Source: Escherichia coli (lineage in GTDB: Bacteria; Pseudomonadota; Gammaproteobacteria; Enterobacterales; Enterobacteriaceae). Taken from it: a stretch of 64,000 bases of DNA. The translations under genes were made by a program, and so were the position numbers. Numbering within the stretch: the stretch's first letter is position 1; each line of letters opens with the position of its first letter. This document shows positions 1 to 64,000 of the stretch, one piece after another. The notes below the pieces were generated by a model, which made no database searches, was not told the DNA's origin, and saw only the letters and a list, made by a program, of their open reading frames with translations. The stretch lies in NCBI RefSeq assembly GCF_024700885.2, contig NZ_CP117016.1; one strand, written 5' to 3'.

Positions 1-152
1 TTGTCCTGGCAGCAGCTGAAAAACGCCATCAGCAATAAAGAAGACGGCCAGATCGTCAGTTAATGCGGAAGTTGCCAGTAAAGCATCTAAACCTTCCCGA
101 CCAGCAGCTGTACCATGAGGTGCAGTAGAAAAAACAAACGCAATTCGTTTCA

Positions 153-153
<1 letters not shown>
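1..153 (-). CDS. tusC: Sulfurtransferase complex subunit TusC, N-terminal part (gene runs off the 5' window edge)
   Basis: Reverse complement of 1-153 translates [51 protein letters not shown], which I recognise as TusC. Its ATG (151-153, minus) overlaps the tusD stop by 1 nt. Not in the ORF track because the frame is truncated by the window edge. Confidence 0.85.
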
Positions 154-1261
<1,108 letters not shown>

Positions 1262-1387
1262 GAAAAAAAACACTCCTTTTCAGGAGCCTGTCGTTAACTT
1301 TTCAGGGCAGGCTCATTAATGATGCGGGTAACTAAATTAATACAGCGGAGGTTCCGCTTTCCAGCACTAATTATATCCGGCCTGTAA

Positions 1388-1419
1388 TAAAAAAACCGCC
1401 GCCTGGTCAGGCGGCGGTT
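1388..1419 (-). terminator. Rho-independent terminator downstream of fkpA
   Basis: Inverted repeat aaccgccgcc / ggcggcggtt; on the minus strand the hairpin is followed by a T-run. Lies just 3' of the fkpA stop. Confidence 0.7.
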
Positions 1420-1427
1420 CTTAATGC

Positions 1428-2240
1428 TTATTTTTTAGCAGAATCTGCGGCTTTCGCATCAGCTTCCGGCTTTGCATCAGCCTTCGGCGCTGGTTTCACA
1501 TCCAGCAGCTCTACGTCAAACACCAGGGTAGAATTCGGTGGGATCCCCGGAACACCCGCTTTGCCGTAAGCCAGTTCTGGTGGAATAACCAGTTTGATCT
1601 TACCGCCTTTCTTGATGTTCTTCAGACCTTCTGTCCAACCCGGAATAACACCGTCCAGACGGAAAGAGAGCGGTTCACCACGGGTGTAAGAGTTGTCGAA
1701 CTCTTTACCGTCGATCAGCGTACCTTTGTAGTTCACGACAACAGTATCGCTGTCTTTCGGTGCTTCGCCTTTACCGGCTTCGACTACCTGATAAACCAGA
1801 CCAGTTGAAGAGGTTTTCACACCTTTCTCTTTGGCAAATTTCTCGCGGTACTCTTTACCTTTCACTTCGTTATCTGCCGCGTCTTTTTCCATCTTCGCCT
1901 GAGCAGAAGACTTCACGCGAGCTTCGAATGCTTGCAGTGTCTGTTCGATCTCTTGGTCGGAGAGTTTGCTCTTATCAGCAAATGCATCCTGAACACCAGC
2001 GATCAGCTGATCTTTATCCAGTTTGATGCCCAGTTTTTCTTGTTCTTTAAGAGAATTTTCCATGTAACGACCCAGCGAAGCACCCAGTGCATAAGCTGAT
2101 TTCTGATCGTCATTTTTGAACGCTGCTTTGCTGTCAGCAGTTGTAGCAGGTTTTGCAGCTTCAGCAGCAAAAGTGATCGGTGCATGCAGGGCAACGGCCA
2201 TTGTGGTCGCCAGCAGCGTTACTTTAAACAGTGATTTCAT
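1428..2240 (-). CDS. fkpA: FKBP-type peptidyl-prolyl cis-trans isomerase FkpA (periplasmic), 270 aa
   Basis: Translation has a signal-peptide-like N-terminus (MKSLFKVTLLATTMAVALHAPITFA) and an FKBP domain (VVVNYKGTLIDGKEFDNSY...LVFDVELLDV); matches remembered FkpA. Confidence 0.95.
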   Translation of the reverse strand: MKSLFKVTLLATTMAVALHAPITFAAEAAKPATTADSKAAFKNDDQKSAYALGASLGRYMENSLKEQEKLGIKLDKDQLIAGVQDAFADKSKLSDQEIEQTLQAFEARVKSSAQAKMEKDAADNEVKGKEYREKFAKEKGVKTSSTGLVYQVVEAGKGEAPKDSDTVVVNYKGTLIDGKEFDNSYTRGEPLSFRLDGVIPGWTEGLKNIKKGGKIKLVIPPELAYGKAGVPGIPPNSTLVFDVELLDVKPAPKADAKPEADAKAADSAKK

Positions 2241-2460
2241 CCATATCTCCAGGATCGGGGCATCTCACCCCAGGGTTAACTATTATCAGAAGGGTACTAT
2301 AAAGCGTTGTCGAACAAATCTACATACAGACACGCCCTATTATCATCTATTTTCAGACTCTTTTTGTTTAAATTAGTTTCGATGACCGCGAAATGAGTGC
2401 TGTCTCGGGCAGCAAAGTTAAGTAGAATCCGCGGCGACCATTCGACAAAAGAGGTGAATC

Positions 2461-2679
2461 ATGCAGGATTTATCATTTGAAGCACGCCTGGCAGAGCTGG
2501 AGAGCCGACTGGCTTTTCAGGAAATCACCATTGAAGAACTGAACGTCACGGTGACCGCTCATGAAATGGAGATGGCGAAACTGCGCGATCATCTGCGTCT
2601 GCTGACCGAGAAGCTAAAAGCCAGCCAGCCGTCGAACATCGCGTCGCAGGCTGAAGAAACGCCACCGCCACATTATTGA
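2461..2679 (+). CDS. slyX: SlyX, small coiled-coil protein, 72 aa
   Basis: Translation [28 protein letters not shown]... matches remembered SlyX; divergent from fkpA. Confidence 0.9.
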
Positions 2680-2684
2680 GGCGT

Positions 2685-2712
2685 AAAAAAAGCGGGGATT
2701 CCCCGCTTTTTT
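2685..2712. terminator. Bidirectional rho-independent terminator shared by convergent slyX and slyD
   Basis: aaaaaaagcggggattccccgcttttttg: a perfect hairpin flanked by an A-run on one side and a T-run on the other. Confidence 0.8.
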
Positions 2713-2727
2713 GTCACTTTTTCGGTA

Positions 2728-3318
2728 TTAGTGGCAACCGCAACCGCCGTTACCTTTACCGCCGCAGCAGCCTTCGCCACCGTGTTCATGACCGTGATCG
2801 TGGCCATGACCACCGCAGCAACCGTCGTGGTCGTGATCGTGGTGATGATCGTGCGCACCGTGAACGTGGCCATGAGCCAGTTCTTCTTCAGTCGCTTCGC
2901 GAATCGCCACAACTTCAACGTTGAATTTCAGGTTCTGACCGGCCAGCATGTGGTTACCATCAACCACGACGTGATCGTCTTCAACCGCAGTGATTTCAAC
3001 CGGTACCGGACCCTGGTCAGTTTCAGCCAGGAAACGCATACCTACCTGCAGTTCATCAACGCCCATAAATACGTCTTTAGGAACGCGTTGCACCAGGTTT
3101 TCGTCGTACTGACCGTAAGCGTCGTTCGCGCCAACAGCGACATCAAATTTGTCGCCAACTTCGTGACCTTCCAGCGCCGTTTCCAGGCCAGAGATCAGGG
3201 AACCGTGACCATGCAGGTAGTCCAGCGGCGCACTCACCGGAGACTCATCAACCAACACACCGTCTTCTGTACGTACCTGATAGGCCAGGCTGACCACCAG
3301 GTCTTTTGCTACTTTCAT
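2728..3318 (-). CDS. slyD: FKBP-type PPIase / metallochaperone SlyD, 196 aa, with His/Cys-rich C-terminal tail
   Basis: Translation MKVAKDLVVSLAYQVRTEDGVLVDESP... ending HGHVHGAHDHHHDHDHDGCCGGHGHDHGHEHGGEGCCGGKGNGGCGCH; matches remembered SlyD. Confidence 0.95.
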   Translation of the reverse strand: MKVAKDLVVSLAYQVRTEDGVLVDESPVSAPLDYLHGHGSLISGLETALEGHEVGDKFDVAVGANDAYGQYDENLVQRVPKDVFMGVDELQVGMRFLAETDQGPVPVEITAVEDDHVVVDGNHMLAGQNLKFNVEVVAIREATEEELAHGHVHGAHDHHHDHDHDGCCGGHGHDHGHEHGGEGCCGGKGNGGCGCH

Positions 3319-3412
3319 GATATCTCCTGAGCATGGGAAGAATAGTGGCGCAGATTGTAGCGGAATTCTGCAGCCGTGTACTCACTAGCTTAAAAAAACT
3401 CGGCGCATATCG

Positions 3413-3613
3413 CTAGTCCGGATGAAAAATCCCGATCACTTGCTCATCTTTGCGAACGTGATCGCGGGCTTCTTTGTCCGCTTCTCGCATCTGATGTCCG
3501 CACTTAACACATTCAACAATATCAATATTATTTTCGCGCCACATCGCCATTGAATCCTGCGCCTGACAGGCCGGGCATTTTGCCCCCGCAATAAAACGTT
3601 TTCGGATTGCCAT
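3413..3613 (-). CDS. yheV: YheV, small zinc-ribbon-like protein, 66 aa
   Basis: Translation contains two CxxC pairs (CPAC ... CVKC); sits immediately downstream of kefB on the same strand. Confidence 0.8.
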   Translation of the reverse strand: MAIRKRFIAGAKCPACQAQDSMAMWRENNIDIVECVKCGHQMREADKEARDHVRKDEQVIGIFHPD

Positions 3614-3622
3614 CTTTACCCT

Positions 3623-5428
3623 CTACTCAAATTCATCCCAGCCGTCCAGCTGGCGTCGTTCTTGTTGCATTTCACGCTGGAAAATCTCTTCCAGTTCGCG
3701 TCGGGCTTCCCTGGCGCGAGAAATTTGTACGGTGTCGGCATGCATTGGGATGAGCTCCCGCAACATCCGCATATCCAGGCGGCGAAAATGCAGTTGCGCC
3801 CGCTGCGCCTGATGTGGATGCATGCCTAGCGTGACCAGCGTCTTGCGCCCCAGCTCTAACGCACTGGAGAATGTCTCACGAGAAAACTGCGTCACCCCTG
3901 CCTGTAATAACTCATGCGCCTCCACACGTCCGCGCGCTCGCGCAAGAATATGTAAATGCGGAAAGTGCTGCTGGCATATTTCCACCAGTTTCATGGTGTC
4001 TTCCGGCTCATTACAGGTAATGACGATAGACTCAGCGGCCTCTGCACCCGCAGAACGTAAAAGATCTACCTGCGTGGCGTCGCCGTAATAAACTTTGTAG
4101 CCATATTTGCGCATCAGGTTAACGGCACTGATATCCCGCTCCAGCACAGTAATGCGCATTTTATTTGCCATCAGCAAACGACCAATCACCTGACCAAAAC
4201 GTCCAAAGCCCACGACAATGACCTGCGGTTTATCATCGTTGACCCACGGTTTTTCATCCTCTTCTTCCGGTCCGTTAAACTGGCGGGATAGCCATTTATC
4301 TACCAGCTTCATCAGCAGCGGCGTGGTCATCATGGAAAGCGTCACCGTCACCAGCAACAGCGCCATCTGGTCACCCTGGAATAAGCGTTGTGAAGAAGCG
4401 GTAGAAAAGAGCACAAAGGCAAACTCACCGCCCTGACTCAACACGCCAGCAAACTGCATCCGCTCTGAGCTACGCACGCCATACAGTCGCGCCAGCAGAT
4501 ACAGCACGAGAATTTTCACCGCCACCAGCACAACCACAGCTATCACTACCCACAACAGATGGGTATAAAGCACCCCGAGGTTGAGCGACATGCCGACAGA
4601 GATAAAGAACAAACCGAGCAGCAACCCCTTAAACGGATCGATAGCCGTTTCCAGTTCATGGCGATATTCACTTTCCGCCAGCAGCACGCCTGCAATAAAC
4701 GTACCGAGCGCCATCGACAGCCCCAGCGCATCCATAAACAATGCGGAACCCAACACCAGCAGCAACGTCGCGGCGGTGAACACTTCCCGCACGCCAGAAG
4801 CTGCAATAAAGCGGAATACCGGACGCAGTAAATAGCGCCCGCCAATCAGCATGCCGACAAACGCCAGCACCTTCATGCCGATCTTCATCCAGTCGAAATG
4901 TTCGTCTGCCGAACCCGCCAACAACGGCACTAACGCCAGTGCCGGGATCACTGCCAGATCCTGAAACAGCAGAACCGAAAACCCGAGCTGCCCGGATTCG
5001 CTGCGATTCATCCCTTTATCACGCATCAGTTGCAACGCCATTGCGGTTGAGGACATCGCAAGGCCAATACCACCGACCACCGCCGCCTGCCAGGCGAAAT
5101 CCGTCAGCATCAATAATCCCGCCAGCAACGCCGCGCTTAACAGCACCTGTGCCGCACCTACGCCAAAAATCGAACGCCGCAATTGCCAAAGCTTGGAGGG
5201 ATTCAACTCCAGGCCGATGATAAACATCAGGAACACCACGCCGAGTTCCGAAAAGTGGAGGATCTCATCGACGTCGCTAATAAAACCCAGCCCCCACGGG
5301 CCAATTGCAATCCCTGCCAGCAAATATCCCAACACAGCGCCAATACCCAGCCGCGATGCCAGCGGCACCGCAGCCACCGCCGCGAAGAGAAACAACACTC
5401 CTGCGAGTAAAAAATCGGAACCTTCCAT
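3623..5428 (-). CDS. kefB: Glutathione-regulated K+/H+ efflux antiporter KefB, 601 aa
   Basis: Multi-TM N-terminal domain plus C-terminal KTN/Rossmann segment ([17 protein letters not shown]); matches remembered KefB. Confidence 0.95.
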
Positions 5429-5982
5429 CAGCGGCCTCCTGGAGACAGCGGATTTGCCAGCCAGTCACCGTAGGCTCTGGCGTGACTCGCCAGCTCCTGT
5501 GCGCTTTGCCGTCTCGCCCAGTAAATAATGATGGGACTCAACCAATGCATCCGGCACATGCCCGCCGCTAGTTCAAAGGGGCGCAGAACATCGCTCATCG
5601 GGTAGCGATTCAAGGCGTCATAACGGTAAGCACTTTCCGGCTCGCCGGTGGTAATCACGCTACGCCAGTACTTTCCCGCCAGTTGGTTTCCTCCCGGCCC
5701 GCTGGCAAAACCACGGCTTAATACCCGGTCCAGCCACTCTTTCAGTAGCGCCGGGCAGCTATAGGTATAAAGAGGATGCTGAAAGACAATCACCTCGTGC
5801 TCGCGCAGTAATGCCTGCTCACGGGGGATATCAATAAAAAAATCGGGATAGTGCGCGTAAAGGTCGTGCACGGTAACATTGCTGAGCTGCGTGGCCGGTT
5901 TAAGCAGTACCCGGTTTGCCACCGAGTCCTGAGATTCCGGATGGGCATACAGCAGCAAAACTTTCGCTGGCTGAGACATCAT
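5428..5982 (-). CDS. kefG: KefG, ancillary quinone-oxidoreductase-like subunit of the KefB system, 184 aa
   Basis: Translation [20 protein letters not shown]...; stop overlaps the kefB start by 1 nt (translational coupling). Confidence 0.92.
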
Positions 5983-6109
5983 CCCCCTCCCGGTATGGTT
6001 TTTGTGTATAGTCGCTGTTTTGGGCTACCATTGCGCCCGGTGCGGCAGCTCGCCCATACATTACATTATCATAATGATAAGTTAACATAGTCTGAACATA
6101 CGGCACCTT

Positions 6110-8023
6110 ATGATTGTTTTCTCCTCGTTACAAATTCGTCGCGGCGTGCGCGTCCTGCTGGATAATGCCACCGCCACCATCAACCCCGGGCAGAAAGTCG
6201 GCCTGGTGGGTAAAAACGGCTGTGGTAAATCTACCCTGCTGGCATTGCTGAAAAATGAACTCAGCGCCGACGGCGGCAGCTACACCTTTCCGGGAAGCTG
6301 GCAACTGGCGTGGGTGAATCAGGAAACGCCGGCGTTACCGCAAGCAGCGCTGGAATATGTCATTGACGGCGACCGTGAATATCGCCAACTGGAAGCGCAG
6401 CTACGCGACGCCAACGAACGTAACGACGGGCACGCCATTGCGACCATTCATGGCAAGCTGGATGCTATTGACGCATGGAGTATTCGCTCCCGCGCCGCAA
6501 GTCTGTTGCACGGCCTCGGTTTCAGCAATGAACAACTCGAGCGTCCGGTAAGTGATTTCTCCGGTGGCTGGCGTATGCGTCTTAACCTTGCCCAGGCGCT
6601 GATTTGCCGTTCAGACTTGCTGCTGCTCGACGAACCGACTAACCACCTCGATCTCGATGCCGTTATCTGGCTGGAAAAATGGCTGAAGAGCTATCAGGGC
6701 ACGCTGATCCTGATCTCTCACGACCGCGATTTCCTCGATCCGATCGTCGATAAAATTATTCATATCGAACAACAAAGCATGTTCGAGTACACCGGCAACT
6801 ACAGTTCGTTTGAAGTACAGCGCGCCACCCGTCTGGCGCAGCAACAAGCGATGTACGAAAGCCAGCAGGAACGCGTGGCGCATCTGCAAAGTTATATCGA
6901 CCGTTTCCGTGCCAAAGCCACCAAAGCGAAGCAGGCCCAGAGCCGTATTAAGATGCTGGAGCGTATGGAGCTGATTGCCCCCGCGCACGTCGACAACCCG
7001 TTTCGTTTTAGCTTCCGCGCGCCGGAAAGCCTGCCTAATCCGTTATTAAAGATGGAAAAAGTCAGCGCAGGCTATGGTGATCGCATTATTCTCGACTCGA
7101 TTAAACTGAATCTGGTGCCCGGCTCGCGCATTGGTCTGTTAGGCCGCAACGGCGCGGGTAAATCGACATTAATCAAACTGTTAGCTGGCGAACTTGCGCC
7201 AGTCAGCGGTGAAATTGGTCTGGCGAAAGGGATCAAGCTCGGCTACTTCGCCCAGCATCAACTGGAATACCTGCGCGCCGACGAATCGCCTATTCAACAT
7301 CTGGCACGTTTAGCGCCGCAGGAACTGGAACAAAAACTGCGTGACTACCTCGGCGGCTTTGGTTTCCAGGGCGATAAAGTGACGGAAGAAACGCGCCGCT
7401 TTTCCGGTGGGGAAAAAGCCCGCCTGGTGCTGGCATTAATCGTCTGGCAGCGTCCGAATCTGCTGCTGCTCGACGAACCGACCAACCACCTTGACCTCGA
7501 CATGCGTCAGGCACTCACCGAAGCATTAATCGAGTTCGAAGGCGCGCTGGTTGTCGTCTCGCACGACCGTCATTTGCTGCGTTCCACCACTGACGATCTC
7601 TACCTGGTTCACGATCGTAAAGTCGAACCGTTCGACGGCGATCTGGAAGATTATCAACAGTGGTTGAGCGACGTACAAAAGCAGGAAAACCAGACCGACG
7701 AAGCGCCAAAAGAGAACGCAAACAGCGCCCAGGCACGTAAAGATCAGAAGCGTCGGGAAGCGGAGCTGCGTGCGCAAACCCAACCGCTGCGTAAAGAGAT
7801 CGCCCGTCTGGAAAAAGAGATGGAAAAGCTGAACGCACAGCTGGCGCAGGCGGAAGAGAAACTCGGCGACAGCGAACTGTACGATCAAAGCCGTAAAGCA
7901 GAACTGACCGCCTGCCTGCAACAGCAAGCCAGCGCCAAATCCGGCCTGGAAGAGTGCGAAATGGCGTGGCTGGAAGCCCAGGAGCAGCTTGAGCAGATGC
8001 TGCTGGAAGGCCAAAGCAACTGA
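6110..8023 (+). CDS. yheS: ABC-F family ATPase YheS (two ABC cassettes, no transmembrane domain), 637 aa
   Basis: Two Walker A motifs (GKNGCGKST, GRNGAGKST) and two signature/Walker B regions (LSGGWRMR...LLLLDEPTNHLD twice), then a charged coiled-coil C-terminal tail. Confidence 0.93.
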   Translation: MIVFSSLQIRRGVRVLLDNATATINPGQKVGLVGKNGCGKSTLLALLKNELSADGGSYTFPGSWQLAWVNQETPALPQAALEYVIDGDREYRQLEAQLRDANERNDGHAIATIHGKLDAIDAWSIRSRAASLLHGLGFSNEQLERPVSDFSGGWRMRLNLAQALICRSDLLLLDEPTNHLDLDAVIWLEKWLKSYQGTLILISHDRDFLDPIVDKIIHIEQQSMFEYTGNYSSFEVQRATRLAQQQAMYESQQERVAHLQSYIDRFRAKATKAKQAQSRIKMLERMELIAPAHVDNPFRFSFRAPESLPNPLLKMEKVSAGYGDRIILDSIKLNLVPGSRIGLLGRNGAGKSTLIKLLAGELAPVSGEIGLAKGIKLGYFAQHQLEYLRADESPIQHLARLAPQELEQKLRDYLGGFGFQGDKVTEETRRFSGGEKARLVLALIVWQRPNLLLLDEPTNHLDLDMRQALTEALIEFEGALVVVSHDRHLLRSTTDDLYLVHDRKVEPFDGDLEDYQQWLSDVQKQENQTDEAPKENANSAQARKDQKRREAELRAQTQPLRKEIARLEKEMEKLNAQLAQAEEKLGDSELYDQSRKAELTACLQQQASAKSGLEECEMAWLEAQEQLEQMLLEGQSN

Positions 8024-9045
8024 TGGCGCAGATAACGACGACCGATGCCAATGAATTCAGCAGCAGTGCTGAATTCACCCCTATGCGCGGCTTTAGCAAT
8101 TGTCATCTACAAACCATGCTGCCGCGTCTGTTTCGTCGCAAGGTGAAATTCACCCCGCACTGGCAGCGACTGGAGTTGCCCGACGGCGATTTTGTCGATC
8201 TCGCGTGGAGTGAAGATCCTGCACAGGCGCGGCATAAACCGCGTTTAGTCGTGTTTCACGGGCTCGAAGGCAGTCTCAATAGCCCTTACGCCCACGGTCT
8301 GGTTGAGGCGGCGCAAAAGCGTGGCTGGCTGGGCGTGGTGATGCATTTTCGCGGATGCAGCGGTGAACCAAACCGTATGCACCGCATTTACCATTCGGGC
8401 GAAACCGAAGACGCCAGTTGGTTTTTACGCTGGCTGCAACGCGAATTTGGTCATGCGCCAACGGCTGCCGTCGGCTATTCGCTCGGCGGAAATATGCTGG
8501 CCTGTTTGCTGGCAAAAGAAGGTAATAACCTCCCGATTGATGCAGCGGTAATTGTCTCCGCGCCATTTATGCTGGAGGCCTGTAGTTACCATATGGAAAA
8601 GGGCTTTTCCCGCGTTTATCAGCGTTACTTGCTGAACCTGTTAAAAGCCAATGCCGCGCGCAAGCTGGCAGCCTACCCCGGAACGCTGCCGATTAATCTC
8701 GCGCAGTTAAAATCGGTACGTCGCATCCGTGAATTTGACGATCTCATCACCGCCAGAATTCACGGCTACGCTGACGCTATCGACTATTATCGTCAGTGTA
8801 GCGCCATGCCGATGCTCAATCGGATAGCCAAACCGACGCTGATTATTCACGCCAAAGACGATCCGTTTATGGATCATCAGGTGATCCCGAAACCGGAAAG
8901 TCTCCCCCCGCAGGTGGAGTATCAGCTGACTGAACATGGCGGTCATGTTGGCTTTATTGGCGGTACATTACTTCATCCACAAATGTGGCTGGAGTCACGC
9001 ATTCCTGACTGGTTAACAACGTATCTGGAGGCGAAATCATGTTGA
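8023..9045 (+). CDS. yheT: Alpha/beta-fold hydrolase YheT, 340 aa
   Basis: GYSLGG nucleophile-elbow motif in the translation; start overlaps the yheS stop by 1 nt. Confidence 0.9.
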
Positions 9046-9257
9046 TTCCGTGGCAAGACCTCTCCCCCGAAACGCTGGAAAATTTAATTGAAAGCTTTGT
9101 GTTACGTGAAGGCACCGATTATGGTGAACATGAGCGTACACTTGAACAGAAAGTCGCCGACGTCAAACGCCAGCTACAGTGCGGAGAAGCGGTGCTGGTA
9201 TGGTCGGAGCTGCACGAAACGGTCAATATCATGCCGCGCAGTCAGTTTCGCGAATAA
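9039..9257 (+). CDS. yheU: YheU, small protein of unknown function, 72 aa
   Basis: ORF overlaps the yheT 3' end by 7 nt; translation [20 protein letters not shown]... matches remembered YheU. Confidence 0.85.
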
Positions 9258-9310
9258 CCTGCAACCGTCGGCGGACGAGATAATAATGATAGCTAAGTCA
9301 TGGAGTTACT

Positions 9311-10180
9311 ATGTCTGCCAAACATCCGGTCATTGCGGTAACAGGATCTAGCGGCGCGGGGACCACCACCACCAGCCTCGCGTTTCGTAAAATATTCGCG
9401 CAGTTAAATCTGCATGCAGCCGAGGTGGAAGGCGACAGTTTTCACCGTTACACCCGCCCGGAAATGGACATGGCGATCCGCAAAGCGCGCGACGCCGGGC
9501 GGCATATCAGCTACTTCGGCCCCGAAGCGAACGACTTTGGCCTGCTGGAACAAACCTTCATTGAATATGGTCAGAGCGGCAAAGGGAAATCTCGCAAATA
9601 TCTGCATACCTACGATGAAGCCGTACCGTGGAATCAGGTACCGGGGACATTCACCCCCTGGCAACCTTTACCGGAACCCACTGATGTACTGTTTTATGAA
9701 GGTTTACACGGCGGCGTAGTCACGCCACAGCATAACGTTGCGCAGCATGTGGACTTACTGGTCGGCGTGGTGCCTATCGTTAACCTTGAGTGGATTCAAA
9801 AACTGATCCGCGACACCAGCGAGCGCGGGCACTCACGAGAAGCAGTGATGGACTCGGTAGTGCGCTCAATGGAAGACTATATCAACTACATCACACCGCA
9901 GTTTTCCCGCACCCATCTTAACTTCCAGCGCGTTCCCACCGTCGACACTTCAAACCCGTTCGCGGCAAAAGCTATCCCGTCGCTGGATGAAAGCTTTGTG
10001 GTGATCCATTTTCGTAATCTGGAAGGGATCGATTTCCCCTGGCTGCTGGCGATGTTGCAAGGCTCATTCATTTCCCACATCAATACGTTAGTGGTACCGG
10101 GCGGCAAAATGGGTCTGGCAATGGAATTAATTATGCTGCCGCTGGTGCAACGATTGATGGAAGGAAAGAAAATCGAGTAA
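9311..10180 (+). CDS. prkB: Phosphoribulokinase-homologous P-loop kinase PrkB, 289 aa
   Basis: N-terminal P-loop (VTGSSGAGTTT); translation matches remembered PrkB. Confidence 0.9.
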   Translation: MSAKHPVIAVTGSSGAGTTTTSLAFRKIFAQLNLHAAEVEGDSFHRYTRPEMDMAIRKARDAGRHISYFGPEANDFGLLEQTFIEYGQSGKGKSRKYLHTYDEAVPWNQVPGTFTPWQPLPEPTDVLFYEGLHGGVVTPQHNVAQHVDLLVGVVPIVNLEWIQKLIRDTSERGHSREAVMDSVVRSMEDYINYITPQFSRTHLNFQRVPTVDTSNPFAAKAIPSLDESFVVIHFRNLEGIDFPWLLAMLQGSFISHINTLVVPGGKMGLAMELIMLPLVQRLMEGKKIE

Positions 10181-10234
10181 CTTTGCTATTACGCCGGATA
10201 AAATACTATCCGGCTTCACAATGGGATAGTTAAA

Positions 10235-10639
10235 TCACGCGGCAACCACTTCATACGAGTGAGTAATATTCACCGCTTTTTCCAGCATCAACGCCACTGA
10301 ACAATATTTCTCGGCAGAGAGATCTACCGCACGCGCAACCGCTGCGTCTTTCAGGTCGCGACCGGTGACGATAAAATGCAGATTAATGTGCGTAAACAGG
10401 CGTGGTGCCTCTTCGCGGCGTTCAGAGGTCAATTTTACTTCACAATCGACCACATCCTGACGCCCTTTTTGCAGAATAGAAACCACATCGATGGCACTGC
10501 AACCACCCGCCGCCATCAACACCATTTCCATCGGACTTGGTGCTTTATCACCAGAGTTACCGTCCATTAAAATCTGGTGACCAGAGGCGGATTCGCCCAG
10601 AAAAGTTAACCCTTCGACCCACTTCACTCGCGCTTGCAT
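10235..10639 (-). CDS. yhfA: OsmC/Ohr-family protein YhfA, 134 aa
   Basis: ORF track 10235..10648; I chose the internal ATG (MQARVKWVEG...) from the remembered 134-aa length. The start codon is uncertain by 3 codons. Confidence 0.82.
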   Translation of the reverse strand: MQARVKWVEGLTFLGESASGHQILMDGNSGDKAPSPMEMVLMAAGGCSAIDVVSILQKGRQDVVDCEVKLTSERREEAPRLFTHINLHFIVTGRDLKDAAVARAVDLSAEKYCSVALMLEKAVNITHSYEVVAA

Positions 10640-10649
10640 TTTTGCCACT

Positions 10650-10943
10650 CCACTGCATCAAATTTATTCACAGCGTACGCGTACTGAGCAAATCGCGCAA
10701 CAGAAGGCGACCTGAGTCAAGCTGAAGCGAGACACCAGGAGACACACGGCGAAAGCTATGCTAAAACAGTCAAGATGCTACAGTAATACATTGATGTACT
10801 GCATGTGTGTAACGGACTTCACATAACAGATGCAGTACGTATTTGACAGCCTCTTCCCAGATAGCGGGAAGCACATTTCGGCAATCCAGAGACAGCGGCG
10901 TTTTCTGGCTCTGGAGAAAGCTTATAACAGAGGATAACCGCGC
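10650..10943. promoter_or_regulatory. crp / yhfA divergent promoter region, including a CRP-like autoregulatory site near 10805-10826
   Basis: 294-bp intergenic region. tgtaacggacttcaca approximates TGTGA-N6-TCACA, about 120-140 bp upstream of the crp ATG, consistent with the known downstream autoregulatory CRP site. Exact promoter hexamers not resolved. Confidence 0.5.
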
Positions 10944-11576
10944 ATGGTGCTTGGCAAACCGCAAACAGACCCGACTCTCGAATGGTTCTTGTCTCATTGC
11001 CACATTCATAAGTACCCATCCAAGAGCACGCTTATTCACCAGGGTGAAAAAGCGGAAACGCTGTACTACATCGTTAAAGGCTCTGTGGCAGTGCTGATCA
11101 AAGACGAAGAGGGTAAAGAAATGATCCTCTCCTATCTGAATCAGGGTGATTTTATTGGCGAACTGGGCCTGTTTGAAGAGGGCCAGGAACGTAGCGCATG
11201 GGTACGTGCGAAAACCGCCTGTGAAGTGGCTGAAATTTCGTACAAAAAATTTCGCCAATTGATTCAGGTAAACCCGGACATTCTGATGCGTCTGTCTGCA
11301 CAGATGGCGCGTCGCCTGCAAGTCACTTCAGAGAAAGTGGGCAACCTGGCGTTCCTCGACGTGACGGGCCGCATTGCACAGACTCTGCTGAACCTGGCAA
11401 AACAACCGGATGCTATGACTCACCCGGACGGTATGCAAATCAAAATTACCCGTCAGGAAATCGGTCAGATTGTCGGCTGTTCTCGTGAAACCGTGGGACG
11501 CATTCTGAAGATGCTGGAAGATCAGAACCTGATCTCCGCACACGGTAAAACCATCGTCGTTTACGGCACTCGTTAA
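10944..11576 (+). CDS. crp: cAMP receptor protein CRP, 210 aa
   Basis: Translation [28 protein letters not shown]... with C-terminal HTH ([20 protein letters not shown]); matches remembered CRP exactly. Confidence 0.98.
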
Positions 11577-11586
11577 TCCCGTCGGA

Positions 11587-11620
11587 GTGGCGCGTTACTG
11601 AGTAGCGCGCCATTTTGTTT
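11587..11620 (+). terminator. Rho-independent terminator of crp
   Basis: tggcgcg ttactgagtag cgcgcca hairpin followed by ttttgttt, 10 bp after the crp stop. Confidence 0.7.
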
Positions 11621-11626
11621 CCCCAG

Positions 11627-13717
11627 ATGTGGCGCAGGCTGATTTATCACCCCGATATCAACTATGCACTTCGACAAACGCTGGTGCTATGTTTGCCCGT
11701 GGCCGTTGGGTTAATGCTTGGCGAATTACGATTCGGTCTGCTCTTCTCCCTCGTTCCTGCCTGTTGCAATATTGCGGGCCTTGATACGCCTCATAAACGT
11801 TTTTTCAAACGCTTAATCATTGGTGCGTCGCTGTTTGCCACCTGTAGCTTGCTGACACAGCTGTTACTGGCAAAAGATGTTCCCCTGCCCTTTTTGCTGA
11901 CCGGATTAACGCTGGTACTTGGCGTCACTGCTGAGCTGGGGCCATTGCACGCAAAATTGCTTCCCGCATCGCTGCTCGCCGCCATTTTTACCCTCAGTCT
12001 GGCGGGATACATGCCGGTCTGGGAACCGTTGCTCATCTATGCGTTGGGCACTCTCTGGTACGGATTGTTTAACTGGTTTTGGTTCTGGATCTGGCGCGAA
12101 CAACCGCTGCGCGAGTCACTAAGTCTGCTGTACCGTGAACTGGCAGATTATTGTGAAGCCAAATACAGCCTGCTTACCCAGCACACCGACCCTGAAAAAG
12201 CGCTGCCGCCGCTGCTGGTGCGCCAGCAAAAAGCGGTCGATTTAATTACCCAGTGCTATCAGCAAATGCATATGCTTTCCGCGCAAAATAATACCGATTA
12301 CAAGCGGATGCTGCGTATTTTCCAGGAGGCGCTGGATTTGCAGGAACATATTTCGGTCAGTTTGCATCAGCCGGAAGAGGTGCAAAAGCTGGTCGAGCGT
12401 AGCCATGCGGAGGAAGTTATTCGCTGGAATGCGCAAACCGTCGCCGCTCGCCTGCGCGTGCTGGCTGATGACATTCTTTACCATCGCCTGCCGACGCGTT
12501 TTACGATGGAAAAGCAAATTGGCGCACTGGAAAAAATCGCCCGCCAGCATCCGGATAATCCGGTTGGGCAATTCTGCTATTGGCATTTCAGCCGCATCGC
12601 CCGCGTGCTGCGCACCCAAAAACCGCTCTATGCCCGTGACTTACTGGCCGATAAACAGCGGCGAATGCCGTTACTTCCGGCGCTGAAAAGTTATCTGTCA
12701 CTAAAGTCTCCGGCGCTACGCAATGCCGGACGACTCAGTGTGATGTTAAGCGTTGCCAGCCTGATGGGCACCGCGCTGCATCTGCCGAAGTCGTACTGGA
12801 TCCTGATGACGGTATTGCTGGTGACGCAAAATGGCTATGGCGCAACCCGTCTGAGGATTGTGAATCGCTCCGTGGGAACCGTGGTCGGGTTAATCATTGC
12901 GGGCGTTGCCCTGCACTTTAAAATTCCCGAAGGTTACACCCTGACCTTGATGCTGATTACCACCCTCGCCAGCTACCTGATATTGCGCAAAAACTACGGC
13001 TGGGCGACGGTCGGCTTTACCATTACCGCAGTGTATACCCTGCAACTATTGTGGTTGAACGGCGAGCAATACATCCTTCCGCGTCTTATCGATACTATTA
13101 TTGGTTGTTTAATTGCTTTCGGTGGTACCGTCTGGCTGTGGCCGCAGTGGCAGAGCGGGTTATTGCGTAAGAACGCCCATGACGCTTTAGAAGCCTATCA
13201 GGAAGCGATTCGTTTGATTCTGAGCGAGGATCCGCAACCTACGCCACTGGCCTGGCAGCGAATGCGGGTGAATCAGGCGCATAACACTCTGTATAACTCA
13301 TTGAATCAGGCGATGCAGGAACCGGCATTCAACAGCCATTATCTGGCAGATATGAAACTGTGGGTAACGCACAGTCAGTTTATTGTTGAGCATATCAATG
13401 CCATGACCACGCTGGCACGGGAACACCGGGCATTGCCACCTGAACTGGCGCAAGAATATTTGCAGTCTTGTGAAATCGCCATTCAGCGTTGTCAGCAGCG
13501 GCTGGAGTATGACGAACCGGGTAGTTCCGGCGATGCCAATATCATGGATGCGCCGGAGATGCAGCCGCACGAAGGCGCGGCAGGTACGCTGGAGCAGCAT
13601 TTACAGCGGGTTATTGGTCATCTGAACACCATGCACACCATTTCGTCGATGGCATGGCGTCAGCGACCGCATCACGGGATTTGGCTGAGTCGCAAGTTGC
13701 GGGATTCGAAGGCGTAA
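11627..13717 (+). CDS. yhfK: YhfK, large inner-membrane protein of unknown function (putative efflux-type), about 696 aa
   Basis: ORF track 11615..13717 starts at a TTG; the first ATG (MWRRLIYHPD...) is at 11627. Multiple hydrophobic segments in two blocks separated by a soluble region. Confidence 0.85.
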   Translation: MWRRLIYHPDINYALRQTLVLCLPVAVGLMLGELRFGLLFSLVPACCNIAGLDTPHKRFFKRLIIGASLFATCSLLTQLLLAKDVPLPFLLTGLTLVLGVTAELGPLHAKLLPASLLAAIFTLSLAGYMPVWEPLLIYALGTLWYGLFNWFWFWIWREQPLRESLSLLYRELADYCEAKYSLLTQHTDPEKALPPLLVRQQKAVDLITQCYQQMHMLSAQNNTDYKRMLRIFQEALDLQEHISVSLHQPEEVQKLVERSHAEEVIRWNAQTVAARLRVLADDILYHRLPTRFTMEKQIGALEKIARQHPDNPVGQFCYWHFSRIARVLRTQKPLYARDLLADKQRRMPLLPALKSYLSLKSPALRNAGRLSVMLSVASLMGTALHLPKSYWILMTVLLVTQNGYGATRLRIVNRSVGTVVGLIIAGVALHFKIPEGYTLTLMLITTLASYLILRKNYGWATVGFTITAVYTLQLLWLNGEQYILPRLIDTIIGCLIAFGGTVWLWPQWQSGLLRKNAHDALEAYQEAIRLILSEDPQPTPLAWQRMRVNQAHNTLYNSLNQAMQEPAFNSHYLADMKLWVTHSQFIVEHINAMTTLAREHRALPPELAQEYLQSCEIAIQRCQQRLEYDEPGSSGDANIMDAPEMQPHEGAAGTLEQHLQRVIGHLNTMHTISSMAWRQRPHHGIWLSRKLRDSKA

Positions 13718-13738
13718 TACAGGCTACCTTCGGATACA

Positions 13739-15017
<1,279 letters not shown>

Positions 15018-15029
15018 TTACGCATAAAC

Positions 15030-15075
15030 CAATGTGAAATTATAATCACAAAATATGCATAAAAAATCACTGAAT
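15030..15075. promoter_or_regulatory. Putative tandem ARG boxes (ArgR operator) in the argD promoter region
   Basis: Two adjacent 18-bp segments (atgtgaaattataatcac and atatgcataaaaaatcac) approximate the TGAAT-w4-ATTCA palindrome, 3 bp apart, upstream of the argD start. Confidence 0.4.
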
Positions 15076-15087
15076 GGCAATCAGAAA

Positions 15088-15651
15088 TCAGCGATGCAGG
15101 AAATTAGCCAGCAGTTGATGTCCTTGTTCGCTGAGAATACTTTCCGGGTGGAACTGCACACCTTCCAGATCCCACTGGCGATGGCGAATCCCCATAATCT
15201 CGCGGGTTTCGCTCCAGGCCGTCACTTCAAAGCACGCTGGTAATGAGTCAGGTTCCACCACCAGCGAATGGTAGCGTGTCACGGTAAGTGGATTTGCCAG
15301 CCCCCGAAATACGCCCTCACCGCTATGTGTAATCGGCGAGGTTTTGCCGTGCATGACCTTTGCGGCGCGCACAACTTTGCCGCCAAATGCCTGTGCCATT
15401 GCCTGATGACCGAGGCAGACACCAAGAATCGGCAAGCGTCCGGCATAGTGGCGAATAACGTCAAGGGAGATCCCGGCTTCATCTGGCGTACAGGGGCCGG
15501 GTGAGATGACAATTTTTTGTGGTTTAAGGGCGTCGATATCCGCCAACGTCAACGCATCGTTGCGCTTAACCAGCACATCCGCCCCCAGTTCACAAAAGTA
15601 CTGGTAGAGGTTCCAGGTAAAAGAATCGTAGTTATCAATAAGCAGGATCAT
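15088..15651 (-). CDS. pabA: Aminodeoxychorismate synthase glutamine amidotransferase subunit PabA, 187 aa
   Basis: Class-I glutamine amidotransferase translation ([15 protein letters not shown] with catalytic Cys; HS...FHPES); matches remembered PabA. Confidence 0.95.
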
Positions 15652-15682
15652 GGCGGCTCCGGTACGAAAGAACCGCGCTATT

Positions 15683-16285
15683 TTACTCAGATTCCCCGGC
15701 TTCGCTTACCACTTTGCTAAATATCATCTGCAGCGCGGTGAGATCCCCCATTGCCCCACTCTGATTTGCCTGATTCCAGGCCTCTTTTTCGATACCCTGC
15801 CAGCTCAGTTGGTAGCCCGCATGAATCGCCAGTTGCTCGAAGAAGATCCGCTGTGCCAGACCACTTCCCACCCGAAAGGGATGCAGCACGTTGATTTCAC
15901 AATAGTAATGTGCCAGCCGCTCGACGAACTTCCCTTTCTCCAGGCCAACCAGATAACCTTCTTCCTCCAGATCCTGCATCAGGGCATTGCCCTCTTTTTC
16001 GATATAGGCAAAGTGGCAGAACGGCGTATCGCCCTGATAAATATCAACTTCACGCAGTTGCCCCGCCCAGTCGAAAATATCCTGATACAGCTGGCGATGG
16101 ATAGTGCGCAAATGCGGTAAACCGCGCACCAGCGGACCAAGCTCAATGGTCGCAGCACGCAGCGCCGTCATTTCGTAAGCGGCCTGTTCCAGCCGCTGCT
16201 GCTGGTGGATGTTCAGCCGGTTACGCATGATATCAAGGCCAGGATAAAGATACGGATCGCGCCCTTCGCCGAATTTATCGCTCAT
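15683..16285 (-). CDS. fic: Fic-domain protein Fic, 200 aa
   Basis: Translation [24 protein letters not shown]...; the Fic-motif position reads [12 protein letters not shown]. Confidence 0.9.
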
Positions 16286-16442
16286 AGTGCCTCCTCAGCT
16301 CTTCAAGGCGCGCTAAAGCCTCTGCGGCAGTAAGAGTGACTAAAGGCATCTCGACGCCTTCAAGACGGCGACTGGCCTGGAAATTACGATTACGCTGAAG
16401 CTCCCAGAGACGGGACTTTTGCTTATCGGTGAGTTTCTTCAC
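16275..16442 (-). CDS. yhfG: YhfG, 55-aa small protein, putative Fic partner / antitoxin-like
   Basis: Hand-translated minus-strand frame: GTG start (16440-16442), product [55 protein letters not shown]; its stop lies 11 nt inside the fic 5' end. Below the ORF-track size cutoff. Confidence 0.75.
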
Positions 16443-16515
16443 TTGATGCCTCCCTGAACGTGTCCATTTGCCACAAGTATAAGCGGCAAATCCGGGTTAC
16501 GCCGGGAGAGCAGAA

Positions 16516-16537
16516 GCGCGGGCAAGATTGCCCGCGC
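16516..16537 (-). terminator. Hairpin downstream of ppiA (candidate terminator)
   Basis: gcgcgggcaagattgcccgcgc perfect inverted repeat about 10 bp 3' of the ppiA stop; the downstream U-tract is weak. Confidence 0.5.
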
Positions 16538-16546
16538 GAGAAATCA

Positions 16547-17128
<582 letters not shown>

Positions 17129-17248
17129 TTAACAAACAGAGCAGAAAAAAAGCAAGTGAAGAGATTCTAAATAGCCTTCAAGAACAAGGCCATCCCTTTA
17201 CCTAATTTTACGTATCTGAAATATATGTAACCTGACGATCACTTTTTA

Positions 17249-17270
17249 TTCTGTGATCAAAATCACCTCT
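17249..17270. promoter_or_regulatory. CRP-binding-site-like palindrome in the ppiA/tsgA divergent promoter region
   Basis: tctgTGTGAtcaaaaTCACctc is a near-perfect match to TGTGA-N6-TCACA; a second, weaker copy (agatcacaaaatcacc) lies at about 17313-17328. Confidence 0.6.
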
Positions 17271-17389
17271 TAAAATGCAATTTAGCAACCGATTGCAATA
17301 AAACATTTAATCAGATCACAAAATCACCTAAAATCGCCCGCTCGCGGCATAGCCCGCTATGCCATTTTATTTTTGAACGCAGGCCAATC

Positions 17390-18559
17390 ATGACTAACAG
17401 CAATCGCATCAAGCTCACATGGATTAGCTTTCTCTCCTACGCACTGACCGGTGCGTTGGTTATTGTCACCGGGATGGTGATGGGAAATATCGCCGATTAT
17501 TTCAATCTGCCTGTTTCCAGTATGAGTAACACCTTCACCTTCCTCAACGCCGGCATTTTAATCTCTATCTTCCTCAACGCCTGGCTGATGGAAATCGTCC
17601 CGTTGAAAACGCAGTTACGTTTTGGCTTTCTCCTGATGGTGCTGGCGGTTGCCGGTTTGATGTTCAGCCACAGCCTGGCGCTGTTCTCGGCGGCGATGTT
17701 CATTCTCGGGGTGGTCAGCGGCATCACCATGTCGATTGGTACATTCCTGATAACACAAATGTATGAAGGGCGTCAGCGCGGTTCCCGCCTGTTATTTACC
17801 GACTCCTTCTTCAGTATGGCCGGGATGATTTTCCCAATGATCGCCGCGTTTCTACTGGCGCGCAGCATTGAGTGGTACTGGGTTTATGCCTGCATCGGGC
17901 TGGTGTATGTCGCTATTTTTATTCTGACCTTCGGTTGTGAGTTCCCGGCACTGGGCAAACATGCACCAAAAACGGATGCTCCGGTAGTGAAAGAAAAATG
18001 GGGGATCGGCGTGCTGTTTCTCTCTGTTGCGGCGCTGTGCTACATCCTCGGTCAGTTAGGTTTTATCTCCTGGGTGCCGGAGTATGCCAAAGGCCTGGGC
18101 ATGAGCCTGAACGACGCTGGCACGCTGGTGAGTAACTTCTGGATGTCATATATGGTCGGCATGTGGGCGTTCAGCTTTATTCTTCGCTTCTTTGATTTGC
18201 AACGTATCCTGACCGTACTGGCGGGTCTGGCTGCGATTCTGATGTACGTCTTTAACACCGGAACACCGGCACATATGGCGTGGTCAATTCTCGCCCTGGG
18301 CTTCTTCTCCAGCGCGATCTATACCACCATCATCACCCTGGGTTCACAGCAGACCAAAGTACCGTCACCAAAACTGGTTAACTTTGTCCTGACCTGCGGG
18401 ACCATCGGTACTATGTTGACCTTTGTGGTTACCGGCCCGATTGTTGAACATAGCGGTCCGCAGGCGGCACTGCTTACAGCAAACGGTCTGTACGCTGTCG
18501 TCTTTGTGATGTGCTTCCTGTTAGGTTTCGTCAGCCGTCAGCCGTCACCGTCAGCATAA
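17390..18559 (+). CDS. tsgA: MFS-family transporter TsgA
   Basis: ORF track 389-aa translation with about 12 hydrophobic segments ([21 protein letters not shown]...); matches remembered TsgA. The annotated start might differ slightly. Confidence 0.88.
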
Positions 18560-18738
18560 CACCCTGACCTCTCATTAATTGCTCATGCCGGGCGGCGCTA
18601 TCGTCGTCCGGCCTTTTCCTCTCTTACCCTGCTACGTACATCTATTTCTATAAACCCGTTCATTTTGTCTGTTTTTTGCACAAACATGAAATGTCAGACA
18701 ATTCCGTGACTTAAGAAAATTTATACAAATCAGCAATA

Positions 18739-18754
18739 TACCCCTTAAGGAGTA
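18739..18754. promoter_or_regulatory. NarL/NarP 7-2-7 heptamer pair in the nirB promoter
   Basis: TACCCCT-ta-AGGAGTA inverted heptamers, centred 28 bp upstream of the FNR box centre, as expected for the known -69.5 / -41.5 architecture. Confidence 0.75.
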
Positions 18755-18767
18755 TATAAAGGTGAAT

Positions 18768-18781
18768 TTGATTTACATCAA
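18768..18781. promoter_or_regulatory. FNR box of the nirB promoter
   Basis: TTGATttacATCAA, a perfect FNR consensus, about 60 bp upstream of the nirB ATG. Confidence 0.85.
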
Positions 18782-18839
18782 TAAGCGGGGTTGCTGAATC
18801 GTTAAGGTAGGCGGTAATAGAAAAGAAATCGAGGCAAAA

Positions 18840-21383
18840 ATGAGCAAAGTCAGACTCGCAATTATCGGTAACGGTATGGTCGGCCATCGCTTTATCGAAG
18901 ATCTTCTTGATAAATCTGATGCGGCCAACTTTGATATTACCGTTTTCTGTGAAGAACCGCGCATCGCTTATGACCGCGTACACCTCTCGTCTTACTTCTC
19001 TCACCACACCGCCGAAGAGCTGTCGCTGGTGCGCGAAGGCTTCTACGAGAAACACGGCATCAAAGTTCTGGTCGGCGAACGCGCTATCACCATCAACCGT
19101 CAGGAGAAGGTGATTCACTCCAGCGCCGGGCGCACCGTTTTTTATGACAAGCTGATCATGGCGACCGGTTCCTACCCGTGGATCCCGCCAATCAAAGGTT
19201 CTGATACCCAGGACTGCTTTGTCTATCGCACCATTGAAGACCTCAACGCCATTGAATCCTGCGCCCGTCGCAGCAAACGCGGTGCCGTTGTTGGCGGCGG
19301 CCTGTTAGGTCTGGAAGCCGCTGGCGCGCTGAAAAACTTAGGTATTGAAACCCACGTTATCGAATTTGCCCCTATGCTGATGGCGGAACAGCTTGATCAG
19401 ATGGGCGGCGAGCAGCTGCGTCGCAAAATCGAAAGTATGGGCGTGCGCGTTCACACCAGCAAAAACACCCTTGAGATTGTGCAGGAAGGTGTTGAAGCGC
19501 GTAAAACCATGCGTTTTGCCGACGGCAGCGAACTGGAAGTCGACTTTATCGTCTTCTCTACCGGTATCCGTCCGCGCGATAAGCTGGCAACCCAGTGTGG
19601 TCTGGACGTTGCTCCGCGTGGGGGTATCGTCATAAATGATTCCTGCCAGACTTCCGATCCGGATATCTACGCCATCGGTGAATGCGCAAGCTGGAACAAC
19701 CGTGTATTTGGTCTGGTAGCACCTGGCTACAAAATGGCGCAGGTCGCCGTTGACCATATTCTTGGTAGCGAAAACGCCTTTGAAGGTGCTGACCTTAGCG
19801 CCAAGTTGAAACTGCTGGGCGTAGACGTAGGCGGTATTGGTGATGCGCACGGTCGCACGCCTGGCGCACGTAGCTACGTTTACCTCGACGAAAGCAAAGA
19901 GATCTACAAACGCCTGATTGTCAGCGAAGACAACAAAACCCTGCTCGGTGCGGTACTGGTGGGCGATACCAGCGACTACGGTAACCTGCTGCAACTGGTG
20001 CTGAACGCGATCGAGCTGCCGGAAAACCCGGATTCTCTGATTCTGCCGGCGCACTCTGGTAGCGGTAAGCCGTCTATCGGTGTTGATAAACTGCCGGACA
20101 GCGCGCAAATCTGCTCCTGCTTCGACGTCACCAAAGGCGATCTGATTGCTGCCATCAACAAAGGCTGCCACACCGTTGCGGCGCTGAAAGCTGAAACCAA
20201 AGCGGGTACTGGCTGCGGTGGCTGTATCCCGCTGGTCACTCAGGTACTGAACGCAGAACTGGCGAAACAGGGCATCGAAGTTAACAACAACCTGTGCGAA
20301 CACTTTGCTTATTCGCGTCAGGAACTGTTCCATTTAATCCGCGTTGAAGGCATTAAAACCTTCGAAGAACTGCTGGCGAAACACGGCAAAGGCTACGGTT
20401 GTGAAGTTTGTAAACCGACCGTAGGTTCGCTGCTGGCCTCCTGCTGGAACGAATACATTCTGAAGCCGGAACATACTCCGCTGCAGGATTCAAACGACAA
20501 CTTCCTCGCTAACATCCAGAAAGACGGCACCTACTCGGTGATCCCGCGTTCTCCGGGCGGTGAAATCACCCCGGAAGGGCTGATGGCAGTAGGTCGTATC
20601 GCGCGTGAATTTAATCTCTACACCAAAATCACCGGCTCCCAGCGCCTGGCGATGTTTGGCGCACAGAAAGACGATCTGCCGGAGATCTGGCGTCAGCTGA
20701 TTGAAGCCGGCTTCGAAACCGGTCATGCCTATGCGAAAGCACTGCGTATGGCGAAAACCTGCGTGGGTAGCACCTGGTGCCGCTACGGTGTTGGCGACAG
20801 CGTCGGCCTCGGCGTGGAACTGGAAAACCGCTACAAAGGCATCCGTACGCCGCACAAAATGAAGTTCGGTGTCTCCGGCTGTACCCGTGAATGTTCAGAA
20901 GCTCAGGGTAAAGACGTGGGTATTATCGCCACTGAAAAAGGCTGGAACCTGTATGTTTGCGGTAACGGCGGCATGAAACCGCGTCATGCGGATCTGCTGG
21001 CAGCGGATATCGATCGCGAAACGCTGATCAAATATCTCGACCGCTTCATGATGTTCTACATCCGTACCGCCGACAAACTGACGCGTACCGCGCCGTGGTT
21101 AGAAAACCTTGAAGGCGGCATCGATTACCTGAAAGCGGTGATCATTGACGACAAACTGGGGCTGAACGCACATCTGGAAGAAGAGATGGCGCGCCTGCGT
21201 GAAGCGGTAGTATGTGAGTGGACTGAAACGGTCAATACGCCGTCTGCGCAGACTCGCTTCAAACACTTCATCAACAGCGACAAGCGTGACCCGAACGTGC
21301 AGATGGTGCCAGAGCGCGAACAGCACCGTCCGGCAACGCCGTATGAACGTATCCCGGTAACTCTGGTGGAGGACAACGCATGA
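18840..21383 (+). CDS. nirB: NADH-dependent nitrite reductase large subunit NirB, 847 aa
   Basis: Translation with FAD/NAD Rossmann motifs (IIGNGMVG, VVGGGLLGLEAAG) and sirohaem/Fe-S cysteine cluster; matches remembered NirB. Confidence 0.97.
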   Translation: MSKVRLAIIGNGMVGHRFIEDLLDKSDAANFDITVFCEEPRIAYDRVHLSSYFSHHTAEELSLVREGFYEKHGIKVLVGERAITINRQEKVIHSSAGRTVFYDKLIMATGSYPWIPPIKGSDTQDCFVYRTIEDLNAIESCARRSKRGAVVGGGLLGLEAAGALKNLGIETHVIEFAPMLMAEQLDQMGGEQLRRKIESMGVRVHTSKNTLEIVQEGVEARKTMRFADGSELEVDFIVFSTGIRPRDKLATQCGLDVAPRGGIVINDSCQTSDPDIYAIGECASWNNRVFGLVAPGYKMAQVAVDHILGSENAFEGADLSAKLKLLGVDVGGIGDAHGRTPGARSYVYLDESKEIYKRLIVSEDNKTLLGAVLVGDTSDYGNLLQLVLNAIELPENPDSLILPAHSGSGKPSIGVDKLPDSAQICSCFDVTKGDLIAAINKGCHTVAALKAETKAGTGCGGCIPLVTQVLNAELAKQGIEVNNNLCEHFAYSRQELFHLIRVEGIKTFEELLAKHGKGYGCEVCKPTVGSLLASCWNEYILKPEHTPLQDSNDNFLANIQKDGTYSVIPRSPGGEITPEGLMAVGRIAREFNLYTKITGSQRLAMFGAQKDDLPEIWRQLIEAGFETGHAYAKALRMAKTCVGSTWCRYGVGDSVGLGVELENRYKGIRTPHKMKFGVSGCTRECSEAQGKDVGIIATEKGWNLYVCGNGGMKPRHADLLAADIDRETLIKYLDRFMMFYIRTADKLTRTAPWLENLEGGIDYLKAVIIDDKLGLNAHLEEEMARLREAVVCEWTETVNTPSAQTRFKHFINSDKRDPNVQMVPEREQHRPATPYERIPVTLVEDNA

Positions 21384-21706
21384 GCCAGTGGAAAGACATC
21401 TGCAAAATCGATGACATCCTGCCTGAAACCGGCGTCTGCGCGCTGTTAGGTGACGAGCAGGTAGCAATTTTCCGCCCGTATCACAGCGACCAGGTGTTTG
21501 CGATCAGCAACATCGACCCGTTCTTCGAGTCCAGCGTGCTGTCACGCGGGCTGATTGCGGAACATCAGGGCGAGCTGTGGGTCGCCAGCCCGCTGAAAAA
21601 ACAACGTTTTCGCTTAAGCGACGGCTTGTGCATGGAAGACGAACAGTTTTCCGTCAAGCACTACGAAGCACGTGTGAAAGACGGCGTGGTACAGCTGCGC
21701 GGTTAA
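21380..21706 (+). CDS. nirD: Nitrite reductase small subunit NirD, 108 aa
   Basis: Start overlaps the nirB stop by 4 nt; translation MSQWKDICKIDDILPETGV... matches remembered NirD. Confidence 0.95.
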   Translation: MSQWKDICKIDDILPETGVCALLGDEQVAIFRPYHSDQVFAISNIDPFFESSVLSRGLIAEHQGELWVASPLKKQRFRLSDGLCMEDEQFSVKHYEARVKDGVVQLRG

Positions 21707-21714
21707 TATTTTAA

Positions 21715-21742
21715 CGGGAGGCGCAATGCCTCCCCTTTTTGC
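21715..21742 (+). terminator. Intra-operon hairpin with T-run between nirD and nirC (partial terminator / attenuator)
   Basis: gggaggcgcaatgcctccc followed by cttttt, 9 bp after the nirD stop. Confidence 0.6.
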
Positions 21743-21831
21743 ATGGTCCTGTAATAACCTTCGGTATATTGCAGGACATTTTTTAAACTTTTTGTTTTAT
21801 TTTTTGTTTTTATTTTTTAAAGGATAATCAA

Positions 21832-22638
21832 ATGTTTACAGACACTATTAATAAGTGTGCGGCTAACGCTGCGCGCATTGCACGCCTGTCGGCAAATAAC
21901 CCGCTCGGCTTCTGGGTCAGCTCCGCAATGGCGGGCGCGTATGTGGGTCTTGGGATCATCCTGATTTTCACGCTCGGTAATTTGCTCGATCCGTCCATAC
22001 GTCCGCTGGTGATGGGCGCGACCTTTGGTATCGCCTTAACGCTGGTGATTATCGCCGGTTCTGAACTGTTCACCGGACACACCATGTTCCTCACCTTTGG
22101 GGTGAAAGCGGGCACTATCAGCCACGGGCAAATGTGGGCAATCCTGCCGCAAACCTGGCTGGGTAACCTGGTCGGTTCCGTCTTCGTTGCCATGCTCTAT
22201 AGCTGGGGCGGCGGTAGCCTGCTGCCGGTAGATACCAGCATCGTTCACTCCGTCGCGCTGGCAAAAACCACTGCACCGGCAATGGTACTGTTCTTCAAAG
22301 GTGCATTGTGTAACTGGCTGGTTTGCCTGGCAATCTGGATGGCGCTGCGCACTGAAGGGGCGGCGAAATTTATCGCTATCTGGTGGTGTCTGCTGGCATT
22401 TATCGCGTCCGGCTACGAGCACTCCATCGCTAACATGACGCTGTTCGCCCTCTCCTGGTTTGGCAACCACAGCGAAGCCTACACGCTGGCGGGTATTGGT
22501 CATAACCTGCTGTGGGTGACGCTGGGTAATACTTTATCAGGTGCCGTATTCATGGGATTGGGTTATTGGTATGCTACGCCGAAAGCGAATCGTCCGGTTG
22601 CGGACAAATTTAATCAAACTGAAACAGCTGCCGGTTAA
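21832..22638 (+). CDS. nirC: Nitrite transporter NirC (formate/nitrite transporter family), 268 aa
   Basis: Multi-TM translation MFTDTINKCAANAARIARLSANN...; matches remembered NirC. Confidence 0.95.
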   Translation: MFTDTINKCAANAARIARLSANNPLGFWVSSAMAGAYVGLGIILIFTLGNLLDPSIRPLVMGATFGIALTLVIIAGSELFTGHTMFLTFGVKAGTISHGQMWAILPQTWLGNLVGSVFVAMLYSWGGGSLLPVDTSIVHSVALAKTTAPAMVLFFKGALCNWLVCLAIWMALRTEGAAKFIAIWWCLLAFIASGYEHSIANMTLFALSWFGNHSEAYTLAGIGHNLLWVTLGNTLSGAVFMGLGYWYATPKANRPVADKFNQTETAAG

Positions 22639-22656
22639 TTACTAAGGGGTTTTTAC

Positions 22657-36230: not shown

Positions 36231-37136
36231 TTAATAACTGGGTTCCTGTTCCCCACTGACCACTCGTTGTTGATGGGCAAGCAGGGCCTGTTTATCAACA
36301 ACTGCACGCAGCAATTGTTGCATCGGGTAATCATCGACTCGCGTCAAAACCACGGCTTCGGTGGCCTGTAAAAATCGCGGATCGTCTGTGAGCGGCGTCG
36401 CTTCTAATCCCAGCATGGTCAGTTCGTTTTCCGCCACCACGTTCCAGATCACCGCATCGACATCGCCTTTAACAATGCGTTGTAAACTCTCGTGATAAGA
36501 GAGATCGACACGTTCCACATCACTATCGCCAAAAAAGACATCGGTCATGATTTTCTGATCCGCCGAACGGTTATCCAGCCCCACGCGCTTCACGTTTGCG
36601 GACTCGCCTTTACGGCAAATCAACTGGTGCTCGCCAACGTAGGTGTGCGGCCCCAACTCCAGCGCGAGGCATAAGCCTTTTTGCGTGAGATAACTTTCCG
36701 CCGCCAGTCGGGAAACAACCGCCATGTCATACACGCCGTTAAGTAAACACTCCACGCGAATATCCGCGCCGCGCATATGCGCATAGTAAAAAGGAATACC
36801 ATCAAACTGGGCTTTCAATCCGCTCGCCAGGCCTTCGTACAAACGGGTATAGGGCAAGGGCATCGCACATACCACGTTGTTGATATCCACATGAGTCAGC
36901 AATGCTTTGTTATCCATCTCGACCAGATAACTGCCATTGCGCCCACGGCGTTCTATCCGTATCGCTCCGCTTGATTCCAGCGTTTTCAACGCGGCCTGCG
37001 TCAGGCCAACGGATGAACGGCATTCAGTTGCCAGCTCATCTATGGTTTTCAGTCGATTACCGCACTTTTCACCCAACAAATAACGGGCCAGTGTCGTGAT
37101 GACGACGCCTTCTTTTTTGATAAACGTTCGACGCAT
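36231..37136 (-). CDS. yhfZ: YhfZ, putative transcriptional regulator (N-terminal HTH), 301 aa
   Basis: N-terminal HTH-like segment (IDELATECRSSVGLTQAALKTLESSGAIRI); first gene of the co-directional yhf cluster. Confidence 0.85.
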   Translation of the reverse strand: MRRTFIKKEGVVITTLARYLLGEKCGNRLKTIDELATECRSSVGLTQAALKTLESSGAIRIERRGRNGSYLVEMDNKALLTHVDINNVVCAMPLPYTRLYEGLASGLKAQFDGIPFYYAHMRGADIRVECLLNGVYDMAVVSRLAAESYLTQKGLCLALELGPHTYVGEHQLICRKGESANVKRVGLDNRSADQKIMTDVFFGDSDVERVDLSYHESLQRIVKGDVDAVIWNVVAENELTMLGLEATPLTDDPRFLQATEAVVLTRVDDYPMQQLLRAVVDKQALLAHQQRVVSGEQEPSY

Positions 37137-37253
37137 AGTAAATTTTCAATAAAGTGAATATTTATATCTTCATAAAAATGAAAATAAGTGGCAACTGCGA
37201 GATATGGAAACGGCGAGGCGCTTCACATTTTTTCGGATTATTGCAAAAAGAGG

Positions 37254-37284
37254 ATAAAAAAAACCGGGTTTCCCCGGTTTTTGG
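37254..37284. terminator. Bidirectional rho-independent terminator immediately 3' of trpS
   Basis: aaaaaaaaccgggtttccccggtttttgg: a perfect hairpin flanked by A- and T-runs. Confidence 0.8.
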
Positions 37285-37297
37285 CATTAATGTTAAA

Positions 37298-38302
37298 TTA
37301 CGGCTTCGCCACAAAACCAATCGCTTCGTACACCGCTTTCAGCGTACGGGAAGCGTGTGCGCTGGCTTTTTCTGCGCCATCTTTCATCACCTGTTGCAGG
37401 AAGGCTTCGTCATTGCGGAAACGGTGATAACGTTCCTGCAATTCAGTCAGCATACCGGAAACGGCATCAGCCACTTCGCCTTTGAGATGACCATACATCT
37501 TGCCTTCGAACTGTTTTTCCAGTTCCGGGATGCTCTGGCCCGTTACCGCAGAAAGGATATCCAGCAGGTTGGAAACGCCCGCTTTGTTCTGCACATCGTA
37601 GCGAACTACCGGCGGCTCGTCGGAGTCGGTGACCGCGCGTTTGATTTTCTTCACTACCGATTTCGGATCTTCCAGCAGGCCGATAACGTTATTGCGGTTA
37701 TCGTCAGACTTGGACATCTTTTTGGTCGGCTCCAGCAGCGACATTACGCGCGCGCCAGATTTCGGAATAAACGGCTCCGGCACTTTAAAGATCTCGCCAT
37801 ACAGCGCGTTGAAACGCTGGGCGATATCGCGGCTCAGTTCCAGGTGCTGTTTCTGGTCTTCCCCCACCGGCACCAGGTTGGTTTGATACAGCAGAATGTC
37901 TGCTGCCATCAGCACTGGATAGTCAAACAGACCAGCATTGATGTTCTCGGCATAACGCGCAGATTTATCTTTAAACTGCGTCATGCGGCTCAGTTCGCCG
38001 AAGTAGGTATAGCAGTTCAGTGCCCAGCCTAACTGCGCATGTTCCGGCACGTGGGACTGAACAAAAATGGTGCTTTTCTCAGGATCGATACCACAAGCCA
38101 GATACAAGGCCAGCGTATCCAGCGTCGCTTTACGCAGCTTCTGTGCATCCTGGCGCACGGTGATCGCGTGTTGGTCAACGATACAGTAAATGCAATGGTA
38201 GTCATCCTGCATGTTTACCCACTGACGCAGCGCACCCATGTAGTTACCAATGGTCAATTCACCTGAGGGCTGTGCGCCACTAAAAACGATGGGCTTAGTC
38301 AT
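37298..38302 (-). CDS. trpS: Tryptophanyl-tRNA synthetase TrpS, 334 aa
   Basis: Class-I aaRS motifs: HIGN-type (TIGNYMGA) near the N-terminus and KMSKS (KMSKSD). Confidence 0.97.
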
Positions 38303-39053
38303 TTTTCGATTCCTGATTTTCGCTATGCGGAAGCCCTAATGCGGGCAGAAGGTCATTTATAGACTGATAAATTACATCAGGCTGGCTGAGATCGATAGCC
38401 TCGCCGTAGTTATATCCGTAGGTTAAGCCAACTGATGGGCAACCTGCCGCTTTTGCTGCCTGAATATCATTGCGTGAGTCGCCAACAAACAGCATCTGTT
38501 GTGGAACAATTCCCATCCGCTCAGCCACCAGTAACAGCGGATCCGGATGCGGTTTTTTGTTTTGCACATCATCACCACCAATCACCACGCTGAAGTATTT
38601 GGCGATATCTAAGGCTTCGAGCAGCGGCGCGACGAACGGCGTCGGTTTGTTGGTGACCAGACCTAGCGGCAGGCCTTTAGCCTGCAATGCGCCCAGCGTA
38701 TCGGCAACGTGCGGGAACAAAAACGTCCCCTCTTCGGCAACCTCGCCATAGTAGCGATCGAACAGTTTACGCAGAATACGTACCTGTTCTTCTGCCGGAA
38801 TGTCGTCATCAACGGGCGGTTTCCCCATTGTTTTACGCAGAGTCGCACGTTCCTGACGCGCCCAGGTCAATGCGCGCTCCATCAGAACATCTGCGCCGTT
38901 ACCAATCCAGGTTATAACGCGTTCTTCACCTGCGACGGGCAACTCCAGCGCATACAGCGCCATATCTACTGCGGTAGCCAAGCCAGGAGCACTGTCCACC
39001 AGCGTACCATCGAGATCAAAAGCGACGCCGCGAATATCTTCAAACTTATTCAT
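38295..39053 (-). CDS. gph: Phosphoglycolate phosphatase Gph (HAD superfamily), 252 aa
   Basis: HAD motif I ([12 protein letters not shown]); 8-nt overlap with the trpS start. Confidence 0.95.
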
Positions 39054-39723
39054 GACTTACCTTTGCCAGTTCACTGCGCATTTCATCAATGACTTTTTTG
39101 TAGTCTGGCTGGTCGAAGATTGCCGAACCGGCGACGAACATATCCGCACCCGCCGCAGCGATTTCGCCAATGTTGTTCACCTTCACGCCACCGTCAACTT
39201 CCAGTCGAATGTCAAAGCCAGACTCGTCGATACGACGACGTACTTCGCGCAGTTTATCCAGTGTTTGCGGAATGAAAGACTGACCGCCGAAACCAGGGTT
39301 GACGGACATCAGCAGGATCACATCCAGCTTATCCATCACGTAATCCAGATAGCTCAGCGGTGTCGCCGGGTTAAATACCAGACCCGCTTTACAGCCATTT
39401 TCTTTAATCAGTTGCAGCGTGCGGTCAACATGCTCGGAGGCTTCTGGATGAAAGGTAATGATGCTGGCACCAGCGGCAGCGAAATCAGGCACAATGCGAT
39501 CGACGGGTTTCACCATCAGGTGTACGTCGATAGGGGCGGTAATGCCGTAGTTACGCAAGGATTTCAGCACCATTGGCCCAATCGTCAGATTGGGAACATA
39601 GTGGTTATCCATGACGTCAAAATGCACGACATCAGCGCCAGCTGCCAGGGCTTTTGCGGTATCTTCACCCAGGCGGGCAAAATCAGCCGACAGAATTGAG
39701 GGGGCAATCAAATACTGTTTCAT
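39046..39723 (-). CDS. rpe: Ribulose-phosphate 3-epimerase Rpe, 225 aa
   Basis: Translation [21 protein letters not shown]... matches remembered Rpe; 8-nt overlap with gph. Confidence 0.96.
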
Positions 39724-39740
39724 CCGCTTCTCCTTGAGAA

Positions 39741-40577
39741 TTATTTTTTCGCGGGTGAAACGACTCCTGGTTTGTACAAAGCCAGCAGTTCGTCCACCTT
39801 TTTACGTGTGCCGCCGTTGCTGCTTATACTGCGTCGAACTTTGACGACATGCAATTTTGCGCGCTGATACCACTCACGCGTTAACATCGTATCGTGATTG
39901 GAGATCAGCACTGGAATATGGCGATCAACCAGACCTTCGGCGATCTCCGCCAGATGCGCTTGTTGTTCAAGCGTAAAACTGTTTGTGTGATACGCCGTAA
40001 AGTTGGCGGTCGCAGACAGCGGCGCATAAGGCGGATCGCAATAGACGACGGATGCATCATCTGCACGCGCCATGCTATCGGCGTAAGACTCACAGTAGAA
40101 AAAGGCATTCTGCGCTTTTTCAGCGAAGTGATACAACTCTGCTTCCGGGAAATAGGGTTTTTTGTAGCGGCCAAACGGCACGTTAAACTCACCGCGCAGA
40201 TTGTAACGACACAGGCCGTTGTAACCGTAGCGGTTCAAATATAAAAACAGTACCGCCCGACGGAACGGATCCTGGCTTTTATTGAACTCTTCGCGGAACT
40301 GATAGTAAACCTCGGCGCAATTTGTTTCGGGAACAAACAGCTCGCGTGCGGCCTGTACGTACTCATCAGTACGCATTTTCACAATGTTATAGAGACTGAT
40401 CAGGTCGCTATTGATATCGGCAAGGATATAACGAGAAAAGTCGGTGTTGAGAAACACCGACCCGGCACCTACAAAAGGCTCAACCAGACATTCGCCCTTG
40501 GGCAAATGCCGTTTAATATCATCAAGCAGGGGATACTTGCCCCCTGCCCACTTCAAAAAAGCGCGATTTTTCTTCAT
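39741..40577 (-). CDS. dam: DNA adenine methyltransferase Dam (GATC N6-adenine MTase), 278 aa
   Basis: DPPY catalytic motif (VYCDPPYAP) and an AdoMet-binding N-terminal region. Confidence 0.97.
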
Positions 40578-40683
40578 GCTGACTAACTAATTACACCTTC
40601 TCCGGCTGTGGAGAAAGCTCCGACAGCATCCAGCGCTTCAGGCAACTCCCGCAACGATAAACCATTGCGGGAGATAACCTTGA

Positions 40684-41970
40684 TTACTTCAGATCGGCCT
40701 GTACCTGACGCAGCGGTTTCGCCCACGGGTTTTTGGCCTGGACATCTGCTGGCAATGTAGATACCGCTTTTTTCGCCTCTTCTTTCGAAGCGTACACGCC
40801 AGAAACCAGGACATACCACGGCTGACCATTACGCGTCGTTTCATAGACAACGTAGTTTTTCAGATTCTCTTTCTTCGCCCAACCGTTCAGGTTGTCGTAG
40901 TTAGAGGAACTGCTCAGCTGCAGAGTGTAATGGCTGGACGGTGCCGATTTCAACGAACCAACATTACCTGCGGTCTTCCCTCCAGCGGCTGGTGTTGCCG
41001 TGGTTTGCGCCGGGGATGCCGTCTGTACTGGAGCCGTAGTTGCGGTCTCTTTTGGTGCTGGCGTAGAGGTCGCAGCCGGTGCCTTCGTGCTCGCCACAGG
41101 AGCAGCTGGTTCAGTACGCTTCGGCGTCTGTGCTACCGGCTTCGGTTCCGTTTTCACGGTTGCTTGCGGTTTTTTCGGTTCAATCACCGCCTGCTGACGA
41201 GCTGGACGCGTGGTGGCCGGACGTTCAGCGGTTTGCGTTTTCGCCGTGTCACGCGATGCATTGCCATTGCGAACAGGCGCGACCGTCGCGGGTTCAGTCG
41301 GCAATGTAGAATTGACCGCCACATTGTTCAACTGTTGCTGATTTTGTGGCTGAGTCAGCGCATTGTTCAGGTCACCCTGCACTTCAACACGTTGTTGACC
41401 ATCCGTTGCCGCCGGGGTTTGCCCTTGAGTCGGCGTAGAAGAGATCGGCGGCAGAGAAACATCCTGCTGAGTATTTTCCGCAGACGTGGTTCCCGGCGCT
41501 GGCTGCACGCCATTCGCCTGATCGGTCGCATTGCCAGCAAGATCAATACTCTTCTCGCCAGACGCGGTTTGATCGCTGGAAGAGGTCGAGGGGGCTTTTA
41601 GCGCAGAACCGATACCGATGATCAACAGCAGGAGAACCAGAATGCCGACGCCCATCATCATATACTGACGAGAAGCGGGTTTACTGGCTGCTTTTTTGCG
41701 CTTACGCGGACGACGCTCTACGCGCTCTTCATCCACGGTTTCATCTTCGGATTCGTCAATTTCTTCTTCGATTTCCGGTTCCTCATTGCGCTCTTTTTGC
41801 GCACGAGTCGGACGGCGATCGTCAGTGTCATCAAGTTCAATATCATCAAAATTGATCTGCGGTTCGCCACGTTCAGTACGCTCAGAACGTTCAGAAGATT
41901 GACGAGAACGACCAGTACGACGATCGCTGGGATCGGGTTTCAGCTCGTCTTCTGGTTTGAATTCATCCAT
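40684..41970 (-). CDS. damX: Cell-division protein DamX (SPOR domain), 428 aa
   Basis: Charged N-terminus, one TM segment, a long low-complexity Q/P/T/A-rich linker and a C-terminal SPOR-like region. Confidence 0.93.
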
Positions 41971-42061
41971 TTAACACCCCACTAAAAGGTTAATGCTTAC
42001 CACGTTGCAATTAACCTGAAGCTAATAGACCGCTTGATAAGCGGCCTGACCTTTCTTGTTG

Positions 42062-43150
42062 TTACGCTGATTGACAATCGGCAATGGCGTTAAGAACAAG
42101 CTCGTGCGAAACGCCGCTGCGAACTTCACTCTTACCAATTGCCAACGGAAGAATTAAGCGCATCTCTCCCGCAAGGACTTTCTTGTCACGCAGCATATGC
42201 GGTAAATACGCCTGCGCAGACATTTCGCGCGGCCCATTGACCGGTAACCCAGCTCGCGTGAGCAGGGTTATAATACGCTGCGTTTCGGCAGAACTAAACT
42301 GCCCGAGACGTTCCGACGTCCGCGCCGCCATCACCATACCCGCAGCGACCGCTTCACCGTGTAACCAATTGCCATACCCCATTTCAGCTTCAATGGCATG
42401 ACCAAAGGTGTGTCCCAGATTCAGTAAAGCACGTAACCCGGTTTCGCGCTCGTCGGCGGCGACAACTTCTGCCTTCAGTTCACAACAACGGCGAATACAG
42501 TACGCCATTGCCGGACCGTCCAGACGCAACAACGCATCCAGATTCTCTTCCAGCCAGTTGAAAAACGCACCGTCAAGAATAATGCCGTATTTGATGACTT
42601 CTGCCAGCCCCGACGCTAACTCACGCGGGGGAAGCGTTTTCAGACAGTCGAGATCCACCACCACTGAAGCAGGCTGGTAGAACGCGCCAATCATGTTTTT
42701 ACCGAAGGGATGGTTGACCGCAGTTTTGCCGCCAACGGAGGAATCGACCTGCGACAGTAACGTCGTCGGGACTTGAATGAAACGTACACCGCGCTGATAA
42801 CTCGCCGCCGCAAAGCCGGTCAGATCGCCCACTACGCCGCCGCCAAGCGCCACCAGCGTAGTATCGCGACCATGCGGCTTTTGTAACAACGCCGTAAAGA
42901 CGGTATCGAGTACAGCCAGGCTTTTATACTGCTCGCCGTCAGGGAGGATAACGCTATCGACGTTAACACCCGCCTGTTCAAGTACGCCGCGGACCTTATC
43001 GAGATACAGAGGAGCCAGGGTTTCGTTGGTGACCAACATGACCTGCTCGCCCGATTTCAGCGGTAAGAATGAAGCTGGTTCATTAAACAAACCAGATGCG
43101 ATGGTAATTGGGTAACTACGTTCCCCGAGAGTAACGACAATCCTCTCCAT
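42062..43150 (-). CDS. aroB: 3-dehydroquinate synthase AroB, 362 aa
   Basis: Translation [24 protein letters not shown]... matches remembered AroB. Confidence 0.96.
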
Positions 43151-43206
43151 AACGCGACATCCACCTTAATTACTGTACCCGCAGACGAGTGTATATAAAG
43201 CCAGAA

Positions 43207-43728
43207 TTAGTTGCTTTCCAGCATGTGAATAATCTGGTTTGCGACCACTTTAGCGCTTTGATCATCAGTACGAATGGTCACGTCGGCAATCTCTTCATAC
43301 AGCGGATTGCGTTCATTGGCCAACGCTTCCAGAACTTCACGCGGCGGTGTTTCAACGTGCAGCAACGGGCGTTTTTTATCACGCTGCGTGCGTGCAAGTT
43401 GCTTTTCGATGGTCGTTTCAAGATAAACGACAACGCCACGTGCGGAAAGACGGTTACGTGTTTCGCGGGATTTCACAGAGCCGCCGCCAGTAGCCAGCAC
43501 AATACCCTGTTTCTCGGTCAACTCATTGATGACCTTTTCTTCGCGATCGCGGAAGCCTTCTTCGCCTTCTAAATCGAAAACCCAGCCCACATCAGCTCCG
43601 GTTCGTTTCTCAATCTCTTGATCGGAATCGTAAAATTCCATATTGAGTTGTTGAGCTAACTGGCGCCCAATAGTGCTTTTTCCGGCACCCATAGGCCCAA
43701 CCAGAAAGATATTGCGTTTCTCTGCCAT
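43207..43728 (-). CDS. aroK: Shikimate kinase I AroK, 173 aa
   Basis: ORF track 43207..43929 is open for 67 codons upstream; the start at [21 protein letters not shown] (P-loop) gives 173 aa. Confidence 0.93.
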
Positions 43729-44128
43729 TTTTTCGGTACTACTAAGACTATTCGTTAATGATAAACCCGCTTCGCTCAGAGAGCGCCGCAGGACATGAAC
43801 TGAAACCTCATAAGATATTGCGAGAGTCAGACTGAAAATTATCTCAATACTCCAGCGGGTTTGGCAACTGAATAAATCACCCATCCCTCTGCATATCTGG
43901 TCGCTGCAAGCGCGCTGCCTTGCTACCACCGCTCTGGCGATAAATCACCGGGTAAGATTAGCGTAAAAAAGACAGCAAAATGCCGCCTGAATGATAAATC
44001 ATCATCATGGAACGCAGGCAGCGAAGAGCACCAACTCTCAAATCGGTACTCCTTGTATGCTAAATACCTGCGCGCGTCAAATAGATGAAACACGTTCAGC
44101 GTAAAAACATTACCGCTTTTACGGCTGT

Positions 44129-45367
44129 TTACTCACTGGAAACCAGTCGTGGCGTGATAAACACCACTAACTCGCGTCGTTCATCTTCTTTTCCGTCATG
44201 ACGAAATAATTGTCCGAACCAGGGAATGTCGCCAAGCAACGGTACGCTATCCTGACCCGATTTATTTTTACGGGTAAAAATGCCACCCAGCGCCAACGTT
44301 TCTCCGCTTTTGACCTCGACCTGCGTTTCGATCTCCTGCTTATCAATCGCCAGCACTTCGCCATCGGCCTGCTGTAGCACCTGCCCCGGAACGTTCTGGC
44401 TGATGTGTAATTTCAGCCGGATGCGACCTTTTTGTAACACCGTGGGCGTAACTTCCATCCCCAGGACGGCCTCTTTAAATTCCACCGACGTCGCGCCACT
44501 TTCCCCGCTGGAAACCTGATATGGAATTTCGCTCCCCTGTTTAATGCTGGCGGGCTGAAGATGTGAGGCCAGCAGACGCGGACTGGCGATAATATCCAGC
44601 TGCTGTTTTTGTTCGAGCGCGGAAAGCTCAAGATCCAGTAAACGTCCGTTGATGCGTCCAATGTTAAAACCGACATGCGTTGTCGCCGTCGCTACGGAGA
44701 GGTCGCTGCCAAGCGTGGTGACTTGCCCAACGCCACCAGCGTGTTGCGCATCAGCCAACGTCCATTTCACGCCTAACTCACGCAAACTTTTTTCATTAAT
44801 GGTGACAATATGCGCCGACAGCTCAACCTGCCCGACCGGCAGATCCATTTGCGCTACCCACTGTTCAAGCGCGCTTAACGCCGTTTTGTTATCTCGCAGC
44901 AAAAGGCGATTAGTGCGTTTATCGACGGTCATACTCCCTTTGGCACTCAGTAGCTTCTCCCCCGCTTTCGCCAGTTCTCCCGCGTCGGCGTATTGCAGGG
45001 TTATACTGCGATTTTCCAGCGGCAGATTTGCCTGCGCCCGCGCCTGCTCCGCCTCCTGACGGGCGATATTGTCATTCTGCCAGGCAACGGAATGCACCGA
45101 GAGAATGTTGCCCTCCTGACGCGTTATCAGTCCGGCGCTTTTCACTACAGTTTGTAGTGCTTGCTTCCAGGGAACATCTGTTAGATGTAACGACACCGTA
45201 CCGCTGACGTCTGGCGACACCACCAGGTTCAACTTCTCCTGTTCAGCCAGCGCCTGCAACACCTGAGCTACCGGAACGTCATCCACCATCAGTGTCACTT
45301 TTTGCGGCTTTGCCGCCTGTACGCCGGGTATCAGCATCAACAGTAGTGCGGCTATCCATTGCTTCAT
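44129..45367 (-). CDS. hofQ: Secretin-family outer-membrane protein HofQ (PilQ/ComE-like), 412 aa
   Basis: Signal peptide plus C-terminal secretin-like region; matches remembered HofQ. Confidence 0.93.
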   Translation of the reverse strand: MKQWIAALLLMLIPGVQAAKPQKVTLMVDDVPVAQVLQALAEQEKLNLVVSPDVSGTVSLHLTDVPWKQALQTVVKSAGLITRQEGNILSVHSVAWQNDNIARQEAEQARAQANLPLENRSITLQYADAGELAKAGEKLLSAKGSMTVDKRTNRLLLRDNKTALSALEQWVAQMDLPVGQVELSAHIVTINEKSLRELGVKWTLADAQHAGGVGQVTTLGSDLSVATATTHVGFNIGRINGRLLDLELSALEQKQQLDIIASPRLLASHLQPASIKQGSEIPYQVSSGESGATSVEFKEAVLGMEVTPTVLQKGRIRLKLHISQNVPGQVLQQADGEVLAIDKQEIETQVEVKSGETLALGGIFTRKNKSGQDSVPLLGDIPWFGQLFRHDGKEDERRELVVFITPRLVSSE

Positions 45368-45683
45368 TTGTATCTCCTTGCCGTTGCCACAACCATTGTG
45401 GCGGTTCGCAGTTTGTCCCGGTTCCCAGCGTTAGTGCGTCTGGCGTTAGCTGTAAGATCGTCCAGCCGTTTTCCAGCACATCGTTTTGCTGCACCCGTCG
45501 CCATTTTTTTTGCCCATCTTTTATTACACCGATGATGCGCTCGCCTCGCCCTACCATCCCCTGATAGCGCCACTGGCTAAGTTCGCTAATCCGGCATAGA
45601 TCTTCCGGCGGTTTAAAAGGGTCACGCATGCCGGTTAAAAGGCACAATGCAATACCTGCCAACAACCAGCGTTTAACCCTCAT
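45279..45683 (-). CDS. hofP: HofP (PilP-like), 134 aa
   Basis: ORF track 45279..45722; the internal ATG (MRVKRWLLAGIALCLL..., lipoprotein-like) gives 134 aa. The 3' end overlaps the hofQ 5' end by 89 nt. Confidence 0.82.
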   Translation of the reverse strand: MRVKRWLLAGIALCLLTGMRDPFKPPEDLCRISELSQWRYQGMVGRGERIIGVIKDGQKKWRRVQQNDVLENGWTILQLTPDALTLGTGTNCEPPQWLWQRQGDTNEAMDSRTTVDADTRRTGGKAAKSDTDGG

Positions 45684-46113
45684 GCGGCGTCTCCAGTTGT
45701 AGCGTGAACAAAAGGTCATCACCTTCCACGCTTAACGAAAAACGGCTCACGCTGACGTTGCGCTCTGCCAGCCGTGTAAATGCCGACGGCACTGCTTCCC
45801 ACAGCGTTTTCAACACCAACTCACCTCCCTGCGCGGATGGATGCCAGTAAACCAGTTGCGCGCCGGATAACTGAAAATCCAGTGGCGAAAAGGGCAGCGT
45901 TTTTTCCTCGCTGAAGGGAGTGGTGTCTACCAGGCGATACAGTGCGGCCCACTGCTGGTGATGACTCGCCCGTAGTCGAATTAATGCGTCGCTCTCTTCC
46001 TGGTGTGTCGATGACAGAAAAATGAGCGTAACTAACATCATCAACCAGAATGCCCAGCAAAGCTGGCGGAGGCGGGGTGATGTGGCGAACCACCAGTCAA
46101 AGAGCATGTCCAT
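45673..46113 (-). CDS. hofO: HofO (PilO-like), 146 aa
   Basis: ORF track; overlaps hofP by 11 nt and hofN by 17 nt. Confidence 0.85.
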   Translation of the reverse strand: MDMLFDWWFATSPRLRQLCWAFWLMMLVTLIFLSSTHQEESDALIRLRASHHQQWAALYRLVDTTPFSEEKTLPFSPLDFQLSGAQLVYWHPSAQGGELVLKTLWEAVPSAFTRLAERNVSVSRFSLSVEGDDLLFTLQLETPHEG

Positions 46114-46636
46114 CGCTAACCTTCCTTGTTAACTGATACTCAAATTGCCAGCGTCCCTGCGCATCCTGCTGCGTGGCTCCCCGCTGATTGAGATGAAAAG
46201 ACGCATCCTGGCGGAGTGACGTTTCTAGTGCGTTTAACGCGGTAATGCTTGTTGTCAGCCCCTTGATCTCCAGCGTTCCCTGCTGCCAGCTTATCGTTGT
46301 CAGCCAGGCATGTTCGGGTAAAAGCGCCGCCAGTGCTTCCAGCGCAGATTGCCAGTCACGGGTAAATTGTCGCTGGCGCTGCCTTTGCAAACGCTGTTCG
46401 CGTAACTGCTGGCGTTCCAGCAAACGTGGTTTCGTTATCTGTAAGCTGCGGGCGAGTTGTTGTTCCGCCTGAAGCAAAACGGTGTCTACGCGTGCTTCGG
46501 CGTTGCTTGTCAGACGCAGTATTAGCGTTATCCCGACGGCCAGCAGCAGAGGCGCAACGAACATCAGTAACCAGAAACGAAGAAAAGCGGTCCGGCGTTG
46601 CTGTCGCCAGGGCAAAAAATTAATTGGCGGGTTCAT
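46097..46636 (-). CDS. hofN: HofN (PilN-like), 179 aa
   Basis: ORF track; N-terminal TM segment then a coiled-coil-like Q/R-rich region. Confidence 0.85.
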   Translation of the reverse strand: MNPPINFLPWRQQRRTAFLRFWLLMFVAPLLLAVGITLILRLTSNAEARVDTVLLQAEQQLARSLQITKPRLLERQQLREQRLQRQRQRQFTRDWQSALEALAALLPEHAWLTTISWQQGTLEIKGLTTSITALNALETSLRQDASFHLNQRGATQQDAQGRWQFEYQLTRKVSDGHAL

Positions 46637-47415
46637 CAGTACACCTTCCCAAGCGCCAGCCCCAGCGCGATGGCAAAGTCTCCACCAGGCGGCGGTAGCG
46701 GCGGCTGACGAACAGAAACGGCCTCCCAGGGGTCAAATCCGCCTTCGCCACATAGCGCGACGCTTTCGGGATCAACGCATAACGCTGCCGCCAGCTCCTT
46801 CGCGCTAGTCATCCCCACCGCCAGTTTGCGCCCCCAGCTATAGCGCGTCGCCCACAGCCACTGTTCGTTATCACGCCAGGCCAGACATTGCTGATGAGAA
46901 GGTAAAAAAGGCAGGAATCGCTGTAATGCACTGGCATCCGGGGTGATCGCGCTAACATGAACACGCAACCTTTCTGCCAGAGTAAGCAGCGTTGCCAGCT
47001 CTTTGCTTTGCGCGGCAGTCACGTTATAGGCGGGACTGAGTGAGTCTTCGCTGTAATCGAAGCGCAGGGAGTCCGGATCCATATCCAGCTCGCGGGCCAT
47101 CGTCCCGGACAGCCAGGCCGTTTGCTCCCGCTCACCAAGGGACATCGACGGGCGTGGAAATGACCGCTGTAATGTGCGACTGGCGGGAAATGCCAACATG
47201 ATGTGATGACGCTGCGGCAGTTCGCGACTCCACGGTAACAACGTGTTAGCCAGCCGCTGCGCATCAACAATCCGCCCATCTTTGATAATGTCGTGCGCCA
47301 GCGGCAACCGCCACCAGCGTTGCAAAAAGCATTCTTTTGCGCCCCGCACGATAGCAACCGCTACCGCTTCTTGCTGTTGTAAATGCAAACCTATTTGCCA
47401 GCTCTTAAATGCCAT
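46636..47415 (-). CDS. hofM: HofM (PilM-like), 259 aa
   Basis: ORF track 46636..47442; the internal ATG (MAFKSWQIGLHLQQ...) gives 259 aa. Confidence 0.85.
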   Translation of the reverse strand: MAFKSWQIGLHLQQQEAVAVAIVRGAKECFLQRWWRLPLAHDIIKDGRIVDAQRLANTLLPWSRELPQRHHIMLAFPASRTLQRSFPRPSMSLGEREQTAWLSGTMARELDMDPDSLRFDYSEDSLSPAYNVTAAQSKELATLLTLAERLRVHVSAITPDASALQRFLPFLPSHQQCLAWRDNEQWLWATRYSWGRKLAVGMTSAKELAAALCVDPESVALCGEGGFDPWEAVSVRQPPLPPPGGDFAIALGLALGKVY

Positions 47416-47534
47416 TGTGATGATCTCCTTATCACCCGTCACTCTGACGGGTATATCAATGCGTCTGGCTTGCCTTTATACTACCGCGCGTTTGTTTATA
47501 AACTGCCCAAATGAAACTAAATGGGAAATTTCCA

Positions 47535-50087
47535 GTGAAGTTCGTAAAGTATTTTTTGATCCTTGCAGTCTGTTGCATTCTGCTGGGAGCAGGCTCGATT
47601 TATGGCCTATACCGCTACATCGAGCCACAACTGCCGGATGTGGCGACATTAAAAGATGTTCGCCTGCAAATTCCGATGCAGATTTACAGCGCCGATGGCG
47701 AGCTGATTGCTCAATACGGTGAGAAACGTCGTATTCCGGTTACGTTGGATCAAATCCCGCCGGAGATGGTGAAAGCCTTTATCGCGACGGAAGACAGCCG
47801 CTTCTACGAGCATCACGGCGTTGACCCGGTGGGGATCTTCCGTGCGGCAAGTGTGGCGCTGTTCTCCGGCCACGCGTCACAAGGGGCGAGTACCATTACC
47901 CAGCAGCTGGCGAGAAACTTCTTCCTCAGTCCAGAACGCACGCTGATGCGTAAGATTAAGGAAGTCTTCCTCGCGATTCGCATTGAACAGTTGCTGACGA
48001 AAGACGAGATCCTCGAGCTTTATCTGAACAAGATTTACCTCGGTTACCGCGCCTATGGTGTCGGTGCTGCGGCACAAGTCTATTTCGGTAAAACGGTCGA
48101 CCAACTGACGCTGAACGAAATGGCGGTGATAGCCGGGCTGCCGAAAGCGCCTTCCACCTTCAACCCGCTCTACTCGATGGATCGTGCCGTCGCGCGGCGT
48201 AACGTCGTACTGTCGCGGATGCTGGATGAAGGGTATATCACCCAACAACAGTTCGATCAGACACGCACTGAGGCGATTAACGCTAACTATCACGCGCCGG
48301 AGATTGCTTTCTCTGCGCCGTACCTGAGCGAAATGGTGCGCCAGGAGATGTATAACCGTTATGGCGAAAGTGCCTATGAAGACGGTTATCGCATTTACAC
48401 CACCATCACCCGCAAAGTACAGCAGGCCGCACAGCAGGCAGTACGTAATAACGTGCTGGACTACGACATGCGCCACGGCTATCGCGGCCCGGCAAATGTG
48501 CTGTGGAAAGTGGGCGAATCGGCGTGGGATAACAACAAGATTACCGATACGCTGAAGGCGCTGCCGACCTATGGTCCGCTGCTGCCTGCCGCAGTCACCA
48601 GCGCCAATCCTCAGGAAGCGACGGCGATGCTGGCGGACGGGTCGACCGTCGCATTGAGTATGGAAGGCGTTCGCTGGGCGCGTCCTTACCGTTCGGATAC
48701 TCAGCAGGGACCGACGCCGCGTAAAGTGACCGATGTTCTGCAAACGGGTCAGCAAATCTGGGTTCGTCAGGTTGGCGATGCATGGTGGCTGGCGCAAGTG
48801 CCGGAAGTGAACTCGGCGCTGGTGTCGATCAATCCGCAAAACGGTGCCGTTATGGCGCTGGTCGGTGGCTTTGATTTCAATCAGAGCAAGTTTAACCGCG
48901 CCACCCAGGCACTGCGTCAGGTAGGTTCCAACATCAAACCGTTCCTCTACACCGCGGCGATGGATAAAGGTCTGACGCTGGCAAGTATGTTGAACGATGT
49001 GCCAATTTCCCGCTGGGATGCAGGTGCCGGTTCTGACTGGCAGCCGAAGAACTCACCACCGCAGTATGCCGGTCCAATTCGCTTACGTCAGGGACTGGGC
49101 CAGTCGAAAAACGTGGTGATGGTACGCGCAATGCGGGCGATGGGCGTCGACTACGCTGCAGAATATCTGCAACGCTTCGGCTTCCCGGCGCAAAACATTG
49201 TCCACACCGAATCGCTGGCGCTGGGTTCAGCGTCCTTCACCCCAATGCAGGTGGCGCGTGGCTACGCGGTCATGGCGAACGGCGGCTTCCTGGTGGACCC
49301 GTGGTTTATCAGCAAAATTGAAAACGATCAGGGCGGCGTGATTTTCGAAGCGAAACCGAAAGTAGCCTGCCCGGAATGCGATATTCCGGTGATTTACGGT
49401 GATACGCAGAAATCGAACGTGCTGGAAAATAACGATGTTGAAGATGTCGCTATCTCCCGCGAGCAGCAGAATGTTTCTGTGCCAATGCCGCAGCTGGAGC
49501 AGGCAAATCAGGCGTTAGTCGCGAAGACTGGCGCGCAGGAGTACGCACCGCACGTCATCAACACTCCGCTGGCATTCCTGATTAAGAGTGCTTTGAACAC
49601 CAATATCTTTGGTGAGCCAGGCTGGCAGGGTACCGGCTGGCGTGCAGGTCGTGATTTGCAGCGTCGCGATATCGGCGGGAAAACCGGTACCACTAACAGT
49701 TCGAAAGATGCGTGGTTTTCGGGTTACGGTCCGGGCGTTGTGACCTCGGTCTGGATTGGCTTTGATGATCACCGTCGTAATCTCGGTCATACAACGGCTT
49801 CCGGAGCGATTAAAGATCAGATCTCAGGTTACGAAGGCGGTGCCAAGAGTGCCCAGCCTGCATGGGACGCTTATATGAAAGCCGTTCTTGAAGGTGTGCC
49901 GGAGCAGCCGCTGACGCCGCCGCCGGGTATTGTGACGGTGAATATCGATCGCAGCACCGGGCAGTTAGCTAATGGTGGCAACAGCCGCGAAGAGTATTTC
50001 ATCGAAGGTACGCAGCCGACACAACAGGCGGTGCACGAGGTGGGAACGACCATTATCGATAATGGCGAGGCACAGGAATTGTTCTGA
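47535..50087 (+). CDS. mrcA: Penicillin-binding protein 1A (MrcA / PBP1a), 850 aa, probable GTG start
   Basis: ORF track 47511..50087; the GTG at 47535 (VKFVKYFLILAVCC...) gives 850 aa; glycosyltransferase and transpeptidase motifs (e.g. SNIKPF-type region). Confidence 0.95.
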   Translation: MKFVKYFLILAVCCILLGAGSIYGLYRYIEPQLPDVATLKDVRLQIPMQIYSADGELIAQYGEKRRIPVTLDQIPPEMVKAFIATEDSRFYEHHGVDPVGIFRAASVALFSGHASQGASTITQQLARNFFLSPERTLMRKIKEVFLAIRIEQLLTKDEILELYLNKIYLGYRAYGVGAAAQVYFGKTVDQLTLNEMAVIAGLPKAPSTFNPLYSMDRAVARRNVVLSRMLDEGYITQQQFDQTRTEAINANYHAPEIAFSAPYLSEMVRQEMYNRYGESAYEDGYRIYTTITRKVQQAAQQAVRNNVLDYDMRHGYRGPANVLWKVGESAWDNNKITDTLKALPTYGPLLPAAVTSANPQEATAMLADGSTVALSMEGVRWARPYRSDTQQGPTPRKVTDVLQTGQQIWVRQVGDAWWLAQVPEVNSALVSINPQNGAVMALVGGFDFNQSKFNRATQALRQVGSNIKPFLYTAAMDKGLTLASMLNDVPISRWDAGAGSDWQPKNSPPQYAGPIRLRQGLGQSKNVVMVRAMRAMGVDYAAEYLQRFGFPAQNIVHTESLALGSASFTPMQVARGYAVMANGGFLVDPWFISKIENDQGGVIFEAKPKVACPECDIPVIYGDTQKSNVLENNDVEDVAISREQQNVSVPMPQLEQANQALVAKTGAQEYAPHVINTPLAFLIKSALNTNIFGEPGWQGTGWRAGRDLQRRDIGGKTGTTNSSKDAWFSGYGPGVVTSVWIGFDDHRRNLGHTTASGAIKDQISGYEGGAKSAQPAWDAYMKAVLEGVPEQPLTPPPGIVTVNIDRSTGQLANGGNSREEYFIEGTQPTQQAVHEVGTTIIDNGEAQELF

Positions 50088-50090
50088 TTA

Positions 50091-50117
50091 AAAAGGCGCT
50101 TCAGCGCCTTTTTCAGT
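50091..50117 (+). terminator. Rho-independent terminator of mrcA
   Basis: aaaaaggcgcttcagcgcctttttcag, 4 bp after the mrcA stop. Confidence 0.85.
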
Positions 50118-50254
50118 TTGCTGACAAAGTGCACTTTGTTTATACCGGATACGGCGTGAACACTTTACCCGTCTAGCAACATCTAGAAAAATCAATATAT
50201 TGCAGGAGCCACACAGGCCTGATAAGCGTTGTGCATCAGGCAAACTTCACGCAT

Positions 50255-50815
50255 TTACAACCGCCCCTGCCCCTTCAACCATTCGCGCACGAGGAACAGC
50301 GCGCTGACATTACGCGCTTCGTTGAAGTCAGGGTCTTCCAGCAAATCCATCATATGCGCCAGCGGCCAGCGCACCTGTGGTAGTGGCTCTGGCTCATCGC
50401 CTTCCAGCGATTCCGGGTAGAGATCTTGCGCTACCACGATATTCATTTTGCTGGAAAAGTAAGACGGTGCCATGCTGAGCTTCTTCAAAAAAGTCAGATC
50501 GTTCGCACCAAATCCCACCTCTTCTTTTAGCTCGCGGTTAGCGGCTTCGTAGACGCTTTCACCTGGATCAATTAATCCTTTCGAAAAACCTAATTCGTAG
50601 GATTCAGTTCCCACTGCGTATTCGCGGATCAGGATCAGGTGATCGTCCACAATCGGCACAATCATCACTGCTTCCCGGTTAGTTGGACGCATTCGTTCAT
50701 AAACACGCCGCACGCCATTGCTGAACTCCAGATCCACGCTTTCGACGGTAAACAGTCGGGAACGGGCTACAGTTTCAACATTCAGAATGGTGGGTTTTTG
50801 TAATGATTTACTCAT
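50255..50815 (-). CDS. nudE: ADP-compounds hydrolase NudE (Nudix), 186 aa
   Basis: Nudix box (GLIDPGESVYEAANRELKEEVG) in the translation. Confidence 0.95.
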   Translation of the reverse strand: MSKSLQKPTILNVETVARSRLFTVESVDLEFSNGVRRVYERMRPTNREAVMIVPIVDDHLILIREYAVGTESYELGFSKGLIDPGESVYEAANRELKEEVGFGANDLTFLKKLSMAPSYFSSKMNIVVAQDLYPESLEGDEPEPLPQVRWPLAHMMDLLEDPDFNEARNVSALFLVREWLKGQGRL

Positions 50816-51134
50816 CGTGGGATCTATGCTGTGAAATCAGCGGTTATTGTGCGATATAGGACACGCTTTCGGCAATGTGAATTGCATGTTATTTACATTT
50901 ATGTAACTTAATAAATAATCGTCCTCAAATCAAATTAAAAGTCAATAGGTTGAAATAACTCCAGGAATTTGCTGATATTCCGCCTTCAGAGGGTTTGCTA
51001 TGATCAGCGGTTACTGTGATGTGCTTAATGATGCTCAAGTTAAACTCCACGCTTGCCGATAGCCAACCGCAGAATCATGTATTGTGTCCGGTGCGACTGA
51101 CCACGCCTGACAGACTAAGTAAGATGGGGAAAGC

Positions 51135-53270
51135 ATGAGCACCATTGTGATTTTTTTAGCTGCTTTGCTGGCCTGCTCACTACTTGCGGGATGGCTGATA
51201 AAAGTGCGATCCAGACGGCGTCAGCTGCCCTGGACCAACGCCTTCGCGGATGCGCAAACGCGTAAACTCACACCTGAAGAACGTAGCGCCGTTGAAAATT
51301 ATCTTGAGAGCCTGACGCAGGTATTACAGGTGCCTGGCCCAACGGGAGCCAGCGCGGCACCGATCTCTCTGACGCTGAATGCCGAAAGCAACAACGTCAT
51401 GATGCTGACACACGCTATCACGCGTTACGGCATCTCTACCGACGATCCGAATAAATGGCGTTACTACCTCGATTCGGTAGAAGTCCACCTGCCCCCTTTC
51501 TGGGAGCAGTACATCAACGATGAGAATACCGTTGAACTGATTCATACCGATTCGCTGCCGCTGGTTATTTCACTCAACGGTCATACGCTGCAGGAGTACA
51601 TGCAGGAAACTCGCGGCTATGCCTTGCAACCTGTTCCGTCAACGCAGGCGTCGATTCGCGGGGAAGAGAGTGAGCAAATCGAGCTACTCAATATTCGCAA
51701 AGAAACGCACGAAGAGTATGCGCTAAGTCGTCCGCGCGGGCTGCGTGAAGCGTTGCTGATTGTCGCCTCATTCCTGATGTTCTTTTTCTGCCTGATTACC
51801 CCGGATGTATTTGTTCCGTGGCTGGCAGGCGGCGCGTTACTGCTGCTGGGCGCAGGTCTGTGGGGGCTATTCGCGCCCCCGGCAAAATCCTCCCTGCGGG
51901 AAATTCATTGTCTGCGCGGTACACCCCGTCGTTGGGGATTGTTTGGCGAAAACGATCAGGAACAGATCAACAATATTTCACTCGGTATTATCGACCTGGT
52001 CTACCCCGCACACTGGCAGCCATACATTGCTCAGGATCTCGGTCAACAAACCGATATCGATATCTATCTCGACCGCCACGTAGTGCGTCAGGGGCGATAT
52101 CTTTCGCTGCATGATGAAGTAAAAAACTTTCCGTTACAGCACTGGCTGCGCAGTACGATTATCGCTGCGGGCTCGCTACTGGTGCTGTTTATGCTGTTAT
52201 TCTGGATCCCGCTGGATATGCCGCTGAAATTCACCCTCTCGTGGATGAAAGGCGCGCAGACCATTGAAGCCACCAGCGTGAAACAACTGGCTGACGCTGG
52301 CGTGCGGGTTGGCGATACATTGCGTATTAGCGGTACGGGAATGTGTAATATTCGCACTTCCGGTACCTGGAGCGCGAAAACCAACTCACCTTTTTTACCG
52401 TTTGACTGCTCGCAGATCATCTGGAATGACGCCCGCTCATTGCCATTACCAGAATCTGAACTGGTCAACAAAGCGACGGCATTGACCGAAGCAGTTAATC
52501 GCCAGCTGCACCCTAAACCGGAAGATGAATCTCGCGTCAGCGCCTCATTACGTTCAGCAATTCAAAAATCCGGCATGGTATTGCTTGATGATTTTGGCGA
52601 CATAGTACTGAAGACAGCGGATCTGTGTTCTGCCAAAGATGACTGTGTGCGACTGAAAAATGCGCTGGTCAATCTCGGCAACAGTAAAGACTGGGACGCG
52701 CTGGTAAAACGCGCCAACGCTGGGAAACTCGATGGCGTGAATGTGTTATTACGCCCGGTGAGTGCGGAATCACTGGATAACCTGGTGGCAACCTCCACCG
52801 CGCCGTTTATCACGCATGAAACGGCGCGAGCGGCACAATCACTAAACAGTCCGGCTCCCGGTGGATTCCTGATTGTCAGCGACGAAGGCAGCGATTTTGT
52901 TGATCAGCCCTGGCCTTCGGCATCACTTTACGACTACCCGCCGCAAGAACAGTGGAACGCTTTCCAGAAACTGGCACAAATGCTGATGCATACACCGTTT
53001 AACGCCGAAGGTATCGTCACAAAAATCTTCACTGACGCCAATGGTACGCAGCATATAGGCCTTCATCCGATCCCGGATCGTTCCGGCTTGTGGCGCTATC
53101 TCAGCACCACACTGCTGCTACTGACGATGCTGGGTAGCGCCATTTATAATGGCGTACAGGCCTGGCGTCGTTACCAGCGTCATCGTACTCGCATGATGAA
53201 GATTCAGGCCTATTATGAAAGCTGCCTGAACCCACAACTGATCACCCCTTCAGAAAGCCTTATCGAATAA
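51135..53270 (+). CDS. igaA: IgaA / YrfF, inner-membrane negative regulator of the Rcs phosphorelay, 711 aa
   Basis: Translation MSTIVIFLAALLACSLLAGWLIK... matches remembered YrfF/IgaA. Confidence 0.93.
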   Translation: MSTIVIFLAALLACSLLAGWLIKVRSRRRQLPWTNAFADAQTRKLTPEERSAVENYLESLTQVLQVPGPTGASAAPISLTLNAESNNVMMLTHAITRYGISTDDPNKWRYYLDSVEVHLPPFWEQYINDENTVELIHTDSLPLVISLNGHTLQEYMQETRGYALQPVPSTQASIRGEESEQIELLNIRKETHEEYALSRPRGLREALLIVASFLMFFFCLITPDVFVPWLAGGALLLLGAGLWGLFAPPAKSSLREIHCLRGTPRRWGLFGENDQEQINNISLGIIDLVYPAHWQPYIAQDLGQQTDIDIYLDRHVVRQGRYLSLHDEVKNFPLQHWLRSTIIAAGSLLVLFMLLFWIPLDMPLKFTLSWMKGAQTIEATSVKQLADAGVRVGDTLRISGTGMCNIRTSGTWSAKTNSPFLPFDCSQIIWNDARSLPLPESELVNKATALTEAVNRQLHPKPEDESRVSASLRSAIQKSGMVLLDDFGDIVLKTADLCSAKDDCVRLKNALVNLGNSKDWDALVKRANAGKLDGVNVLLRPVSAESLDNLVATSTAPFITHETARAAQSLNSPAPGGFLIVSDEGSDFVDQPWPSASLYDYPPQEQWNAFQKLAQMLMHTPFNAEGIVTKIFTDANGTQHIGLHPIPDRSGLWRYLSTTLLLLTMLGSAIYNGVQAWRRYQRHRTRMMKIQAYYESCLNPQLITPSESLIE

Positions 53271-53334
53271 CACGTTTGCGCGGCAGGTTATGCTACCCTG
53301 TCGCGCAAATTGCTTCACTCTGGAGATTTCCCTC

Positions 53335-54003
53335 ATGCATATCAACATTGCCTGGCAGGACGTAGATACCGTTCTGCTGGATATGGACGGCACGTTGCTC
53401 GACCTCGCCTTCGATAATTATTTCTGGCAAAAGCTGGTGCCTGAAACATGGGGCGCGAAAAACGGGGTTACGCCACAGGAAGCGATGGAATATATGCGCC
53501 AGCAATATCACGACGTACAGCATACGCTAAACTGGTACTGTCTTGATTACTGGAGTGAGCAACTGGGTCTGGATATCTGTGCGATGACCACCGAGATGGG
53601 ACCGCGTGCCGTACTGCGTGAAGATACCATTCCGTTTCTTGAGGCACTGAAAGCCAGCGGTAAGCAGCGAATTTTGCTCACCAATGCTCATCCGCACAAC
53701 CTGGCGGTAAAACTTGAGCATACCGGTCTGGACGCACACCTTGATTTATTACTTTCCACCCACACATTTGGTTATCCGAAAGAGGATCAGCGGTTATGGC
53801 ATGCGGTGGCCGAAGCTACGGGACTGAAAGCTGAAAGAACGCTGTTTATTGATGACAGCGAAGCGATTCTCGATGCTGCCGCGCAATTTGGTATTCGTTA
53901 CTGCCTCGGCGTGACTAATCCTGACTCCGGGATTGCCGAGAAACAGTATCAACGCCATCCGTCACTGAATGACTACCGCCGCCTGATCCCCTCGCTAATG
54001 TGA
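53335..54003 (+). CDS. yrfG: GMP/IMP nucleotidase YrfG (HAD superfamily), 222 aa
   Basis: ORF track 53290..54003; the internal ATG (MHINIAWQDVDTVLLDMDGTLLD, HAD motif I) gives 222 aa. Confidence 0.9.
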   Translation: MHINIAWQDVDTVLLDMDGTLLDLAFDNYFWQKLVPETWGAKNGVTPQEAMEYMRQQYHDVQHTLNWYCLDYWSEQLGLDICAMTTEMGPRAVLREDTIPFLEALKASGKQRILLTNAHPHNLAVKLEHTGLDAHLDLLLSTHTFGYPKEDQRLWHAVAEATGLKAERTLFIDDSEAILDAAAQFGIRYCLGVTNPDSGIAEKQYQRHPSLNDYRRLIPSLM

Positions 54004-54013
54004 AGGAGACGCC

Positions 54014-54415
54014 ATGAAAGAAAAACCTGCTGTTGAGGTTCGACTGGATAAATGGCTATGGGCCGCCCGTTTTTATAAAACCCGCGCGCTGGCCCGTGAA
54101 ATGATTGAAGGCGGTAAGGTGCATTACAACGGGCAGCGCAGCAAGCCGAGCAAAATCGTCGAGCTGAATGCCACGCTCACTCTGCGCCAGGGAAATGACG
54201 AACGCACGGTGATTGTAAAGGCGATTACTGAACAGCGTCGCCCCGCCAGCGAGGCAGCCTTGCTGTATGAAGAGACTGCGGAAAGTGTAGAGAAACGCGA
54301 AAAAATGGCGCTGGCACGTAAACTTAATGCCTTAACCATGCCGCACCCGGACCGACGCCCGGACAAAAAAGAGCGCCGCGACCTGTTACGATTTAAACAC
54401 GGCGACAGTGAATAA
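54014..54415 (+). CDS. hslR: Heat-shock protein Hsp15 (HslR, S4-like RNA-binding), 133 aa
   Basis: Translation MKEKPAVEVRLDKWLWAARFYKTRALA... matches remembered HslR. Confidence 0.95.
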   Translation: MKEKPAVEVRLDKWLWAARFYKTRALAREMIEGGKVHYNGQRSKPSKIVELNATLTLRQGNDERTVIVKAITEQRRPASEAALLYEETAESVEKREKMALARKLNALTMPHPDRRPDKKERRDLLRFKHGDSE

Positions 54416-54439
54416 CTGTCACCTGCAAGAGAGATGATT

Positions 54440-55318
54440 ATGCCGCAACATGACCAATTACATCGCTATCTGTTTGAAAACTTTGCCGTGCGCGGCGAAC
54501 TGGTAACCGTTTCGGAAACCCTGCAACAGATCCTTGAGAATCACGATTATCCGCAGCCCGTTAAAAACGTACTGGCAGAACTGCTGGTTGCGACCAGCCT
54601 GTTAACCGCTACGCTGAAATTTGATGGTGATATCACCGTACAGCTGCAAGGCGACGGCCCGATGAATCTGGCAGTCATCAACGGTAACAACAACCAGCAG
54701 ATGCGCGGTGTGGCGCGCGTGCAGGGCGAAATTCCAGAAAATGCCGACCTGAAAACGCTGGTCGGCAATGGTTACGTGGTGATCACCATCACCCCGAGCG
54801 AAGGTGAACGCTATCAGGGCGTGGTGGGTCTGGAAGGTGATACCCTGGCGGCCTGCCTGGAAGATTACTTTATGCGTTCTGAACAGCTGCCGACGCGCCT
54901 GTTTATTCGCACCGGCGACGTAGACGGCAAACCGGCTGCAGGCGGTATGTTGTTGCAGGTAATGCCTGCGCAAAATGCCCAGCAGGACGACTTTGACCAC
55001 CTGGCGACGCTAACCGAAACCATCAAAACCGAAGAACTGCTGACCTTACCGGCAAACGAAGTGTTGTGGCGTTTGTATCACGAAGAAGAGGTGACGGTTT
55101 ACGATCCGCAGGATGTGGAGTTCAAATGCACCTGTTCGCGTGAACGTTGCGCCGACGCGCTAAAAACGCTGCCGGATGAAGAAGTCGATAGTATCCTGGC
55201 GGAAGATGGCGAAATTGACATGCATTGCGATTACTGCGGTAACCACTATCTGTTCAATGCGATGGATATTGCTGAAATCCGCAATAACGCCTCTCCGGCA
55301 GATCCGCAAGTTCATTAA
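54440..55318 (+). CDS. hslO: Redox-regulated chaperone Hsp33 (HslO), 292 aa
   Basis: C-terminal zinc-centre cysteines (CTCSRERC ... CDYCGNHY); start taken at [10 protein letters not shown]. Confidence 0.95.
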
Positions 55319-55325
55319 TGAGTAT

Positions 55326-55354
55326 ATCCGGCAGAGAGGGCTCTGCCGGATTTT
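55326..55354. terminator. Bidirectional terminator between convergent hslO and yhgE
   Basis: tccggcagagagggctctgccgga hairpin followed by tttt. Confidence 0.8.
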
Positions 55355-55380
55355 ACGACTAATACACCTGATGCGCTTTG

Positions 55381-57105
55381 TCACTCATTCAGATTCACAT
55401 CCAGCCTTTCACCATCCACTACAAGATCGCGCCACGCTTTAGGCTTCGTTCCCAGTTTTCCATCCTTCACAGCTGTGAGTAATTTTTCTTTCGTTATATC
55501 ACGCGGAAGTAAACTCATCGTAAGCTCTTGCCATTCTTTCTTGTCAGGATCAAAGCCATAGACAATGTATCTTTCATCATCAAAGGCAAAGAGGATCCGC
55601 TCTGCCCTGCCATCACTATTCAGATCTTGCTCGACCAGTACGCAGGCGTCTTTTTCAATACAGGTCATCACGTTATAGCGATCCTGGATTAAGGCCGACC
55701 AGAATGCCGTATCCGGTTTGCCAGAGCCTGGGGCAATTAACACATTTTCGGCTAATACTTTTTCCGATACCTGTTCATGAAGATGTTGCTCTCCATCTAG
55801 CGCCATCAGCAGATCCCGCGCACGTTTCGGGTCTTTCATATACTCGGCATCGCTTTTCAGCGACTCAAGCGCCGCACGTCCATAGCGACCGCTCTGTTCG
55901 AGCATATAGAGACTTACCTGGTCTGGCGTGTTTTTGCCGCTCTGATAACGCGCCATATGACTGTTCACGCTAATACGCATACTGTCCAGCACCGGCGAAT
56001 TAAGAAGCACCAGTATCACCAACACCAATAACGAAACCGCAAGGTTCACTTTGCCCTGAAGAACAAGGGGATTTTGCCCATTACGCCAGACGATGCTGAC
56101 AAAATACCCCAGCGACCACACCAGTAACACCAGCACCGCCAGCGCGCCCTGCAAGCGGTCGACAGTCCAGCCGTACTGAGCGACCCGCAGCCATAACGCC
56201 CAGGCGGCGACGAACACATACAGCGGAGCAACCAGCAAAGCGGTTTTAATCAGGCAACGCAACGGCCCTGTCCAGGGAAGTGACGCTTTTTGGGGATCGC
56301 GGACAATAGCCATTAAGATCAATTGCAAAAATGCCAGCGTCAACAGCAACCCGGCGGCGGAGATGTGGCGAGAAATCGCGCTCAGGCCCGTAAACGGCAG
56401 GGTGATAATAAACATCAGGGTTAGCAATGATACTAACGGCAGCAACCCCGTGGCGATTAACGTGAACAACTTTTGAATAGAGTCGATTAAACGTGACTGT
56501 GTACGCGCGAGGATCACCGCCAGTGCGGTAACCAGACCTAACGTGAGATAAATAAACCAGTCGGTTGCAAAAAAGAGCGTTTTGAAAAACGTGATGCCAA
56601 CAAGTTTAAACAACTCGCCCCACAGTAAAAGTACCAGCCATGTCAAGCCATTGGCAAGAAAAATCACCAGTAATATAAGTACGTTATGCCATACTGACTG
56701 GTAAAAATAGCGATAGCGGCTACTGTCATTGCGGATGCGAAGGCTTTGTTGTATCCACGGTAGCAACAACATTGCCATCAGCAGCAGATAGCAGCCAAAA
56801 TCCCAAAGCGCCTTTTCTGCTCTCCAGTGGTTCATGCCATCAATTTGCCACTTTAGCCAACCGCTCATCCCTAGCGTGGCAATAAACACCAGCGCCAGCC
56901 ATCCCCAAAGGCGCTGCTGTTTAAAGGAGATCACGGAGAAGAGTAAAACGGATGAAAACGCGACGGTCGCAGGCACGCCATAAACAATCCAACTGTGATT
57001 TTTTCCGGCAAGCCAGGCGATCAGCAGGTAGCAAACCAGACCCTGAAGTAATCCGGTAGCAATCATCCCCCAGCGTGTTGCGGGTGAAAGCTCAACGTTA
57101 TCCAT
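55381..57105 (-). CDS. yhgE: YhgE, polytopic inner-membrane protein of unknown function, 574 aa
   Basis: Multiple hydrophobic segments in the N-terminal two-thirds and a soluble C-terminal domain. Confidence 0.88.
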
Positions 57106-57347
57106 GTTAGTTATCCAGAATCAAAAAGTGGGTTAATTATCGCATCCGGGCCGTAGTATTTTGCTTTTTTCAGAAAATAATCAAAAAAAGTTAGCGTGGT
57201 GAATCGATACTTTACCGATTGAATTTGCATCAATTTCATTCAGGAATGCGATTCCACTCACAATATTCCCGCCATATAAACCAAGATTTAACCTTTTGAG
57301 AACATTTTCCACACCTAAAATGCTATTTCTGCGATAATAGCAACCGT

Positions 57348-57368
57348 TTCGTGACAGGAATCACGGAG
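57348..57368. promoter_or_regulatory. CRP-site-like palindrome in the pckA upstream region
   Basis: ttcGTGAcaggaaTCACggag approximates TGTGA-N6-TCACA about 125 bp upstream of the pckA ATG; pckA is known to be catabolite-controlled. Confidence 0.5.
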
Positions 57369-57483
57369 TTTTTTGTCAAATATGAATTTCTCCAGATACG
57401 TAAATCTATGAGCCTTGTCGCGGTTAACACCCCCAAAAAGACTTTACTATTCAGGCAATACATATTGGCTAAGGAGCAGTGAA

Positions 57484-59106
57484 ATGCGCGTTAACAATGG
57501 TTTGACCCCGCAAGAACTCGAGGCTTATGGTATCAGTGACGTACATGATATCGTTTACAACCCAAGCTACGACCTGCTGTATCAGGAAGAGCTCGATCCG
57601 AGCCTGACAGGTTATGAGCGCGGGGTGTTAACTAATCTGGGTGCCGTTGCCGTCGATACCGGGATCTTCACCGGTCGTTCACCAAAAGATAAGTATATCG
57701 TCCGTGACGATACCACTCGCGATACTTTCTGGTGGGCAGACAAAGGCAAAGGTAAGAACGACAACAAACCTCTCTCTCCGGAAACCTGGCAGCATCTGAA
57801 AGGCCTGGTGACCAAACAGCTTTCCGGCAAACGTCTGTTCGTTGTCGACGCCTTCTGTGGTGCGAACCCGGATACTCGTCTTTCCGTCCGTTTCATCACC
57901 GAAGTGGCCTGGCAGGCGCATTTTGTCAAAAACATGTTTATTCGCCCGAGCGATGAAGAGCTGGCAGGTTTCAAACCAGACTTTATCGTTATGAACGGCG
58001 CGAAGTGCACTAACCCGCAGTGGAAAGAACAGGGTCTGAACTCCGAAAACTTCGTGGCGTTTAACCTGACCGAGCGCATGCAGCTGATTGGCGGCACCTG
58101 GTACGGCGGCGAAATGAAGAAAGGGATGTTCTCAATGATGAACTACCTGCTGCCGCTGAAAGGTATCGCTTCTATGCACTGCTCCGCCAACGTTGGCGAG
58201 AAAGGCGATGTTGCGGTGTTCTTCGGCCTTTCCGGCACCGGTAAAACCACCCTTTCCACCGACCCGAAACGTCGCCTGATTGGCGATGACGAGCACGGCT
58301 GGGACGATGACGGCGTATTTAACTTCGAAGGCGGCTGCTACGCAAAAACTATCAAGCTGTCGAAAGAAGCGGAACCTGAAATCTACAACGCTATCCGTCG
58401 TGATGCGCTGCTGGAAAACGTCACCGTGCGTGAAGATGGCACTATCGACTTTGATGATGGTTCAAAAACCGAGAACACCCGCGTTTCTTATCCGATCTAT
58501 CACATCGAAAACATCGTTAAGCCGGTGTCCAAAGCGGGCCACGCAACTAAAGTTATCTTCCTGACCGCAGATGCTTTCGGCGTATTGCCGCCGGTTTCTC
58601 GTCTGACTGCCGATCAAACCCAGTACCACTTCCTCTCTGGCTTCACCGCCAAACTGGCCGGTACAGAGCGCGGCATCACCGAACCGACGCCAACCTTCTC
58701 CGCTTGCTTCGGCGCGGCATTCCTGTCGCTGCACCCGACCCAATACGCAGAAGTGCTGGTGAAACGTATGCAGGCGGCAGGCGCGCAGGCGTATCTGGTT
58801 AACACCGGCTGGAACGGCACTGGCAAACGTATCTCCATTAAAGATACCCGCGCCATTATCGACGCCATCCTCAACGGTTCGCTGGATAACGCAGAAACCT
58901 TCACTCTGCCGATGTTTAACCTGGCGATCCCAACCGAACTGCCGGGCGTAGACACGAAGATTCTCGATCCGCGTAACACCTACGCTTCTCCGGAACAGTG
59001 GCAGGAAAAAGCTGAAACGCTGGCGAAACTGTTTATCGACAACTTCGATAAATACACCGACACCCCAGCGGGTGCCGCGCTGGTAGCGGCTGGTCCGAAG
59101 CTGTAA
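57484..59106 (+). CDS. pckA: ATP-dependent phosphoenolpyruvate carboxykinase PckA, 540 aa
   Basis: ORF track 57415..59106; start at [12 protein letters not shown]; kinase-1a P-loop (GLSGTGKTT). Confidence 0.97.
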
Positions 59107-59150
59107 TGATTTGAAGCTGGAGAATATCTATCCAGTATCTTATAGAAAGC

Positions 59151-59182
59151 AAAACGGGAGGCACCTTCGCCTCCCGTTTTAT

Positions 59183-59184
<2 letters not shown>
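59151..59184. terminator. Bidirectional terminator between convergent pckA and envZ
   Basis: aaaacgggaggcaccttcgcctcccgtttt perfect hairpin with flanking A/T runs. Confidence 0.85.
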
Positions 59185-61251
<2,067 letters not shown>

Positions 61252-61478
61252 TGTTTGTACTCCCAAAGGTTCGCAACAATTTGTAAGCGTGTATTCTTAA
61301 AAAAGCTCACGTTCGTCACCAGCTAAATCTGGTATGAATTTCAGCCTAAATTGTTACAAAGCATATTAAACAGCAGCTTAAGTATACAATTTATTCGGCG
61401 AAACATTATTGATTCTGTTGATATGATCACGTTATACCCAATGTGCGCATTATCAAACAGACAAAGGGAATCAACGAG

Positions 61479-61955
61479 ATGAAAACGCCCCTGGTTACCC
61501 GGGAAGGGTATGAAAAACTCAAACAAGAGCTTAATTATCTCTGGCGTGAAGAACGCCCGGAGGTCACAAAAAAGGTGACCTGGGCCGCAAGTCTGGGCGA
61601 CCGCAGCGAAAATGCTGACTATCAGTATAATAAAAAGCGCCTGCGTGAAATCGACCGTCGCGTGCGCTATCTCACTAAATGCATGGAAAATCTCAAAATC
61701 GTCGATTACTCCCCGCAGCAGGAAGGCAAAGTCTTTTTTGGCGCGTGGGTGGAGATTGAAAACGACGATGGCGTGACTCACCGTTTCCGTATTGTCGGCT
61801 ACGATGAAATTTTTGGCCGTAAAGATTACATCTCTATCGATTCCCCGATGGCTCGCGCATTGCTGAAAAAAGAGGTGGGCGACCTGGCGGTGGTCAATAC
61901 CCCTGCCGGGGAAGCGAGCTGGTATGTTAATGCTATCGAGTACGTGAAACCGTAA
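61479..61955 (+). CDS. greB: Transcript cleavage factor GreB, 158 aa
   Basis: ORF track 61443..61955; start at MKTPLVTREGYEKLKQEL. Confidence 0.95.
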   Translation: MKTPLVTREGYEKLKQELNYLWREERPEVTKKVTWAASLGDRSENADYQYNKKRLREIDRRVRYLTKCMENLKIVDYSPQQEGKVFFGAWVEIENDDGVTHRFRIVGYDEIFGRKDYISIDSPMARALLKKEVGDLAVVNTPAGEASWYVNAIEYVKP

Positions 61956-62051
61956 GGAAGAGTCTTAACCTCCTGCCGATGGCTGGCATTTTTGCCAGCC
62001 AGTCCGTATAACTATCCCTTGATTTTTGATCCAAAAAGATGAACTCAAACC

Positions 62052-64000
62052 ATGATGAATGATTCGTTCTGCCGCATTATTGCGGGTGAAATTCAGGCGC
62101 GCCCGGAACAGGTTGACGCTGCCGTTCGCCTGCTTGACGAAGGGAATACCGTGCCGTTTATCGCACGTTATCGTAAGGAAATTACCGGCGGTCTGGATGA
62201 CACGCAGCTGCGTAATCTGGAAACGCGTCTGAGCTATCTGCGCGAGCTGGAAGAGAGACGTCAGGCGATCCTCAAGTCCATTTCCGAGCAAGGCAAACTC
62301 ACTGACGAGCTGGCGAATGCCATCAACGCCACACTAAGCAAAACCGAACTCGAAGACCTCTACCTGCCCTACAAACCTAAACGCCGCACCCGCGGGCAAA
62401 TCGCCATTGAAGCAGGGCTTGAGCCGTTGGCTGACCTGCTGTGGAGCTCTCCATCACACACGCCAGAAGTCGCCGCTGCACAATATGTTGATGCCGATAA
62501 AGGCGTGGCAGATACCAAAGCCGCGCTGGACGGCGCGCGCTATATCCTGATGGAACGGTTTGCCGAAGATGCCGCGCTGCTGGCGAAAGTGCGTGATTAT
62601 CTGTGGAAGAACGCGCATTTAGTTTCTACGGTGGTGAGTGGTAAAGAAGAGGAAGGGGCGAAATTCCGCGACTATTTCGATCATCACGAACCGCTGTCAA
62701 CGGTGCCTTCTCACCGCGCGCTGGCGATGTTCCGTGGTCGTAACGAAGGCGTACTTCAGCTTTCGCTGAATGCCGATCCGCAGTTCGATGAGCCGCCAAA
62801 AGAGAGCTATTGCGAGCAAATCATTATGGATCATCTCGGCCTGCGCCTGAACAATGCCCCGGCGGATAGCTGGCGCAAAGGCGTGGTGAGCTGGACGTGG
62901 CGCATCAAGGTGCTGATGCATCTGGAAACCGAACTGATGGGCACCGTGCGCGAACGCGCGGAAGATGAAGCAATCAACGTCTTTGCCCGTAACCTGCACG
63001 ATCTGCTGATGGCGGCCCCAGCCGGACTGCGTGCAACGATGGGCCTCGATCCGGGTCTGCGTACCGGGGTAAAAGTAGCGGTGGTCGATGCAACTGGCAA
63101 ACTGGTGGCGACCGATACCATTTACCCGCACACCGGACAAGCCGCAAAAGCAGCGATGACCGTTGCTGCCCTGTGTGAAAAGCATAATGTTGAACTGGTG
63201 GCGATCGGCAACGGTACAGCTTCCCGCGAAACTGAGCGTTTCTATCTCGACGTGCAGAAGCAGTTCCCGAAAGTGACCGCGCAGAAAGTGATCGTCAGCG
63301 AAGCAGGCGCGTCGGTTTACTCGGCTTCCGAGCTGGCAGCGCAGGAGTTCCCGGATCTCGACGTTTCGCTGCGTGGCGCGGTATCTATCGCCCGTCGTTT
63401 GCAAGATCCGCTGGCGGAGCTGGTGAAAATCGATCCGAAATCTATCGGCGTAGGTCAGTATCAGCATGACGTCAGCCAGACGCAGCTGGCACGCAAACTG
63501 GATGCAGTAGTAGAAGACTGCGTAAACGCTGTTGGTGTTGATCTCAACACCGCTTCTGTTCCGCTGTTAACTCGCGTGGCGGGCCTGACGCGCATGATGG
63601 CGCAAAACATCGTTGCCTGGCGCGATGAGAACGGTCAGTTCCAGAACCGTCAGCAACTGCTGAAAGTGAGCCGTCTGGGGCCGAAAGCCTTCGAGCAGTG
63701 CGCGGGCTTCTTGCGCATTAACCATGGTGATAACCCGCTGGACGCGTCTACCGTCCACCCGGAAGCCTATCCGGTGGTGGAACGCATTCTGGCAGCAACA
63801 CAGCAGGCACTGAAAGATCTGATGGGTAACAGCAGCGAGCTGCGTAACCTGAAAGCGTCTGACTTTACTGATGAAAAATTCGGTGTACCGACGGTAACTG
63901 ACATCATCAAAGAGCTGGAAAAACCGGGTCGCGATCCGCGTCCGGAATTTAAAACCGCTCAGTTTGCCGATGGCGTCGAGACAATGAACGACCTGCAACC
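62052..64000 (+). CDS. tex: Tex / YhgF (S1-domain, Tex-family RNA-binding protein), N-terminal part (gene runs off the 3' window edge)
   Basis: Hand-translated open frame from the ATG at 62052 ([43 protein letters not shown]...) to the window end with no stop. Absent from the ORF track because it is incomplete. Confidence 0.88.

Follow-up and report, generated by a model that had tools for sequence, protein, structure and literature searches.

In the window, i.e. the whole stretch of 64,000 nucleotides of Escherichia coli DNA that was analysed, positions 2728-3318 of the minus strand contain slyD, a coding sequence of 196 amino acids plus stop for an FKBP-type peptidyl-prolyl isomerase/chaperone with a C-terminal metal-binding tail. 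The product is identical to K-12 SlyD (196 of 196 residues), to the protein of PDB 2KFW and to RefSeq WP_000861334.1, and its sequence has an exact entry in public sources under the name SLYD_ECOLI. It matched the NCBIfam equivalog NF008008 along residues 1-196 of 196 (1e-128; 426.8 bits against a cutoff of 174), Pfam FKBP_C at residues 4-78, and the NMR structure of full-length E. coli SlyD, PDB 2KFW, at residues 1-196 (3.5e-131). End-to-end alignment was obtained with 2KFW and with 2K8I (residues 1-165), structures having both FKBP and IF domains; the arrangement by which SlyD is defined, an FKBP domain interrupted by an inserted-in-flap (IF) chaperone domain, is present, and so is the second defining trait, a C-terminal tail that starts with HGHxH and is rich in His, Cys, Asp and Glu. 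The gene is annotated slyD in all matching E. coli genomes that were inspected. The sequence-only reading had named the gene slyD, and the match to NF008008, FKBP_C and 2KFW together with the identity to SLYD_ECOLI bears this out: positions 2728-3318 are the canonical E. coli slyD.

The neighbourhood is equally ordinary. The gene is followed by slyX (2461-2679, plus strand), which is convergent with slyD, and is preceded by yheV (3413-3613) and kefB (3623-5428), both on the minus strand, as is fkpA (within 1428-5428). The order fkpA, slyX, slyD, yheV, kefB was found in the window, in the RefSeq annotations of six other E. coli strains, and likewise in Salmonella. Convergent slyX and slyD have a common bidirectional intrinsic terminator at 2686-2712 (both strands), which consists of a perfect 13-nt inverted repeat with flanking A and T runs. 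Strains ACN002, SMN197SH3 and CE2050 show 1-nt differences in the length of these A/T runs, which may be real homopolymer variation or sequencing error. In a further strain, STEC276 (NZ_CP091022.1, locus 1217-2329), the 48 nt that separate slyX from slyD are interrupted by an IS4-like element, IS421, which lies in the common terminator or close to it and leaves slyX and slyD both intact.

The tail is encoded by 48 codons at 2731-2874 of the minus strand (stop codon at 2728-2730), which correspond to amino acids 149-196, from HGHVHG to GGCGCH; the C-terminus of the product reads ...HGHVHGAHDHHHDHDHDGCCGGHGHDHGHEHGGEGCCGGKGNGGCGCH. The peptide previously quoted for the last approximately 50 codons is present exactly, as amino acids 149-187. 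Among the tail residues there are 16 Gly, 15 His, 6 Cys, 5 Asp and 2 Glu, and the codons used are mainly CAC (11), GGT (10), GGC (6), TGC (6), CAT (4), GAT (3) and GAC (2), so that of the former description of this DNA as rich in cac, gac and ggc, the "gac-rich" part was slightly off, GAC accounting for only 2 codons. The GC content of 2728-2880 is 0.614, compared with 0.53 for the slyD body and 0.527 for the whole window. This excess is located at codon positions 1 and 2 (0.656 versus 0.53) and is therefore due to the amino acids.

As for repetitiveness, the arrays that Tandem Repeats Finder detected in the tail, all at 2824-2853, have no more than 2.4-3.3 copies of a 6- or 12-nt unit; they show 85-88% match and scores of 33-44, the default score threshold of the program being 50. 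With all arrays below threshold, the notion of the tail as a true tandem repeat was rejected. The longest exact in-frame direct repeats measured 11 nt, and the repeat content was the same as in 2,000 synonymous-codon shuffles (maximum length 11 versus a mean of 11.9, summed length 122 versus 125). The possibility that codon choice raises or lowers the repetitiveness of the DNA was likewise rejected, as the observed values lay at the shuffle median. The expression "GC-rich repetitive", which had been applied to this segment, thus holds only mildly for GC content (0.61 against 0.53) and only weakly for the repeats, which are sub-threshold and at shuffle level. The GC-rich, repetitive and multi-frame-open look of the segment comes only from a peptide of about five amino acids, encoded by CAY, GGY, TGC and GAY codons.

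Nevertheless, short exact direct repeats do occur in the tail. Two pairs of 11 nt are the longest (both given for the sense strand, i.e. the minus strand of the window). The first, CCACGATCACG, is found at 2832-2842 and 2793-2803, 39 nt apart, and its copies are the end points of a 39-nt deletion (183 aa) and a 39-nt tandem duplication (209 aa). The second, TCATGGCCACG in the haplotype of the window, is found at 2865-2875 and 2799-2809, 66 nt apart, and its copies are the end points of a 66-nt deletion (174 aa) and duplication (218 aa). All Tandem Repeats Finder arrays lie in the His-Asp core, HDHHHDHDHD (2824-2853, minus strand), which contains two copies of CACGAC at 2824-2835, the repeat CACGATCA at 2846-2853 and 2834-2841 (12 nt apart), and ACCACGA at 2837-2843 and 2825-2831, all on the minus strand. 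This core is the site of the commonest variants, namely those of -12, -6, +6, +12 and +15 nt. Finally, the extreme C-terminus holds the tandem hexamer GCGGTT GCGGTT GC (2734-2747, minus strand; Gly-Cys-Gly-Cys), in which loss or gain of a unit leads to 194 or 198 aa.

We listed the in-frame direct repeats and looked up the expected deletion and duplication products as exact sequences among approximately 15 billion public proteins. All ten products predicted in the first batch exist, under names that assign them to E. coli, Escherichia, Shigella or Enterobacteriaceae. Their contig counts, which track clonal inheritance and sampling and not mutation rates, were as follows: 174 for the -39 nt allele (183 aa), three for +39 nt (209 aa), six for -66 nt (174 aa), two for +66 nt (218 aa), 693 and 454 for two forms of the -12 nt allele (both 192 aa), 17 for +12 nt (200 aa), 330 for loss (194 aa) and 375 for gain (198 aa) of a 6-nt HD unit, and eight for gain of a 6-nt GC unit (P0019, 198 aa). 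The allele lacking one GCGGTT unit (P0004, an E. coli variant of 194 aa, 34 contigs) was found independently in the 90%-identity cluster of SlyD. In their nucleotide sequences, the +39 allele (for example in CP063214.1) and the +66 allele prove to be exact tandem duplications, and the -66 allele is a clean deletion between the second 11-nt repeat pair; all three lie in the usual yheV, slyD, slyX context.

For comparison, 40 possible 6-nt and 45 possible 12-nt deletions of the tail were ranked by their flanking homology. Among the same approximately 15 billion proteins, six deletions of matched size flanked by 0-1 nt of homology were all absent, as were three with 4-5 nt, while an additional tested deletion with a 6-nt repeat was present on 44 contigs. 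Taken together, products expected from repeats of at least 6 nt were present in 12 of 12 cases (P0004 included) versus 0 of 9 controls with 5 nt of homology or less. Within the set of 45 12-nt deletions, the commonest were those flanked by the two longest homologies (9 and 7 nt), with the 693 and 454 contigs given above. Two 12-nt deletions with just 2-3 nt of homology (P0030 and P0031) do exist on 7-8 contigs, and a repeat of at least 6 nt is therefore not strictly required. Since the contig counts reflect clonality and sampling, the dependence on repeat length is to be taken as qualitative. In one Escherichia variant (P0027, 192 aa, 23 contigs), two separate 6-nt deletions were observed in the tail, of an HD unit and of an HG unit; from this double deletion it follows that the tail can accumulate successive events.

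Next to the protein look-ups stands the frequency of such alleles among complete E. coli genomes, of which 5,425 of 5,426 gave a BLAST match to slyD. One match was on a record that bears the label of a plasmid; the remaining genome was without a match. No tail indel was present in 120 rows sampled evenly down two BLAST rankings. Five BLAST records had a matched span differing from the query length; the four that were fetched all encode WP_000861334.1, three of them having 1-nt changes of the terminator A/T runs and one the IS421 insertion between slyX and slyD. The 1-nt run differences explain why some BLAST spans differed by lengths that are not multiples of three. In generic BLAST the variants fell at the bottom of the ranking, where one (H120) surfaced, and we therefore turned to variant-specific queries and exact protein look-ups.

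The weakest match, NZ_LR536431.1, encodes a 183-aa SlyD and has a 39-nt deletion exactly between the 11-nt repeats CCACGATCACG; it was the single complete-genome record of the -39 nt allele. The 12-nt deletion was present in 15 complete-genome records, five of which are derivatives of one isolate, and the 6-nt HD deletion in nine, four of which are separate assemblies of EPEC E2348/69 (194 aa). One record each was found for +15 nt (MB10, 201 aa) and for +18 nt (CP61_Sichuan, 202 aa), the latter being the product predicted from an 8-nt repeat. The +6 nt HD allele was in none of the complete-genome records, a weak negative given that the query missed 734 genomes of other haplotypes, and is known from the 375 contigs elsewhere; neither loss nor gain of the 6-nt GC unit (GCAACC/GCGGTT) was seen among the 5,426 complete genomes. 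In total, indel alleles occur in at least 27 of 5,425 complete-genome records (approximately 0.5%), a lower bound for which roughly one in two of the 36 records with less than 95% identity were individually examined, and the identity bands set an upper limit of roughly 0.9%. All tail changes observed were in frame and located at short direct repeats. Outside this set, a 192-aa allele was found in Shigella dysenteriae on 113 contigs. The 6-nt HD deletion is carried by different SNP haplotypes in E2348/69 and in RMDEC465, which suggests, from a comparison of haplotypes, that it may have arisen more than once. Our literature searches, one of which was poorly targeted, returned nothing relevant on intraspecies polymorphism of the slyD tail or its use as a VNTR.

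The length variation predicted in the sequence-only reading is thus real, with in-frame alleles of -39, -12, -6, +15 and +18 nt in complete genomes, and the comparison of tail length across strains that it proposed did not find the invariance that was to count against it. Its wording that the segment is "prone" to such variation fits the indels at repeats and, given their rarity (approximately 0.5%), is to be read as a low-rate mutational bias and not as hypervariability.

Next, we examined how the prevailing allele is maintained. Between the window and K-12, which have the same SlyD protein, tail and neighbours, slyD differs at 9 sites, all of them synonymous C/T differences and 6 of them in the tail. 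Across six E. coli strains, 15 synonymous sites segregate while the protein is identical. Synonymous divergence in the tail amounts to approximately 4% with the amino-acid sequence unchanged. The identity of the protein despite synonymous divergence argues that the 196-aa tail is conserved by selection; judged from these comparisons of sequence, purifying selection on the 196-aa allele is clear, and its uniformity is not just a matter of young age. Synonymous variation is itself unevenly distributed along the gene. In the six strains, which were not randomly chosen, 8 of 28 synonymous sites segregate in the tail versus 7 of 107 in the body (Fisher p = 0.003), and a comparison of E. coli with Salmonella gives a pS of 0.52-0.59 for the tail (2728-2874) and of 0.26-0.29 for the body (2875-3318). 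The same two genera differ by amino-acid changes at 5 of 48 tail codons and 1 of 148 body codons. The synonymous excess in the tail is likely due to weak preference between GGT and GGC and between CAC and CAT; alternatively, the rate of mutation or of conversion between repeats may be locally raised.

These data can be set against the idea that the tail is a contingency-type hypervariable locus, in which frequent changes of repeat number are positively selected to tune metal capacity between niches. Such an idea could draw on the multiplicity of alleles, at least one of which has apparently arisen more than once, on the fact that the S. dysenteriae and EPEC E2348/69 alleles mark whole lineages, and on the variation of tail length between genera. 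The slyD tail does resemble contingency loci and VNTRs (phase-variable genes, MLVA markers) in the kind of process involved, since in both, misalignment of direct repeats leads to gain and loss of units. It differs from them in having short imperfect repeats of 2-3 units, in-frame changes and one allele at approximately 99.5%, without on/off switching. A contingency locus should possess a long near-perfect array, several length alleles at appreciable frequency and more repeat content than the peptide needs, whereas we found 2.4-3.3 copies with a longest exact repeat of 11 nt, indel alleles at approximately 0.5%, and a repeat content in the mid-range of 2,000 shuffles. Two to three imperfect units fall well short of the tracts in known phase-variable loci, the DNA is no more repetitive than its codon shuffles, a single allele makes up approximately 99.5% of complete genomes across phylogroups, and the tail amino acids are identical despite approximately 4% synonymous divergence. 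We therefore consider it very unlikely that the slyD tail is a locus of this type. It is also unlikely, if somewhat less so, that some of the lineage-marking alleles (192 aa in S. dysenteriae, 194 aa in EPEC E2348/69) represent adaptive retunings, with the repeat layout acting as a low-rate "tuning knob". If this were true, the retuned trait would be nickel/zinc buffering by SlyD, its role in hydrogenase maturation, or its interactions with the phage lysis protein E.

A different objection concerns the data themselves. If the length variants were artefacts of sequencing or assembly in low-complexity DNA, the tail would in truth be invariant, and it has to be admitted that many alleles are present on few contigs (2-8) and that the single-base differences in the nearby terminator A/T runs are of homopolymer type and possibly errors. 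The tail variants, however, are all in frame and are clean repeat-to-repeat events, and random sequencing error would not follow a 6-nt homology threshold. Moreover, the E2348/69 deletion recurs in four separate assemblies, the S. dysenteriae allele is on 113 contigs, and other alleles are on hundreds of contigs and in finished genomes. This explanation we hold to be highly improbable.

The composition of the tail has one further consequence, which is the presence of additional open reading frames. In 2728-2880, four of six frames are without an internal stop. Two of the resulting ORFs, one of 81 aa in an alternative frame of the sense strand (2673-2918, minus) and one of 82 aa antisense to slyD (2676-2924, plus), had been pointed out as spurious in the sequence-only reading; they exist as described, and both the shuffles and the Pfam search agree that they are spurious. 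A third, which that reading did not mention, is an antisense ORF of 199 aa (2731-3330, plus) that spans all of slyD in codon-aligned register; its frame lacks stops in both the tail and the body, which requires slyD to be without TTA, CTA and TCA codons, and it is most likely a by-product of slyD codon choice. The three alternative frames were open in 100% of 2,000 shuffles of the tail, likewise when synonymous codons were drawn uniformly, because the codons of His, Asp, Gly, Cys and Glu cannot form stops there. The ORFs are therefore artefacts of composition, and their openness is uninformative. A Pfam search of the three extra ORFs gave no credible match, the best E value being 0.7, obtained with the 199-aa ORF. 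That one of the three might be a real gene which adds constraint on the sequence is scarcely credible: their stop-free lengths of 81-199 aa would favour it, while the frames are open in every synonymous tail shuffle, Pfam matches are missing, all segregating sites found are synonymous in the slyD frame, as expected with selection on slyD alone, and RefSeq has no other annotation at this position in any record examined.

We then compared the tail between genera. When 20 SlyDs from enterobacteria, 188-201 aa long, were aligned, residues 1-154 proved free of indels and every difference in length fell in the tail. What differs between genera is that units of the HD, HG or GCC type are gained or lost, while three anchors on either side of them, HGHVHG, GCCG and GGCGCH, are conserved; HGHVHG is invariant in the 20 orthologues. 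The SlyDs of Salmonella, Citrobacter, Enterobacter, Klebsiella, Serratia, Pectobacterium and Dickeya share the FKBP and IF core and all three anchors with the E. coli protein, and differ from it in the number and order of HD, HG and GCC units, with indels confined to the tail. This confinement agrees with the published description of the tail as variable among SlyDs (PMC7055735). More distantly, SlyD of Thermus thermophilus (3CGM) and of Helicobacter pylori (2KR7) have the FKBP and IF core and the HGHVHG-type start of the metal site in common with E. coli SlyD, while their tails are short; that of H. pylori binds fewer metal ions (PMC7055735). Finally, H. pylori Hpn and Hpn-like, the His-rich stretches of some HypB proteins and the tail at the C-terminus of UreE work alike, being disordered low-complexity segments rich in His (sometimes in Cys) which hold several Ni(II) and serve as store or donor (PMC7055735). 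These protein families are unrelated to SlyD, and no homology is claimed.

As for function, the SlyD tail is unstructured, binds up to seven Ni(II) and is required for the role of SlyD in [NiFe]-hydrogenase maturation via HypB; a SlyD truncated at residue 155 fails to support this maturation, and the metal-loaded tail reversibly inhibits the isomerase (PMC7055735). For the tail encoded in the window, the nickel role is that established in the literature on the identical protein (PMC7055735).

We propose the following model, in which the low-complexity DNA of the slyD tail gives rise to rare in-frame indels from repeat to repeat, while selection holds the 196-aa allele; we are confident that this account is correct in its main lines. 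According to the model, the side chains of His, Cys, Asp and Glu would enable the disordered tail to chelate divalent metals, Ni(II) among them, which would make SlyD a nickel reservoir and a donor for HypB during [NiFe]-hydrogenase maturation. Encoding so simple a peptide leaves short exact direct repeats of 6-11 nt in the DNA, spaced in multiples of three, and their misalignment would occasionally delete or duplicate the intervening 6-66 nt in frame. Replication slippage or copy-choice would be the most likely cause of the misalignment; here the coincidence of indels with repeats is what was observed, and the mechanism is what we infer from it. More than 99% of E. coli nevertheless retain the 196-aa allele, which purifying selection maintains. 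On longer timescales, events of this kind would explain the differences in length, restricted to the tail, that are seen between enterobacterial genera.

The biology of the SlyD tail is already known, and the feature described here belongs, as a canonical example, to a family that is well known. Textbook traits of SlyD include its part in hydrogenase maturation, the sensitivity to lysis mediated by phiX174 E, and its bad name as a contaminant in IMAC. What our analysis adds is modest: a spectrum of natural tail-length alleles (174-218 aa) of E. coli and Shigella, each of which maps to a short direct repeat. These natural alleles are ready variants for studying how the length of the tail sets metal stoichiometry. 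In addition, the slyD tail illustrates on a small scale how in-frame indels arise from coding DNA of low complexity while selection holds one allele.

Follow-up and report, generated by a model that had tools for sequence, protein, structure and literature searches.

YheV, a predicted zinc-ribbon protein encoded behind kefGB in Escherichia coli: gene neighbourhoods and candidate partners

The small gene yheV of E. coli follows directly behind the kefGB genes for a glutathione-gated K+ efflux system, which raises the question of whether its product takes part in K+ efflux or has a different function and only shares the transcript. A first-pass annotation of the window (the whole analysed stretch of 64,000 nucleotides) had left both possibilities standing, proposing either an accessory factor for K+ efflux or an unrelated co-transcribed regulator. 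Full-text literature searches yielded no functional study of YheV, DUF2387, TIGR02443, PF09526 or COG3529, and the gene appeared there in list-type mentions, namely in the ArcA regulon (PMC3798270), among MazF-processed transcripts, in a curli screen and in a proteome table. The gene, the putative zinc-ribbon nature of its product and its operon membership are already known from RefSeq, NCBIfam, Pfam and the regulon papers. Beyond the existing annotation, we add only a lineage-dependent coupling of yheV to prlC and yheS, as read from gene neighbourhoods, and a possible partnership of YheV with PrlC or YheS.

The yheV gene and its position behind kefGB

The features of the region and of the YheV protein are the following (positions in the window; residues of YheV in the last two lines).

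5428–5982, minus strand: kefG, ancillary flavodoxin-like subunit and first cistron (NCBIfam NF003430, 354 bits; ORF coordinates)
3623–5428, minus strand: kefB, glutathione-gated K+/H+ antiporter (NCBIfam NF002973, 1189 bits; Pfam Na_H_Exchanger and TrkA_N; RefSeq)
3614–3625, minus strand: kefB-yheV junction, consisting of the kefB TAG at 3625–3623 and the 9-nt spacer agggtaaag (sequence reading)
3413–3613, minus strand: yheV coding sequence with ATG start, 66 codons and TAG stop (ORF and translation, TIGR02443 and DUF2387 matches)
3319–3412, minus strand: yheV-slyD spacer of 94 nt (sequence reading)
2728–3318, minus strand: slyD, FKBP-type peptidyl-prolyl isomerase and metallochaperone with a His/Cys-rich tail (NCBIfam NF008008, 427 bits)
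YheV residues 1–43: predicted Cys4 zinc-ribbon core with the RFIAGAxCPxC signature at 6–16 and the second knuckle CVKC at 35–38
YheV residues 44–66: tail with a polar linker of lower model confidence, followed by the C-terminal motif VIGIFHPD

The yheV product consists of 66 amino acids (MAIRKRFIAGAKCPACQAQDSMAMWRENNIDIVECVKCGHQMREADKEARDHVRKDEQVIGIFHPD) and carries the motifs CPAC at residues 13–16 and CVKC at residues 35–38. The first-pass annotation had described this product correctly in every element, had given the exact 9-bp distance to kefB on the same strand and had chosen the right gene name, as judged from the RefSeq annotation and from the NCBIfam equivalog profile TIGR02443, which matched YheV with 107.4 bits (cutoff 49.45, E 2.3e-31). 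The Pfam profile DUF2387 (PF09526) matched with 69.5 bits (cutoff 25.9). Bases 2400–6100 of the window were found in 5,425 of 5,426 complete E. coli genomes, several of them at 100% identity, and the RefSeq annotation under this match lists slyX, slyD, yheV, kefB and kefG. The dN/dS values of yheV against ten orthologues from Enterobacteriaceae were 0.015 to 0.11, and the protein has already been detected by mass spectrometry. We regard it as near-certain that yheV is a genuine, translated and strongly constrained gene of the YheV family. An sRNA or a 3'UTR element in place of the gene is excluded because of the conservation at the protein level and the dN/dS values. In an Rfam search of the surrounding stretch, no RNA family was found within or beside yheV, and the two matches around the gene, at 2685–2748 and 4313–4356, were both below threshold.

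More than 6,600 sequence clusters (at 90% identity) matched the family profile, and an exhaustive HMMER pass through 1.84 billion cluster representatives yielded 296 YheV-like representatives at E ≤1e-3. The best 150 of these 296 were all short, stand-alone proteins of 44 to 130 amino acids, the longest among them being frameshift or fusion artefacts, and E. coli YheV shares this stand-alone architecture with no fused domains. We aligned 102 diverse homologues with 27–59% identity to the E. coli protein and found F7, A9, C13, C16, C35 and C38 to be invariant, while R6, I8, G10, A11, P14 and D20 were conserved in at least 90% of the sequences; all of these residues are present in the YheV of the window. 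The family signature reads (K/R)RFIAGAxCPxC ... ECVxCG(Y/H/F), after which come a polar linker that varies between members and, at the C-terminus, a short hydrophobic segment, which in the E. coli clade has the sequence VIGIFxP(E/D). By every sequence criterion tested, YheV belongs to TIGR02443/DUF2387.

The ATG codon of yheV is located at 3613–3611, exactly 9 nt past the stop codon of kefB, and a Shine-Dalgarno-like sequence, AGAGGG, starts inside this stop codon and ends 5 nt ahead of the ATG, so that kefB and yheV are closely packed for translation; kefG and kefB overlap by ATGA. Scanning the minus strand of the kefB-yheV junction for sites revealed neither terminator-like nor promoter-like elements, and the distance from kefB to yheV did not exceed 26 nt, overlaps of 17 nt included, in 46 of the 55 Enterobacterales loci with a kefB match (see below). 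An ArcA regulon paper names kefGB-yheV as a single ArcA-repressed operon (PMC3798270), and an in-vitro binding peak of the sigma-28 holoenzyme has been reported within kefB (PMC5493296). The three genes thus lie on one strand with a short gap and with neither a terminator nor an obligatory promoter in between. Because of the short gap, the lack of a terminator and the operon named in the literature, the co-transcription of yheV with kefGB that the first-pass annotation had proposed is plausible and, as far as anatomy and annotation indicate, probable. Given the 9-nt packing, the putative ribosome-binding site that covers the stop codon of kefB and the terminator-free junction, expression of yheV as the final kefGB-yheV cistron is most likely.

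On the downstream side, a run of seven U residues (3398–3392) follows a weak hairpin in the yheV-slyD spacer, and a terminator scan called no terminator there. The hairpin has a predicted stability of −11.2 kcal/mol (z 0.55) and is no more stable than shuffled sequences; therefore, it is uncertain whether transcription ends behind yheV, and transcripts may continue into slyD. A TACAAT hexamer at 3359–3354 on the minus strand precedes slyD and was read by eye, being uncalled by the scanner. The spacer is exactly 94 nt long in nearly all sampled loci of Enterobacteriaceae (L001–L025) and measures 87 to 200 nt in other Enterobacterales. Its fixed length points to constraint on a promoter or leader of slyD. 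The slyD gene adjoins yheV downstream in Enterobacterales, Photobacterium and Aeromonas.

Some further observations concern slyD and its surroundings. The already known metal-binding tail of SlyD, rich in His, Cys and Gly, has the sequence HGHVHGAHDHHHDHDHDGCCGGHGHDHGHEHGGEGCCGGKGNGGCGCH. On the opposite strand, an ORF of 199 amino acids (2731–3330, plus strand) spans the whole slyD gene; it almost certainly arises mechanically, as an artefact, from repetitive GC-rich codons. Between the convergent genes slyX and slyD, a terminator-like hairpin at 2686–2712 shows 12 paired positions flanked by A-runs and T-runs, and it probably acts in both directions. This hairpin is overlapped by the sub-threshold Rfam match at 2685–2748 on the minus strand, which concerns the Salmonella sRNA STnc40 and reached 28.5 bits versus a gathering score of 45.

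A predicted stand-alone zinc ribbon

To our AF2 model of YheV, calculated from the 102-sequence alignment, the program assigned a mean pLDDT of 80.5, with values of 87 to 94 over residues 1–40 and of 56 to 71 over the tail. The model contains strands at residues 22–27, 30–35 and 41–43 and a short helix at 45–52, and shows the two knuckles and the three-stranded antiparallel beta-sheet of a zinc ribbon. In a Foldseek comparison, the best structural matches were the zinc ribbons of Elf1, which ranked first, TFIIS and Rpb9, with scores at the level attainable by a domain of about 40 residues, which fix the fold class and not the function. A sequence search of solved structures found no structure related to YheV (best E 0.095). 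The zinc-ribbon reading of the first-pass annotation was therefore borne out by the four invariant cysteines, by the model with its two knuckles and three strands and by the matches to Elf1, TFIIS and Rpb9. We consider it near-certain that YheV is a stand-alone Cys4 zinc ribbon with a predicted classical fold, and we infer zinc binding from the Cys4 pattern and this predicted fold.

Neighbourhoods of yheV across lineages and candidate partners

We surveyed the gene neighbourhoods of yheV in 80 genome loci and 80 metagenome loci, together with the individual contexts of distant representatives and annotated records. The metagenome scan was seeded with a distant sub-alignment and returned only Pseudomonas-like loci, 69–97% identical to the seed, so that these loci gauge the linkage to PrlC inside the Pseudomonas-like group and not across the family. 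In the 56 loci of Enterobacterales and in Photobacterium, the order was yheS(−) / kefG kefB yheV slyD (+) / slyX(−) fkpA(+); one of the 56 is a contig of 385 nt without context, leaving 55 loci with a kefB match. The kefGB arrangement with its tight gap is kept in all of these 55 and in Photobacterium. The short contig (L031) has low coverage and is labelled Desulfobulbus alkaliphilus. It encodes a YheV of the 64-aa Erwinia/Pantoea type that shares 75% identity with the YheV of E. coli, and the contig most likely represents a contamination of the Desulfobulbus alkaliphilus assembly.

A different order was found in about 24 Alteromonadales-type loci (Colwellia, Rheinheimera, Arsukibacterium, Pseudoalteromonas, Alishewanella, Alkalimonas and Aestuariibacter), where yheS(−), yheV(+) and slyX(−) follow each other with a divergent spacer of 92–503 nt between yheS and yheV and with neither kefGB nor slyD at the locus; slyX and fkpA lie beyond yheV where detectable. 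In these 24 loci, the 6 kb upstream of yheV contained no kefB or kefG. Aeromonas caviae shows the order yheV-slyD / slyX / fkpA, and both kefGB and yheS are missing from the 6 kb upstream of yheV. The fetched flanks of the Pseudomonas-like loci and of Acinetobacter likewise contained no kefB or kefG. Among the sampled loci, adjacency to kefGB was thus seen only in Enterobacterales and in one genus of Vibrionaceae, Photobacterium. The simplest reading of these gene orders is an old synteny block of yheS, yheV, slyX and fkpA, into which kefGB and slyD may have been inserted or from which they may have been lost. As a separate observation, Photobacterium and a marine lineage carry, between slyX and fkpA, the gene for a WD40 beta-propeller protein with a length of about 330 amino acids (L084, 577–1575; L090 and L091, 6180–7163), which is not found in the E. 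coli window. We did not take matches in collections of phages and plasmids (H10, H11, H14–H22) for mobile copies of yheV, since the records turned out to be mis-filed chromosomes; they comprised "plasmids" of 4–5 Mb from E. coli, Proteus, Klebsiella and Aeromonas, as well as WGS contigs of Salmonella filed among the phages, and served only to obtain the contexts in Acinetobacter and Aeromonas.

These distributions bear directly on a role in K+ efflux. Cys4-Zn sites react with electrophiles or oxidants in some cases. A dedicated KefGB accessory or regulator could therefore work as a Cys4-Zn thiol switch sensing the electrophiles that activate Kef, or could bind the KTN domain of KefB or KefG. 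Such a role is consistent with the position of yheV on the same strand, 9 nt past kefB and with no terminator in between, with the conservation of this arrangement in the 55 Enterobacterales loci and Photobacterium, and with the kefGB-yheV operon named in the literature (PMC3798270); a functional link in that clade would indeed be expected to show such a stable and tight arrangement. Crystal structures contain coordinated zinc ions where KefC and KefF meet (PMC10224563), a weak metal link to which we gave no weight. Against a Kef role, the invariant signature is kept away from kefGB in the Alteromonadales-type loci, Aeromonas, the Pseudomonas-like loci, Acinetobacter and others, and where yheV is translationally coupled outside the kefGB clade, its partner is PrlC or YheS and not a Kef gene. 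Moreover, positions 1–8,000 of the window contain no second YheV-like ORF of at least 40 amino acids, and the kefFC operon is not known to contain a YheV-like gene. The literature describes the Kef system as KefB or KefC plus the flavodoxin-like ancillary proteins KefG or KefF, encoded upstream, lists only these as components and reports full activity with KefG or KefF alone; the review concerned never mentions YheV (PMC10224563). The accessory factor of the first-pass annotation is thus unsupported, and we consider a Kef role of YheV highly improbable. Of its other option, an unrelated co-transcribed regulator, the unrelated and co-transcribed protein fits better than a Kef accessory, a role as regulator being conjectural. 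We regard it as fairly likely, from the gene neighbourhoods, that yheV is a passenger at kefGB and not a Kef component.

In the Pseudomonas-like loci, an M3 oligopeptidase gene of the PrlC type lies directly upstream of yheV in all 71 loci with enough upstream sequence, and the stop and start codons of prlC and yheV overlap as ATGA in 72 of 79 pairs, distant lineages included. The order in Acinetobacter baumannii is rnr, M3 metallopeptidase, YheV, and in three more distant sequences (P0253, P0198 and P0204; 34–44% identical to the Pseudomonas type) YheV follows directly behind Peptidase_M3. In Pseudomonadales and Moraxellales, prlC-yheV forms a separate, strong operon. Within the Pseudomonas-like metagenome loci (L095–L174), M3 peptidases occur on both sides of the YheV homologue in 16 of 69 loci, the second paralogue being 28–42% identical and located immediately downstream, at a distance of 110–160 nt on the same strand (e.g., L107, 95–2438; L115, 4001–6375). 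The downstream gene in nine of the 69 loci codes for a DUF1835/DUF3658 protein.

The linkages to M3 peptidases argue for YheV as a partner or modulator of PrlC (M3 oligopeptidase A), for example as a small adaptor or inhibitor with its flexible C-terminal peptide in the peptidase channel, the E. coli copy being merely separated from prlC. They are opposed by the location of yheV away from prlC in E. coli and in the entire clade of Enterobacterales, Vibrionaceae and Alteromonadales and by the different C-terminal tails of the PrlC-linked and the E. coli groups. We also modelled PrlC fused to YheV via a Gly/Ser linker of 30 residues with AF2, using a paired alignment of 13 sequences. The resulting model was poor (mean pLDDT 63, with values below 50 for the C-terminus of PrlC and the tail of YheV) and gave no sign of docking, which, given this quality, counts neither for nor against an interaction. 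A partnership with PrlC by itself seems doubtful to us.

YheS, an ABC-F protein which releases SecM-arrested ribosomes according to in-vitro and structural work (PMC13249984), represents the second candidate. As its co-worker on the ribosome, YheV would be a small basic zinc ribbon that binds rRNA or the ribosome and aids or tunes the release of arrested nascent chains. The yheS gene is a conserved neighbour in the E. coli-like clade, either divergent from yheV at the above-mentioned distances in the 24 Alteromonadales-type loci or situated across kefGB in Enterobacterales and Photobacterium. In one metagenome contig (L175, 3007–5270), yheS and yheV share one strand and an ATGA overlap, the gene for a DUF1801 protein follows, and the encoded YheS is a true orthologue with 55% identity to E. 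coli YheS over 642 amino acids. The closest structural analogues of YheV, the zinc ribbons of Elf1, TFIIS and Rpb9, also belong to machines acting on nucleic acids, and the known activity of YheS on SecM-arrested ribosomes would fit such a role. However, the divergent neighbourhood of the two genes may reflect inherited synteny, the activity of YheS on the arrested ribosomes was described without mention of YheV (PMC13249984), as was the case throughout the YheS and ABCF papers, and no yheS gene lies near yheV in the Pseudomonas-like loci. We consider this partnership improbable, too.

Other contexts of yheV include an upstream aroE, a divergent Hsp70 gene and a downstream cupin gene, and no partner is universal; the tightest translationally coupled linkages outside the kefGB clade of the sampled loci are those to PrlC and, once, to YheS. 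In the reading that we prefer, YheV would be a portable small binding module whose operon partner varies by lineage, and because of this variation the Kef linkage in E. coli would more probably be one of convenience than a subunit relationship, i.e., a lineage-specific operon arrangement and not a functional partnership. A first contact surface may be provided by the ribbon, with the invariant RFIAGA strand leading into the first knuckle, and a second one by the conserved hydrophobic C-terminal peptide on its flexible linker. The true partner would most likely be found in cytosolic protein synthesis, folding or peptide turnover, since PrlC, YheS and SlyD/SlyX/FkpA recur as neighbours across orders, although the adjacency of yheS, slyX and fkpA could be inherited synteny with no functional meaning. 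As a whole, the combination of a zinc-ribbon YheV, a passenger position at Kef and a partner in protein synthesis or peptide turnover is the reading towards which we lean slightly, and any specific partner is unlikely when taken singly. A more tentative proposal, which we put forward as possible but less likely than not, is that YheV is a hitherto unrecognised small zinc-ribbon partner of the cytosolic peptide-handling machinery that binds PrlC, YheS or both, and that its position behind kefGB is an accident of the insertion of kefGB between yheS and yheV.

The finding itself is of little weight because the gene, its annotation and the operon are already public. The neighbourhood survey turns the question of YheV function from K+ efflux towards oligopeptidase A and YheS, and it concerns a protein that is strongly constrained across many Gammaproteobacteria. 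If the partnership with PrlC or YheS were true, it would provide a function for another y-gene of E. coli and a new component of nascent-chain or peptide quality control, linking the release of arrested chains or the turnover of signal peptides to a dedicated adaptor.

Comparison with known systems

KefF and KefG resemble YheV in being small soluble proteins encoded in an operon with a Kef antiporter. They are flavodoxin-like NAD(P)H quinone oxidoreductases of about 20 kDa whose genes lie upstream of the antiporter gene and overlap with it, whereas YheV is a predicted zinc ribbon of 7.6 kDa encoded downstream, with kef adjacency limited to two orders in our sample. In the Pfam searches, YheV matched zinc-ribbon families only and Flavodoxin_2 matched KefG, and the locus flanks showed that YheV does not stay next to an antiporter gene wherever it occurs, as would be expected of a Kef subunit. 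We rejected YheV as a subunit of the KefF/KefG class, from which it departs in fold, in gene position and in distribution.

Elf1, domain III of TFIIS and Rpb9, which are RNA polymerase factors of eukaryotes and archaea, are like YheV in fold only. Their sequence relationship to YheV is not significant (phmmer E 0.53), they belong to another domain of life and they carry other flanking segments, and the likeness does not imply that YheV binds RNA polymerase. Closer in size and in the CxxC...CxxC layout are the small bacterial Cys4 zinc-ribbon proteins of the families Lar_restr_allev (PF14354) and ECs_2282 (NF047912) and ZifS (TTHA0897, PDB 8yoz). The profile matches of YheV to the two families were weak (E 3e-4 to 9e-4) and under the curated cutoffs, the Foldseek comparison of its model with ZifS gave a TM score of 0.47, and all of these proteins are devoid of the RFIAGA signature and the C-terminal motif of YheV. 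Compared with the YheV family itself (TIGR02443/DUF2387), the protein of the window shows no difference and shares the same signature, the stand-alone architecture of 60–100 amino acids and the RefSeq annotation.

Follow-up and report, generated by a model that had tools for sequence, protein, structure and literature searches.

Translational coupling of the ABC-F gene yheS to yheT looks like a recent, deletion-made fusion in Escherichia

Why should the gene of a ribosome-acting ABC-F ATPase be joined, stop codon to start codon, to the gene of an alpha/beta hydrolase? The question is raised by a 64,000-nucleotide stretch of Escherichia coli DNA from contig NZ_CP117016.1 (the window), in which yheS and yheT share one nucleotide, the A at 8023 in ...AAC TGA TGG..., and yheT in turn overlaps yheU by seven (Table 1). 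A preliminary description of the locus had seen here a three-gene yheSTU operon and a pairing without obvious mechanistic rationale. Both overlaps can be read directly from the sequence, and RefSeq gives the same three CDS boundaries; for annotated genes of a model organism, chance can be set aside. The DNA of the locus is 100% identical to E. coli chromosomes; positions 6110-8023 are the already well-studied E. coli yheS, and the locus is the chromosomal cluster yheS-yheT-yheU. The C-terminal extension (CTE) of YheS, its coiled-coil prediction, the need of the CTE for activity and the operon have been published before; an evolutionary account of the yheS-yheT pairing is what we add. We consider it very probable that YheS is an ABC-F factor with a hairpin CTE, that its coupling to yheT in Escherichia derives from a deletion and that the conserved module of the locus is yheT-yheU(-prkB).

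Table 1. Features of the yheS locus, with positions in the window.
Feature	Position	Strand	Remarks
kefG-yheS divergent intergenic region	5983..6109		predicted promoters and yheS 5' UTR
yheS CDS	6110..8023	+	637 aa plus stop (ORF list of the window); ABC-F ATPase of the ribosomal E site
YheS NBD1, residues 1-216, Arm included	6110..6757	+	motifs, Pfam ABC_tran, domain limits of PMC13249984
YheS interdomain linker (PtIM), residues ~217-312	6758..7045	+	Pfam ABC_tran_Xtn
YheS NBD2, residues 313-526	7046..7687	+	motifs, Pfam
YheS CTE, residues 527-637	7688..8020	+	composition, ABC_tran_CTD, AlphaFold2, orthologue conservation
TGATG, yheS stop/yheT start overlap	8021..8025	+	seen only in Escherichia among the loci compared
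yheT CDS	8023..9045	+	340 aa, putative alpha/beta-fold serine hydrolase
yheU CDS	9039..9257	+	72 aa, acidic, UPF0270 family
ATGTTGA, yheU start/yheT stop overlap	9039..9045	+	7 nt; GGAGG Shine-Dalgarno 7 nt upstream
prkB, phosphoribulokinase homologue	9311..10180	+	53 nt after yheU

Four ABC-F translation factors of E. coli have been characterised, and YheS is one of them. The protein encoded in the window carries each ATPase motif twice: Walker A at residues 34 and 345, the signature FSGG at 150 and 431, Walker B (LLLLDEP) at 170 and 451 and the H-switch at 202 and 483. The Pfam family ABC_tran likewise matched twice (E 1.7e-50), as is characteristic of the two-cassette ABC-F ATPases, and ABC_tran_Xtn (PF12848) identified the PtIM at residues 217-299 (E 1.7e-29, 102 bits against a cutoff of 25.9). 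The cryo-EM study of YheS places the PtIM at 230-312 and the Arm at 90-121 (PMC13249984). Membership of the YheS subfamily follows from the NCBIfam equivalog PRK10636 (1405.4 bits, cutoff 917, residues 1-636), and YheS, YheT and YheU alike passed their NCBIfam equivalog models. Moreover, YheS is near-identical (E = 0) to the ribosome-bound PDB chains 9vvi_W and 9nlh_H. These represent the E. coli K-12 protein (UniProt P63389), which is the same protein over 636 residues with the same order NBD1(Arm)-PtIM-NBD2-CTE and a gene that also lies between kefG and yheT; the differences are strain-level substitutions, e.g. one R/H change in the Arm region. Two complete cassettes, the lack of a membrane domain and an ABC-F factor acting on the ribosome, all proposed in the preliminary description, were thus borne out.

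RefSeq names the product 'ABC transporter ATP-binding protein', which would suggest a transporter subunit, and an antibiotic-resistance (ARE) ABC-F protein might be suspected because a generic model of NCBIfam, 'ribosomal protection-like ABC-F family protein', is passed (432 bits, cutoff 380) and because an overexpression screen reported that YheS raised the streptomycin MIC 3-fold (PMC12924614). We regard this pair of readings as extremely unlikely. [quoted passage not shown] Scores for the specific ARE models fell far short of the cutoffs (Msr 263/680, Vga 260/725, Lsa 220/750, OptrA 310/1450, Sal 322/725). An Rfam search over positions 5300-10900 gave no RNA family match and thus no known leader or riboswitch such as those by which ARE ABC-F genes are regulated.

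Comparison with its paralogues sets YheS apart. YbiT, the closest ABC-F paralogue in E. coli, shares with YheS the ABC-F core and the binding to the E site and can be aligned over residues 1-516. It lacks a C-terminal extension, the criterion that separates it from YheS (PMC11162784), and 111 residues follow residue 526 in the protein studied here. In agreement with this distinction, YheS failed the YbiT-type NCBIfam model PRK15064 (365 bits, cutoff 762). It also failed the whole-protein model of Uup (359 bits, cutoff 900), and the two factors have different clients, polyproline for Uup and SecM for YheS (PMC11162784).

What YheS does on the ribosome is known from published work. Cryo-EM revealed it in the E site of the SecM-arrested ribosome with its PtIM pushing aside the P-tRNA's CCA end (PMC13249984; PDB 9vvi, 9nlh). 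In the PURE system, purified YheS by itself frees SecM arrest without YheT or YheU, and release is abolished by deletion of the CTE, by deletion of the linker helix or by E456Q. In vivo, SecM arrest was unaffected by endogenous YheS under the conditions tried, and expression of the factor is described as generally repressed (PMC11162784). According to the published mechanism, YheS in its ATP form enters the vacant E site as a soluble ABC-F translation factor, held by the Arm (at the L1 stalk) and both NBDs. It then loosens the contacts of the nascent chain in the tunnel and allows certain arrested ribosomes (SecM in vitro) to resume, an action for which ATP hydrolysis is required.

The tail had been described beforehand as helical and rich in K, E, Q and R, and this view was substantiated. 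K, R, E, D and Q make up 49% of residues 527-637 as compared with 31% of residues 1-526, and the CTE has a net charge of -7. It is made up of an acidic/polar linker, a basic motif that is invariant (NSAQARKDQKRREAELR.QTQPLRK) and a predicted antiparallel helical hairpin of approx. 50 residues with the turn GDSELYD. AlphaFold2 predicts the helices at 535-585 and 593-636 with pLDDT values of 95-98, and the predicted two-helix hairpin is that of the family ABC_tran_CTD (PF16326). The Pfam score for this family is borderline but consistent with membership: the CTE by itself reaches 35.5 bits, over the gathering score of 32, whereas a scan of the full-length protein gives 30.0, just under it. With a mean identity of 72%, the CTE is the least conserved region of YheS (88-90% in the other domains), and within it the basic motif (RKDQKRR..R..QP.RK) is invariant across 19 orthologues.

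Several known extensions can be placed beside it. Uup, too, ends in a helical hairpin assigned to ABC_tran_CTD. The CTD of Uup is a coiled coil for which DNA binding has been reported, and the CTE of YheS resembles it in family and predicted fold. The C-terminal domains of both factors, about 100 residues each, are invisible on the ribosome (bioRxiv 2023.06.15.543498), as residues 527-637 are in the cryo-EM structure of YheS (PMC13249984), which would be explained by flexibility. In VmlR, an ARE ABC-F protein from B. subtilis, a helical hairpin follows ABC2, is needed for function and lies on the 30S subunit, its turn being located where the mRNA exit channel opens (bioRxiv 2023.06.15.543498). 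We take it as a working model, although the VmlR extension is shorter (64 residues as opposed to 111) and VmlR protects against antibiotics. By analogy, we infer that, close to the mRNA exit channel, the CTE of YheS may reach either the 30S subunit or the mRNA. The tRNA-binding arm of ValRS (PF10458) is an antiparallel coiled coil as well. A weak similarity of YheS to this arm was reported earlier by Murina et al. 2019 (E 3.6e-3) and was recovered weakly here, but it is a resemblance and not membership, as the match to Val_tRNA-synt_C covered 26 residues and scored 15.5 bits (cutoff 25.9, E 0.021). A fold search of the CTE against the PDB returned nothing at E ≤0.001. Its matches were antiparallel coiled coils of a generic kind (Smc arms, STAT, the SerRS arm, the Rad50 hook), from which no specific function of the CTE can be deduced.

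Upstream of yheS, the last ~45 nt before the start codon (ATAATGAyAAkTTAACATAsTCTGAACATACGGCrCyTT) are conserved across Enterobacterales in a cross-species comparison, and the Shine-Dalgarno sequence is weak. The spacer towards kefG contains a promoter-like site on the minus strand (TTCAGA-17-TATGAT at 6096-6068) and an inverted repeat (6061-6072/6074-6085). A Fur box in this spacer was considered and rejected; the 19-mer consensus was unmatched within 3 mismatches.

How old is the coupling between yheS and yheT? We surveyed gene order with YheU as anchor in the 80 best matches listed, all of them Enterobacterales species, of which 78 loci were usable. Among these, yheS and yheT are coupled in two, E. 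coli and E. albertii, and the same arrangement was found in one assembly labelled E. fergusonii. Elsewhere among the matches listed, 91 bp to more than 6 kb separate the two genes. These spacers contain terminator-like hairpins, a conserved promoter-like element of yheT (GGTATAGT), opposite-strand genes (LysE-family, ydhR-like) and variable gene islands. A divergently oriented LysE-family gene lies directly upstream of yheT in 46 of the 78 usable loci listed, and 29 of the other 30 have, 30-60 nt ahead of the ATG of yheT, a predicted -10 element resembling TATAGT. In Salmonella enterica, yheS and yheT are separated by a ydhR-like gene on the minus strand, and most other families likewise have an opposite-strand gene at this place. 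In three of four close relatives, a terminator-like hairpin (predicted, -13.7, -12.6 and -22.7 kcal/mol) directly follows the yheS stop codon. Nevertheless, yheS is found upstream of yheT on the same strand, ~0.1-7 kb away, in 47 of the 80 species among the matches listed.

When the junctions are aligned, the entire spacer is missing in Escherichia. Judged from these sequences, the coupling looks like a recent, derived fusion made by deletion and seen only in Escherichia: a deletion of ~95 bp would have taken out a spacer that, in sister genera, bears the predicted yheS terminator and the predicted yheT promoter, leaving TGATG behind. In E. coli the new arrangement is fixed, with the 81-nt junction sequence present in 5425 of 5426 complete genomes. 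As the coupling was seen only in Escherichia and looks deletion-made, it would not reflect an old functional partnership, and no mechanistic rationale is needed for it. Of the puzzle posed by the preliminary description, the coupling itself is therefore real in E. coli, whereas a general pairing of an ABC-F factor with a hydrolase is not supported in view of 2 out of 78 listed loci. The three-gene operon stands for E. coli, where we see the physical coupling and the literature provides the co-transcription. Independent transcription, named in the preliminary description as counter-evidence, is nearly what the relatives of E. coli display with their predicted hairpins, promoter-like elements and opposite-strand genes.

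The partners downstream behave differently. Pfam and NCBIfam assign YheT to the alpha/beta hydrolases (Abhydrolase_1, E 3e-41; PRK10985, 648 bits, cutoff 267), and the nucleophile elbow, acid and histidine of a serine hydrolase can be discerned in a candidate triad of S153 (GYSLGG), D279/D280 (AKDDPF) and H308 (GGHVGF), motifs that are kept in a 40%-identical homologue. A sequence search found no solved relative of YheT. YheU belongs to UPF0270 by Pfam and NCBIfam score and by the fold of its relative PA3463 (PDB 1y0n), an orphan fold. Its ATG at 9039 precedes the TGA of yheT at 9043-9045 within ...TCA TGT TGA TTC.... Such tight spacing, with an estimated gap of -7 to -1 nt, recurs in ~72 of 79 loci among the matches listed, and prkB follows yheU in 76 of the 80 species loci listed. 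A scan for predicted sites in the yheU-prkB interval gave no terminator-like site. A profile search built from distant members of the YheU family returned mostly enterics again; the wider sampling drew on eight distant representatives, mostly on short metagenomic contigs. Two such non-enteric contigs (54% YheU identity) have yheT and yheU overlapping by 4 nt without an ABC-F neighbour, and more distant yheU homologues have unrelated neighbours. In one contig (L087), the C-terminus of the gene upstream of yheT was inspected as a possible YheS tail and is not one. A giant protein with nine 'YheU' stretches (P0196) turned out to be a eukaryotic mucin with VWD/C8/TIL domains, a compositional match. 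By gene order, the conserved unit is yheT-yheU(-prkB).

Could the three proteins still form a functional module, in which YheT as an esterase and YheU act with YheS on the ribosome or its products? YheT might, for example, hydrolyse an ester such as dropped-off peptidyl-tRNA or aminoacyl-tRNA, with YheU as an adaptor for the YheS tail. [quoted passage not shown] The stop/start overlaps provide tight coupling at a junction fixed in E. coli, and the frequent location of yheS a few kb upstream of yheT, together with a preprint according to which the three genes are often adjacent in other organisms, would leave room for a weak functional link. However, direct adjacency is as rare as stated above, opposite-strand genes, hairpins and a promoter-like element intervene elsewhere, and yheT-yheU pairs occur without an ABC-F gene outside Enterobacterales. 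Furthermore, YheS requires neither partner in the PURE system, and the literature that we searched contains no paper tying YheS, YheT and YheU together functionally. We consider a functional module very unlikely. As the junction is fixed in E. coli, the co-expressed proteins could have gained a function there. The fusion would then be non-neutral: with yheT-yheU under the yheS promoter and translation coupled, a new functional link would have arisen, YheT acting on an ester from the P-tRNA dislodged by YheS and the acidic YheU docking on the basic motif of the tail. The support for such a link is co-expression, and we think it highly improbable.

An internal promoter in the 3' part of yheS might instead drive yheT-yheU(-prkB) independently in E. 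coli and reduce the overlap to a feature of packing. In support of this, genomic SELEX with the RpoD holoenzyme listed an 'Internal Promoter' of yheST for a binding site that lies between the two genes (PMC3946193). Moreover, YheS is generally repressed (PMC11162784), while yheT-yheU-prkB has a promoter-like element of its own in relatives. On the other hand, our sequence scan of the last ~400 nt of yheS found no convincing sigma-70 -35/-10 pair; the best score there, 4.7 (~99.9th percentile of the gene background), belongs to a site inside yheT. The ancestral promoter-like element of yheT is deleted in E. coli, and yheSTU has been described as a co-transcribed operon, as which it is also treated by the databases that a preprint cites. 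We regard the internal promoter as possible but doubtful. It is compatible with a deletion-derived fusion and does not exclude it.

In summary, the comparison of 80 species indicates that a tight translational link between genes of one genome is no evidence of a functional partnership. The yheSTU cluster looks like a young operon that arose from the deletion of a spacer with predicted terminator and promoter. The basic motif ahead of the hairpin is the most conserved part of the essential YheS tail and offers a concrete target for mutagenesis and cross-linking.

Both overlaps claimed for the yheSTU genes in the preliminary description were read directly in the sequence, one nucleotide at yheS/yheT and seven at yheT/yheU. 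The window is E. coli chromosomal DNA: several complete E. coli genomes match its bases 5400-9400 at 100% identity, and 5425 of 5426 complete E. coli genomes carry the segment, counted by its 81-nt yheS-yheT junction. A Shine-Dalgarno (SD) sequence, GGAGG, lies 7 nt 5′ of the yheU start; the sole SD candidate of yheT is a distant GGAAGG, 12 nt upstream. The minus-strand pair kefB/kefG, whose products RefSeq names a potassium-efflux protein with its ancillary protein, shares a stop/start overlap of the same kind as yheS/yheT and provides a useful contrast to it.

Features of the yheS-yheT-yheU region, in order along the window
Feature	Position	Strand	Remarks
slyD, yheV		minus	upstream side of yheS
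kefB	3623-5428	minus	upstream side of yheS
kefB/kefG overlap	5428	minus	1 nt
kefG	5428-5982	minus	upstream side of yheS
kefG-yheS intergenic element	6061-6109		inverted repeat and conserved sequence up to the yheS ATG
yheS	6110-8023	plus	637 aa; boundaries identical in RefSeq
yheS/yheT overlap	8023	plus	AAC-TGA-TGG
yheT	8023-9045	plus	340 aa; boundaries identical in RefSeq
yheT/yheU overlap	9039-9045	plus	TCA-TGT-TGA
yheU	9039-9257	plus	72 aa; boundaries identical in RefSeq
yheU-prkB spacer	9258-9310
promoter-like site	9259-9287		CTGCAA-17-AATAAT
prkB		plus	follows yheU
yhfA		minus	follows prkB
crp			follows yhfA

With YheU as anchor, the best 80 species-representative loci were taken, all from one order, Enterobacterales, and YheS, YheT, YheU, PrkB and flanking genes were placed in them by tblastn, whose alignment ends define the gap sizes. 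Among these 80, yheS abuts yheT in only two loci, those of E. coli and E. albertii. The gap measures 91-193 bp in four loci, 300-1000 bp in 19 and more than 1 kb in 22; in 32, yheS is absent from the upstream sequence examined (up to about 7 kb, shorter in some), and one locus, from Acerihabitans, lacks yheT. Overlap or abutment of yheT and yheU was found in about 72 of 79 loci, and prkB follows yheU in 76 of 80. The yheT-yheU overlap is kept even in two contigs from outside Enterobacterales with a 54% identical YheU, where no ABC-F gene was found upstream of the pair; yheU genes more distant than these have unrelated neighbours. In Acerihabitans arboris (L070, 5343-8210), yheS, a LysE-family gene and yheU occur with no yheT detected, so that the otherwise near-universal yheT-yheU pair is disrupted.

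An opposite-strand gene for a LysE/RhtB-family membrane protein lies immediately 5′ of yheT in 46 loci, including all sampled Yersiniaceae, Erwiniaceae, Pectobacteriaceae, Morganellaceae, Hafniaceae and Budviciaceae. A ydhR-like gene separates yheS from yheT in Salmonella enterica (minus strand) and Trabulsiella. As judged by eye from ORF translations, the Citrobacter interval holds a 3.4-kb island with NAMPT-like, PRPP-synthetase-like and Nudix/NrtR-like products, and that of S. enterica subsp. diarizonae and one Enterobacter a malonate-decarboxylase-like cluster. Across Enterobacterales, the interval stands out as a hotspot where gene content varies (comparison loci L004, L007, L011, L013, L046, L092 and others; locus positions about 3500-7000).

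A predicted TATAGT-like −10 element (typically GGTATAGT), often preceded by TTTTCATAAACA, lies 30-60 nt before the yheT ATG in 29 of the 30 uncoupled, LysE-free loci. In three of the four closest relatives tested, the spacer opens with a predicted terminator-like hairpin and U-run directly 3′ of the yheS stop (−13.7, −12.6 and −22.7 kcal/mol). In the junction alignment, the whole spacer of about 95 bp is missing, with TGATG in its place, from E. coli and E. albertii and also from an assembly with a YheU labelled E. fergusonii. A deletion that took out the terminator of yheS together with the promoter of yheT would have joined the two genes in Escherichia. Judged from these sequence comparisons, the coupling appears to be derived, a trait of Escherichia alone among the sampled loci, and the ancestral unit looks like yheT-yheU(-prkB). 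If so, the pairing of YheS with a hydrolase, which the preliminary description found puzzling, needs no mechanistic rationale. The ABC-F assignment and the overlaps of that description stand, and its interpretation is supported in part. Independent transcription of the genes, which would speak against the operon it describes, is nearly what the predicted terminators and promoters indicate in the relatives, though not in E. coli. Databases assert co-transcription of yheSTU in E. coli, and an internal site for RpoD, between yheS and yheT, is listed in a SELEX study (PMC3946193); we found no convincing sigma-70 motif between the two genes in the window.

Further regulatory sequence flanks the genes. 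The kefG-yheS element includes an inverted repeat, TTACATTATCAT-A-ATGATAAGTTAA, with 12-nt arms overlapping predicted divergent promoters. Striking conservation, reaching from Escherichia to Dickeya and Serratia, marks the next 45 nt or so, which run up to the yheS ATG (ATAATGAyAAkTTAACATAsTCTGAACATACGGCGCyTT); an SD sequence for yheS is nearly absent. The element, which has no match in Rfam, could be an operator or a 5′-UTR element controlling the poorly expressed yheS; a Fur box was not matched in this region within three mismatches. The yheU-prkB spacer contains no terminator-like site 3′ of yheU and carries a promoter-like site (score 6.7, above the 99.9th percentile of local background). 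Thus, prkB may be transcribed by read-through from yheU as well as from a promoter of its own.

YheS has two full ABC cassettes and no membrane domain, as claimed: Walker A (residues 34 and 345), the signature FSGG (150 and 431), Walker B (170 and 451) and the H-switch (202 and 483) each occur twice, and no hydrophobic segment was found (top 19-residue hydropathy 1.22). The ABC-F linker domain ABC_tran_Xtn spans residues 217-299. YheS scores 1405 bits with the NCBIfam equivalog PRK10636 (cutoff 917), falls short of the models for EttA, Uup and YbiT and of every specific model of antibiotic-resistance ABC-F proteins, and is near-identical to ribosome-bound YheS in PDB chains 9vvi_W and 9nlh_H. 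The YheS subfamily was defined by Murina et al. 2019, who predicted that Arm, linker and CTD form coiled coils and saw in the CTD a weak resemblance to the tRNA-binding arm of ValRS. In the PURE system, purified YheS sets SecM-arrested ribosomes free, an activity lost upon deletion of the linker helix or the C-terminal extension or by E456Q, and endogenous YheS is poorly expressed with little effect in vivo (Chadani et al. 2024, PMC11162784). In the structure of YheS-EQ2 on the SecM-arrested ribosome, the protein occupies the E-site, its Arm contacts the L1 stalk, its PtIM (230-312) displaces the P-tRNA CCA end, and the extension 527-637 is invisible (Iso et al. 2026, PMC13249984). The C-terminal domains of YheS and Uup, about 100 residues, were also unseen in the Hunt/Frank preprint (bioRxiv 2023.06.15.543498), which describes the VmlR extension as a helical hairpin located where the mRNA exit channel opens.

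The charged helical tail described for YheS was recovered: K/R/E/D/Q make up 49% of residues 527-637 versus 31% elsewhere (net charge of the tail −7), and an AlphaFold2 prediction built with 19 orthologues gives, after 16 disordered residues, a hairpin at high confidence (pLDDT 95-98), with helices at 535-585 and 593-636 and the turn GDSELYD. In a scan of the tail by itself, Pfam ABC_tran_CTD, the Uup-type CTD, reached 35.5 bits and so exceeded its cutoff of 32; the ValRS arm scored 15.5 bits, far below its threshold of 25.9, and a fold search brought up nothing more specific than generic antiparallel coiled coils. Within YheS, conservation is lowest in the tail (mean identity 72% versus 88-90% for the NBDs and PtIM in 37 full-length enterobacterial orthologues), yet helix 1 starts with a basic motif that is invariant, R-K-x-Q-K-R-R-x-A-x-x-R...Q-P-x-R-K. 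From the hairpin model, this motif and the 30S-side VmlR extension as working analogy, we infer a flexible arm that may touch 30S-side rRNA or mRNA with its basic base, its tip or both.

YheT belongs to the alpha/beta hydrolases (Abhydrolase_1, E 3e-41; PRK10985) and has a candidate triad S153, D279/D280 and H308, kept in a homologue of 40% identity; sequence search detected no structurally solved relative. YheU is a member of UPF0270, a domain that a metagenomic protein of 271 aa (P0212) combines in one chain with a YpsA/SLOG domain in circularly permuted form. On a soil metagenome contig (L095; 2807-4072, 932-1672), UPF0270 and a histidine-kinase-type HATPase_c share one 421-aa protein, and a second UPF0270 protein lies beside another HATPase_c gene. 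These fusions and neighbours hint at a signalling or nucleotide-sensing role of the UPF0270 domain in distant lineages. The library protein P0196 (4021 aa; E 1.9e-12 to YheU, nine matched stretches) is a eukaryotic mucin with VWD, C8, TIL and Mucin2_WxxW domains and thus a compositional false positive, of a type that matters when UPF0270 members are counted.

Given the published work on YheS, every element of the finding first described at this locus is already in the literature, and the yheSTU feature is known. Only the cross-species comparison adds something new: in the Enterobacterales sample, the yheS-yheT join looks recent and is seen in Escherichia alone.

What the first reader, a model, noticed from the sequence alone, without database searches (positions are those of the whole stretch)
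9311..10180. Phosphoribulokinase homologue (prkB) in a genome without a Calvin cycle
The translation has a P-loop (GSSGAGTTT) and PRK-family length, yet E. coli lacks RuBisCO. The gene sits alone between the yheSTU operon and convergent yhfA, next to crp. To my knowledge its substrate is not established.
Basis: partly seen in the sequence, partly recalled or inferred. Interest (0 to 1): 0.3.

Follow-up and report, generated by a model that had tools for sequence, protein, structure and literature searches.

The report
E. coli prkB, orphan phosphoribulokinase gene
This is the already-annotated E. coli core gene prkB, an intact and strongly conserved copy of the Calvin-cycle enzyme phosphoribulokinase in bacteria that have no RuBisCO; the puzzle of what it is for is real but long known, not a new discovery.

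Summary
It is E. coli prkB, present in 5,425 of 5,426 complete E. coli genomes and annotated 'phosphoribulokinase'. It is a full-length class I (bacterial) PRK: 50% identical to the crystallised Rhodobacter sphaeroides enzyme, with a predicted fold of TM 0.89 to 1a7j. Every catalytic and ribulose-5-phosphate-binding residue checked is invariant in 81 of 81 orthologues. These orthologues form one monophyletic clade (100/100 bootstraps) in Enterobacterales, Vibrionales, Aeromonadales and Alteromonadales, with no cbb genes nearby. dN/dS is 0.014-0.034, so the gene is neither a relic nor a recent import. The clade has lost three basic residues that are conserved in cbb-linked PRKs (R31, K/R53, R187). 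This suggests the same chemistry under different regulation. No paper in the searchable library characterises the enzyme. Antonovsky 2016 treats PRK activity as absent in E. coli, and their RuBisCO-expressing cells did not grow without a foreign prk. Best reading: a genuine ATP:Ru5P 1-kinase, expressed or active at low or conditional levels, whose product has an unknown RuBisCO-independent fate. It is a known gene and a known puzzle, so interest is modest.

The parts
9311..10180 (+). prkB coding sequence (289 aa plus stop), class I phosphoribulokinase homologue
   Evidence: ORF; RefSeq annotation; PF00485 E=1.3e-76; NF011997 525 bits; 1a7j E=1e-93, 50% identity over the full length; AF2 model TM 0.89 to 1a7j
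9344..9370 (+). Codons for the P-loop / Walker A GSSGAGTTT (residues 12-20)
   Evidence: Read from the sequence. G12, S13, S14, G15, A16, G17 and T18 are conserved in both the 81 orthologues and the 7 cbb-linked PRKs
9434..9457 (+). Codons D42-R49 (D42, H45, R49), the Ru5P-binding and catalytic loop
   Evidence: 81/81 and 7/7 invariant. The role of Rs His45 is documented in PMC5241800. The roles of D42 and R49 come from memory of the Miziorko-lab mutagenesis work
9698..9700 (+). Codon E130 (Rs E131), Walker B / Mg-ATP ligand
   Evidence: 81/81 and 7/7 invariant; role from memory
9800..9826 (+). Codons K164-R172 (K164, R167, D168, R172 = Rs K165, R168, D169, R173), the catalytic loop
   Evidence: All 81/81 and 7/7 invariant. 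K165 and R168 are documented in PMC5241800. The plant-numbered residues Asp160, Arg159 and Arg164 are named as catalytic / Ru5P-binding in bioRxiv 10.1101/422709; mapping them onto Rs D169, R168 and R173 is my inference by homology
9866..9868 (+). Codon S186, a clade signature; the cbb-linked PRKs have Arg here (Rs R187)
   Evidence: S in 81/81 orthologues, R in 7/7 cbb-linked PRKs
9277..9284 (+). GAGATAAT, a candidate -10 element in the yheU-prkB spacer
   Evidence: The equivalent CTATA[CA]T lies 35-70 nt upstream of the ATG in 9 Enterobacteriaceae loci, against 0.6% of background 150-nt windows. Function not shown
9302..9305 (+). GGAG Shine-Dalgarno sequence
   Evidence: Read from the sequence. 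GGAG or GGGAG is conserved at this position across enteric loci
10193..10214 (.). Hairpin GCCGGATA-AAATAC-TATCCGGC between the convergent prkB and yhfA genes; probable bidirectional terminator
   Evidence: RNA fold -20.5 kcal/mol, z = -3.3, 0 of 200 shuffles as stable. GC-rich hairpins sit at the same place in other enterics. It lacks a clear T-run and was not picked up by the terminator scan
8023..9257 (+). yheT (alpha/beta hydrolase) and yheU (UPF0270), conserved upstream neighbours on the same strand
   Evidence: Pfam. Each is present upstream of prkB in 53 of 80 loci. No functional link was shown
10235..10648 (-). yhfA (OsmC family), convergent downstream neighbour; the only neighbour that also recurs next to prkB in Alteromonadales
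   Evidence: Pfam PF02566; present in 54 of 80 loci; found in 14 of 27 loci that lack the enteric gene order

Best explanation
prkB encodes a catalytically competent class I (bacterial-type, probably oligomeric) phosphoribulokinase. Inferred mechanism, by homology to the R. sphaeroides enzyme: MgATP binds at the P-loop (G12-T19) and E130. The 5-phosphate of D-ribulose-5-phosphate is held by H45, R49, Y97/H99, R167 and R172. D42 and D168 with K164 promote transfer of the gamma-phosphate to the C1 hydroxyl, giving ribulose-1,5-bisphosphate. What distinguishes it from Calvin-cycle PRKs is context and control, not chemistry. It belongs to a vertically inherited clade found in Enterobacterales, Vibrionales, Aeromonadales and Alteromonadales. 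That clade is detached from cbb genes and has replaced basic residues that are invariant or conserved in cbb-linked PRKs (R31, K/R53, R187). So it is probably not governed by the NADH-activation / AMP-inhibition logic of autotroph enzymes. In the cell it is most likely expressed or active at a low or conditional level and makes small amounts of RuBP, whose fate is not known (signal, substrate for an unidentified enzyme, or hydrolysis back to Ru5P). Shown: sequence, fold, residue conservation, phylogeny, selection, synteny. Inferred: substrate, product, altered regulation, low activity. Unknown: physiological role.
For: Family membership: PF00485 E=1.3e-76; NF011997 equivalog 525 bits against a cutoff of 362, and cbb-linked PRKs score the same model at 486-498 bits. 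Structure: full-length 50% identity to 1a7j; AF2 model with pLDDT 89.7, TM 0.89/0.93 and rmsd 2.1 A to 1a7j. Active site: D42, H45, R49, E130, K164, R167, D168, R172, R185 and the P-loop are invariant in 81/81 orthologues and 7/7 cbb-linked PRKs; 100 columns are conserved across both groups. Residue roles are documented for Rs His45, Lys165 and Arg168 (PMC5241800) and for the plant-numbered Asp160, Arg159 and Arg164, which I map by homology to Rs D169, R168 and R173 (10.1101/422709). An archaeal homologue with about 30% identity to photosynthetic PRKs (25% to the R. sphaeroides enzyme) that keeps these residues phosphorylated only Ru5P among nine substrates. Selection: dN/dS 0.014-0.034; 68-77% identity even to Vibrio and Alteromonadales, higher than YheS, YheT, YheU or YhfA. 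Vertical inheritance: the clade is monophyletic in 100/100 bootstraps with order-level topology, and GC content is uniform. Detachment from the Calvin cycle: no CbbL, FBPase or Tkt within 10 kb in 80 loci, against FBPase immediately upstream in 6/6 cbb-linked loci. Altered regulation: R31 is R in 7/7 cbb PRKs but Q/M/S/T/H in the clade; K/R53 becomes D/E in 79/81; R187 becomes S in 81/81.
Against: No enzyme assay of E. coli PrkB was found in ten literature searches. Antonovsky 2016 states that PRK activity is absent in E. coli. Their evolved RuBisCO-expressing cells did not grow hemiautotrophically when the plasmid lacked the foreign prkA. So chromosomal prkB did not supply usable RuBP flux there; this is compatible with low expression or activity, but also with a different substrate. 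Fourteen positions are fixed differently between the clade and the cbb-linked PRKs, and some (Y68/H174, S186, H202) could lie near the active site, which I could not check in 3D. No RuBP-consuming enzyme is known in E. coli, so the proposed product has no known sink.
Confidence: 0.7

Rival explanations
1. Neofunctionalised kinase. The clade keeps the PRK scaffold but phosphorylates a different acceptor (another pentulose or heptulose phosphate, or a non-sugar), and so does not make RuBP in vivo.
For: There are fourteen clade-specific fixed differences, including a reciprocal H69/Y175 to Y68/H174 swap, R187 to S, and D203 to H. No RuBisCO or other known RuBP consumer is present. Chromosomal prkB did not support RuBisCO-dependent growth. 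The gene has existed outside any cbb context for a long time.
Against: All residues documented or recalled to bind Ru5P or to catalyse transfer are invariant in 81/81. 100 columns are shared with cbb-linked PRKs. The same NCBIfam equivalog model scores both groups alike. PRKs far more divergent (25-30% identity) remain Ru5P-specific. The uridine-kinase models score only 22-28 bits against cutoffs of 180-220.
Confidence: 0.15
2. Non-catalytic or moonlighting role. The protein is retained for a regulatory or structural function (for example binding pentose phosphates or nucleotides), and kinase turnover is irrelevant.
For: No PRK activity is attributed to E. coli in the engineering literature. 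Stable synteny beside the global regulator crp holds across three orders.
Against: Complete conservation of the catalytic Asp/Lys residues and Walker motifs over the whole clade is hard to explain without catalysis. No CRP site or other regulatory feature links it to crp. Synteny with crp is lost in most Alteromonadales while the protein stays at about 70% identity.
Confidence: 0.06
3. Evolutionary relic. The gene is a leftover of an ancestral Calvin cycle with no present function.
For: The clade is sister to cbb-linked PRKs. RuBisCO is absent.
Against: dN/dS is 0.014-0.034, in the same range as yhfA (about 0.02-0.03) and lower than yheU. The gene is present in 5,425 of 5,426 E. coli genomes and across four orders at 68-99% identity. 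The intact ORF translates to about 286-299 aa in all 80 loci.
Confidence: 0.02

Closest known systems
Class I (proteobacterial, octameric, NADH-activated/AMP-inhibited) phosphoribulokinase, e.g. Rhodobacter sphaeroides PrkA/CbbP (PDB 1a7j)
   Same: Same length, with 50% identity and no large indels. Same fold, including the C-terminal oligomerisation domain (TM 0.89). Identical P-loop, Walker B, catalytic Asp/Lys and Ru5P-binding residues. The same NCBIfam equivalog model matches both.
   Different: It is not in a cbb operon and has no FBPase, transketolase or RuBisCO neighbours. The host has no RuBisCO. R31, K/R53 and R187, which are invariant or conserved in the cbb-linked enzymes, are replaced, and R221, R234 and R257 are only partly kept, so the allosteric behaviour may differ. 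It forms a separate monophyletic clade.
Other 'orphan' class I PRKs in housekeeping contexts (e.g. marine-metagenome P0126; P0132)
   Same: They are class I PRK homologues of full length (295-296 aa) with no cbb genes within 7 kb. Putative PRKs in heterotrophic prokaryotes are already noted in the literature (10.1101/422709).
   Different: They are only 50-52% identical to PrkB and fall outside the enteric/Vibrio/Alteromonad clade, so they are independent lineages with unknown hosts.
Class II (plant/cyanobacterial/archaeal, dimeric) PRKs and uridine/pantothenate kinases of the same P-loop superfamily
   Same: They share the P-loop NMP-kinase-like core (Foldseek TM 0.42-0.63; PF00485 covers both PRK and uridine kinase).
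   Different: Identity is only 15-22%, and NF005655, udk and NF004018 score far below their cutoffs. The C-terminal domain and quaternary structure differ (PMC5241800).

Membership tests
Class I bacterial phosphoribulokinase (EC 2.7.1.19; PF00485; NCBIfam NF011997) | Sequence matches the curated family models above their thresholds over the full length | tested here: met
   PF00485 257 bits (cutoff 22), profile positions 1-196 of 196; NF011997 525 bits (cutoff 362), positions 1-288 of 290
Class I bacterial phosphoribulokinase (EC 2.7.1.19; PF00485; NCBIfam NF011997) | Fold of 1a7j, including the C-terminal domain | tested here: met
   AF2 model pLDDT 89.7; Foldseek top hit 1a7j, E=2.5e-38, TM 0.89/0.93, rmsd 2.1 A over 283 columns
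Class I bacterial phosphoribulokinase (EC 2.7.1.19; PF00485; NCBIfam NF011997) | Walker A (GSSGAGT[ST]) and Walker B Glu | tested here: met
   Residues 12-19 and E130 are identical to the R. sphaeroides enzyme and invariant in 81/81 orthologues
Class I bacterial phosphoribulokinase (EC 2.7.1.19; PF00485; NCBIfam NF011997) | Catalytic and Ru5P-binding residues (Rs D42, H45, R49, K165, R168, D169, R173) | tested here: met
   All are present in E. coli PrkB and invariant in 81/81 orthologues and 7/7 cbb-linked PRKs. Roles are partly documented and partly from memory
Class I bacterial phosphoribulokinase (EC 2.7.1.19; PF00485; NCBIfam NF011997) | ATP-dependent phosphorylation of D-ribulose-5-phosphate to RuBP | not testable with these tools
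   No assay was found in the literature. Antonovsky 2016 treats the activity as absent in E. coli
Class I bacterial phosphoribulokinase (EC 2.7.1.19; PF00485; NCBIfam NF011997) | Allosteric activation by NADH and inhibition by AMP; basic residues of the effector site (R31, R221, R234, R257 as recalled from Kung et al. 1999) | tested here: not met
   Only residue conservation could be tested. R31 is Q in E. coli and variable across the clade (Q/M/S/T/H in 77 of 81 sequences; the rest were not tabulated). R221 is K, R234 is H and R257 is H in E. coli; all four are R in 7/7 cbb-linked PRKs. The kinetic behaviour itself is untested, and the residue roles are from memory
Class I bacterial phosphoribulokinase (EC 2.7.1.19; PF00485; NCBIfam NF011997) | Homo-octameric quaternary structure | not testable with these tools
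Calvin-Benson-Bassham cycle gene set (cbbP role) | Genomic linkage to cbb genes (fbp, tkt, cbbLS/cbbM, cbbR) and presence of RuBisCO in the genome | tested here: not met
   No CbbL, class 1 FBPase or Tkt lies within 10 kb in the 80 orthologue loci or in the 64-kb window. No cbbL-like DNA was found in 5,426 E. coli genomes. By contrast, all 6 cbb-linked loci have fbp upstream
Uridine kinase / pantothenate kinase (other members of the PF00485-related P-loop kinases) | Match to the udk or uridine kinase equivalog models above their cutoffs | tested here: not met
   NF004018 27.6 bits (cutoff 180); TIGR00235 22.7 bits (cutoff 220)

The most novel reading that the evidence does not exclude
PrkB-type kinases mark an ancient, RuBisCO-independent use of ribulose-1,5-bisphosphate (or a closely related pentulose bisphosphate) in the Enterobacterales-Vibrionales-Aeromonadales-Alteromonadales lineage, a lineage generally regarded as heterotrophic. 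The product would be either a signalling metabolite reporting pentose-phosphate status or the entry point of a still-unidentified pathway. The kinase would be retuned by loss of the cbb-type basic residues (R31, K53, R187).
Probability: 0.3. Interest if true: 0.6.

Novelty: already known. Interest (0 to 1): 0.25.

Why it matters
prkB is one of the few enzymes in the best-studied bacterium whose predicted reaction leads to a metabolite with no known consumer. This analysis shows that it is under strong purifying selection and has been inherited vertically across four orders that, on general knowledge, are heterotrophic. So it must do something useful that does not involve CO2 fixation. Working out that role would fill a gap in E. 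coli central-metabolism maps. It would also inform engineering of synthetic autotrophy, where native Ru5P/RuBP handling matters. It would caution metagenomic studies against using prk/prkB hits as markers of the Calvin cycle. None of this is new as a question, because the gene and the paradox are already recognised.

Tried and rejected
1. CRP control because of adjacency to crp. No TGTGA-N6-TCACA site (2 mismatches or fewer) is conserved within 400 nt upstream of prkB in 80 loci, and the one E. coli match at -319 is at chance frequency. Rejected.
2. Functional coupling inferred from gene neighbours. yheT and yheU adjacency holds in 53/80 loci but is lost in Alteromonadales. The other recurrent neighbours there (ast/argD genes, the rpsM-rpoA-rplQ operon) look like residual regional synteny. 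Only the convergent OsmC-like yhfA recurs, in 14/27 loci, and it is not co-oriented. There is no pathway hint.
3. A separate curated family for the enteric clade. NF011997 scores cbb-linked PRKs and PrkB-type proteins alike, so annotation does not distinguish them.
4. An RpoS link for the CTATACT motif. No paper in the library supports it, so it is kept only as a lead.
5. Literature. Ten searches and 14 papers found no functional study of E. coli PrkB. Many 'prkB' hits were the R. sphaeroides cbbII gene, KEGG labels in metagenomes, or plasmid names such as pRKbarA. Kung et al. 1999 is not held. The y-ome gene table was truncated in storage, so the absence of prkB there is uninformative.
6. The exhaustive 50%-cluster search returned mostly fragments and no names. 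It was useful only to show that the family is compact.
7. The sigma-70 promoter and terminator scans were at chance level and found nothing between yheU and prkB.
8. Recent horizontal transfer. Rejected on uniform GC content and a tree congruent with taxonomy.

Full report
**Observation.** The window holds a single ORF at 9311-10180 on the + strand: ATG start, 289 codons, TAA stop. A GGAG ribosome-binding site lies 5 nt upstream. A 1.7-kb query around it matches 5,425 of 5,426 complete E. coli genomes once each, and the features under the match are annotated yheT, yheU, prkB ('phosphoribulokinase') and yhfA. The stated neighbourhood is correct: kefGB, then yheS-yheT-yheU-prkB on one strand, convergent yhfA, then crp-yhfK.

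**What the protein is.** It matches Pfam PF00485 end to end (E=1.3e-76) and NCBI's equivalog model NF011997 'phosphoribulokinase' at 525 bits against a cutoff of 362. The uridine-kinase models score only 22-28 bits against cutoffs of 180-220. Among solved structures the best match is the Rhodobacter sphaeroides class I PRK, 1a7j (E=1e-93). The alignment covers residues 1-288 with one single-residue gap and 50% identity. An AlphaFold model (pLDDT 89.7, pTM 0.88) superposes on 1a7j with TM 0.89/0.93 and rmsd 2.1 A. Class II PRKs and uridine or pantothenate kinases trail at TM 0.4-0.63. So this is a class I PRK in sequence and in fold, including the C-terminal domain that Kono et al. associate with oligomerisation in the Rhodobacter enzyme (PMC5241800).

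**Active site.** Mapped onto the Rhodobacter numbering, E. coli PrkB keeps D42, H45, R49, E131, K165, R168, D169, R173 and R186. The literature held here documents His45 and Lys165 as Ru5P-binding and Arg168 as ATP-binding. It also names, in plant numbering, a catalytic Asp160 with Arg159 and Arg164 as Ru5P-binding (10.1101/422709); I map these by homology to Rs D169, R168 and R173. The roles of D42, R49 and E131 are from my memory of the Miziorko-lab mutagenesis papers. The same paper by Kono et al. showed that an archaeal homologue keeping these residues, with about 30% identity to photosynthetic PRKs (25% to the R. sphaeroides enzyme), phosphorylated only Ru5P out of nine P-loop-kinase substrates. 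That makes retention of specificity at 50% identity the parsimonious expectation.

**Distribution, selection and history.**
- The word-indexed search shows 83-99% identity throughout Enterobacterales.
The best 80 are Enterobacterales, Aeromonas, Vibrio/Photobacterium/Salinivibrio, Shewanella, Colwellia, Pseudoalteromonas, Idiomarina, Thalassotalea, Rheinheimera and relatives, at 68-99% identity. From general knowledge these are heterotrophic lineages; whole-genome absence of RuBisCO was tested only for E. coli.
- At the Vibrio/Alteromonad distance PrkB (68-77%) is better conserved than YheS, YheT, YheU or YhfA; only CRP is better.
- Within Enterobacteriaceae dN/dS is 0.014-0.034. That is lower than yheU, about the same as yhfA, and above crp.
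- A neighbour-joining tree with cbb-linked and unnamed class I PRKs recovers these 28 sampled orthologues as one clade in 100 of 100 bootstraps. The internal branching follows the orders, and the clade is sister to the cbb-linked enzymes.
- GC content is flat across the locus.
- The gene is therefore an old, vertically inherited, selectively maintained resident. It is neither a relic nor a recent import.

**Detachment from the Calvin cycle.**
- Six PRKs taken from annotated replicons of CO2-fixers lie directly downstream of a class 1 FBPase. Most are flanked by transketolase, RuBisCO, cbbX or cbbR. The replicons are from Azoarcus, Bradyrhizobium, Sinorhizobium, Paracoccus, Eleftheria and a 'Mycobacterium' plasmid.
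- None of the 80 orthologue loci, nor the 64-kb window, has CbbL, FBPase or Tkt homologues within reach.
- A cbbL gene finds nothing in 5,426 E. coli genomes at blastn sensitivity. This is a weak test on its own. It is consistent with Antonovsky et al. 2016, who list RuBisCO and PRK as the two CBB activities absent from E. coli.
- Two further unnamed class I PRK lineages also sit in housekeeping contexts, and Gurrieri et al. already remark that putative PRKs occur in heterotrophic prokaryotes. So the phenomenon is general and already recognised.

**What differs from cbb-linked PRKs.** I compared 81 orthologues with 7 cbb-linked sequences column by column.
- 100 columns are conserved in both groups, and 14 are fixed differently.
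- The fixed differences include R187 to S (81/81 against 7/7), a reciprocal H69/Y175 to Y68/H174 swap, D203 to H, Q273 to E and G109 to N.
- R31 is invariant in the cbb-linked set but Q/M/S/T/H in the clade.
- K/R53 becomes D/E in 79/81.
- R221 becomes K in 70/81.
- R234 and R257 are kept in roughly half of the clade (46 and 45 of 81; H in 35 and 24), and both are His in E. coli.
- As I recall Kung et al. 1999, R31, R221, R234 and R257 belong to or communicate with the NADH/AMP effector site.
- The tool-based statement stands on its own: the clade keeps the catalytic core and has shed several basic residues that are invariant or conserved in Calvin-cycle enzymes.
- NCBI's equivalog model does not distinguish the two groups.

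**Transcription and neighbours.**
- prkB follows yheU by 53 bp on the same strand. No terminator-like site lies between them, and one group treats yheT, yheU and prkB as co-cistronic with yheS.
- In 9 Enterobacteriaceae loci a CTATA[CA]T element lies 35-70 nt before the ATG, against 0.6% of background windows. The window has GAGATAAT at 9277-9284. In Hafnia about 2 kb is inserted between yheU and prkB. An independent promoter is therefore likely as well.
- A stable hairpin at 10193-10214 separates prkB from convergent yhfA.
- No CRP-type site is conserved upstream.
- The order yheT-yheU-prkB-(yhfA)-crp is kept in Enterobacterales, Aeromonas and Vibrio. Only the OsmC-like yhfA recurs beside prkB in Alteromonadales. 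I could extract no pathway hint from the neighbours.

**Mechanism and rivals.** I commit to a genuine ATP:D-ribulose-5-phosphate 1-phosphotransferase with altered regulation and low or conditional activity (confidence 0.7 for the chemistry).
- The main counter-evidence is functional. In Antonovsky's evolved, RuBisCO-expressing E. coli, a plasmid lacking the foreign prkA did not support hemiautotrophic growth. Native prkB therefore does not deliver substantial RuBP there.
- That result fits weak expression or activity. It also leaves room for a changed substrate (0.15) or a non-catalytic role (0.06).
- A functionless relic (0.02) is excluded by the selection data.
- The physiological role stays open. 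E. coli has no known consumer of RuBP, and no downstream enzyme is suggested by gene context.

**Novelty and verdict.**
- the size and monophyly of the clade;
- the strength of selection;
- the intact active site;
- the specific lost basic residues;
- the likely dual transcription.

Interest is 0.25. It would rise to about 0.6 if RuBP, or a related bisphosphate, proves to have a RuBisCO-independent function in these bacteria.

Noticed in passing
window 9311-10234, minus strand; candidate site at 10015: An mBio 2026 paper (PMC13170351) reports a TadA-dependent A-to-I editing event in an antisense transcript called 'prkB-as'. On the minus strand one of four TACG sites (the A at window 10015) lies in UUACGAA, close to the tRNA-Arg2 anticodon loop as I recall it, between TCCA and TGGA arms. 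The transcript could be read-through from the convergent yhfA gene.
   Followed up: partly
window 9277-9284; L004, L005, L006, L007, L011, L012, L014, L015, L054 at 35-70 nt upstream of prkB: A conserved CTATA[CA]T element lies in the yheU-prkB spacer of Enterobacteriaceae (GAGATAAT in this window). The C preceding TATACT resembles a sigma-S-type -10 element as I remember it. No literature support was found.
   Followed up: partly
window 8023 and 9039-9045: The yheS stop overlaps the yheT start by 1 nt, and yheT overlaps yheU by 7 nt. This suggests translational coupling within yheSTU, in contrast to the 53-bp gap before prkB.
   Followed up: no
L018 (Hafnia paralvei) 7989-10001; L021 (Serratia silvae) 10867-14403: About 2 kb is inserted between yheU and prkB in Hafnia, and about 3.5 kb between prkB and yhfA in Serratia silvae. 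The otherwise rigid enteric gene order can therefore be interrupted on either side of prkB.
   Followed up: no
PLSDB records NZ_CP141089.1 (E. coli, 4.94 Mb) and NZ_OL790812.1 (Proteus mirabilis, 4.09 Mb): Two 'plasmid' records that carry prkB are chromosome-sized, so they appear to be chromosomes mislabelled as plasmids in the plasmid collection. The single 'plasmid' place in the E. coli genome search may have the same cause; I did not check that record.
   Followed up: no
L087 (NZ_CP012886.2, 'Mycobacterium intracellulare' plasmid) 387-6885: A 437-kb plasmid assigned to a Mycobacterium carries a cbb-like cluster (pgk, gap, fba, fbp, prk). Its PRK is the closest relative outside the clade, at 60% identity to E. 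coli PrkB. This is a class I, proteobacterial-type PRK on a replicon assigned to an actinobacterium.
   Followed up: no
proteins P0001 (377 aa) and P0008 (429 aa): Near-identical PrkB sequences appear fused to extra Pfam domains: PF12338 in P0001, and PF13309 plus PF08348 in P0008. Each is a single-member cluster and probably an assembly or gene-calling chimera.
   Followed up: no

Follow-up and report, generated by a model that had tools for sequence, protein, structure and literature searches.

A class I Fic module with a degenerate active site, conserved between ppiA and pabA in Escherichia coli and its relatives

Introduction

The closest known counterpart of the locus described here is the Fic/YhfG pair of Escherichia coli K-12 (UniProt P20605; PDB 5JFF and 5JFZ), which is the same gene pair as the one in our sequence and which was renamed EcFicT/EcFicA by Stanger, Harms, Dehio and Schirmer (PLoS One 2016, PMC5033356). 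YhfG was predicted to be a Fic/Doc antitoxin already in 2009 (PMC2701414). The two proteins form a stable 1:1 complex with a Tm of 63 °C, for which the crystal structures 5JFF and 5JFZ are available (PMC5033356). Residues S24 and E28 of YhfG contact R146 of Fic, with a salt bridge between E28 and R146 in the crystal, and the E28G mutation lowers the Tm of the complex by 10 °C (PMC5033356).

In the canonical Fic signature motif the acidic residue serves Mg2+ binding, and the first and second arginines (R1 and R2) hold the ATP phosphates. The motif of EcFicT is said to “significantly deviate” from this pattern, and neither auto-adenylylation nor target adenylylation by EcFicT was detected, even when the inhibition motif was mutated (PMC5033356). 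The authors put the loss of ATP binding down mainly to L143 at the R1 position and to the hydrophobic residue 139, and they proposed a new substrate site in the hydrophobic groove formed by A36, T40, Y67, F71 and V139 (PMC5033356). In their analysis 43 clade-specific conserved positions cluster at the active-site groove and the flap, and the close homologues of EcFicT are all enterobacterial, vertically inherited and located between ppiA/B and pabA (PMC5033356).

The class I pair VbhT/VbhA of Bartonella schoenbuchensis (PDB 3SHG, 3ZC7, 3ZCB) shares with EcFicT the fold and the N-terminal DPY segment, and a phmmer comparison of VbhT with EcFicT gives E=9e-33 at about 33% identity. Like YhfG, VbhA is a small protein encoded upstream, and its [S/T]xxxE[G/N] motif places the glutamate on R2 (PMC5033356). 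Unlike EcFicT, VbhT has the canonical motif HPFREGNGRTLR and is a toxic, plasmid-borne AMP-transferase for GyrB and ParE with a fused BID secretion domain. The small partners differ as well: VbhA consists of three helices and YhfG, which shows an 8-residue deletion, of two.

Among canonical Fic proteins of solved structure the closest relative is Fic-1, which together with AntF comes from Pseudomonas bijieensis 2P24 (PDB 8WT0; E=6e-50; PMC13327609). The numbering is identical for H135 and R146 and for S24 and E28 of the partner, and the architecture of the complex is that of EcFicT/EcFicA, with an RMSD of 0.9 Å to 5JFF (PMC13327609). Unlike EcFicT, Fic-1 keeps E139, N141, R143, E29 and E36. 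[quoted passage not shown] Non-AMP chemistry on the FIC fold has precedents in the kinase Doc and the phosphocholine transferase AnkX, both with a non-canonical motif and with a donor or orientation that departs from AMP transfer out of ATP (PMC5033356), but the motifs and substrates of these two proteins differ from those of EcFicT. [quoted passage not shown]

Results

Organization of the yhfG-fic locus

The window, i.e. the whole stretch of 64,000 nucleotides of E. coli DNA that was analysed, carries argD, pabA, fic, yhfG and ppiA on its minus strand between 13.7 and 18.6 kb, with tsgA as the next gene on the plus strand, according to the ORF list. The RefSeq annotation of matching E. coli genomes gives the same series, argD-pabA-fic-yhfG-ppiA. 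Positions 15000-17200 are 100% identical at the DNA level to several complete E. coli chromosomes, and of the 5426 complete E. coli genomes, 5423 contain the region at a coverage of at least 80%. Scanning the whole window against Rfam and for tRNA genes gave no hit. The features of the gene pair and its downstream neighbour are as follows.

15683..16285, minus strand: fic (EcFicT), FIC-domain protein of 200 aa with an ATG start (ORF, Pfam, PDB, RefSeq)
16275..16442, minus strand: yhfG (EcFicA), 55 aa with a GTG start, class I FicA antitoxin homologue with the inhibitory helix (ORF, Pfam, PDB)
16275..16285, minus strand: yhfG/fic overlap of 11 nt, ATGAGCGATAA, with the fic start codon within the last yhfG codons (strand read)
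16290..16296, minus strand: Shine-Dalgarno sequence of fic, GAGGAGG, within the yhfG coding sequence (sequence read)
15652..15682, minus strand: fic-pabA spacer of 31 nt with a GGAG ribosome-binding site and without a terminator-like hairpin (sequence, scan)
15088..15651, minus strand: pabA, aminodeoxychorismate synthase component 2, the downstream gene (ORF, annotation, synteny)

The original prediction of a GTG-initiated yhfG of 55 aa that ends 11 nt inside fic is borne out by the ORF list and by a read of the minus strand. The 3' end of yhfG reads GAG CTG AGG AGG CAC TAT GAG CGA TAA, with the fic ATG embedded in it, and a GGGAGG sequence precedes the GTG of yhfG by 6 nt. The 11-nt overlap is an arrangement for translational coupling of the two genes.

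Membership of Fic in the FIC/Fido family is evident from its match to Pfam PF02661 (E=2.4e-13; 51.2 bits at a cut-off of 24), and YhfG matches PF10832 with E=1.6e-24. Among PDB chains, Fic matches 5JFZ_A and 5JFF_A at 99% identity (E~1e-134), and YhfG matches 5JFF_B and 5JFZ_B (E~4e-30). That yhfG might be a chance ORF is ruled out by its Pfam match, its PDB chains, its conservation in 80 species and its low dN/dS.

Compared with the K-12 proteins, Fic is identical at 199 of 200 positions (A118G) and YhfG at 54 of 55 (S51R), and the overlap, the motif, the neighbours and the promoter element are the same. These two substitutions are the only strain-level differences from K-12, and both are located away from the signature motif, the inhibition motif and G55. 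The crystallised K-12 proteins further carry the engineered changes G55R and E28G as well as tag changes.

Conservation across enterobacterial species

We sampled one genome per species, giving 80 loci from genera that span Escherichia, Salmonella, Citrobacter, Klebsiella, Enterobacter, Kosakonia, Raoultella and Cedecea to Shimwellia and Edaphovirga, and located the five window proteins in each of them by tblastn. The order ppiA-yhfG-fic is present in all 80 loci, at the same chromosomal position throughout, and the yhfG/fic overlap measures exactly 11 nt in 78 of them. Downstream of fic, pabA is found in 77 loci, and argD comes after pabA in 76 of those 77, the remaining locus ending inside pabA. 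The fic-pabA spacer is 29-34 nt long in 67 of the 80 species. The linkage between fic and pabA can be broken: in three species pabA is not immediately downstream, and seven have an enlarged spacer.

The Fic signature motif

15848..15883, minus strand: Fic signature motif in degenerate form, H135-P-F-R-V139-G-S141-G-L143-A-Q-R146 (aligned without gaps to VbhT and Fic-1)
16121..16123, minus strand: codon of G55, with the wild-type Gly; the classical fic-1 allele (G55R) maps to this codon (translation)

It had been proposed that three positions of the motif, the acidic one, the Asn and R1, are substituted in this protein. The phmmer alignments confirm this assignment together with its register: Fic residues 135-146 stand opposite HPFREGNGRAQR of Fic-1 (8WT0) and opposite HPFREGNGRTLR of VbhT (3SHG, 3ZCB), in both cases without gaps. 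A register error is ruled out by these ungapped alignments across the motif, and a regex search revealed no second, canonical motif elsewhere in the Fic protein. The acidic E/D is replaced by V139, the Asn by S141 and R1 by L143; His135, Phe137, both glycines and Arg146 (R2) are kept. The EcFicT motif does not conform to the canonical AMPylating signature HxFx[D/E]GNGRxxR, and the further proposal that this Fic is not a standard AMP-transferase agrees with the published absence of detectable adenylylation (PMC5033356). EcFicT is a domesticated class I Fic module, and its site is without the residues that bind ATP and Mg2+.

Among 81 Fic sequences of 64-100% identity, H135, F137, R138, G140, G142, R146, T40, G55 and Y83 are invariant, the structure 5JFF carrying an R at position 55. 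Position 139 is hydrophobic in 79 of the 81 and position 36 is Ala in 68; position 143 is occupied by L, I, M or V in 73, and position 141 alternates between N and S. The covariation is perfect, in that R143 occurs with E36 and F67 (8/8) and a hydrophobic residue 143 with a non-acidic residue 36 and Y67 (73/73). At the same syntenic locus, the canonical HPFRDGNGRAQR persists in Edaphovirga, and R143 is retained in seven species whose residue 139 is hydrophobic (or Thr). Loss of the motif was stepwise: the D/E went first, and R143 followed, accompanied by E36 and F67.

All 120 closest database clusters are hydrophobic at both positions 139 and 143. Among more distant relatives, the top 150 representatives from a library of 1.84 billion proteins include 119 that bear the motif. 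It is canonical in 111 of these 119, and the non-canonical exceptions are mostly fragments of EcFicT's own clade. Because such a large share of the relatives is canonical, degeneracy of the motif is a derived character in the clade of EcFicT.

In a Nei-Gojobori comparison against nine species, dN/dS amounts to 0.03-0.11 for fic, 0.05-0.29 for yhfG and 0.02-0.09 for pabA. Purifying selection on fic is as strong as on pabA. These values for fic and the invariant catalytic residues rule out a decaying pseudogene, and they mark the degenerate site as derived and under selection rather than decayed.

YhfG and the inhibition motif

16356..16373, minus strand: YhfG inhibition motif S24-R-R-L-E28-G29, of the form [S/T]xxxE[G/N] (sequence read)

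With a small upstream protein that carries the [S/T]xxxE[G/N] helix, yhfG-fic has the defining feature of class I Fic systems, and the inhibitor-bound complex of this class is seen in the published structures of near-identical proteins (5JFF, 5JFZ). The motif is matched in the YhfG of 75 of the 80 species, in 63 of them as SRRLEG. Its glutamate is also retained in three SRRLER variants from Trabulsiella, and it is kept in all readable sequences except that of Edaphovirga, which has an Asp. The proposed role of YhfG as an inhibitor or antitoxin partner is well supported by the presence of the class I motif and by the 1:1 co-crystals with Fic (5JFF, 5JFZ; PMC5033356). The experiments that had been suggested along with this proposal, namely the demonstration of a YhfG-Fic interaction, the motif alignment and an adenylylation assay with and without functional YhfG, are already in the literature; on the toxicity of Fic, the published accounts disagree with one another.

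In E. albertii NBRC 107761 the W13 codon of yhfG is replaced by a nonsense codon while fic is intact, and the same situation is described for strain TW07627 (PMC5033356, S4 Fig legend). A natural nonsense allele of yhfG next to an intact fic argues against Fic being a lethal toxin when unguarded.

Transcription and the link to pabA

16476..16481, minus strand: TATACT hexamer some 35 nt ahead of the yhfG GTG, matching the published -10 element of the sigma-S-dependent fic promoter (sequence)
16516..16537, minus strand: GC-rich hairpin GCGCGGGCAATCTTGCCCGCGC after the ppiA stop codon (sequence read)

The -10 element of the fic promoter is listed as TATACT (PMC5650638, Table 2), and the promoter is cited as being biochemically dependent on E-sigmaS (PMC3141248). 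We infer that this published element corresponds to positions 16476..16481; the TATACT sequence is conserved in other genera. A simple sigma-70 scan of the minus strand returned no promoter-like site inside fic or upstream of yhfG, and such a scan would miss the sigma-S promoter, since the published promoter is without a -35 element. The hairpin GCGCGGGCAATCTTGCCCGCGC is probably the ppiA terminator, which would part ppiA from a yhfG-fic-pabA unit, and it went unflagged by the simple scanner because its T-tract is short. Between fic and pabA, the terminator scan of the minus strand returned no terminator-like site. Tran and Nichols (1991, J Bacteriol 173:3680, “Expression of Escherichia coli pabA”) reportedly found pabA to be transcribed from two promoters, one ahead of fic and the other inside it.

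The spacing of the genes, the absence of a terminator and the conservation of the order fit co-transcription of yhfG, fic and pabA. Of the original prediction on this point, the co-transcription is supported by the terminator-free gap of 31 nt and by the presence of pabA after fic in 77 of 80 species, but pabA is not the “unexpected” partner that it was taken for, since the link has long been published: conservation of the ppiA-ficA-ficT-pabA position has been noted (PMC5033356, S4 Fig legend), and Fic is tabulated as “Fic (PABA or folate)” (PMC5650638).

Discussion

Taking these lines of evidence jointly, we consider it very probable that yhfG-fic is a vertically inherited class I ficA-ficT pair, in which a Fic protein that is not an AMP-transferase is held by a YhfG lock, and which belongs to a pabA unit and has a housekeeping role. 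Fixation of a Fic module of the toxin-antitoxin type between ppiA and pabA would date back to an ancestor of the Enterobacteriaceae, with vertical transmission since then. Translation of yhfG and fic is coupled through the 11-nt overlap, the two genes forming one terminator-free unit with pabA, and the sigma-S-dependent fic promoter with its TATACT -10 element may drive this unit. At the active site, the groups that held ATP and Mg2+ are gone (V139, L143 and S141, with the coupled changes of E36 to A and F67 to Y), whereas the catalytic His135 as the general base, the anion-nest glycines and R146 are retained.

We hypothesize that EcFicT is not an AMP-transferase but is still a working protein, and most likely an enzyme that uses the His and the anion nest. 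Its donor would carry a phosphoryl-linked group and would be less charged and more hydrophobic than ATP, and the group would be passed to some target. YhfG may gate the Fic site through the E28-R146 lock. The role would then be one of stationary-phase housekeeping, possibly tied to PABA/folate metabolism, and not one of addiction or defence. The idea of an enzyme with a new donor substrate is suggested by the conservation of the residues, and a non-catalytic binding role of EcFicT would fit the sequence data equally well.

Could EcFicT have given up catalysis altogether? A pseudo-enzyme that serves as a scaffold for binding or regulation, with YhfG stabilising it rather than inhibiting it, is the main rival explanation. 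Three motif residues that contact ATP or Mg2+ are gone, the activity assays were negative (PMC5033356), E. albertii tolerates the nonsense allele of yhfG, and the 10 °C drop in the Tm of the E28G complex shows that the lock has a structural role. However, none of the 81 sequences, which range from 64 to 100% identity, departs from His135, the motif glycines or R146, and the YhfG glutamate is kept in every readable sequence but one, which has Asp; conservation of precisely a general base and an inhibitory lock is unexpected for a purely structural protein. In addition, 43 clade-specific conserved positions cluster around the active-site groove and flap (PMC5033356). In our view a scaffold role is rather unlikely. 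A different idea is prompted by the 2026 paper on Fic-1-AntF (PMC13327609), namely that the EcFicT-YhfG complex acts as a deAMPylase only. Fic-1 (8WT0, E=6e-50) deAMPylates GyrB when bound to AntF, for which AntF E28 and a stable complex are needed (PMC13327609). The equivalent of E28 is present in YhfG and both H135 and R146 are kept in Fic, and the R1 that was lost at position 143 contacts the ATP beta-phosphate, a group that is absent from an AMP-tyrosine substrate (PMC5033356). On the other hand, the Fic-1-AntF reaction requires a divalent metal and an acidic cleft made of E29, E36 and E139 of Fic-1 and E28 of AntF (PMC13327609). EcFicT has Q29, A36 and V139 at the corresponding Fic positions; in the clade as a whole, Ala occupies position 36 in 68 of 81 sequences, and 79 of 81 are hydrophobic at position 139. 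Moreover, E. coli K-12 is not known to have a canonical FicT whose product would need reversing. Because the cleft glutamates E29, E36 and E139 of Fic-1 are absent from EcFicT, deAMPylation as the sole activity is disfavoured, and we regard it as quite improbable.

The most familiar explanation for such a gene pair is a conventional, active type II toxin-antitoxin system, whose toxin AMPylates gyrase and topoisomerase IV as VbhT, YeFicT and PaFicT do. The gene order, the overlap, the small upstream antitoxin and the tight complex are those of FicTA modules, and the adjacent, co-transcribed genes with mutually binding products are those of type II systems in general. [quoted passage not shown] Against an active toxin, the motif is without R1, D/E and N, and the primary authors report no auto-adenylylation or target adenylylation (PMC5033356). 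Strains deleted for fic are viable, and it takes the G55R gain-of-function allele to produce the phenotype (PMC5033356); in E. albertii yhfG is naturally knocked out next to an intact fic. Unlike mobile toxin-antitoxin modules, which are patchy and horizontally spread, the locus is vertically inherited and syntenic, at the same position in 80 of 80 species and in 5423 of 5426 E. coli genomes. A classical toxin that AMPylates gyrase is essentially excluded, and an active toxin-antitoxin pair of this kind is the least credible of the explanations considered here. Our preferred reading is still that of a vertically inherited class I pair that is not an AMP-transferase.

The overlap, the altered motif, the complex and the pabA link have all been published previously, and on these points our results are correct but not new. 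The re-analysis provides an independent confirmation at the species level that the degenerate site is conserved, selected and derived stepwise, and not a product of decay, and it adds a sequence-based argument against the deAMPylase-only idea.

The fic gene is the founding member of the Fic family and is among the few members that lack an assigned activity, substrate and target; with crystal structures in hand, the question of the EcFicT substrate has been explicit in the literature since at least 2016. One more specific proposal would be that EcFicT-YhfG is a sigma-S-induced enzyme with an undescribed Fic chemistry, which accommodates a hydrophobic non-ATP phosphoryl donor in the clade-specific A36/Y67/F71/V139 groove and acts on a target that belongs to PABA/folate metabolism or regulates it. 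This idea is not new, having been raised in 1991 and in 2016, and we consider it doubtful. If it were true, a PABA/folate target would account for the lasting placement of fic in one transcription unit with pabA in about 80 enterobacterial species.

Loss and variation of the YhfG partner

The locus of Escherichia albertii NBRC 107761 (L005 in our one-genome-per-species scan) carries a nonsense codon in yhfG, in which codon 13 has changed from TGG to TGA at about position 3880. The locus, in which fic, the overlap and pabA are all intact, represents a natural “antitoxin” knock-out. The same knock-out is given for E. albertii TW07627 in the legend of S4 Fig of PMC5033356, and therefore the nonsense codon is probably a trait of the lineage and not a sequencing error.

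[quoted passage not shown] Two reviews count it among the growth-inhibiting toxins or those that adenylylate gyrase and topoisomerase IV (PMC10886550, section 4.2; PMC7758455, Table 1 and section 3), whereas the authors of the primary structural paper found no adenylylation by it (PMC5033356).

The inhibition motif of YhfG, [S/T]xxxE[G/N], is altered in two groups. Three Trabulsiella loci (L032, L042 and L080) read SRRLER, with codon 29 changed from Gly to Arg; this change retains the glutamate but disrupts the [G/N] position. Edaphovirga (L081) has an aspartate in place of the glutamate itself (STALDG), although the Fic motif of the same locus is canonical.

Genomic context of fic

The linkage of fic to pabA is interrupted at the following places:

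L027 (Enterobacter sp. kpr-6), 4643..5429, minus strand: cassette of a RelE-family toxin (PF06296, E=9e-37) and an HTH_3 antitoxin
L066 (Dryocola boscaweniae), 5108..8151: sugar-use island after fic, at the usual position of pabA

The cassette in L027 is a mobile toxin-antitoxin element that sits in opposite orientation inside the fic-pabA spacer, which normally measures about 31 nt, and thus splits the conserved unit. An insert of similar size is found in L034. The island in L066 encodes a RafY-type glycoporin, a GH1 β-glucosidase and a small ORF that appears PTS IIA-like from a reading of its sequence alone; neither pabA nor argD was found within 4 kb.

One gene of the window is altered near its 3′ end:

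17390..18578, plus strand: tsgA, ORF of 389 aa with a 3′-proximal 7-nt indel

Relative to four other Escherichia genomes, in which TsgA has 393 aa and the C-terminus ...[12 protein letters not shown], the protein of the window ends in ...SRQPSPSA. PGAP labels tsgA of the identical strain 1190 as “frameshifted” (pseudogene). Because the indel changes only the last ~10 residues, the transporter with its altered C-terminus may still work. Across the window (1..64000) all Rfam families stayed below their gathering scores, and the search for tRNA and tmRNA genes likewise gave none.

YhfG-Fic fusions in public assemblies

The homologous-protein search also revealed in-frame YhfG-Fic fusions in some public assemblies, namely P0001, which is 252 aa long and has 15 member sequences, and P0005, which is 233 aa long. 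The loss of one base shortly before the 11-nt overlap accounts for the P0001 fusion, whose junction reads ...ELRVTMSDKF.... The P0001 fusion could be either a real variant or an assembly error. It would turn a class I protein, with a separate inhibitor, into a class II-like one that carries its inhibitor at the N-terminus.

Follow-up and report, generated by a model that had tools for sequence, protein, structure and literature searches.

The ppiA/tsgA intergenic region of the window (the whole stretch of DNA analysed, 64,000 nucleotides) very probably represents the cAMP-CRP/CytR/cAMP-CRP cassette of ppiA, composed of a strong CRP site at 17252-17267, a weak CRP site at 17305-17320 and a CytR operator located between them. 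The CRP-CytR region of ppiA was already described in 1994 and, because it has been characterised since that time, the present identification has little significance beyond correct annotation. The analysis of this locus assigns the distal CRP site to the register 17305-17320, which gives a 53-bp spacing, and reveals that conservation of a spacing of 52-53 bp, together with that of both half-sites, extends well past the nearest relatives of E. coli. The sequence features, scores, spacing and conservation described below were computed in this study, while binding of CRP at ppiA, activation of the gene by CRP and its repression by CytR are taken from the literature.

Genetic organization of the ppiA/tsgA region

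The genes and the three elements of the cassette are located as follows:

16547-17119, minus strand: ppiA, encoding periplasmic peptidyl-prolyl isomerase A, the regulated gene (open reading frame and RefSeq annotation of identical genomes)
17120-17389: ppiA/tsgA intergenic region, 270 bp
17390-18559, plus strand: tsgA, encoding an MFS transporter, the divergent neighbour (open reading frame and RefSeq annotation)
17252-17267: CRP site 1 (strong, ppiA-proximal), TGTGATCAAAATCACC; centre at 17259.5, 140.5 bp upstream of the ppiA ATG; contains GATC at 17255-17258
17274-17281 and 17292-17299: predicted CytR operator, inverted octamers AATGCAAT and ATTGCAAT separated by a 10-bp spacer; midpoint at 17286.5
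17305-17320: predicted CRP site 2 (weak, tsgA-proximal), ATTTAATCAGATCACA; centre at 17312.5; contains GATC at 17314-17317

Several complete E. coli chromosomes carry the 2.2-kb segment surrounding these motifs with 100% identity, and a match to it is present in 5425 of 5426 E. coli genomes. Compared with K-12 MG1655, the intergenic region differs at 3 of 270 positions: 17252 (T for C), 17311 (T for A) and 17352 (G for T). The first of these falls in CRP site 1, where the window carries TGTGA and strains K-12, ETEC, ST131 and O145 carry CGTGA; as a result of the T at 17252, the score of the site rises from 14.4 to 16.5 bits. The exact 57-bp haplotype of the window around this position was found in only 238 of 5426 complete E. 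coli genomes. The TGTGA variant of site 1 is also present in one GTDB “E. coli” representative and in most other genera. The substitution at 17311 is placed in the variable centre of CRP site 2. Apart from T for C at 17252 and T for A at 17311, nothing of substance distinguishes the window from the known ppiA cassette.

The strong CRP site

The occurrence of CRP sites was examined with a symmetrised 16-bp matrix, built from 106 CRP motifs assigned to ChIP-seq peaks of ETEC H10407 (PMC4287617) with the ppiA entry left out, which was applied to every position of the window (approx. 64,000). CRP site 1 obtained 16.5 bits, i.e. rank 1 among all positions scored, and exceeded the median of the 106 ChIP-seq training sites (13.1 bits). 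In addition, TGTGATCAAAATCACC is the sole instance of TGTGA-N6-TCACC in the 64-kb window (0.10 expected).

Conservation of the site was analyzed in a comparative scan with PpiA as the query and one genome per species, which yielded 80 loci. A strong CRP site was identified at the same position in approx. 23 enterobacterial intergenic regions. Where tsgA is the divergent neighbour, the distance of this site from the ppiA ATG is nearly fixed (135-152 bp). Strong sites near ppiA were found in Escherichia, Citrobacter, Enterobacter, Kluyvera, Pluralibacter, Pseudocitrobacter, Erwinia and Pantoea, and in an alignment of 19 species the GTGA and TCA columns of site 1 are invariant or nearly so, with no variation in GTGA and CA.

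These results agree with published binding data. The ETEC CRP ChIP-seq peak at ppiA/tsgA is assigned a motif corresponding to the K-12/ETEC allele of site 1, CGTGATCAAAATCACC (PMC4287617); it is given there as GGTGATTTTGATCACG, the K-12 allele read on the reverse strand (PMC4287617). Moreover, ppiA was recovered by CRP Genomic SELEX (PMC3105977). A full-text literature search with the site sequences matched only the ETEC ChIP-seq table, and one with RegulonDB names of promoters matched human pseudogenes only. The sequence-only reading of this DNA, which had recognised a near-consensus CRP site here and had pointed to CRP ChIP-seq as a means of checking it, is thus borne out on this point: the motif has the top matrix score in 64 kb, is conserved, and lies under a published ETEC peak that carries site 1 (PMC4287617).

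The probable weak CRP site and its spacing

In the intergenic region, the sole other positive CRP match of note is the one at 17305-17320. CRP site 2 obtained 8.3 bits (rank 29 in the window), a value near the 10th percentile of the ChIP-seq bound sites. Its two halves are unequal, since TCACA is perfect and ATTTA is a poor, not CRP-like sequence. MEME analysis of the ETEC ChIP-seq peak gave site 1 only (PMC4287617).

This register starts 8 bp to the left of the second motif proposed previously, and the leftward shift makes the centre-to-centre distance 53 bp rather than about 60 bp. The earlier proposal of two CRP sites in the region agrees with the established literature (Norregaard-Madsen et al. 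1994, as cited in PMC3454398), with its spacing of about 60 bp replaced by 53 bp. Since 53 bp corresponds to approx. 5.0 helical turns, sites 1 and 2 share the same face of the DNA.

When the best CRP-like partner was sought 40-70 bp from the strong site in 25 intergenic regions, it was found at +53 in 17 and at +52 in 6 of them; one of these two offsets thus applies to 23 of the 25 regions, from Escherichia to Erwinia and Pantoea. The counterpart of site 2 reaches just 2-6 bits in most other genera. The TCAC at 17316-17319 is invariant in the 19-species alignment. The conservation of site 2 could be owed in part to a -35 element of tsgA (see below). Scores, spacing and conservation suggest that the distal CRP site revealed by footprinting probably corresponds to the 17305-17320 register.

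The predicted CytR operator and comparison with known cassettes

The presence of a CytR operator, overlooked in the sequence-only reading, between the two CRP sites would explain their tandem arrangement. CytR half-operators have been described as TGCAA/TTGCA pentamers or AATGCAAC/GTTGCATT octamers, separated by either <5 nt or approx. one helical turn (PMC3454398). The predicted octamers of ppiA, with their 10-bp spacer, agree with both the published sequence and the spacing rule. The pattern TGCAA-N(1-14)-TTGCA occurs only once in the 64-kb window, as AATGCAAT-N10-ATTGCAAT. The TG(C/T)AA motif is partly conserved, and at least 90% of the 19 species retain G at 17277.

CytR cassettes are further expected, from published rules, to have a gap of 10-40 bp between the CRP sites and a CRP operator placed within 5 nt of the CytR operator (PMC3454398). 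In the window the CRP 16-mers are separated by 37 bp, which is inside the 10-40 bp range, and the CytR operator is 6 nt from site 1 (17267-17274) and 5 nt from site 2 (17299-17305), in agreement with the 5-nt rule. The midpoint of the operator (17286.5) nearly coincides with that of the CRP pair (17286).

According to PMC3454398, ppiA belongs to the nine E. coli genes for which CytR control has been proven by experiment, and it has a characterised OCRP-OCYTR-OCRP cassette. The same text, citing Norregaard-Madsen et al. (1994, Mol Microbiol 14:989), attributes four promoters to ppiA, three of which are CRP-activated and CytR-repressed (PMC3454398); which of these four promoters each site would serve is here inferred from scores, spacing and conservation. 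The cassette described by Norregaard-Madsen et al. (1994), as represented by this citation, comes from the same locus of the same species, and in it two CRP sites flank a CytR operator. Regulation in the CytR regulon proceeds by anti-activation: CRP alone activates transcription, and CytR, which binds cooperatively between CRP dimers, blocks this activation (PMC3454398); cytidine releases CytR (PMC3454398). By this scheme, at high cAMP levels CRP bound at the cassette would activate transcription of ppiA. CytR free of cytidine would bind its weak operator and contact both flanking CRP dimers, and the resulting CRP-CytR-CRP complex would mask the activating surface of CRP, an effect that nucleosides would relieve.

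As at ppiA, other promoters of the CytR regulon (deoP2, deoC, udp, nupG, cdd, tsx, rpoH) contain tandem CRP sites spaced by approx. 53 bp on one face of the DNA. In deoP2 the CRP sites are centred at -40.5 and -93.5. These promoters carry a weak inverted TGCAA/TTGCA operator between the CRP sites, within 5 nt of one of them, and are subject to anti-activation (PMC3454398). The ppiA gene differs from the other genes of the regulon in that (i) it is not involved in nucleoside catabolism, (ii) it has four promoters, (iii) it is preceded by a CpxR box, and (iv) its CytR octamers are separated by 10 bp and lie midway between the CRP sites. In a comparative study, a convincing CytR cassette was seen only in the nearest relatives of E. 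coli (PMC3454398).

An in silico GalR site at K-12 position 3492468 (PMC5110547), which falls at approx. position 17290 of the window if NC_000913.3 numbering applies, is placed on the CytR operator. It is a weak prediction, most simply ascribed to the similarity of LacI-family operators.

The direct repeat

The second motif of the sequence-only reading overlaps CRP site 2 in a different register:

17313-17328, plus strand: previously proposed second CRP motif, agatcacaaaatcacc; its first half overlaps CRP site 2

As had been claimed, both strings are present at their positions in the 270-bp region between the divergent ppiA and tsgA genes, and GATCACAAAATCACC occurs at 17314-17328 (0.03 expected in the window). 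An 11-nt exact direct repeat, CAAAATCACCT, is the longest of the intergenic region; the repeat finder extended it to 24-nt copies that are 75% identical and spaced by 61 bp, and also returned the inverted pair ATTCTGTGATC / GATCACAAAAT. When the intergenic region was shuffled 2000 times with its dinucleotides preserved, an exact repeat of at least 11 nt arose in only 1.7% of the shuffles. The direct repeat is real and modestly beyond chance.

Such a repeat might be taken as two equivalent, directly repeated and phased CRP sites (17252-17267 and 17313-17328, approx. 61 bp apart) that jointly control ppiA and tsgA. The rarity of the repeat in the shuffled sequences speaks for such an arrangement, as do the binding of CRP in vivo to this intergenic region (PMC4287617) and the listing of the gene opposite ppiA as a predicted target by the authors of the SELEX study (PMC3105977). 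It is nevertheless highly improbable. As a CRP site, the 17313-17328 register obtained -1.0 bits (rank 1114 in the 64-kb window), and -4.4 bits for the ST131 allele; the +61 offset scored negative in all species examined (25 intergenic regions), every species other than E. coli included. A distance of 61 bp corresponds to approx. 5.8 helical turns, so the motifs in this register are not on the same face of the DNA, and the arrangement leaves out the CytR operator. The half-site that is conserved is TCACA at 17316-17320 and not TCACC at 17324-17328, hence the second motif does not hold up as a duplicate of the CRP site.

The direct repeat with site 1 arises from the tail AAAATCACC (17320-17328), which is not conserved: within E. 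coli its TCACC varies, ST131-type strains having TCGCC, and other genera lack it and show ACGCC, GCGCC or ATGAA instead. The tail is an Escherichia-specific coincidence. The repeat is a by-product and not a functional unit, since both CRP sites share a GATCA half-site core and, in Escherichia, a chance match to AAAATCACC follows the second one.

A related arrangement has been described for cddP, whose CRP-2 and CRP-3 sites overlap and where CytR could reposition CRP between the overlapping registers (Holst et al. 1992). At ppiA, the registers starting at 17305 and 17313 are 8 bp apart. Unlike in cddP, the second register has a below-zero score and is not conserved; an alternative functional register of this kind is therefore unsupported and was rejected.

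A candidate tsgA promoter overlapping CRP site 2

The conserved block on the tsgA side of the cassette extends beyond CRP site 2 and includes promoter-like sequences:

17306-17334, plus strand: candidate core promoter of tsgA, with -35 TTTAAT (17306-17311), a 17-bp spacer and -10 TAAAAT (17329-17334); overlaps CRP site 2

The TAAAAT hexamer is invariant in the 19-species alignment and in 19 of 25 intergenic regions is located at +69.5 from the centre of site 1. The TTTAA(A/T) sequence at 17306-17311 (TTTAAA in K-12) is nearly invariant, though it is not CRP-like. A sigma-70 consensus scan of positions 17050-17450 with the window allele found no promoter, and the proposal of a tsgA promoter is consequently based on conservation only. 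On that basis, tsgA may plausibly be transcribed from a sigma-70 promoter of the form TTTAA(A/T)-17-TAAAAT. CRP binding does not account for TTTAA, and a promoter does not account for the TCAC within the spacer, which makes two overlapping signals likely. With the tsgA transcription start predicted at approx. 17341, site 2 would be centred at about -28.5, an occluding position, and site 1 at about -81.5, which could be a class I position.

A tentative alternative to the role of this segment in the ppiA cassette, although a rather unlikely one, is that the conserved block 17305-17334 is mainly the tsgA core promoter, and that CRP at site 2, alone or locked by CytR, chiefly represses tsgA, while site 1 could activate it. 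It would account for the invariance of TAAAAT and its fixed distance from site 1, as well as for the near invariance of TTTAA despite its mismatch to the CRP consensus; the invariant TCAC in the would-be spacer, left unexplained by a promoter alone, would fit CRP binding there. Against this stands the empty sigma-70 scan of the window allele. Furthermore, a tsgA promoter of this kind would add to the known ppiA cassette and not replace it. If it is functional, one cassette would exert opposite or conditional control over ppiA and tsgA.

More doubtful still is the combined proposal that a CRP-CytR-CRP complex both anti-activates ppiA and occludes the tsgA promoter, with CRP at site 1 able to activate tsgA. 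Were it true, the region would form a two-way switch through which cAMP and nucleoside signals act on both a periplasmic foldase and an MFS transporter. In the literature searched, neither a transcription start, nor expression data, nor CRP or CytR regulation was found for tsgA, the SMRT-Cappable-seq supplements gave no match, and in the supplement of Latif 2018 ppiA appears in the cluster table only.

A terminator-like hairpin, GGCATAG-CCCG-CTATGCC (17346-17363, plus strand), followed by the T-run ATTTTATTTTT extending to 17373, is situated between the candidate tsgA -10 element and the tsgA ATG. The stem is retained in other genera with different bases (e.g. GGCGCA/TGCGCC, AACGCA/TGCGTT), and the T-run is specific to Escherichia. 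With a hand-specified structure, 5 of 6 pairs are changed on both sides and 75% of cells pair, versus 65% in shuffles; RNAalifold applied to the MAFFT alignment did not recover the hairpin, so covariation is seen only with the structure specified by hand. No Rfam match was obtained for 17000-17500. The hairpin could act as a stabiliser of the 5′ leader or as an attenuator.

Dam, CpxR and FNR signals

Three GATC sequences are located within 80 bp of each other (17237-17240, 17255-17258 and 17314-17317), and the latter two are placed inside the CRP sites. The GATC outside the CRP sites and a CpxR box are listed here:

17237-17240: third GATC (Dam site), lost in ST131-type strains (GATAAC)
17197-17211, minus strand: CpxR box GTAAA-N5-GTAAA, 78-92 bp upstream of the ppiA ATG

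In strain 998 the second GATC (17255-17258) is replaced by GACC. The classic cases of GATC sequences reported to stay stably unmethylated include Dam sites preceding ppiA (Hale et al. 1994, summarised in PMC12369378), and protein occupancy upstream of this gene is altered in a dam mutant (PMC12369378). The GATC sequences within both CRP sites would fit protection from Dam by bound CRP.

It might be argued instead that the GATCA(C)AAAATCACC unit is bound by a different factor, or is subject to Dam-dependent epigenetic control, without involvement of CRP. Each copy of the repeat contains a GATC; the stable lack of methylation upstream of ppiA and the altered occupancy in the dam mutant, which is of the non-RNAP type (PMC12369378), are in line with such control, and a K-12 FNR ChIP-seq peak falls in the same intergenic region (PMC3688515). 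Protection of a GATC within an occupied CRP site nevertheless suffices for undermethylation, the tail of the repeat is not conserved, and the change in the ppiA transcript in the dam mutant is minimal (log2 -0.22; PMC12369378). These observations make a CRP-independent role of the repeat unit very unlikely, and the CRP/CytR cassette continues to be the preferred explanation of the region.

Both TTTAC pentamers of the CpxR box are invariant in the 19 species, and GTAAA-N5-GTAAA was found twice in the window (0.06 expected). For Yersinia ppiA, the same motif was mapped approx. 80 nt upstream by CpxR~P footprinting and mutagenesis (PMC3158067); the position of the E. coli box matches this footprinted site. 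The other instance of the motif in the window (44118-44132, minus strand) coincides with the 3′ end of an ORF of 412 aa (44129-45367) and precedes the next minus-strand ORF (43207-43929). The latter may be aroK, which is a reported member of the Cpx regulon.

The K-12 FNR ChIP-seq peak upstream of ppiA (NC_000913.2, approx. 3,490,500) was reported without an FNR-dependent change in expression and with “distinct FNR and CRP sites” (PMC3688515). Read as GTGAT-N4-ATCAC, site 1 departs from the FNR consensus TTGAT-N4-ATCAA by a single base in each half-site.

Other CRP/FNR-type matches in the window

Further high-scoring CRP/FNR-type matches to the matrix were identified at 18767-18782, at 57247-57262 and 57350-57365, and at 46942-46957. 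One gene start is needed to place them:

18840: start of nirB

The sequence TTTGATTTACATCAAT matches the FNR consensus and precedes nirB by approx. 60 bp. Read on the opposite strand, TGCGATTCCACTCACA equals the yhgE/pck ChIP-seq site, whose ETEC version is part of the matrix training set, and GGTGATCGCGCTAACA differs by a single base from the hofM ChIP-seq site, whose ETEC version is likewise included in the training set.

Follow-up and report, generated by a model that had tools for sequence, protein, structure and literature searches.

The T-rich tract between nirD and nirC of Escherichia coli, a probable counterpart of the U-rich processing region of the Salmonella operon

Described intercistronic processing regions and the E. 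coli spacer

The closest system described to date is the nirD-nirC spacer of Salmonella, which was dissected by Wang, Chao, Matera, Gao and Vogel (NAR 2020; PMC7038943) and found to contain an intra-operonic terminator. In that study, the Salmonella nirC 5' ends are monophosphorylated and fall within a U-rich region, no primary nirC end being recovered by 5' RACE; the sole internal promoter of the operon is that of cysG (PMC7038943). Upon inactivation of RNase E, for which the same paper quotes the consensus RN|WUU, the nirC-cysG isoform disappears and full-length mRNA accumulates (PMC7038943). Deletion of the stem and U track lowers nirBD, raises nirC-cysG and weakens repression by the small RNA NarS from ~30-fold to ~5-fold (PMC7038943). 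This deletion took the stem and the terminator-proximal U track jointly, and the T tract on the Shine-Dalgarno side, beyond a REP pair, lay outside it. NarS pairs at -12 to +1 of nirC in Salmonella, as determined by footprinting, and in E. coli this pairing has support from RIL-seq; structure probing in Salmonella also revealed a stem about the ribosome-binding site, formed between -25 to -17 and +12 to +19 (PMC7038943). The authors put forward Hfq as the ligand of the uridines; the spacer showed no Hfq-CLIP peak, possibly owing to low expression (PMC7038943). It is in Salmonella only that termination, dependence on RNase E, processing of the 5' ends and a requirement of NarS control for the stem and U track have been demonstrated.

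Two further systems, glmUS/GlmZ and iscRSUA/RyhB, resemble nirD-nirC in that an intercistronic RNase E cut splits the mRNA into differently regulated halves and in that an upstream hairpin protects the 5' fragment (PMC7038943). At nirD-nirC, unlike at glmUS and iscRSUA, the protector would be an intrinsic terminator, joined in E. coli by a second hairpin, and cleavage would take place in a long array resembling poly-U.

The E. coli spacer has much in common with that of Salmonella: a near-identical GC hairpin (GGGAGGCGCAAYGCCTCCC) followed by T runs, a U-rich stretch and the NarS target (AAGGATAATCAA). Unlike Salmonella, however, E. coli carries an extra, Escherichia-specific hairpin that appears to have been inserted in the U track, and its U tract is expanded, repeat-like and variable in length, reaching the Shine-Dalgarno sequence. 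In S. enterica subsp. enterica, where the spacer is 182 nt long, a REP pair lies between the terminator-proximal U track and another T tract, which adjoins the Shine-Dalgarno sequence (GATTTTTTTTATTTTTTATACTTC-AAGGATAATCAA), an arrangement not shared by E. coli; of these two tracts, it is the terminator-proximal one that had been deleted. Judged by position, the E. coli tract appears to correspond to both of the S. enterica subsp. enterica T tracts.

Anatomy of the nirD-nirC spacer

The window, i.e. the whole 64-kb stretch of E. coli DNA analysed here, carries the nirBDC-cysG operon (Table 1). A 351-nt query taken around the tract matches 5,425 of 5,426 complete genomes, always at nirD/nirC. 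The spacer that holds the tract measures 125 nt, and the arrangement is identical in K-12. RefSeq annotates no RNA or repeat feature between nirD and nirC, and an Rfam scan of the spacer returned no family at the gathering threshold, the best match being sroE (24.3 bits against a threshold of 51); the matches to sroE and IsrM are weak and likely reflect the hairpins and U runs.

Table 1. Coordinates of features in and around the nirD-nirC spacer, given as positions of the window
Feature	Position	Strand	Basis or remark
nirB	18840-21383		ORF list
nirD, upstream cistron	21380-21706	+	ORF list; RefSeq annotation of matching E. coli records
Hairpin 1, GGGAGGCGCAATGCCTCCC + CTTTTT, predicted intra-operonic intrinsic terminator after nirD	21716-21740	+	Terminator scan, -14.7 kcal/mol
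33-codon ORF, MPPLFAWSCNNLRYIAGHFLNFLFYFLFLFFKG	21726-21827		Begins in the hairpin 1 loop, ends in the nirC Shine-Dalgarno sequence
Hairpin 2, GTCCTGTAATAACC-TTCG-GGTATATTGCAGGAC, terminator-like	21746-21777	+	Minimum-free-energy fold, -17.5 kcal/mol
Whole U-rich leader	21779-21819	+	32 T, 6 A, 2 G and 1 C in 41 bases
T6 run directly 3' of hairpin 2, candidate terminator tail, first run of the tract	21779-21784	+	Sequence, run list
T4-6 runs with a single purine between them, period ~6.5 or 13	21789-21818	+	Tandem Repeats Finder; strain variants
NarS sRNA target, AAAGGATAATCAAAT	21819-21833	+	Perfect 15-nt complement to K-12 narS, b4813
nirC, nitrite transporter	21832-22638	+	ORF list; RefSeq annotation of matching E. 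coli records
cysG	22657-24030		ORF list

The tract (21779-21819) is the richest in T within the 64 kb on either strand, the runner-up 41-nt windows holding 23 T or 24 A. With A+T at 38 of its 41 positions and only two G, it is A/U-rich, G-poor and located immediately 5' of the Shine-Dalgarno sequence. The binomial chance of such a tract, at 23% T, is 1.8e-13 per position, or approximately 2e-8 over the two strands of the window. When the ORFs of at least 200 aa, 48 in all, are compared at positions -53 to -14, the count of T is 32 for nirC, against 20 for the runner-up and a median of 10. The T-rich string quoted in the initial annotation is indeed present (21779-21823) and, as stated there, stands directly 5' of the nirC ribosome-binding site: the tract stops at 21819, the Shine-Dalgarno sequence AAGGA occupies 21820-21824 and the ATG lies at 21832, which leaves a gap of 12 nt between tract and ATG. 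We also agree that the tract is longer than a simple terminator needs. It does not, however, come straight after the nirD hairpin as had been claimed, since a second hairpin (21746-21777) intervenes, the T6 tail of which is the first run of the tract. Both this hairpin and the NarS target that abuts the tract had been missed.

Tandem Repeats Finder reports a period of 13 with 2.4 copies and 94% matches at 21789-21818, together with periods of 6 and 7. Composition-preserving shuffles equalled the best self-match of the tract in 17% of cases at some period and in 3.5% at period 13 alone; periodicity within the single sequence is therefore not clearly beyond what its T-rich composition produces. 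The description of the tract as near-repeats thus finds no clear backing in one sequence taken by itself (17% of shuffles do as well) but does find it across strains: variants have gained 14-nt or (TTTTTA)n units, and these gains demonstrate the repeat nature of the array.

Hairpin 1 lies just past the nirD stop codon and consists of a GC-rich stem-loop (21716-21734) followed by the T run of CTTTTT. Hairpin and T run are conserved in Escherichia, Salmonella, Citrobacter, Klebsiella, Enterobacter, Kosakonia, Silvania, Chimaeribacter and others; between genera, compensatory changes affect 3 of the 7 pairs. Hairpin 2 is predicted to form 14 pairs with one bulge and a UUCG loop, after which come an A and then T6. 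It is confined to the genus Escherichia and is missing in Salmonella and Klebsiella; within the genus, E. albertii and other species retain the outer stem, and the interior differs in E. albertii-like species. Hairpin 2 seems to have been inserted into what was originally the U track of the terminator.

The short ORF that spans most of the spacer, which we presume to be the one once called nirE, reads the T tract as Phe/Leu. It was rejected as a coding sequence, because its frame is broken in common alleles (it is shifted in the T7 and T8 alleles) and because it is absent in relatives, being truncated in E. albertii and startless in Salmonella. Literature on E. coli nirE, Term-seq or an internal promoter for the nirD-nirC spacer yielded nothing usable.

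The NarS target covers the nirC Shine-Dalgarno sequence (AAGGA) and reaches the second base of the start codon; as the 15-nt complement corresponds to 21819-21833, the target begins at the base after the last T run, which it abuts. The pairing was identified by an exact-complement search, folding of the full-length NarS duplex having given meaningless whole-length pairing. Six motifs matching the RNase E consensus RN|WUU were found in the tract versus 0.78 expected per 46 nt, a density within the top 0.08% of windows. In the annotated narS region of K-12 (L086, ~195-245, at the 3' end of narK), an ERIC-like segment, CACCCCAGTCACTTACTTTAGTAAGCTCCTGGG, is located upstream of the NarS seed.

Variation among strains and related species

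The tract is kept in nearly all of the 5,426 E. coli genomes. A 121-nt query revealed no case of tract loss among the E. coli genomes examined, and 5,365 of the 5,419 matching genomes were at least 95% identical. Identity to the window allele over this query was at least 99% in 3,270 genomes, 95-99% in 2,095 and below 95% in 56, and about 40% of genomes (those below 99%) differ from it by at least two changes. Among the length alleles, T6 is replaced by T7 or T8, a 14-nt unit is added in O178:H19, and 24 nt of (TTTTTA)n are added in VG38-53E1; with such whole-unit length differences between strains, the array qualifies as a variable-number tandem repeat. In every sequence fetched, the T7, T8 and +14-nt alleles, noted at 21800-21806, all carry G for A at 21756, a change in the 5' arm of hairpin 2 that converts an A-U pair into G-U. 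The fact that they share this change suggests that the alleles are inherited rather than being homopolymer sequencing errors, and the length polymorphism among strains points to loose constraint on the tract. The median number of matches per genome was one for both the 351-nt and the 121-nt query. A multi-copy repeat element was rejected on this basis, high-identity copies of hairpin 2 or of the tract not being dispersed over the genome.

We fetched nirC loci from 80 species, extracted their spacers and counted leader composition in the 59 species outside Escherichia. A T-rich, A-poor stretch precedes the nirC Shine-Dalgarno sequence in 50 of these 59 species, which are related and hence do not constitute independent samples, and its sequence is not conserved. 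Their leaders have a median of 21 T and 8 A per 40 nt, T exceeding A in 56 of the 59; the Escherichia leaders are extreme, with 27-31 T in the 40 nt before the Shine-Dalgarno sequence. Conservation of composition and strand asymmetry, but not of sequence, suggests that the tract matters for the transcript or for transcription rather than for the shape of the DNA duplex. The bias towards T over A on the sense strand in 56 of 59 species accordingly argues for a role that is exerted at the RNA level or depends on the direction of transcription.

In the shortest of the spacers that keep the terminator (67-69 nt; Klebsiella, Huaxiibacter and Phytobacter), the terminator tail runs T-rich right up to the Shine-Dalgarno sequence. 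Because this stretch is unbroken there, the E. coli tract looks like the ancestral U track, parted from hairpin 1 by the apparent insertion of hairpin 2. The spacer has repeatedly acquired small repeat elements in its middle part, and its length ranges from 30 to 432 nt (loci L012-L085, e.g. L015 1296-1500, L066, L099 1028-1209). REP pairs occur in Citrobacter and S. enterica subsp. enterica, ERIC-like elements in eight species and arrays of CCCTCTCCC/GGGAGAGGG palindromes, in spacers of up to 432 nt, in Cedecea, Buttiauxella and others. The eight species with ERIC-like elements have just 2-5 T in the 40 nt before the Shine-Dalgarno sequence, where they are purine-rich, and their T tract stays by the terminator; adjacency of the T tract to the Shine-Dalgarno sequence is therefore dispensable. 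In Serratia (L076, L078, L079, L084), the nirD-nirC spacer is 30 nt long and has neither the terminator hairpin nor a long T tract, so the module of terminator and U tract is not universal in Enterobacterales.

Possible roles of the tract

The reading that we favour, and to which we would give about an even chance, is that the tract acts as RNA, forming the single-stranded U-rich part of an intra-operonic terminator and processing module. The anatomy of the spacer, its conservation, the density of RNase E motifs and the complementarity to NarS are observed directly in the E. coli sequence; that the Salmonella behaviour holds for the E. coli tract, and which protein binds there, we infer by homology. 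Hairpin 1 would stop part of the transcription from the nirB promoter; in Escherichia, hairpin 2 probably does so as well, with the first run of the tract serving as its U6 tail. In the read-through nirBDC-cysG mRNA, the long ribosome-free U tract would offer RNase E multiple RN|WUU sites, and cleavage would generate a nirBD mRNA protected at its 3' end by the hairpins and a monophosphorylated nirC-cysG mRNA. The U-rich leader left beside the NarS target and Shine-Dalgarno sequence might then act as a protein landing pad, most likely for Hfq in the annealing of NarS, with S1 or the 30S subunit as the alternative binder; the tract is, in this respect, a candidate Hfq or S1 landing site. Such a leader would give nirC a control of its own, apart from that of nirBD and cysG. 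The repeats would be a by-product of replication slippage, U-richness and single-strandedness being the properties that matter, and not the exact length.

The suggestion in the initial annotation that the tract is an mRNA processing signal is consistent with the orthologous Salmonella spacer, with its monophosphorylated ends and RNase E-dependent isoform; the tests were carried out in Salmonella, and the claim extends to E. coli by homology. The tract is real and, on the same homology, presumably functional at the RNA level; it would also be essentially already known, its orthologue being the terminator and U-rich processing region described within the Salmonella operon. Through its spacer, one operon would yield three differently controlled outputs (nirBD, nirC and cysG), and nitrite import would be limited during nitrate respiration. 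Orthology to the Salmonella U-rich region would explain the tract without invoking a new promoter or DNA-bending element, and the Escherichia-specific hairpin 2 and the expanded, length-variable array would represent refinements of a known mechanism rather than a new kind of system.

Among the other roles conceivable at the RNA level, one that we regard as tentative and unlikely is that of an A/U-rich translational enhancer or ribosome standby site: S1 would bind, the leader would stay unstructured and 30S subunits would load de novo on nirC, the premise being that translational coupling of nirD and nirC is impossible across a structured spacer of 125 nt. This role is compatible with termination and processing. 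It would account for a composition conserved without sequence and for a tract that keeps its place next to the Shine-Dalgarno sequence despite REP and other palindrome inserts upstream; it is further supported by the position and composition of the tract, the nirC leader being the richest in T of the 48 window ORFs. The described S1-bound enhancers (e.g. the U-rich sequence upstream of rnd and the one derived from rrnB boxA) are likewise U-rich, G-poor and directly 5' of the Shine-Dalgarno sequence. The nirC tract is, however, far longer than these and is predicted to occlude the Shine-Dalgarno sequence rather than to expose it: the fold pairs the two, the probability of the Shine-Dalgarno sequence being unpaired amounting to 0.01 with the tract and ~0.8 without it. 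Moreover, a purine-rich leader takes the place of the tract in species with ERIC-like inserts. We find it distinctly unlikely that the first T6 alone is functional, as the terminator tail of hairpin 2, and that the remainder (21789-21818) is neutral, slippage-prone, low-complexity sequence. Hairpin 2 (-17.5 kcal/mol) followed by A and T6, the T6/T7/T8, +14-nt and +24-nt differences, the ~40% of genomes below 99% identity and a periodicity that is not significant beyond composition would all fit such a view; yet neutral intergenic sequence would lose the strand asymmetry seen here, the T-rich, A-poor leader persists across many genera with unrelated upstream inserts, and in none of the E. coli genomes examined was the tract lost.

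The predicted fold also underlies the notion of a weak cis-acting anti-Shine-Dalgarno sequence, according to which the tract would fold on the purine-rich AAAGGAUAAUCAAA in a NarS-like manner and keep nirC translation low until RNase E trims it. The minimum-free-energy fold pairs 21797-21806 with 21818-21827, predicted accessibility increases from 0.01 for a 5' end at or before 21779 to 0.28 at 21800 and 0.78 at 21813, and the stem probed in Salmonella around the ribosome-binding site (-25 to -17 with +12 to +19; PMC7038943) would be in keeping with it. The helix is, however, a prediction, composed of A-U and G-U pairs only (-7.9 kcal/mol), and 12% of tract shuffles fold as well, so that the pairing of tract and Shine-Dalgarno sequence is a compositional property; we consider this role highly improbable. 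Quite improbable, too, is a reading in which the tract, with its variable length, mimics the NarS seed by folding onto the nirC Shine-Dalgarno sequence in unprocessed mRNA, NirC being made only after RNase E trimming. If this were the case, expansion of the repeats between strains (T6 to T8, +14 nt, +24 nt) could tune nitrite import heritably, and the locus would represent a variable-number tandem repeat acting at the RNA level inside an operon. As for DNA-level elements, namely an internal promoter, a UP-like element or curved DNA that would drive or modulate the transcription of nirC, all of which the initial annotation had put forward, we find them hardly credible. An A+T content of 38/41 and a GATAAT hexamer at 21823-21828 speak in their favour, and UP elements and phased A-tract DNA are, like the nirC tract, rich in runs of T or A. 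However, a scan of 21300-22300 detected no sigma-70-like site, and a sigma-70 promoter was rejected because transcription from GATAAT, the only good -10-like hexamer, would start inside nirC, past the ATG. In Salmonella, the nirC ends detected by 5' RACE were likewise all processed and none primary (PMC7038943), and a genomic SELEX list of RpoD-holoenzyme sites names the operon only at cysG/yhfL. With 12 nt between tract and ATG, there is no room for a start ahead of the gene: a core promoter 3' of the tract would begin transcription inside nirC, which excludes the tract as the UP element of a nirC promoter. Nor are the runs helically phased, as the word 'phased' had implied: their centres are spaced by 9.5, 5.5, 6, 6.5 and 6.5 bp, the resultant amounting to 0.21 for a period of 10.5 bp and to 0.69 for one of 6.5 bp, and the repeated spacing of 5.5-6.5 bp is far from the ~10.5 bp (~10-11 bp) of curved DNA, which was rejected on this ground. 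The nirC tract thus differs from UP elements and phased A-tracts in its wrong position for a usable core promoter, its unphased runs and its conserved strand asymmetry, the last of which also stands against a DNA-level role.

Elsewhere in the window, other very AT-rich 41-nt windows (33-37 A+T) are located at ~24229-24269, 37139-37179 and 24090-24130; those at ~24229-24269 and 24090-24130 sit just 3' of cysG.

Follow-up and report, generated by a model that had tools for sequence, protein, structure and literature searches.

A long open reading frame opposite the linker of Escherichia coli damX, a probable mirror image of damX codon choice

The damX locus and its product

The window, a stretch of 64,000 nucleotides from the Escherichia coli contig NZ_CP117016.1 (RefSeq assembly GCF_024700885.2), carries the gene for the cell-division protein DamX at 40684..41970 on the minus strand. 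The coding sequence specifies 428 amino acids and a stop codon, and the assignment is based on the open reading frame (ORF) listing, family matches and the RefSeq annotation. In RefSeq damX lies between aroB and dam in the order aroK-aroB-damX-dam-rpe-gph-trpS, and distant orthologs have the same neighbours. Of 5426 complete E. coli genomes, 5425 contain the gene. The 1.7 kb surrounding the linker-coding part of damX and the ORF that lies opposite it are 100% identical to strain 1190 (NZ_CP023386.1), the damX allele being identical also, and comparison of one half of the window with that record reveals 3 differing positions.

The DamX sequence matches the NCBIfam equivalog NF008153 with 851.4 bits against a cut-off of 256, residues 1-428 aligning with profile positions 1-424. 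The N-terminal region, residues 1-100 (41671..41970, minus strand), is strongly charged, with 21 glutamates, 16 arginines and 13 aspartates, and from the established topology of DamX we take it to be cytoplasmic. The Kyte-Doolittle profile has a single peak, a 19-residue maximum of 2.66 at residues 106-124 (41599..41655, minus strand), and this hydrophobic segment is predicted to form a transmembrane helix. Its column conservation is 0.83 in an alignment of 79 sequences. At the C-terminus a SPOR (septal peptidoglycan-binding) domain, residues 345-418 (40717..40938, minus strand), is recognized by Pfam PF05036 with 54.2 bits against a cut-off of 21 (E = 1.9e-14). Residues 334-428 are matched by PDB entry 2LFV, 'Protein damX' (E = 1.3e-55), and the column conservation of the domain is 0.93.

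The helix and the SPOR domain are joined by a low-complexity linker, residues 125-346 (40933..41598, minus strand), delineated by composition and entropy. Alanine, threonine, proline, glutamine and serine (37, 34, 27, 22 and 19 residues, respectively) make up 63% of its 222 positions, and the Shannon entropy is 3.53 bits as opposed to 4.15 bits for the other proteins of the window. These values bear out a reading of the region made from sequence only, which had described a central linker rich in Gln, Pro, Thr and Ala. The linker is poorly conserved and rich in insertions and deletions, with a mean column conservation of 0.44 and gaps in 238 of 375 alignment columns, and in-frame linker length variants of DamX in E. 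coli range from 389 to 421 amino acids. [quoted passage not shown]

By its established topology DamX is a bitopic inner-membrane protein of the divisome, in which the charged N-terminus is followed by a single transmembrane helix, then by a flexible, low-complexity linker in the periplasm and lastly by the SPOR domain, which binds septal peptidoglycan. With DamX of E. coli K-12 and Salmonella the protein encoded in the window shares the equivalog match, the SPOR domain, the match to 2LFV, the single helix and the position in the operon. Compared with the K-12 (TG1) allele a few residues differ, and there is no substantive difference.

The open frame on the opposite strand

The DNA that encodes the linker is also open on the plus strand, where an ORF consisting of ATG, 222 codons and TAG occupies 40930..41601 in the codon-aligned antisense frame; we judge it to be non-coding. 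The sequence-only reading had placed damX at 40684..41970 and an Arg-rich ORF of 223 codons at 40930..41601 on the opposite strand, and the ORF listing, in which the latter starts with ATG, agrees with it exactly. The complete stop-to-stop stretch in this frame is longer than the length then given. It covers 305 codons (40684..41598, plus strand), with an in-frame TGA immediately upstream at 40681-40683, and contains no ATG, GTG or TTG ahead of 40930. Beyond the TAG the frame is open for a further 127 codons.

The codons of the antisense ORF and of damX coincide, both starts being 1 mod 3, so that an antisense stop is possible only where damX uses TTA, CTA or TCA. One of the 429 damX codons is of this type, the CTA of Leu124 (41599..41601, minus strand), and its reverse complement is the TAG that terminates the ORF. 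The antisense ATG is likewise the reverse complement of a single codon, the CAT of His347 (40930..40932, minus strand), the sole histidine in DamX. Across the whole of damX serine is encoded by TCT in 17 of 35 cases and never by TCA (0 of 35), leucine by CTG in 14 of 23 and arginine by CGT in 21 of 26. Since the linker is poor in leucine, and since serine is mostly TCT and leucine mostly CTG, the mirror frame meets no stop between the damX stop codon and Leu124. The composition of the antisense product has a related origin. It contains 58 arginines in 223 residues (26%), 13 cysteines (6%) and eight tryptophans, with a pI of 12, because the alanine, threonine, proline and serine codons of damX (GCN, ACN, CCN and TCT), when reversed, specify Arg, Gly, Cys, Ser and Trp.

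Is the ORF longer than chance would allow? In random sequence of the same base composition the probability of 222 open codons is approximately 0.001, but that is the wrong null for a coding region. When DamX is re-encoded with the mean codon usage of the 60 remaining genes in the window, an average of 169 codons is obtained for the longest open run, the probability of an open run of at least 305 codons is 0.03 and that of an ORF with a start codon and at least 223 codons is 0.08. Permuting the synonymous codons of damX itself gives P = 0.44-0.74, and P = 0.44 for an ORF of at least 223 codons. The length of the antisense ORF is therefore not beyond expectation from the codon content of damX, whether its own codons (P = 0.44) or window usage (P = 0.08) provide the reference. 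According to a review (PMC7457138, citing Mir et al. 2012), codon composition in general predicts somewhat fewer long antisense ORFs than are observed.

Nor is this ORF unusual among its neighbours. In the aligned antisense frame of the 61 annotated genes of the window, 24 ORFs reach 100 codons or more and five reach 200 or more, opposite nirB (331 codons), mrcA (320), trpS (225), damX (223) and rpe (215). In the two remaining antisense frames of the same genes 8 ORFs and 1 ORF, respectively, reach 100 codons, and no ORF reaches 200. With five such aligned ORFs in the window, of which that of damX ranks fourth in length, the damX ORF is one of a class.

One property of damX, taken alone, could look like avoidance of antisense stops. 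The gene has one TTA, CTA or TCA codon where 6.6 are expected from window-average usage (P = 0.007); among its leucine and serine codons the count is 0 of 26 in the linker and 1 of 32 elsewhere, 1 of 58 in total. The deficit thus extends over the whole gene, and it accompanies a general preference for TCT and CGT. A similar scarcity is common to frlB (1 of 49), crp (1 of 33), rpe (1 of 32) and slyD (0 of 19), also to greB, and the deficit is not seen in orthologs of damX.

Conservation and selection in the two frames

Comparisons with relatives are based on 80 related loci from species-representative genomes. The full-length alignment contains 79 sequences, namely 78 Enterobacteriaceae orthologs and the window. 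A search with full-length DamX returned close relatives only; DNA from more distant species was reached by searching representatives with the N-terminal 128 amino acids and then retrieving the contigs.

The region equivalent to the linker is free of antisense stops in six of the 79 aligned sequences and has at least one stop in the other 73. In the orthologs TTA, CTA and TCA account for 9.75% of the leucine and serine codons within the linker, compared to 6.1% outside, and being commoner there they indicate that antisense stops are not avoided in the linker. Interruptions appear within the genus. In E. albertii the antisense frame is stopped at codon 214, and three cryptic Escherichia lineages carry a synonymous TCC to TCA change two codons past the antisense ATG. 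Seven more distant Enterobacterales loci have between 6 and 19 antisense stops apiece.

All nine E. coli strains compared (that of the window and eight others, including K-12 TG1) have an uninterrupted ORF with unchanged ends, and the ORF is also intact in Escherichia sp. MOD1. Of 5425 complete E. coli genomes, 4774 share the same 70 nt around the antisense ATG. Such preservation inside the species weighs little, because the divergence is only 1-2%. A 70-nt query carrying the truncating allele, TCC345 to TCA, had no exact match in the 5425 complete E. coli genomes, and the allele is therefore confined to a divergent lineage.

Substitution patterns separate the two frames clearly. In nine comparisons (Nei-Gojobori) the damX frame of the linker has a dN/dS of 0.08-0.13 and the antisense frame one of 1.1-2.6, the values against the closest lineages being 1.7-2.6 in the latter. 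Almost every difference that separates the linker from that of close relatives leaves the DamX protein unchanged and is radical in the antisense product (Trp/Arg, Cys/Arg and Gly/Arg, for example). The DamX linker, though poorly conserved, is under purifying selection in the damX frame.

A second gene within the linker should lower the synonymous divergence of the sense frame. In six of seven comparisons, however, the linker has diverged more at synonymous sites than the other parts of damX; against E. albertii dS is 0.44 for the linker, compared to 0.30 and 0.28 for the flanking N-terminal and SPOR parts, respectively. The relative synonymous entropy of the linker, 0.83, is the highest in the gene, for which the mean is 0.75. 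The higher divergence argues against constraint from a second gene there. In codon-usage log-odds the sense frame scores +0.17 and the antisense frame -0.19, as is usual for aligned antisense frames (mean for real genes -0.12), and 29 of the 58 arginine codons in the antisense frame are rare ones (CGG, AGA, CGA or AGG).

Signals of expression were sought by several means. Scans of the antisense product against Pfam and NCBIfam gave no family match, and the exact product is absent from a sequence collection of about 15 billion proteins. A consensus scan, which can miss weak signals, detected no promoter-like site on the plus strand upstream of 40930 and no AGGAGG-like motif ahead of the antisense ATG. 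Our literature search returned no report of antisense translation in damX. The gene is absent from the 18 supplementary files of a survey of E. coli antisense overlapping genes (10.1101/2020.11.18.388249), and likewise from the table of 215 coding sequences of a PIRT-Seq translation-reporter screen (PMC12350097). We caution that to be missing from published candidate lists is weak negative evidence. The latter source does contain an entry named IN-damX. We considered it as a report of antisense translation and rejected it, as it is a sense-strand, shifted-frame ORF elsewhere in damX.

The start of damX and reported dam promoters within the gene

At the other end of the gene we note a separate feature. 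The damX ribosome-binding site together with codons 1-23, some 70-95 nt, is almost invariant in Enterobacteriaceae, synonymous sites included. In the 79-sequence alignment the block extends from about 19 nt before the damX ATG to about codon 25, corresponding to approximately 41896-41989 in the window with a core at 41917-41983. Within it Pro12 is CCC, a rare codon, in 77 of 77 sequences and Pro14 is CCC in 74 of 79; Ser15 is AGC in 77 of 77, and all 79 sequences have GAC for Asp8 and GAT for both Asp13 and Asp16. The relative synonymous entropy of codons 5-13 is 0.08, compared to the gene mean of 0.75. The block is the most conserved part of the approximately 4.3 kb aligned between the end of aroK and the start of rpe, its best 60-nt window being 99% identical, and the longest run at 90% identity or better is 41 nt here as opposed to at most 15 nt anywhere in aroB, dam or rpe. 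It is present in 5425 of 5425 E. coli genomes at 99% identity or above over 106 nt, and as a single copy, no second one having been detected in these genomes.

In the seven more distant Enterobacterales loci the block does show synonymous changes. Two elements are kept, namely the ribosome-binding region TGGGGTGTTAAATG and a pair of GATC sites 9 bp apart (GAT-CCC in six of seven loci and GAT-CGN in all seven). An Rfam search gave one sub-threshold match, to Trp_leader, and this falls outside the block. Folding of the block on either strand is no better than that of shuffled sequences (z = -1.16 and 0.04); a hairpin predicted within it is not retained in distant orthologs and no covariation was found. 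The +1 open frame of IN-damX starts at damX nt +32, within the block. We also considered a conserved second protein encoded in the +1 frame and, beyond the block, ruled it out because dN/dS in that frame is 1.0-3.2.

The block may represent an undescribed cis-regulatory element of the dam operon. As hypotheses for its function we put forward an element controlling damX translation, a DNA site within the Dam-encoding operon that responds to methylation, and a frameshift site. The block could matter more than the antisense ORF; its two deeply conserved GATC sites are placed just upstream of the gene for the Dam methylase.

The sequence-only reading also expected promoters for dam in this region. 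That expectation owes its support to the literature. The study of Khandige et al. [quoted passage not shown] The same study describes a promoter-sparing deletion of damX in strain UTI89, constructed with primers JMJ519 and JMJ991 (PMC4981707). Placed on the window this deletion removes 41382 to about 41890, leaving 40684 to about 41381 in place. Since the 3′ part of the gene is said to carry a dam promoter, deletions of damX must be controlled for polar effects on Dam, a point already made in the literature. We observed in passing that one review mis-cites the dam promoter papers in support of statements on the pap operon.

Our scan offers a weak candidate for an internal dam promoter at 40924..40953 on the minus strand, TTGAAA and TACACT separated by an 18-nt spacer, with 9 of 12 positions matching the consensus. 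It is the sole sigma-70-like match on the dam-sense strand inside damX. The scan of the region produced two sites, which is not above the expectation from shuffled sequences (1.0 +/- 1.0), and the first T of the -35 hexamer and the last T of the -10 hexamer are poorly conserved in orthologs. Compared with the internal dam promoters that PMC4981707 describes for the aroK-aroB-damX-dam-rpe-gph-trpS operon, the consensus-like candidate at 40924-40953 is weak and unconserved.

Competing explanations and known systems

Could the open frame nevertheless be a gene? One possibility is a young gene or proto-gene confined to E. coli, for which an antisense transcript would undergo low-level translation in the manner of the overlapping genes of EHEC. 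The intact frame in nine E. coli strains and in Escherichia sp. MOD1, together with the unusually low number of codons in damX that generate antisense stops relative to window-average usage (P = 0.007), would fit such a gene, and verified long antisense genes do occur in Enterobacteria and Pseudomonas (PMC7103648, PMC8850804). A functional product is, however, difficult to reconcile with an antisense dN/dS of 1.7-2.6 even against the closest lineages, with stops that arise within the genus Escherichia and with undiminished synonymous divergence across the ORF. Consensus scans revealed neither a promoter nor a Shine-Dalgarno sequence and family scans revealed no domain, the composition (26% Arg, 6% Cys, pI 12) is implausible for a protein, and the ORF is unlisted in two genome-wide E. 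coli screens. We regard this explanation as very improbable. The same holds for its most permissive version, in which the 223-codon frame is an E. coli-specific proto-gene occasionally translated from pervasive antisense transcription and too young to display purifying selection or conservation. Were the proto-gene real, a synonymous change in damX such as TCC345 to TCA would show a measurable effect.

Two further explanations appeal to damX DNA or mRNA rather than to an antisense gene, and we rate both as slightly more improbable still. Non-coding functions of the linker DNA on either strand, for instance in internal dam promoters or in a regulatory RNA of antisense orientation, might keep the frame open in place of codon usage. 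The sigma-70 damp1 and the 'alternative dam promoters' that PMC4981707 locates inside damX provide a basis for this, and the promoter-like site at 40924-40953 overlaps the start of the antisense ORF. A promoter of about 40 bp is nevertheless unable to hold 670 bp free of stops, and the candidate hexamers are not conserved at key positions. The synonymous entropy of the linker, the highest in the gene (0.83 against 0.75), combined with the high dS, argues against any extended constraint at the nucleotide level. Alternatively, the hidden product of the locus might come from the sense strand, by ribosomal frameshifting on the damX message. A sense-strand, shifted-frame candidate is indeed on record, IN-damX of PMC12350097, which maps to 41718-41870 on the minus strand, and the +1 frame is open for 73 codons from damX nt +32. 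That candidate covers the N-terminal part of damX and not 40930-41601; it was seen in a single replicate (PMC12350097), and outside the ultraconserved block the +1-frame dN/dS is 1.0-3.2. The +1 frame is open because the charged N-terminus uses few Leu, Val, Ile and Met codons. An exact look-up of the 50-residue IN-damX product in the collection of about 15 billion proteins found no match.

The evidence of reading frame, codon nulls, stops in orthologs, dN/dS and dS leads us to conclude that the region is, with high probability, an ordinary damX gene in which only the damX frame is coding. The antisense ORF would be a passive mirror image of damX, its codons the exact reverse complements of damX codons, and we infer that it is neither transcribed nor translated. 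The compositional artefact proposed in the sequence-only reading is thereby upheld, with the cause refined. What directly keeps the frame open is the choice of codons in a frame-symmetric position; low complexity as such contributes less, and the leucine-poor linker only helps. Long ORFs antisense to bacterial genes are regularly put forward as hidden genes, and damX provides a clean negative. The tests applied here, namely frame register, synonymous-codon nulls, maps of stops in orthologs and dN/dS in both frames, can be reused to dismiss similar candidates.

Long 'shadow' ORFs in the antisense strand of bacterial genes have reportedly been attributed, by Merino in 1994 and Silke in 1997, to the genetic code and codon bias. 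The damX ORF shares the register of these long-known ORFs, the codon-aligned antisense frame, as well as the origin of stops at TTA, CTA and TCA and a length that is explained by codons. It differs in kind from antisense overlapping genes with experimental support; laoB and ano are further examples of functional genes of this type, besides those compared here. The pop gene, antisense to ompA in EHEC, is 603 bp long and has RNA-seq and ribosome-profiling signals and phenotypes (PMC7103648). In Pseudomonas aeruginosa olg1 and olg2, of 957 and 1536 nt, respectively, are accompanied by RNA-seq, ribosome profiling, phenotypes and purifying selection (PMC8850804). Like these, the damX ORF is long and lies entirely within, and antisense to, an annotated gamma-proteobacterial gene; unlike them, its frame has a dN/dS of at least 1 and is not conserved, and it is known here from sequence alone. 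With respect to the 'shadow' ORFs discussed in PMC7457138 there is no difference, the damX ORF being a typical example that is helped by a leucine-poor linker. The damX mirror ORF is of an already known kind and a change to the annotation is unnecessary.

Conservation at the start of damX

The nucleotide sequence at the start of damX, the gene for a cell-division protein, is almost unchanged in an alignment of 78 Enterobacteriaceae orthologues and the sequence studied here. The block, on the minus strand at 41896-41989 with a core at 41917-41983, covers the ribosome-binding site together with roughly the first 25 codons, and the conservation extends to synonymous sites and to rare CCC proline codons. 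Within the aligned region of approximately 4.3 kb, bounded by the end of aroK and the start of rpe, this is the most conserved segment, with 99% identity in the best 60-nucleotide window. Two GATC sites lie in the block at a distance of 9 bp from each other, and both are kept even in distant Enterobacterales. A search of Rfam with the block gave no match, folding gave no significant structure, a search for covariation found none and a second copy was sought but not found.

IN-damX, a nested candidate of the translation-reporter screen PIRT-Seq (PMC12350097), maps to 41718-41870 (minus strand) and was detected in one replicate only. It occupies the +1 frame on the damX sense strand and encodes a hydrophobic peptide, 50 amino acids when counted from a GTG. 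The frame is open up to 41939; from stop to stop it comprises 73 codons, starting at damX nucleotide +32. Among orthologues the dN/dS of this frame is 1.0-3.2 and the product is therefore not a conserved protein.

Length variation in DamX

A 9-nucleotide tandem repeat of 3.1 copies, with TCTGAACGT-like units in the sense direction, lies within the damX N-terminus at 41869-41896 and encodes the series SER-SER-TER. Codons 31-35 (RTERG) are missing from 92% of the aligned sequences, and on that basis this region looks like a small, duplication-derived insertion restricted to a few close relatives.

Sequences from E. coli, Shigella and metagenomes include DamX variants that are 389-421 amino acids in length, with 90-96% identity. 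Since such variants exist, the low-complexity linker of the protein seems to tolerate in-frame deletions. One sampled complete genome (fS58a) carries a 425-residue allele.

Intergenic regions flanking damX

The region between damX and dam (40578-40683) consists of two contrasting parts. Directly after the damX stop codon is a hairpin with a 9-bp stem, CTCCCGCAA...TTGCGGGAG, at about 40645-40672, which is poorly conserved, whereas beyond it a stretch of approximately 62 nucleotides (40578-40639), reaching the dam ATG, is strongly conserved. A second hairpin, a small one (TTCTCC...GGAGAA), lies within this stretch, which has no good Shine-Dalgarno sequence for dam. The stretch could harbour an element for translational control, or else the weak proximal promoter of dam. 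On the other side of damX, just past the aroB stop codon, the hairpin GCCGCUU-AUC-AAGCGGU (42029-42045, minus strand) lacks a T-run. Its stem positions are poorly conserved in sequence across orthologues, which may represent covariation.

Long antisense frames in other genes

Four further open reading frames, of 215-331 codons, are present in the codon-aligned antisense frames of ordinary genes, namely nirB (18840-21383), mrcA (47535-50087), trpS (37298-38302) and rpe (39046-39723), the last for example at 39052-39699 on the plus strand. For tsgA (about 17390-18578), the RefSeq record that matches this sequence, that of strain 1190, gives a frameshifted pseudogene. The antisense frames of nirB, mrcA, trpS and rpe belong to the same class of artefact as the antisense frame of damX, which is judged to be a non-coding by-product of the damX codons.
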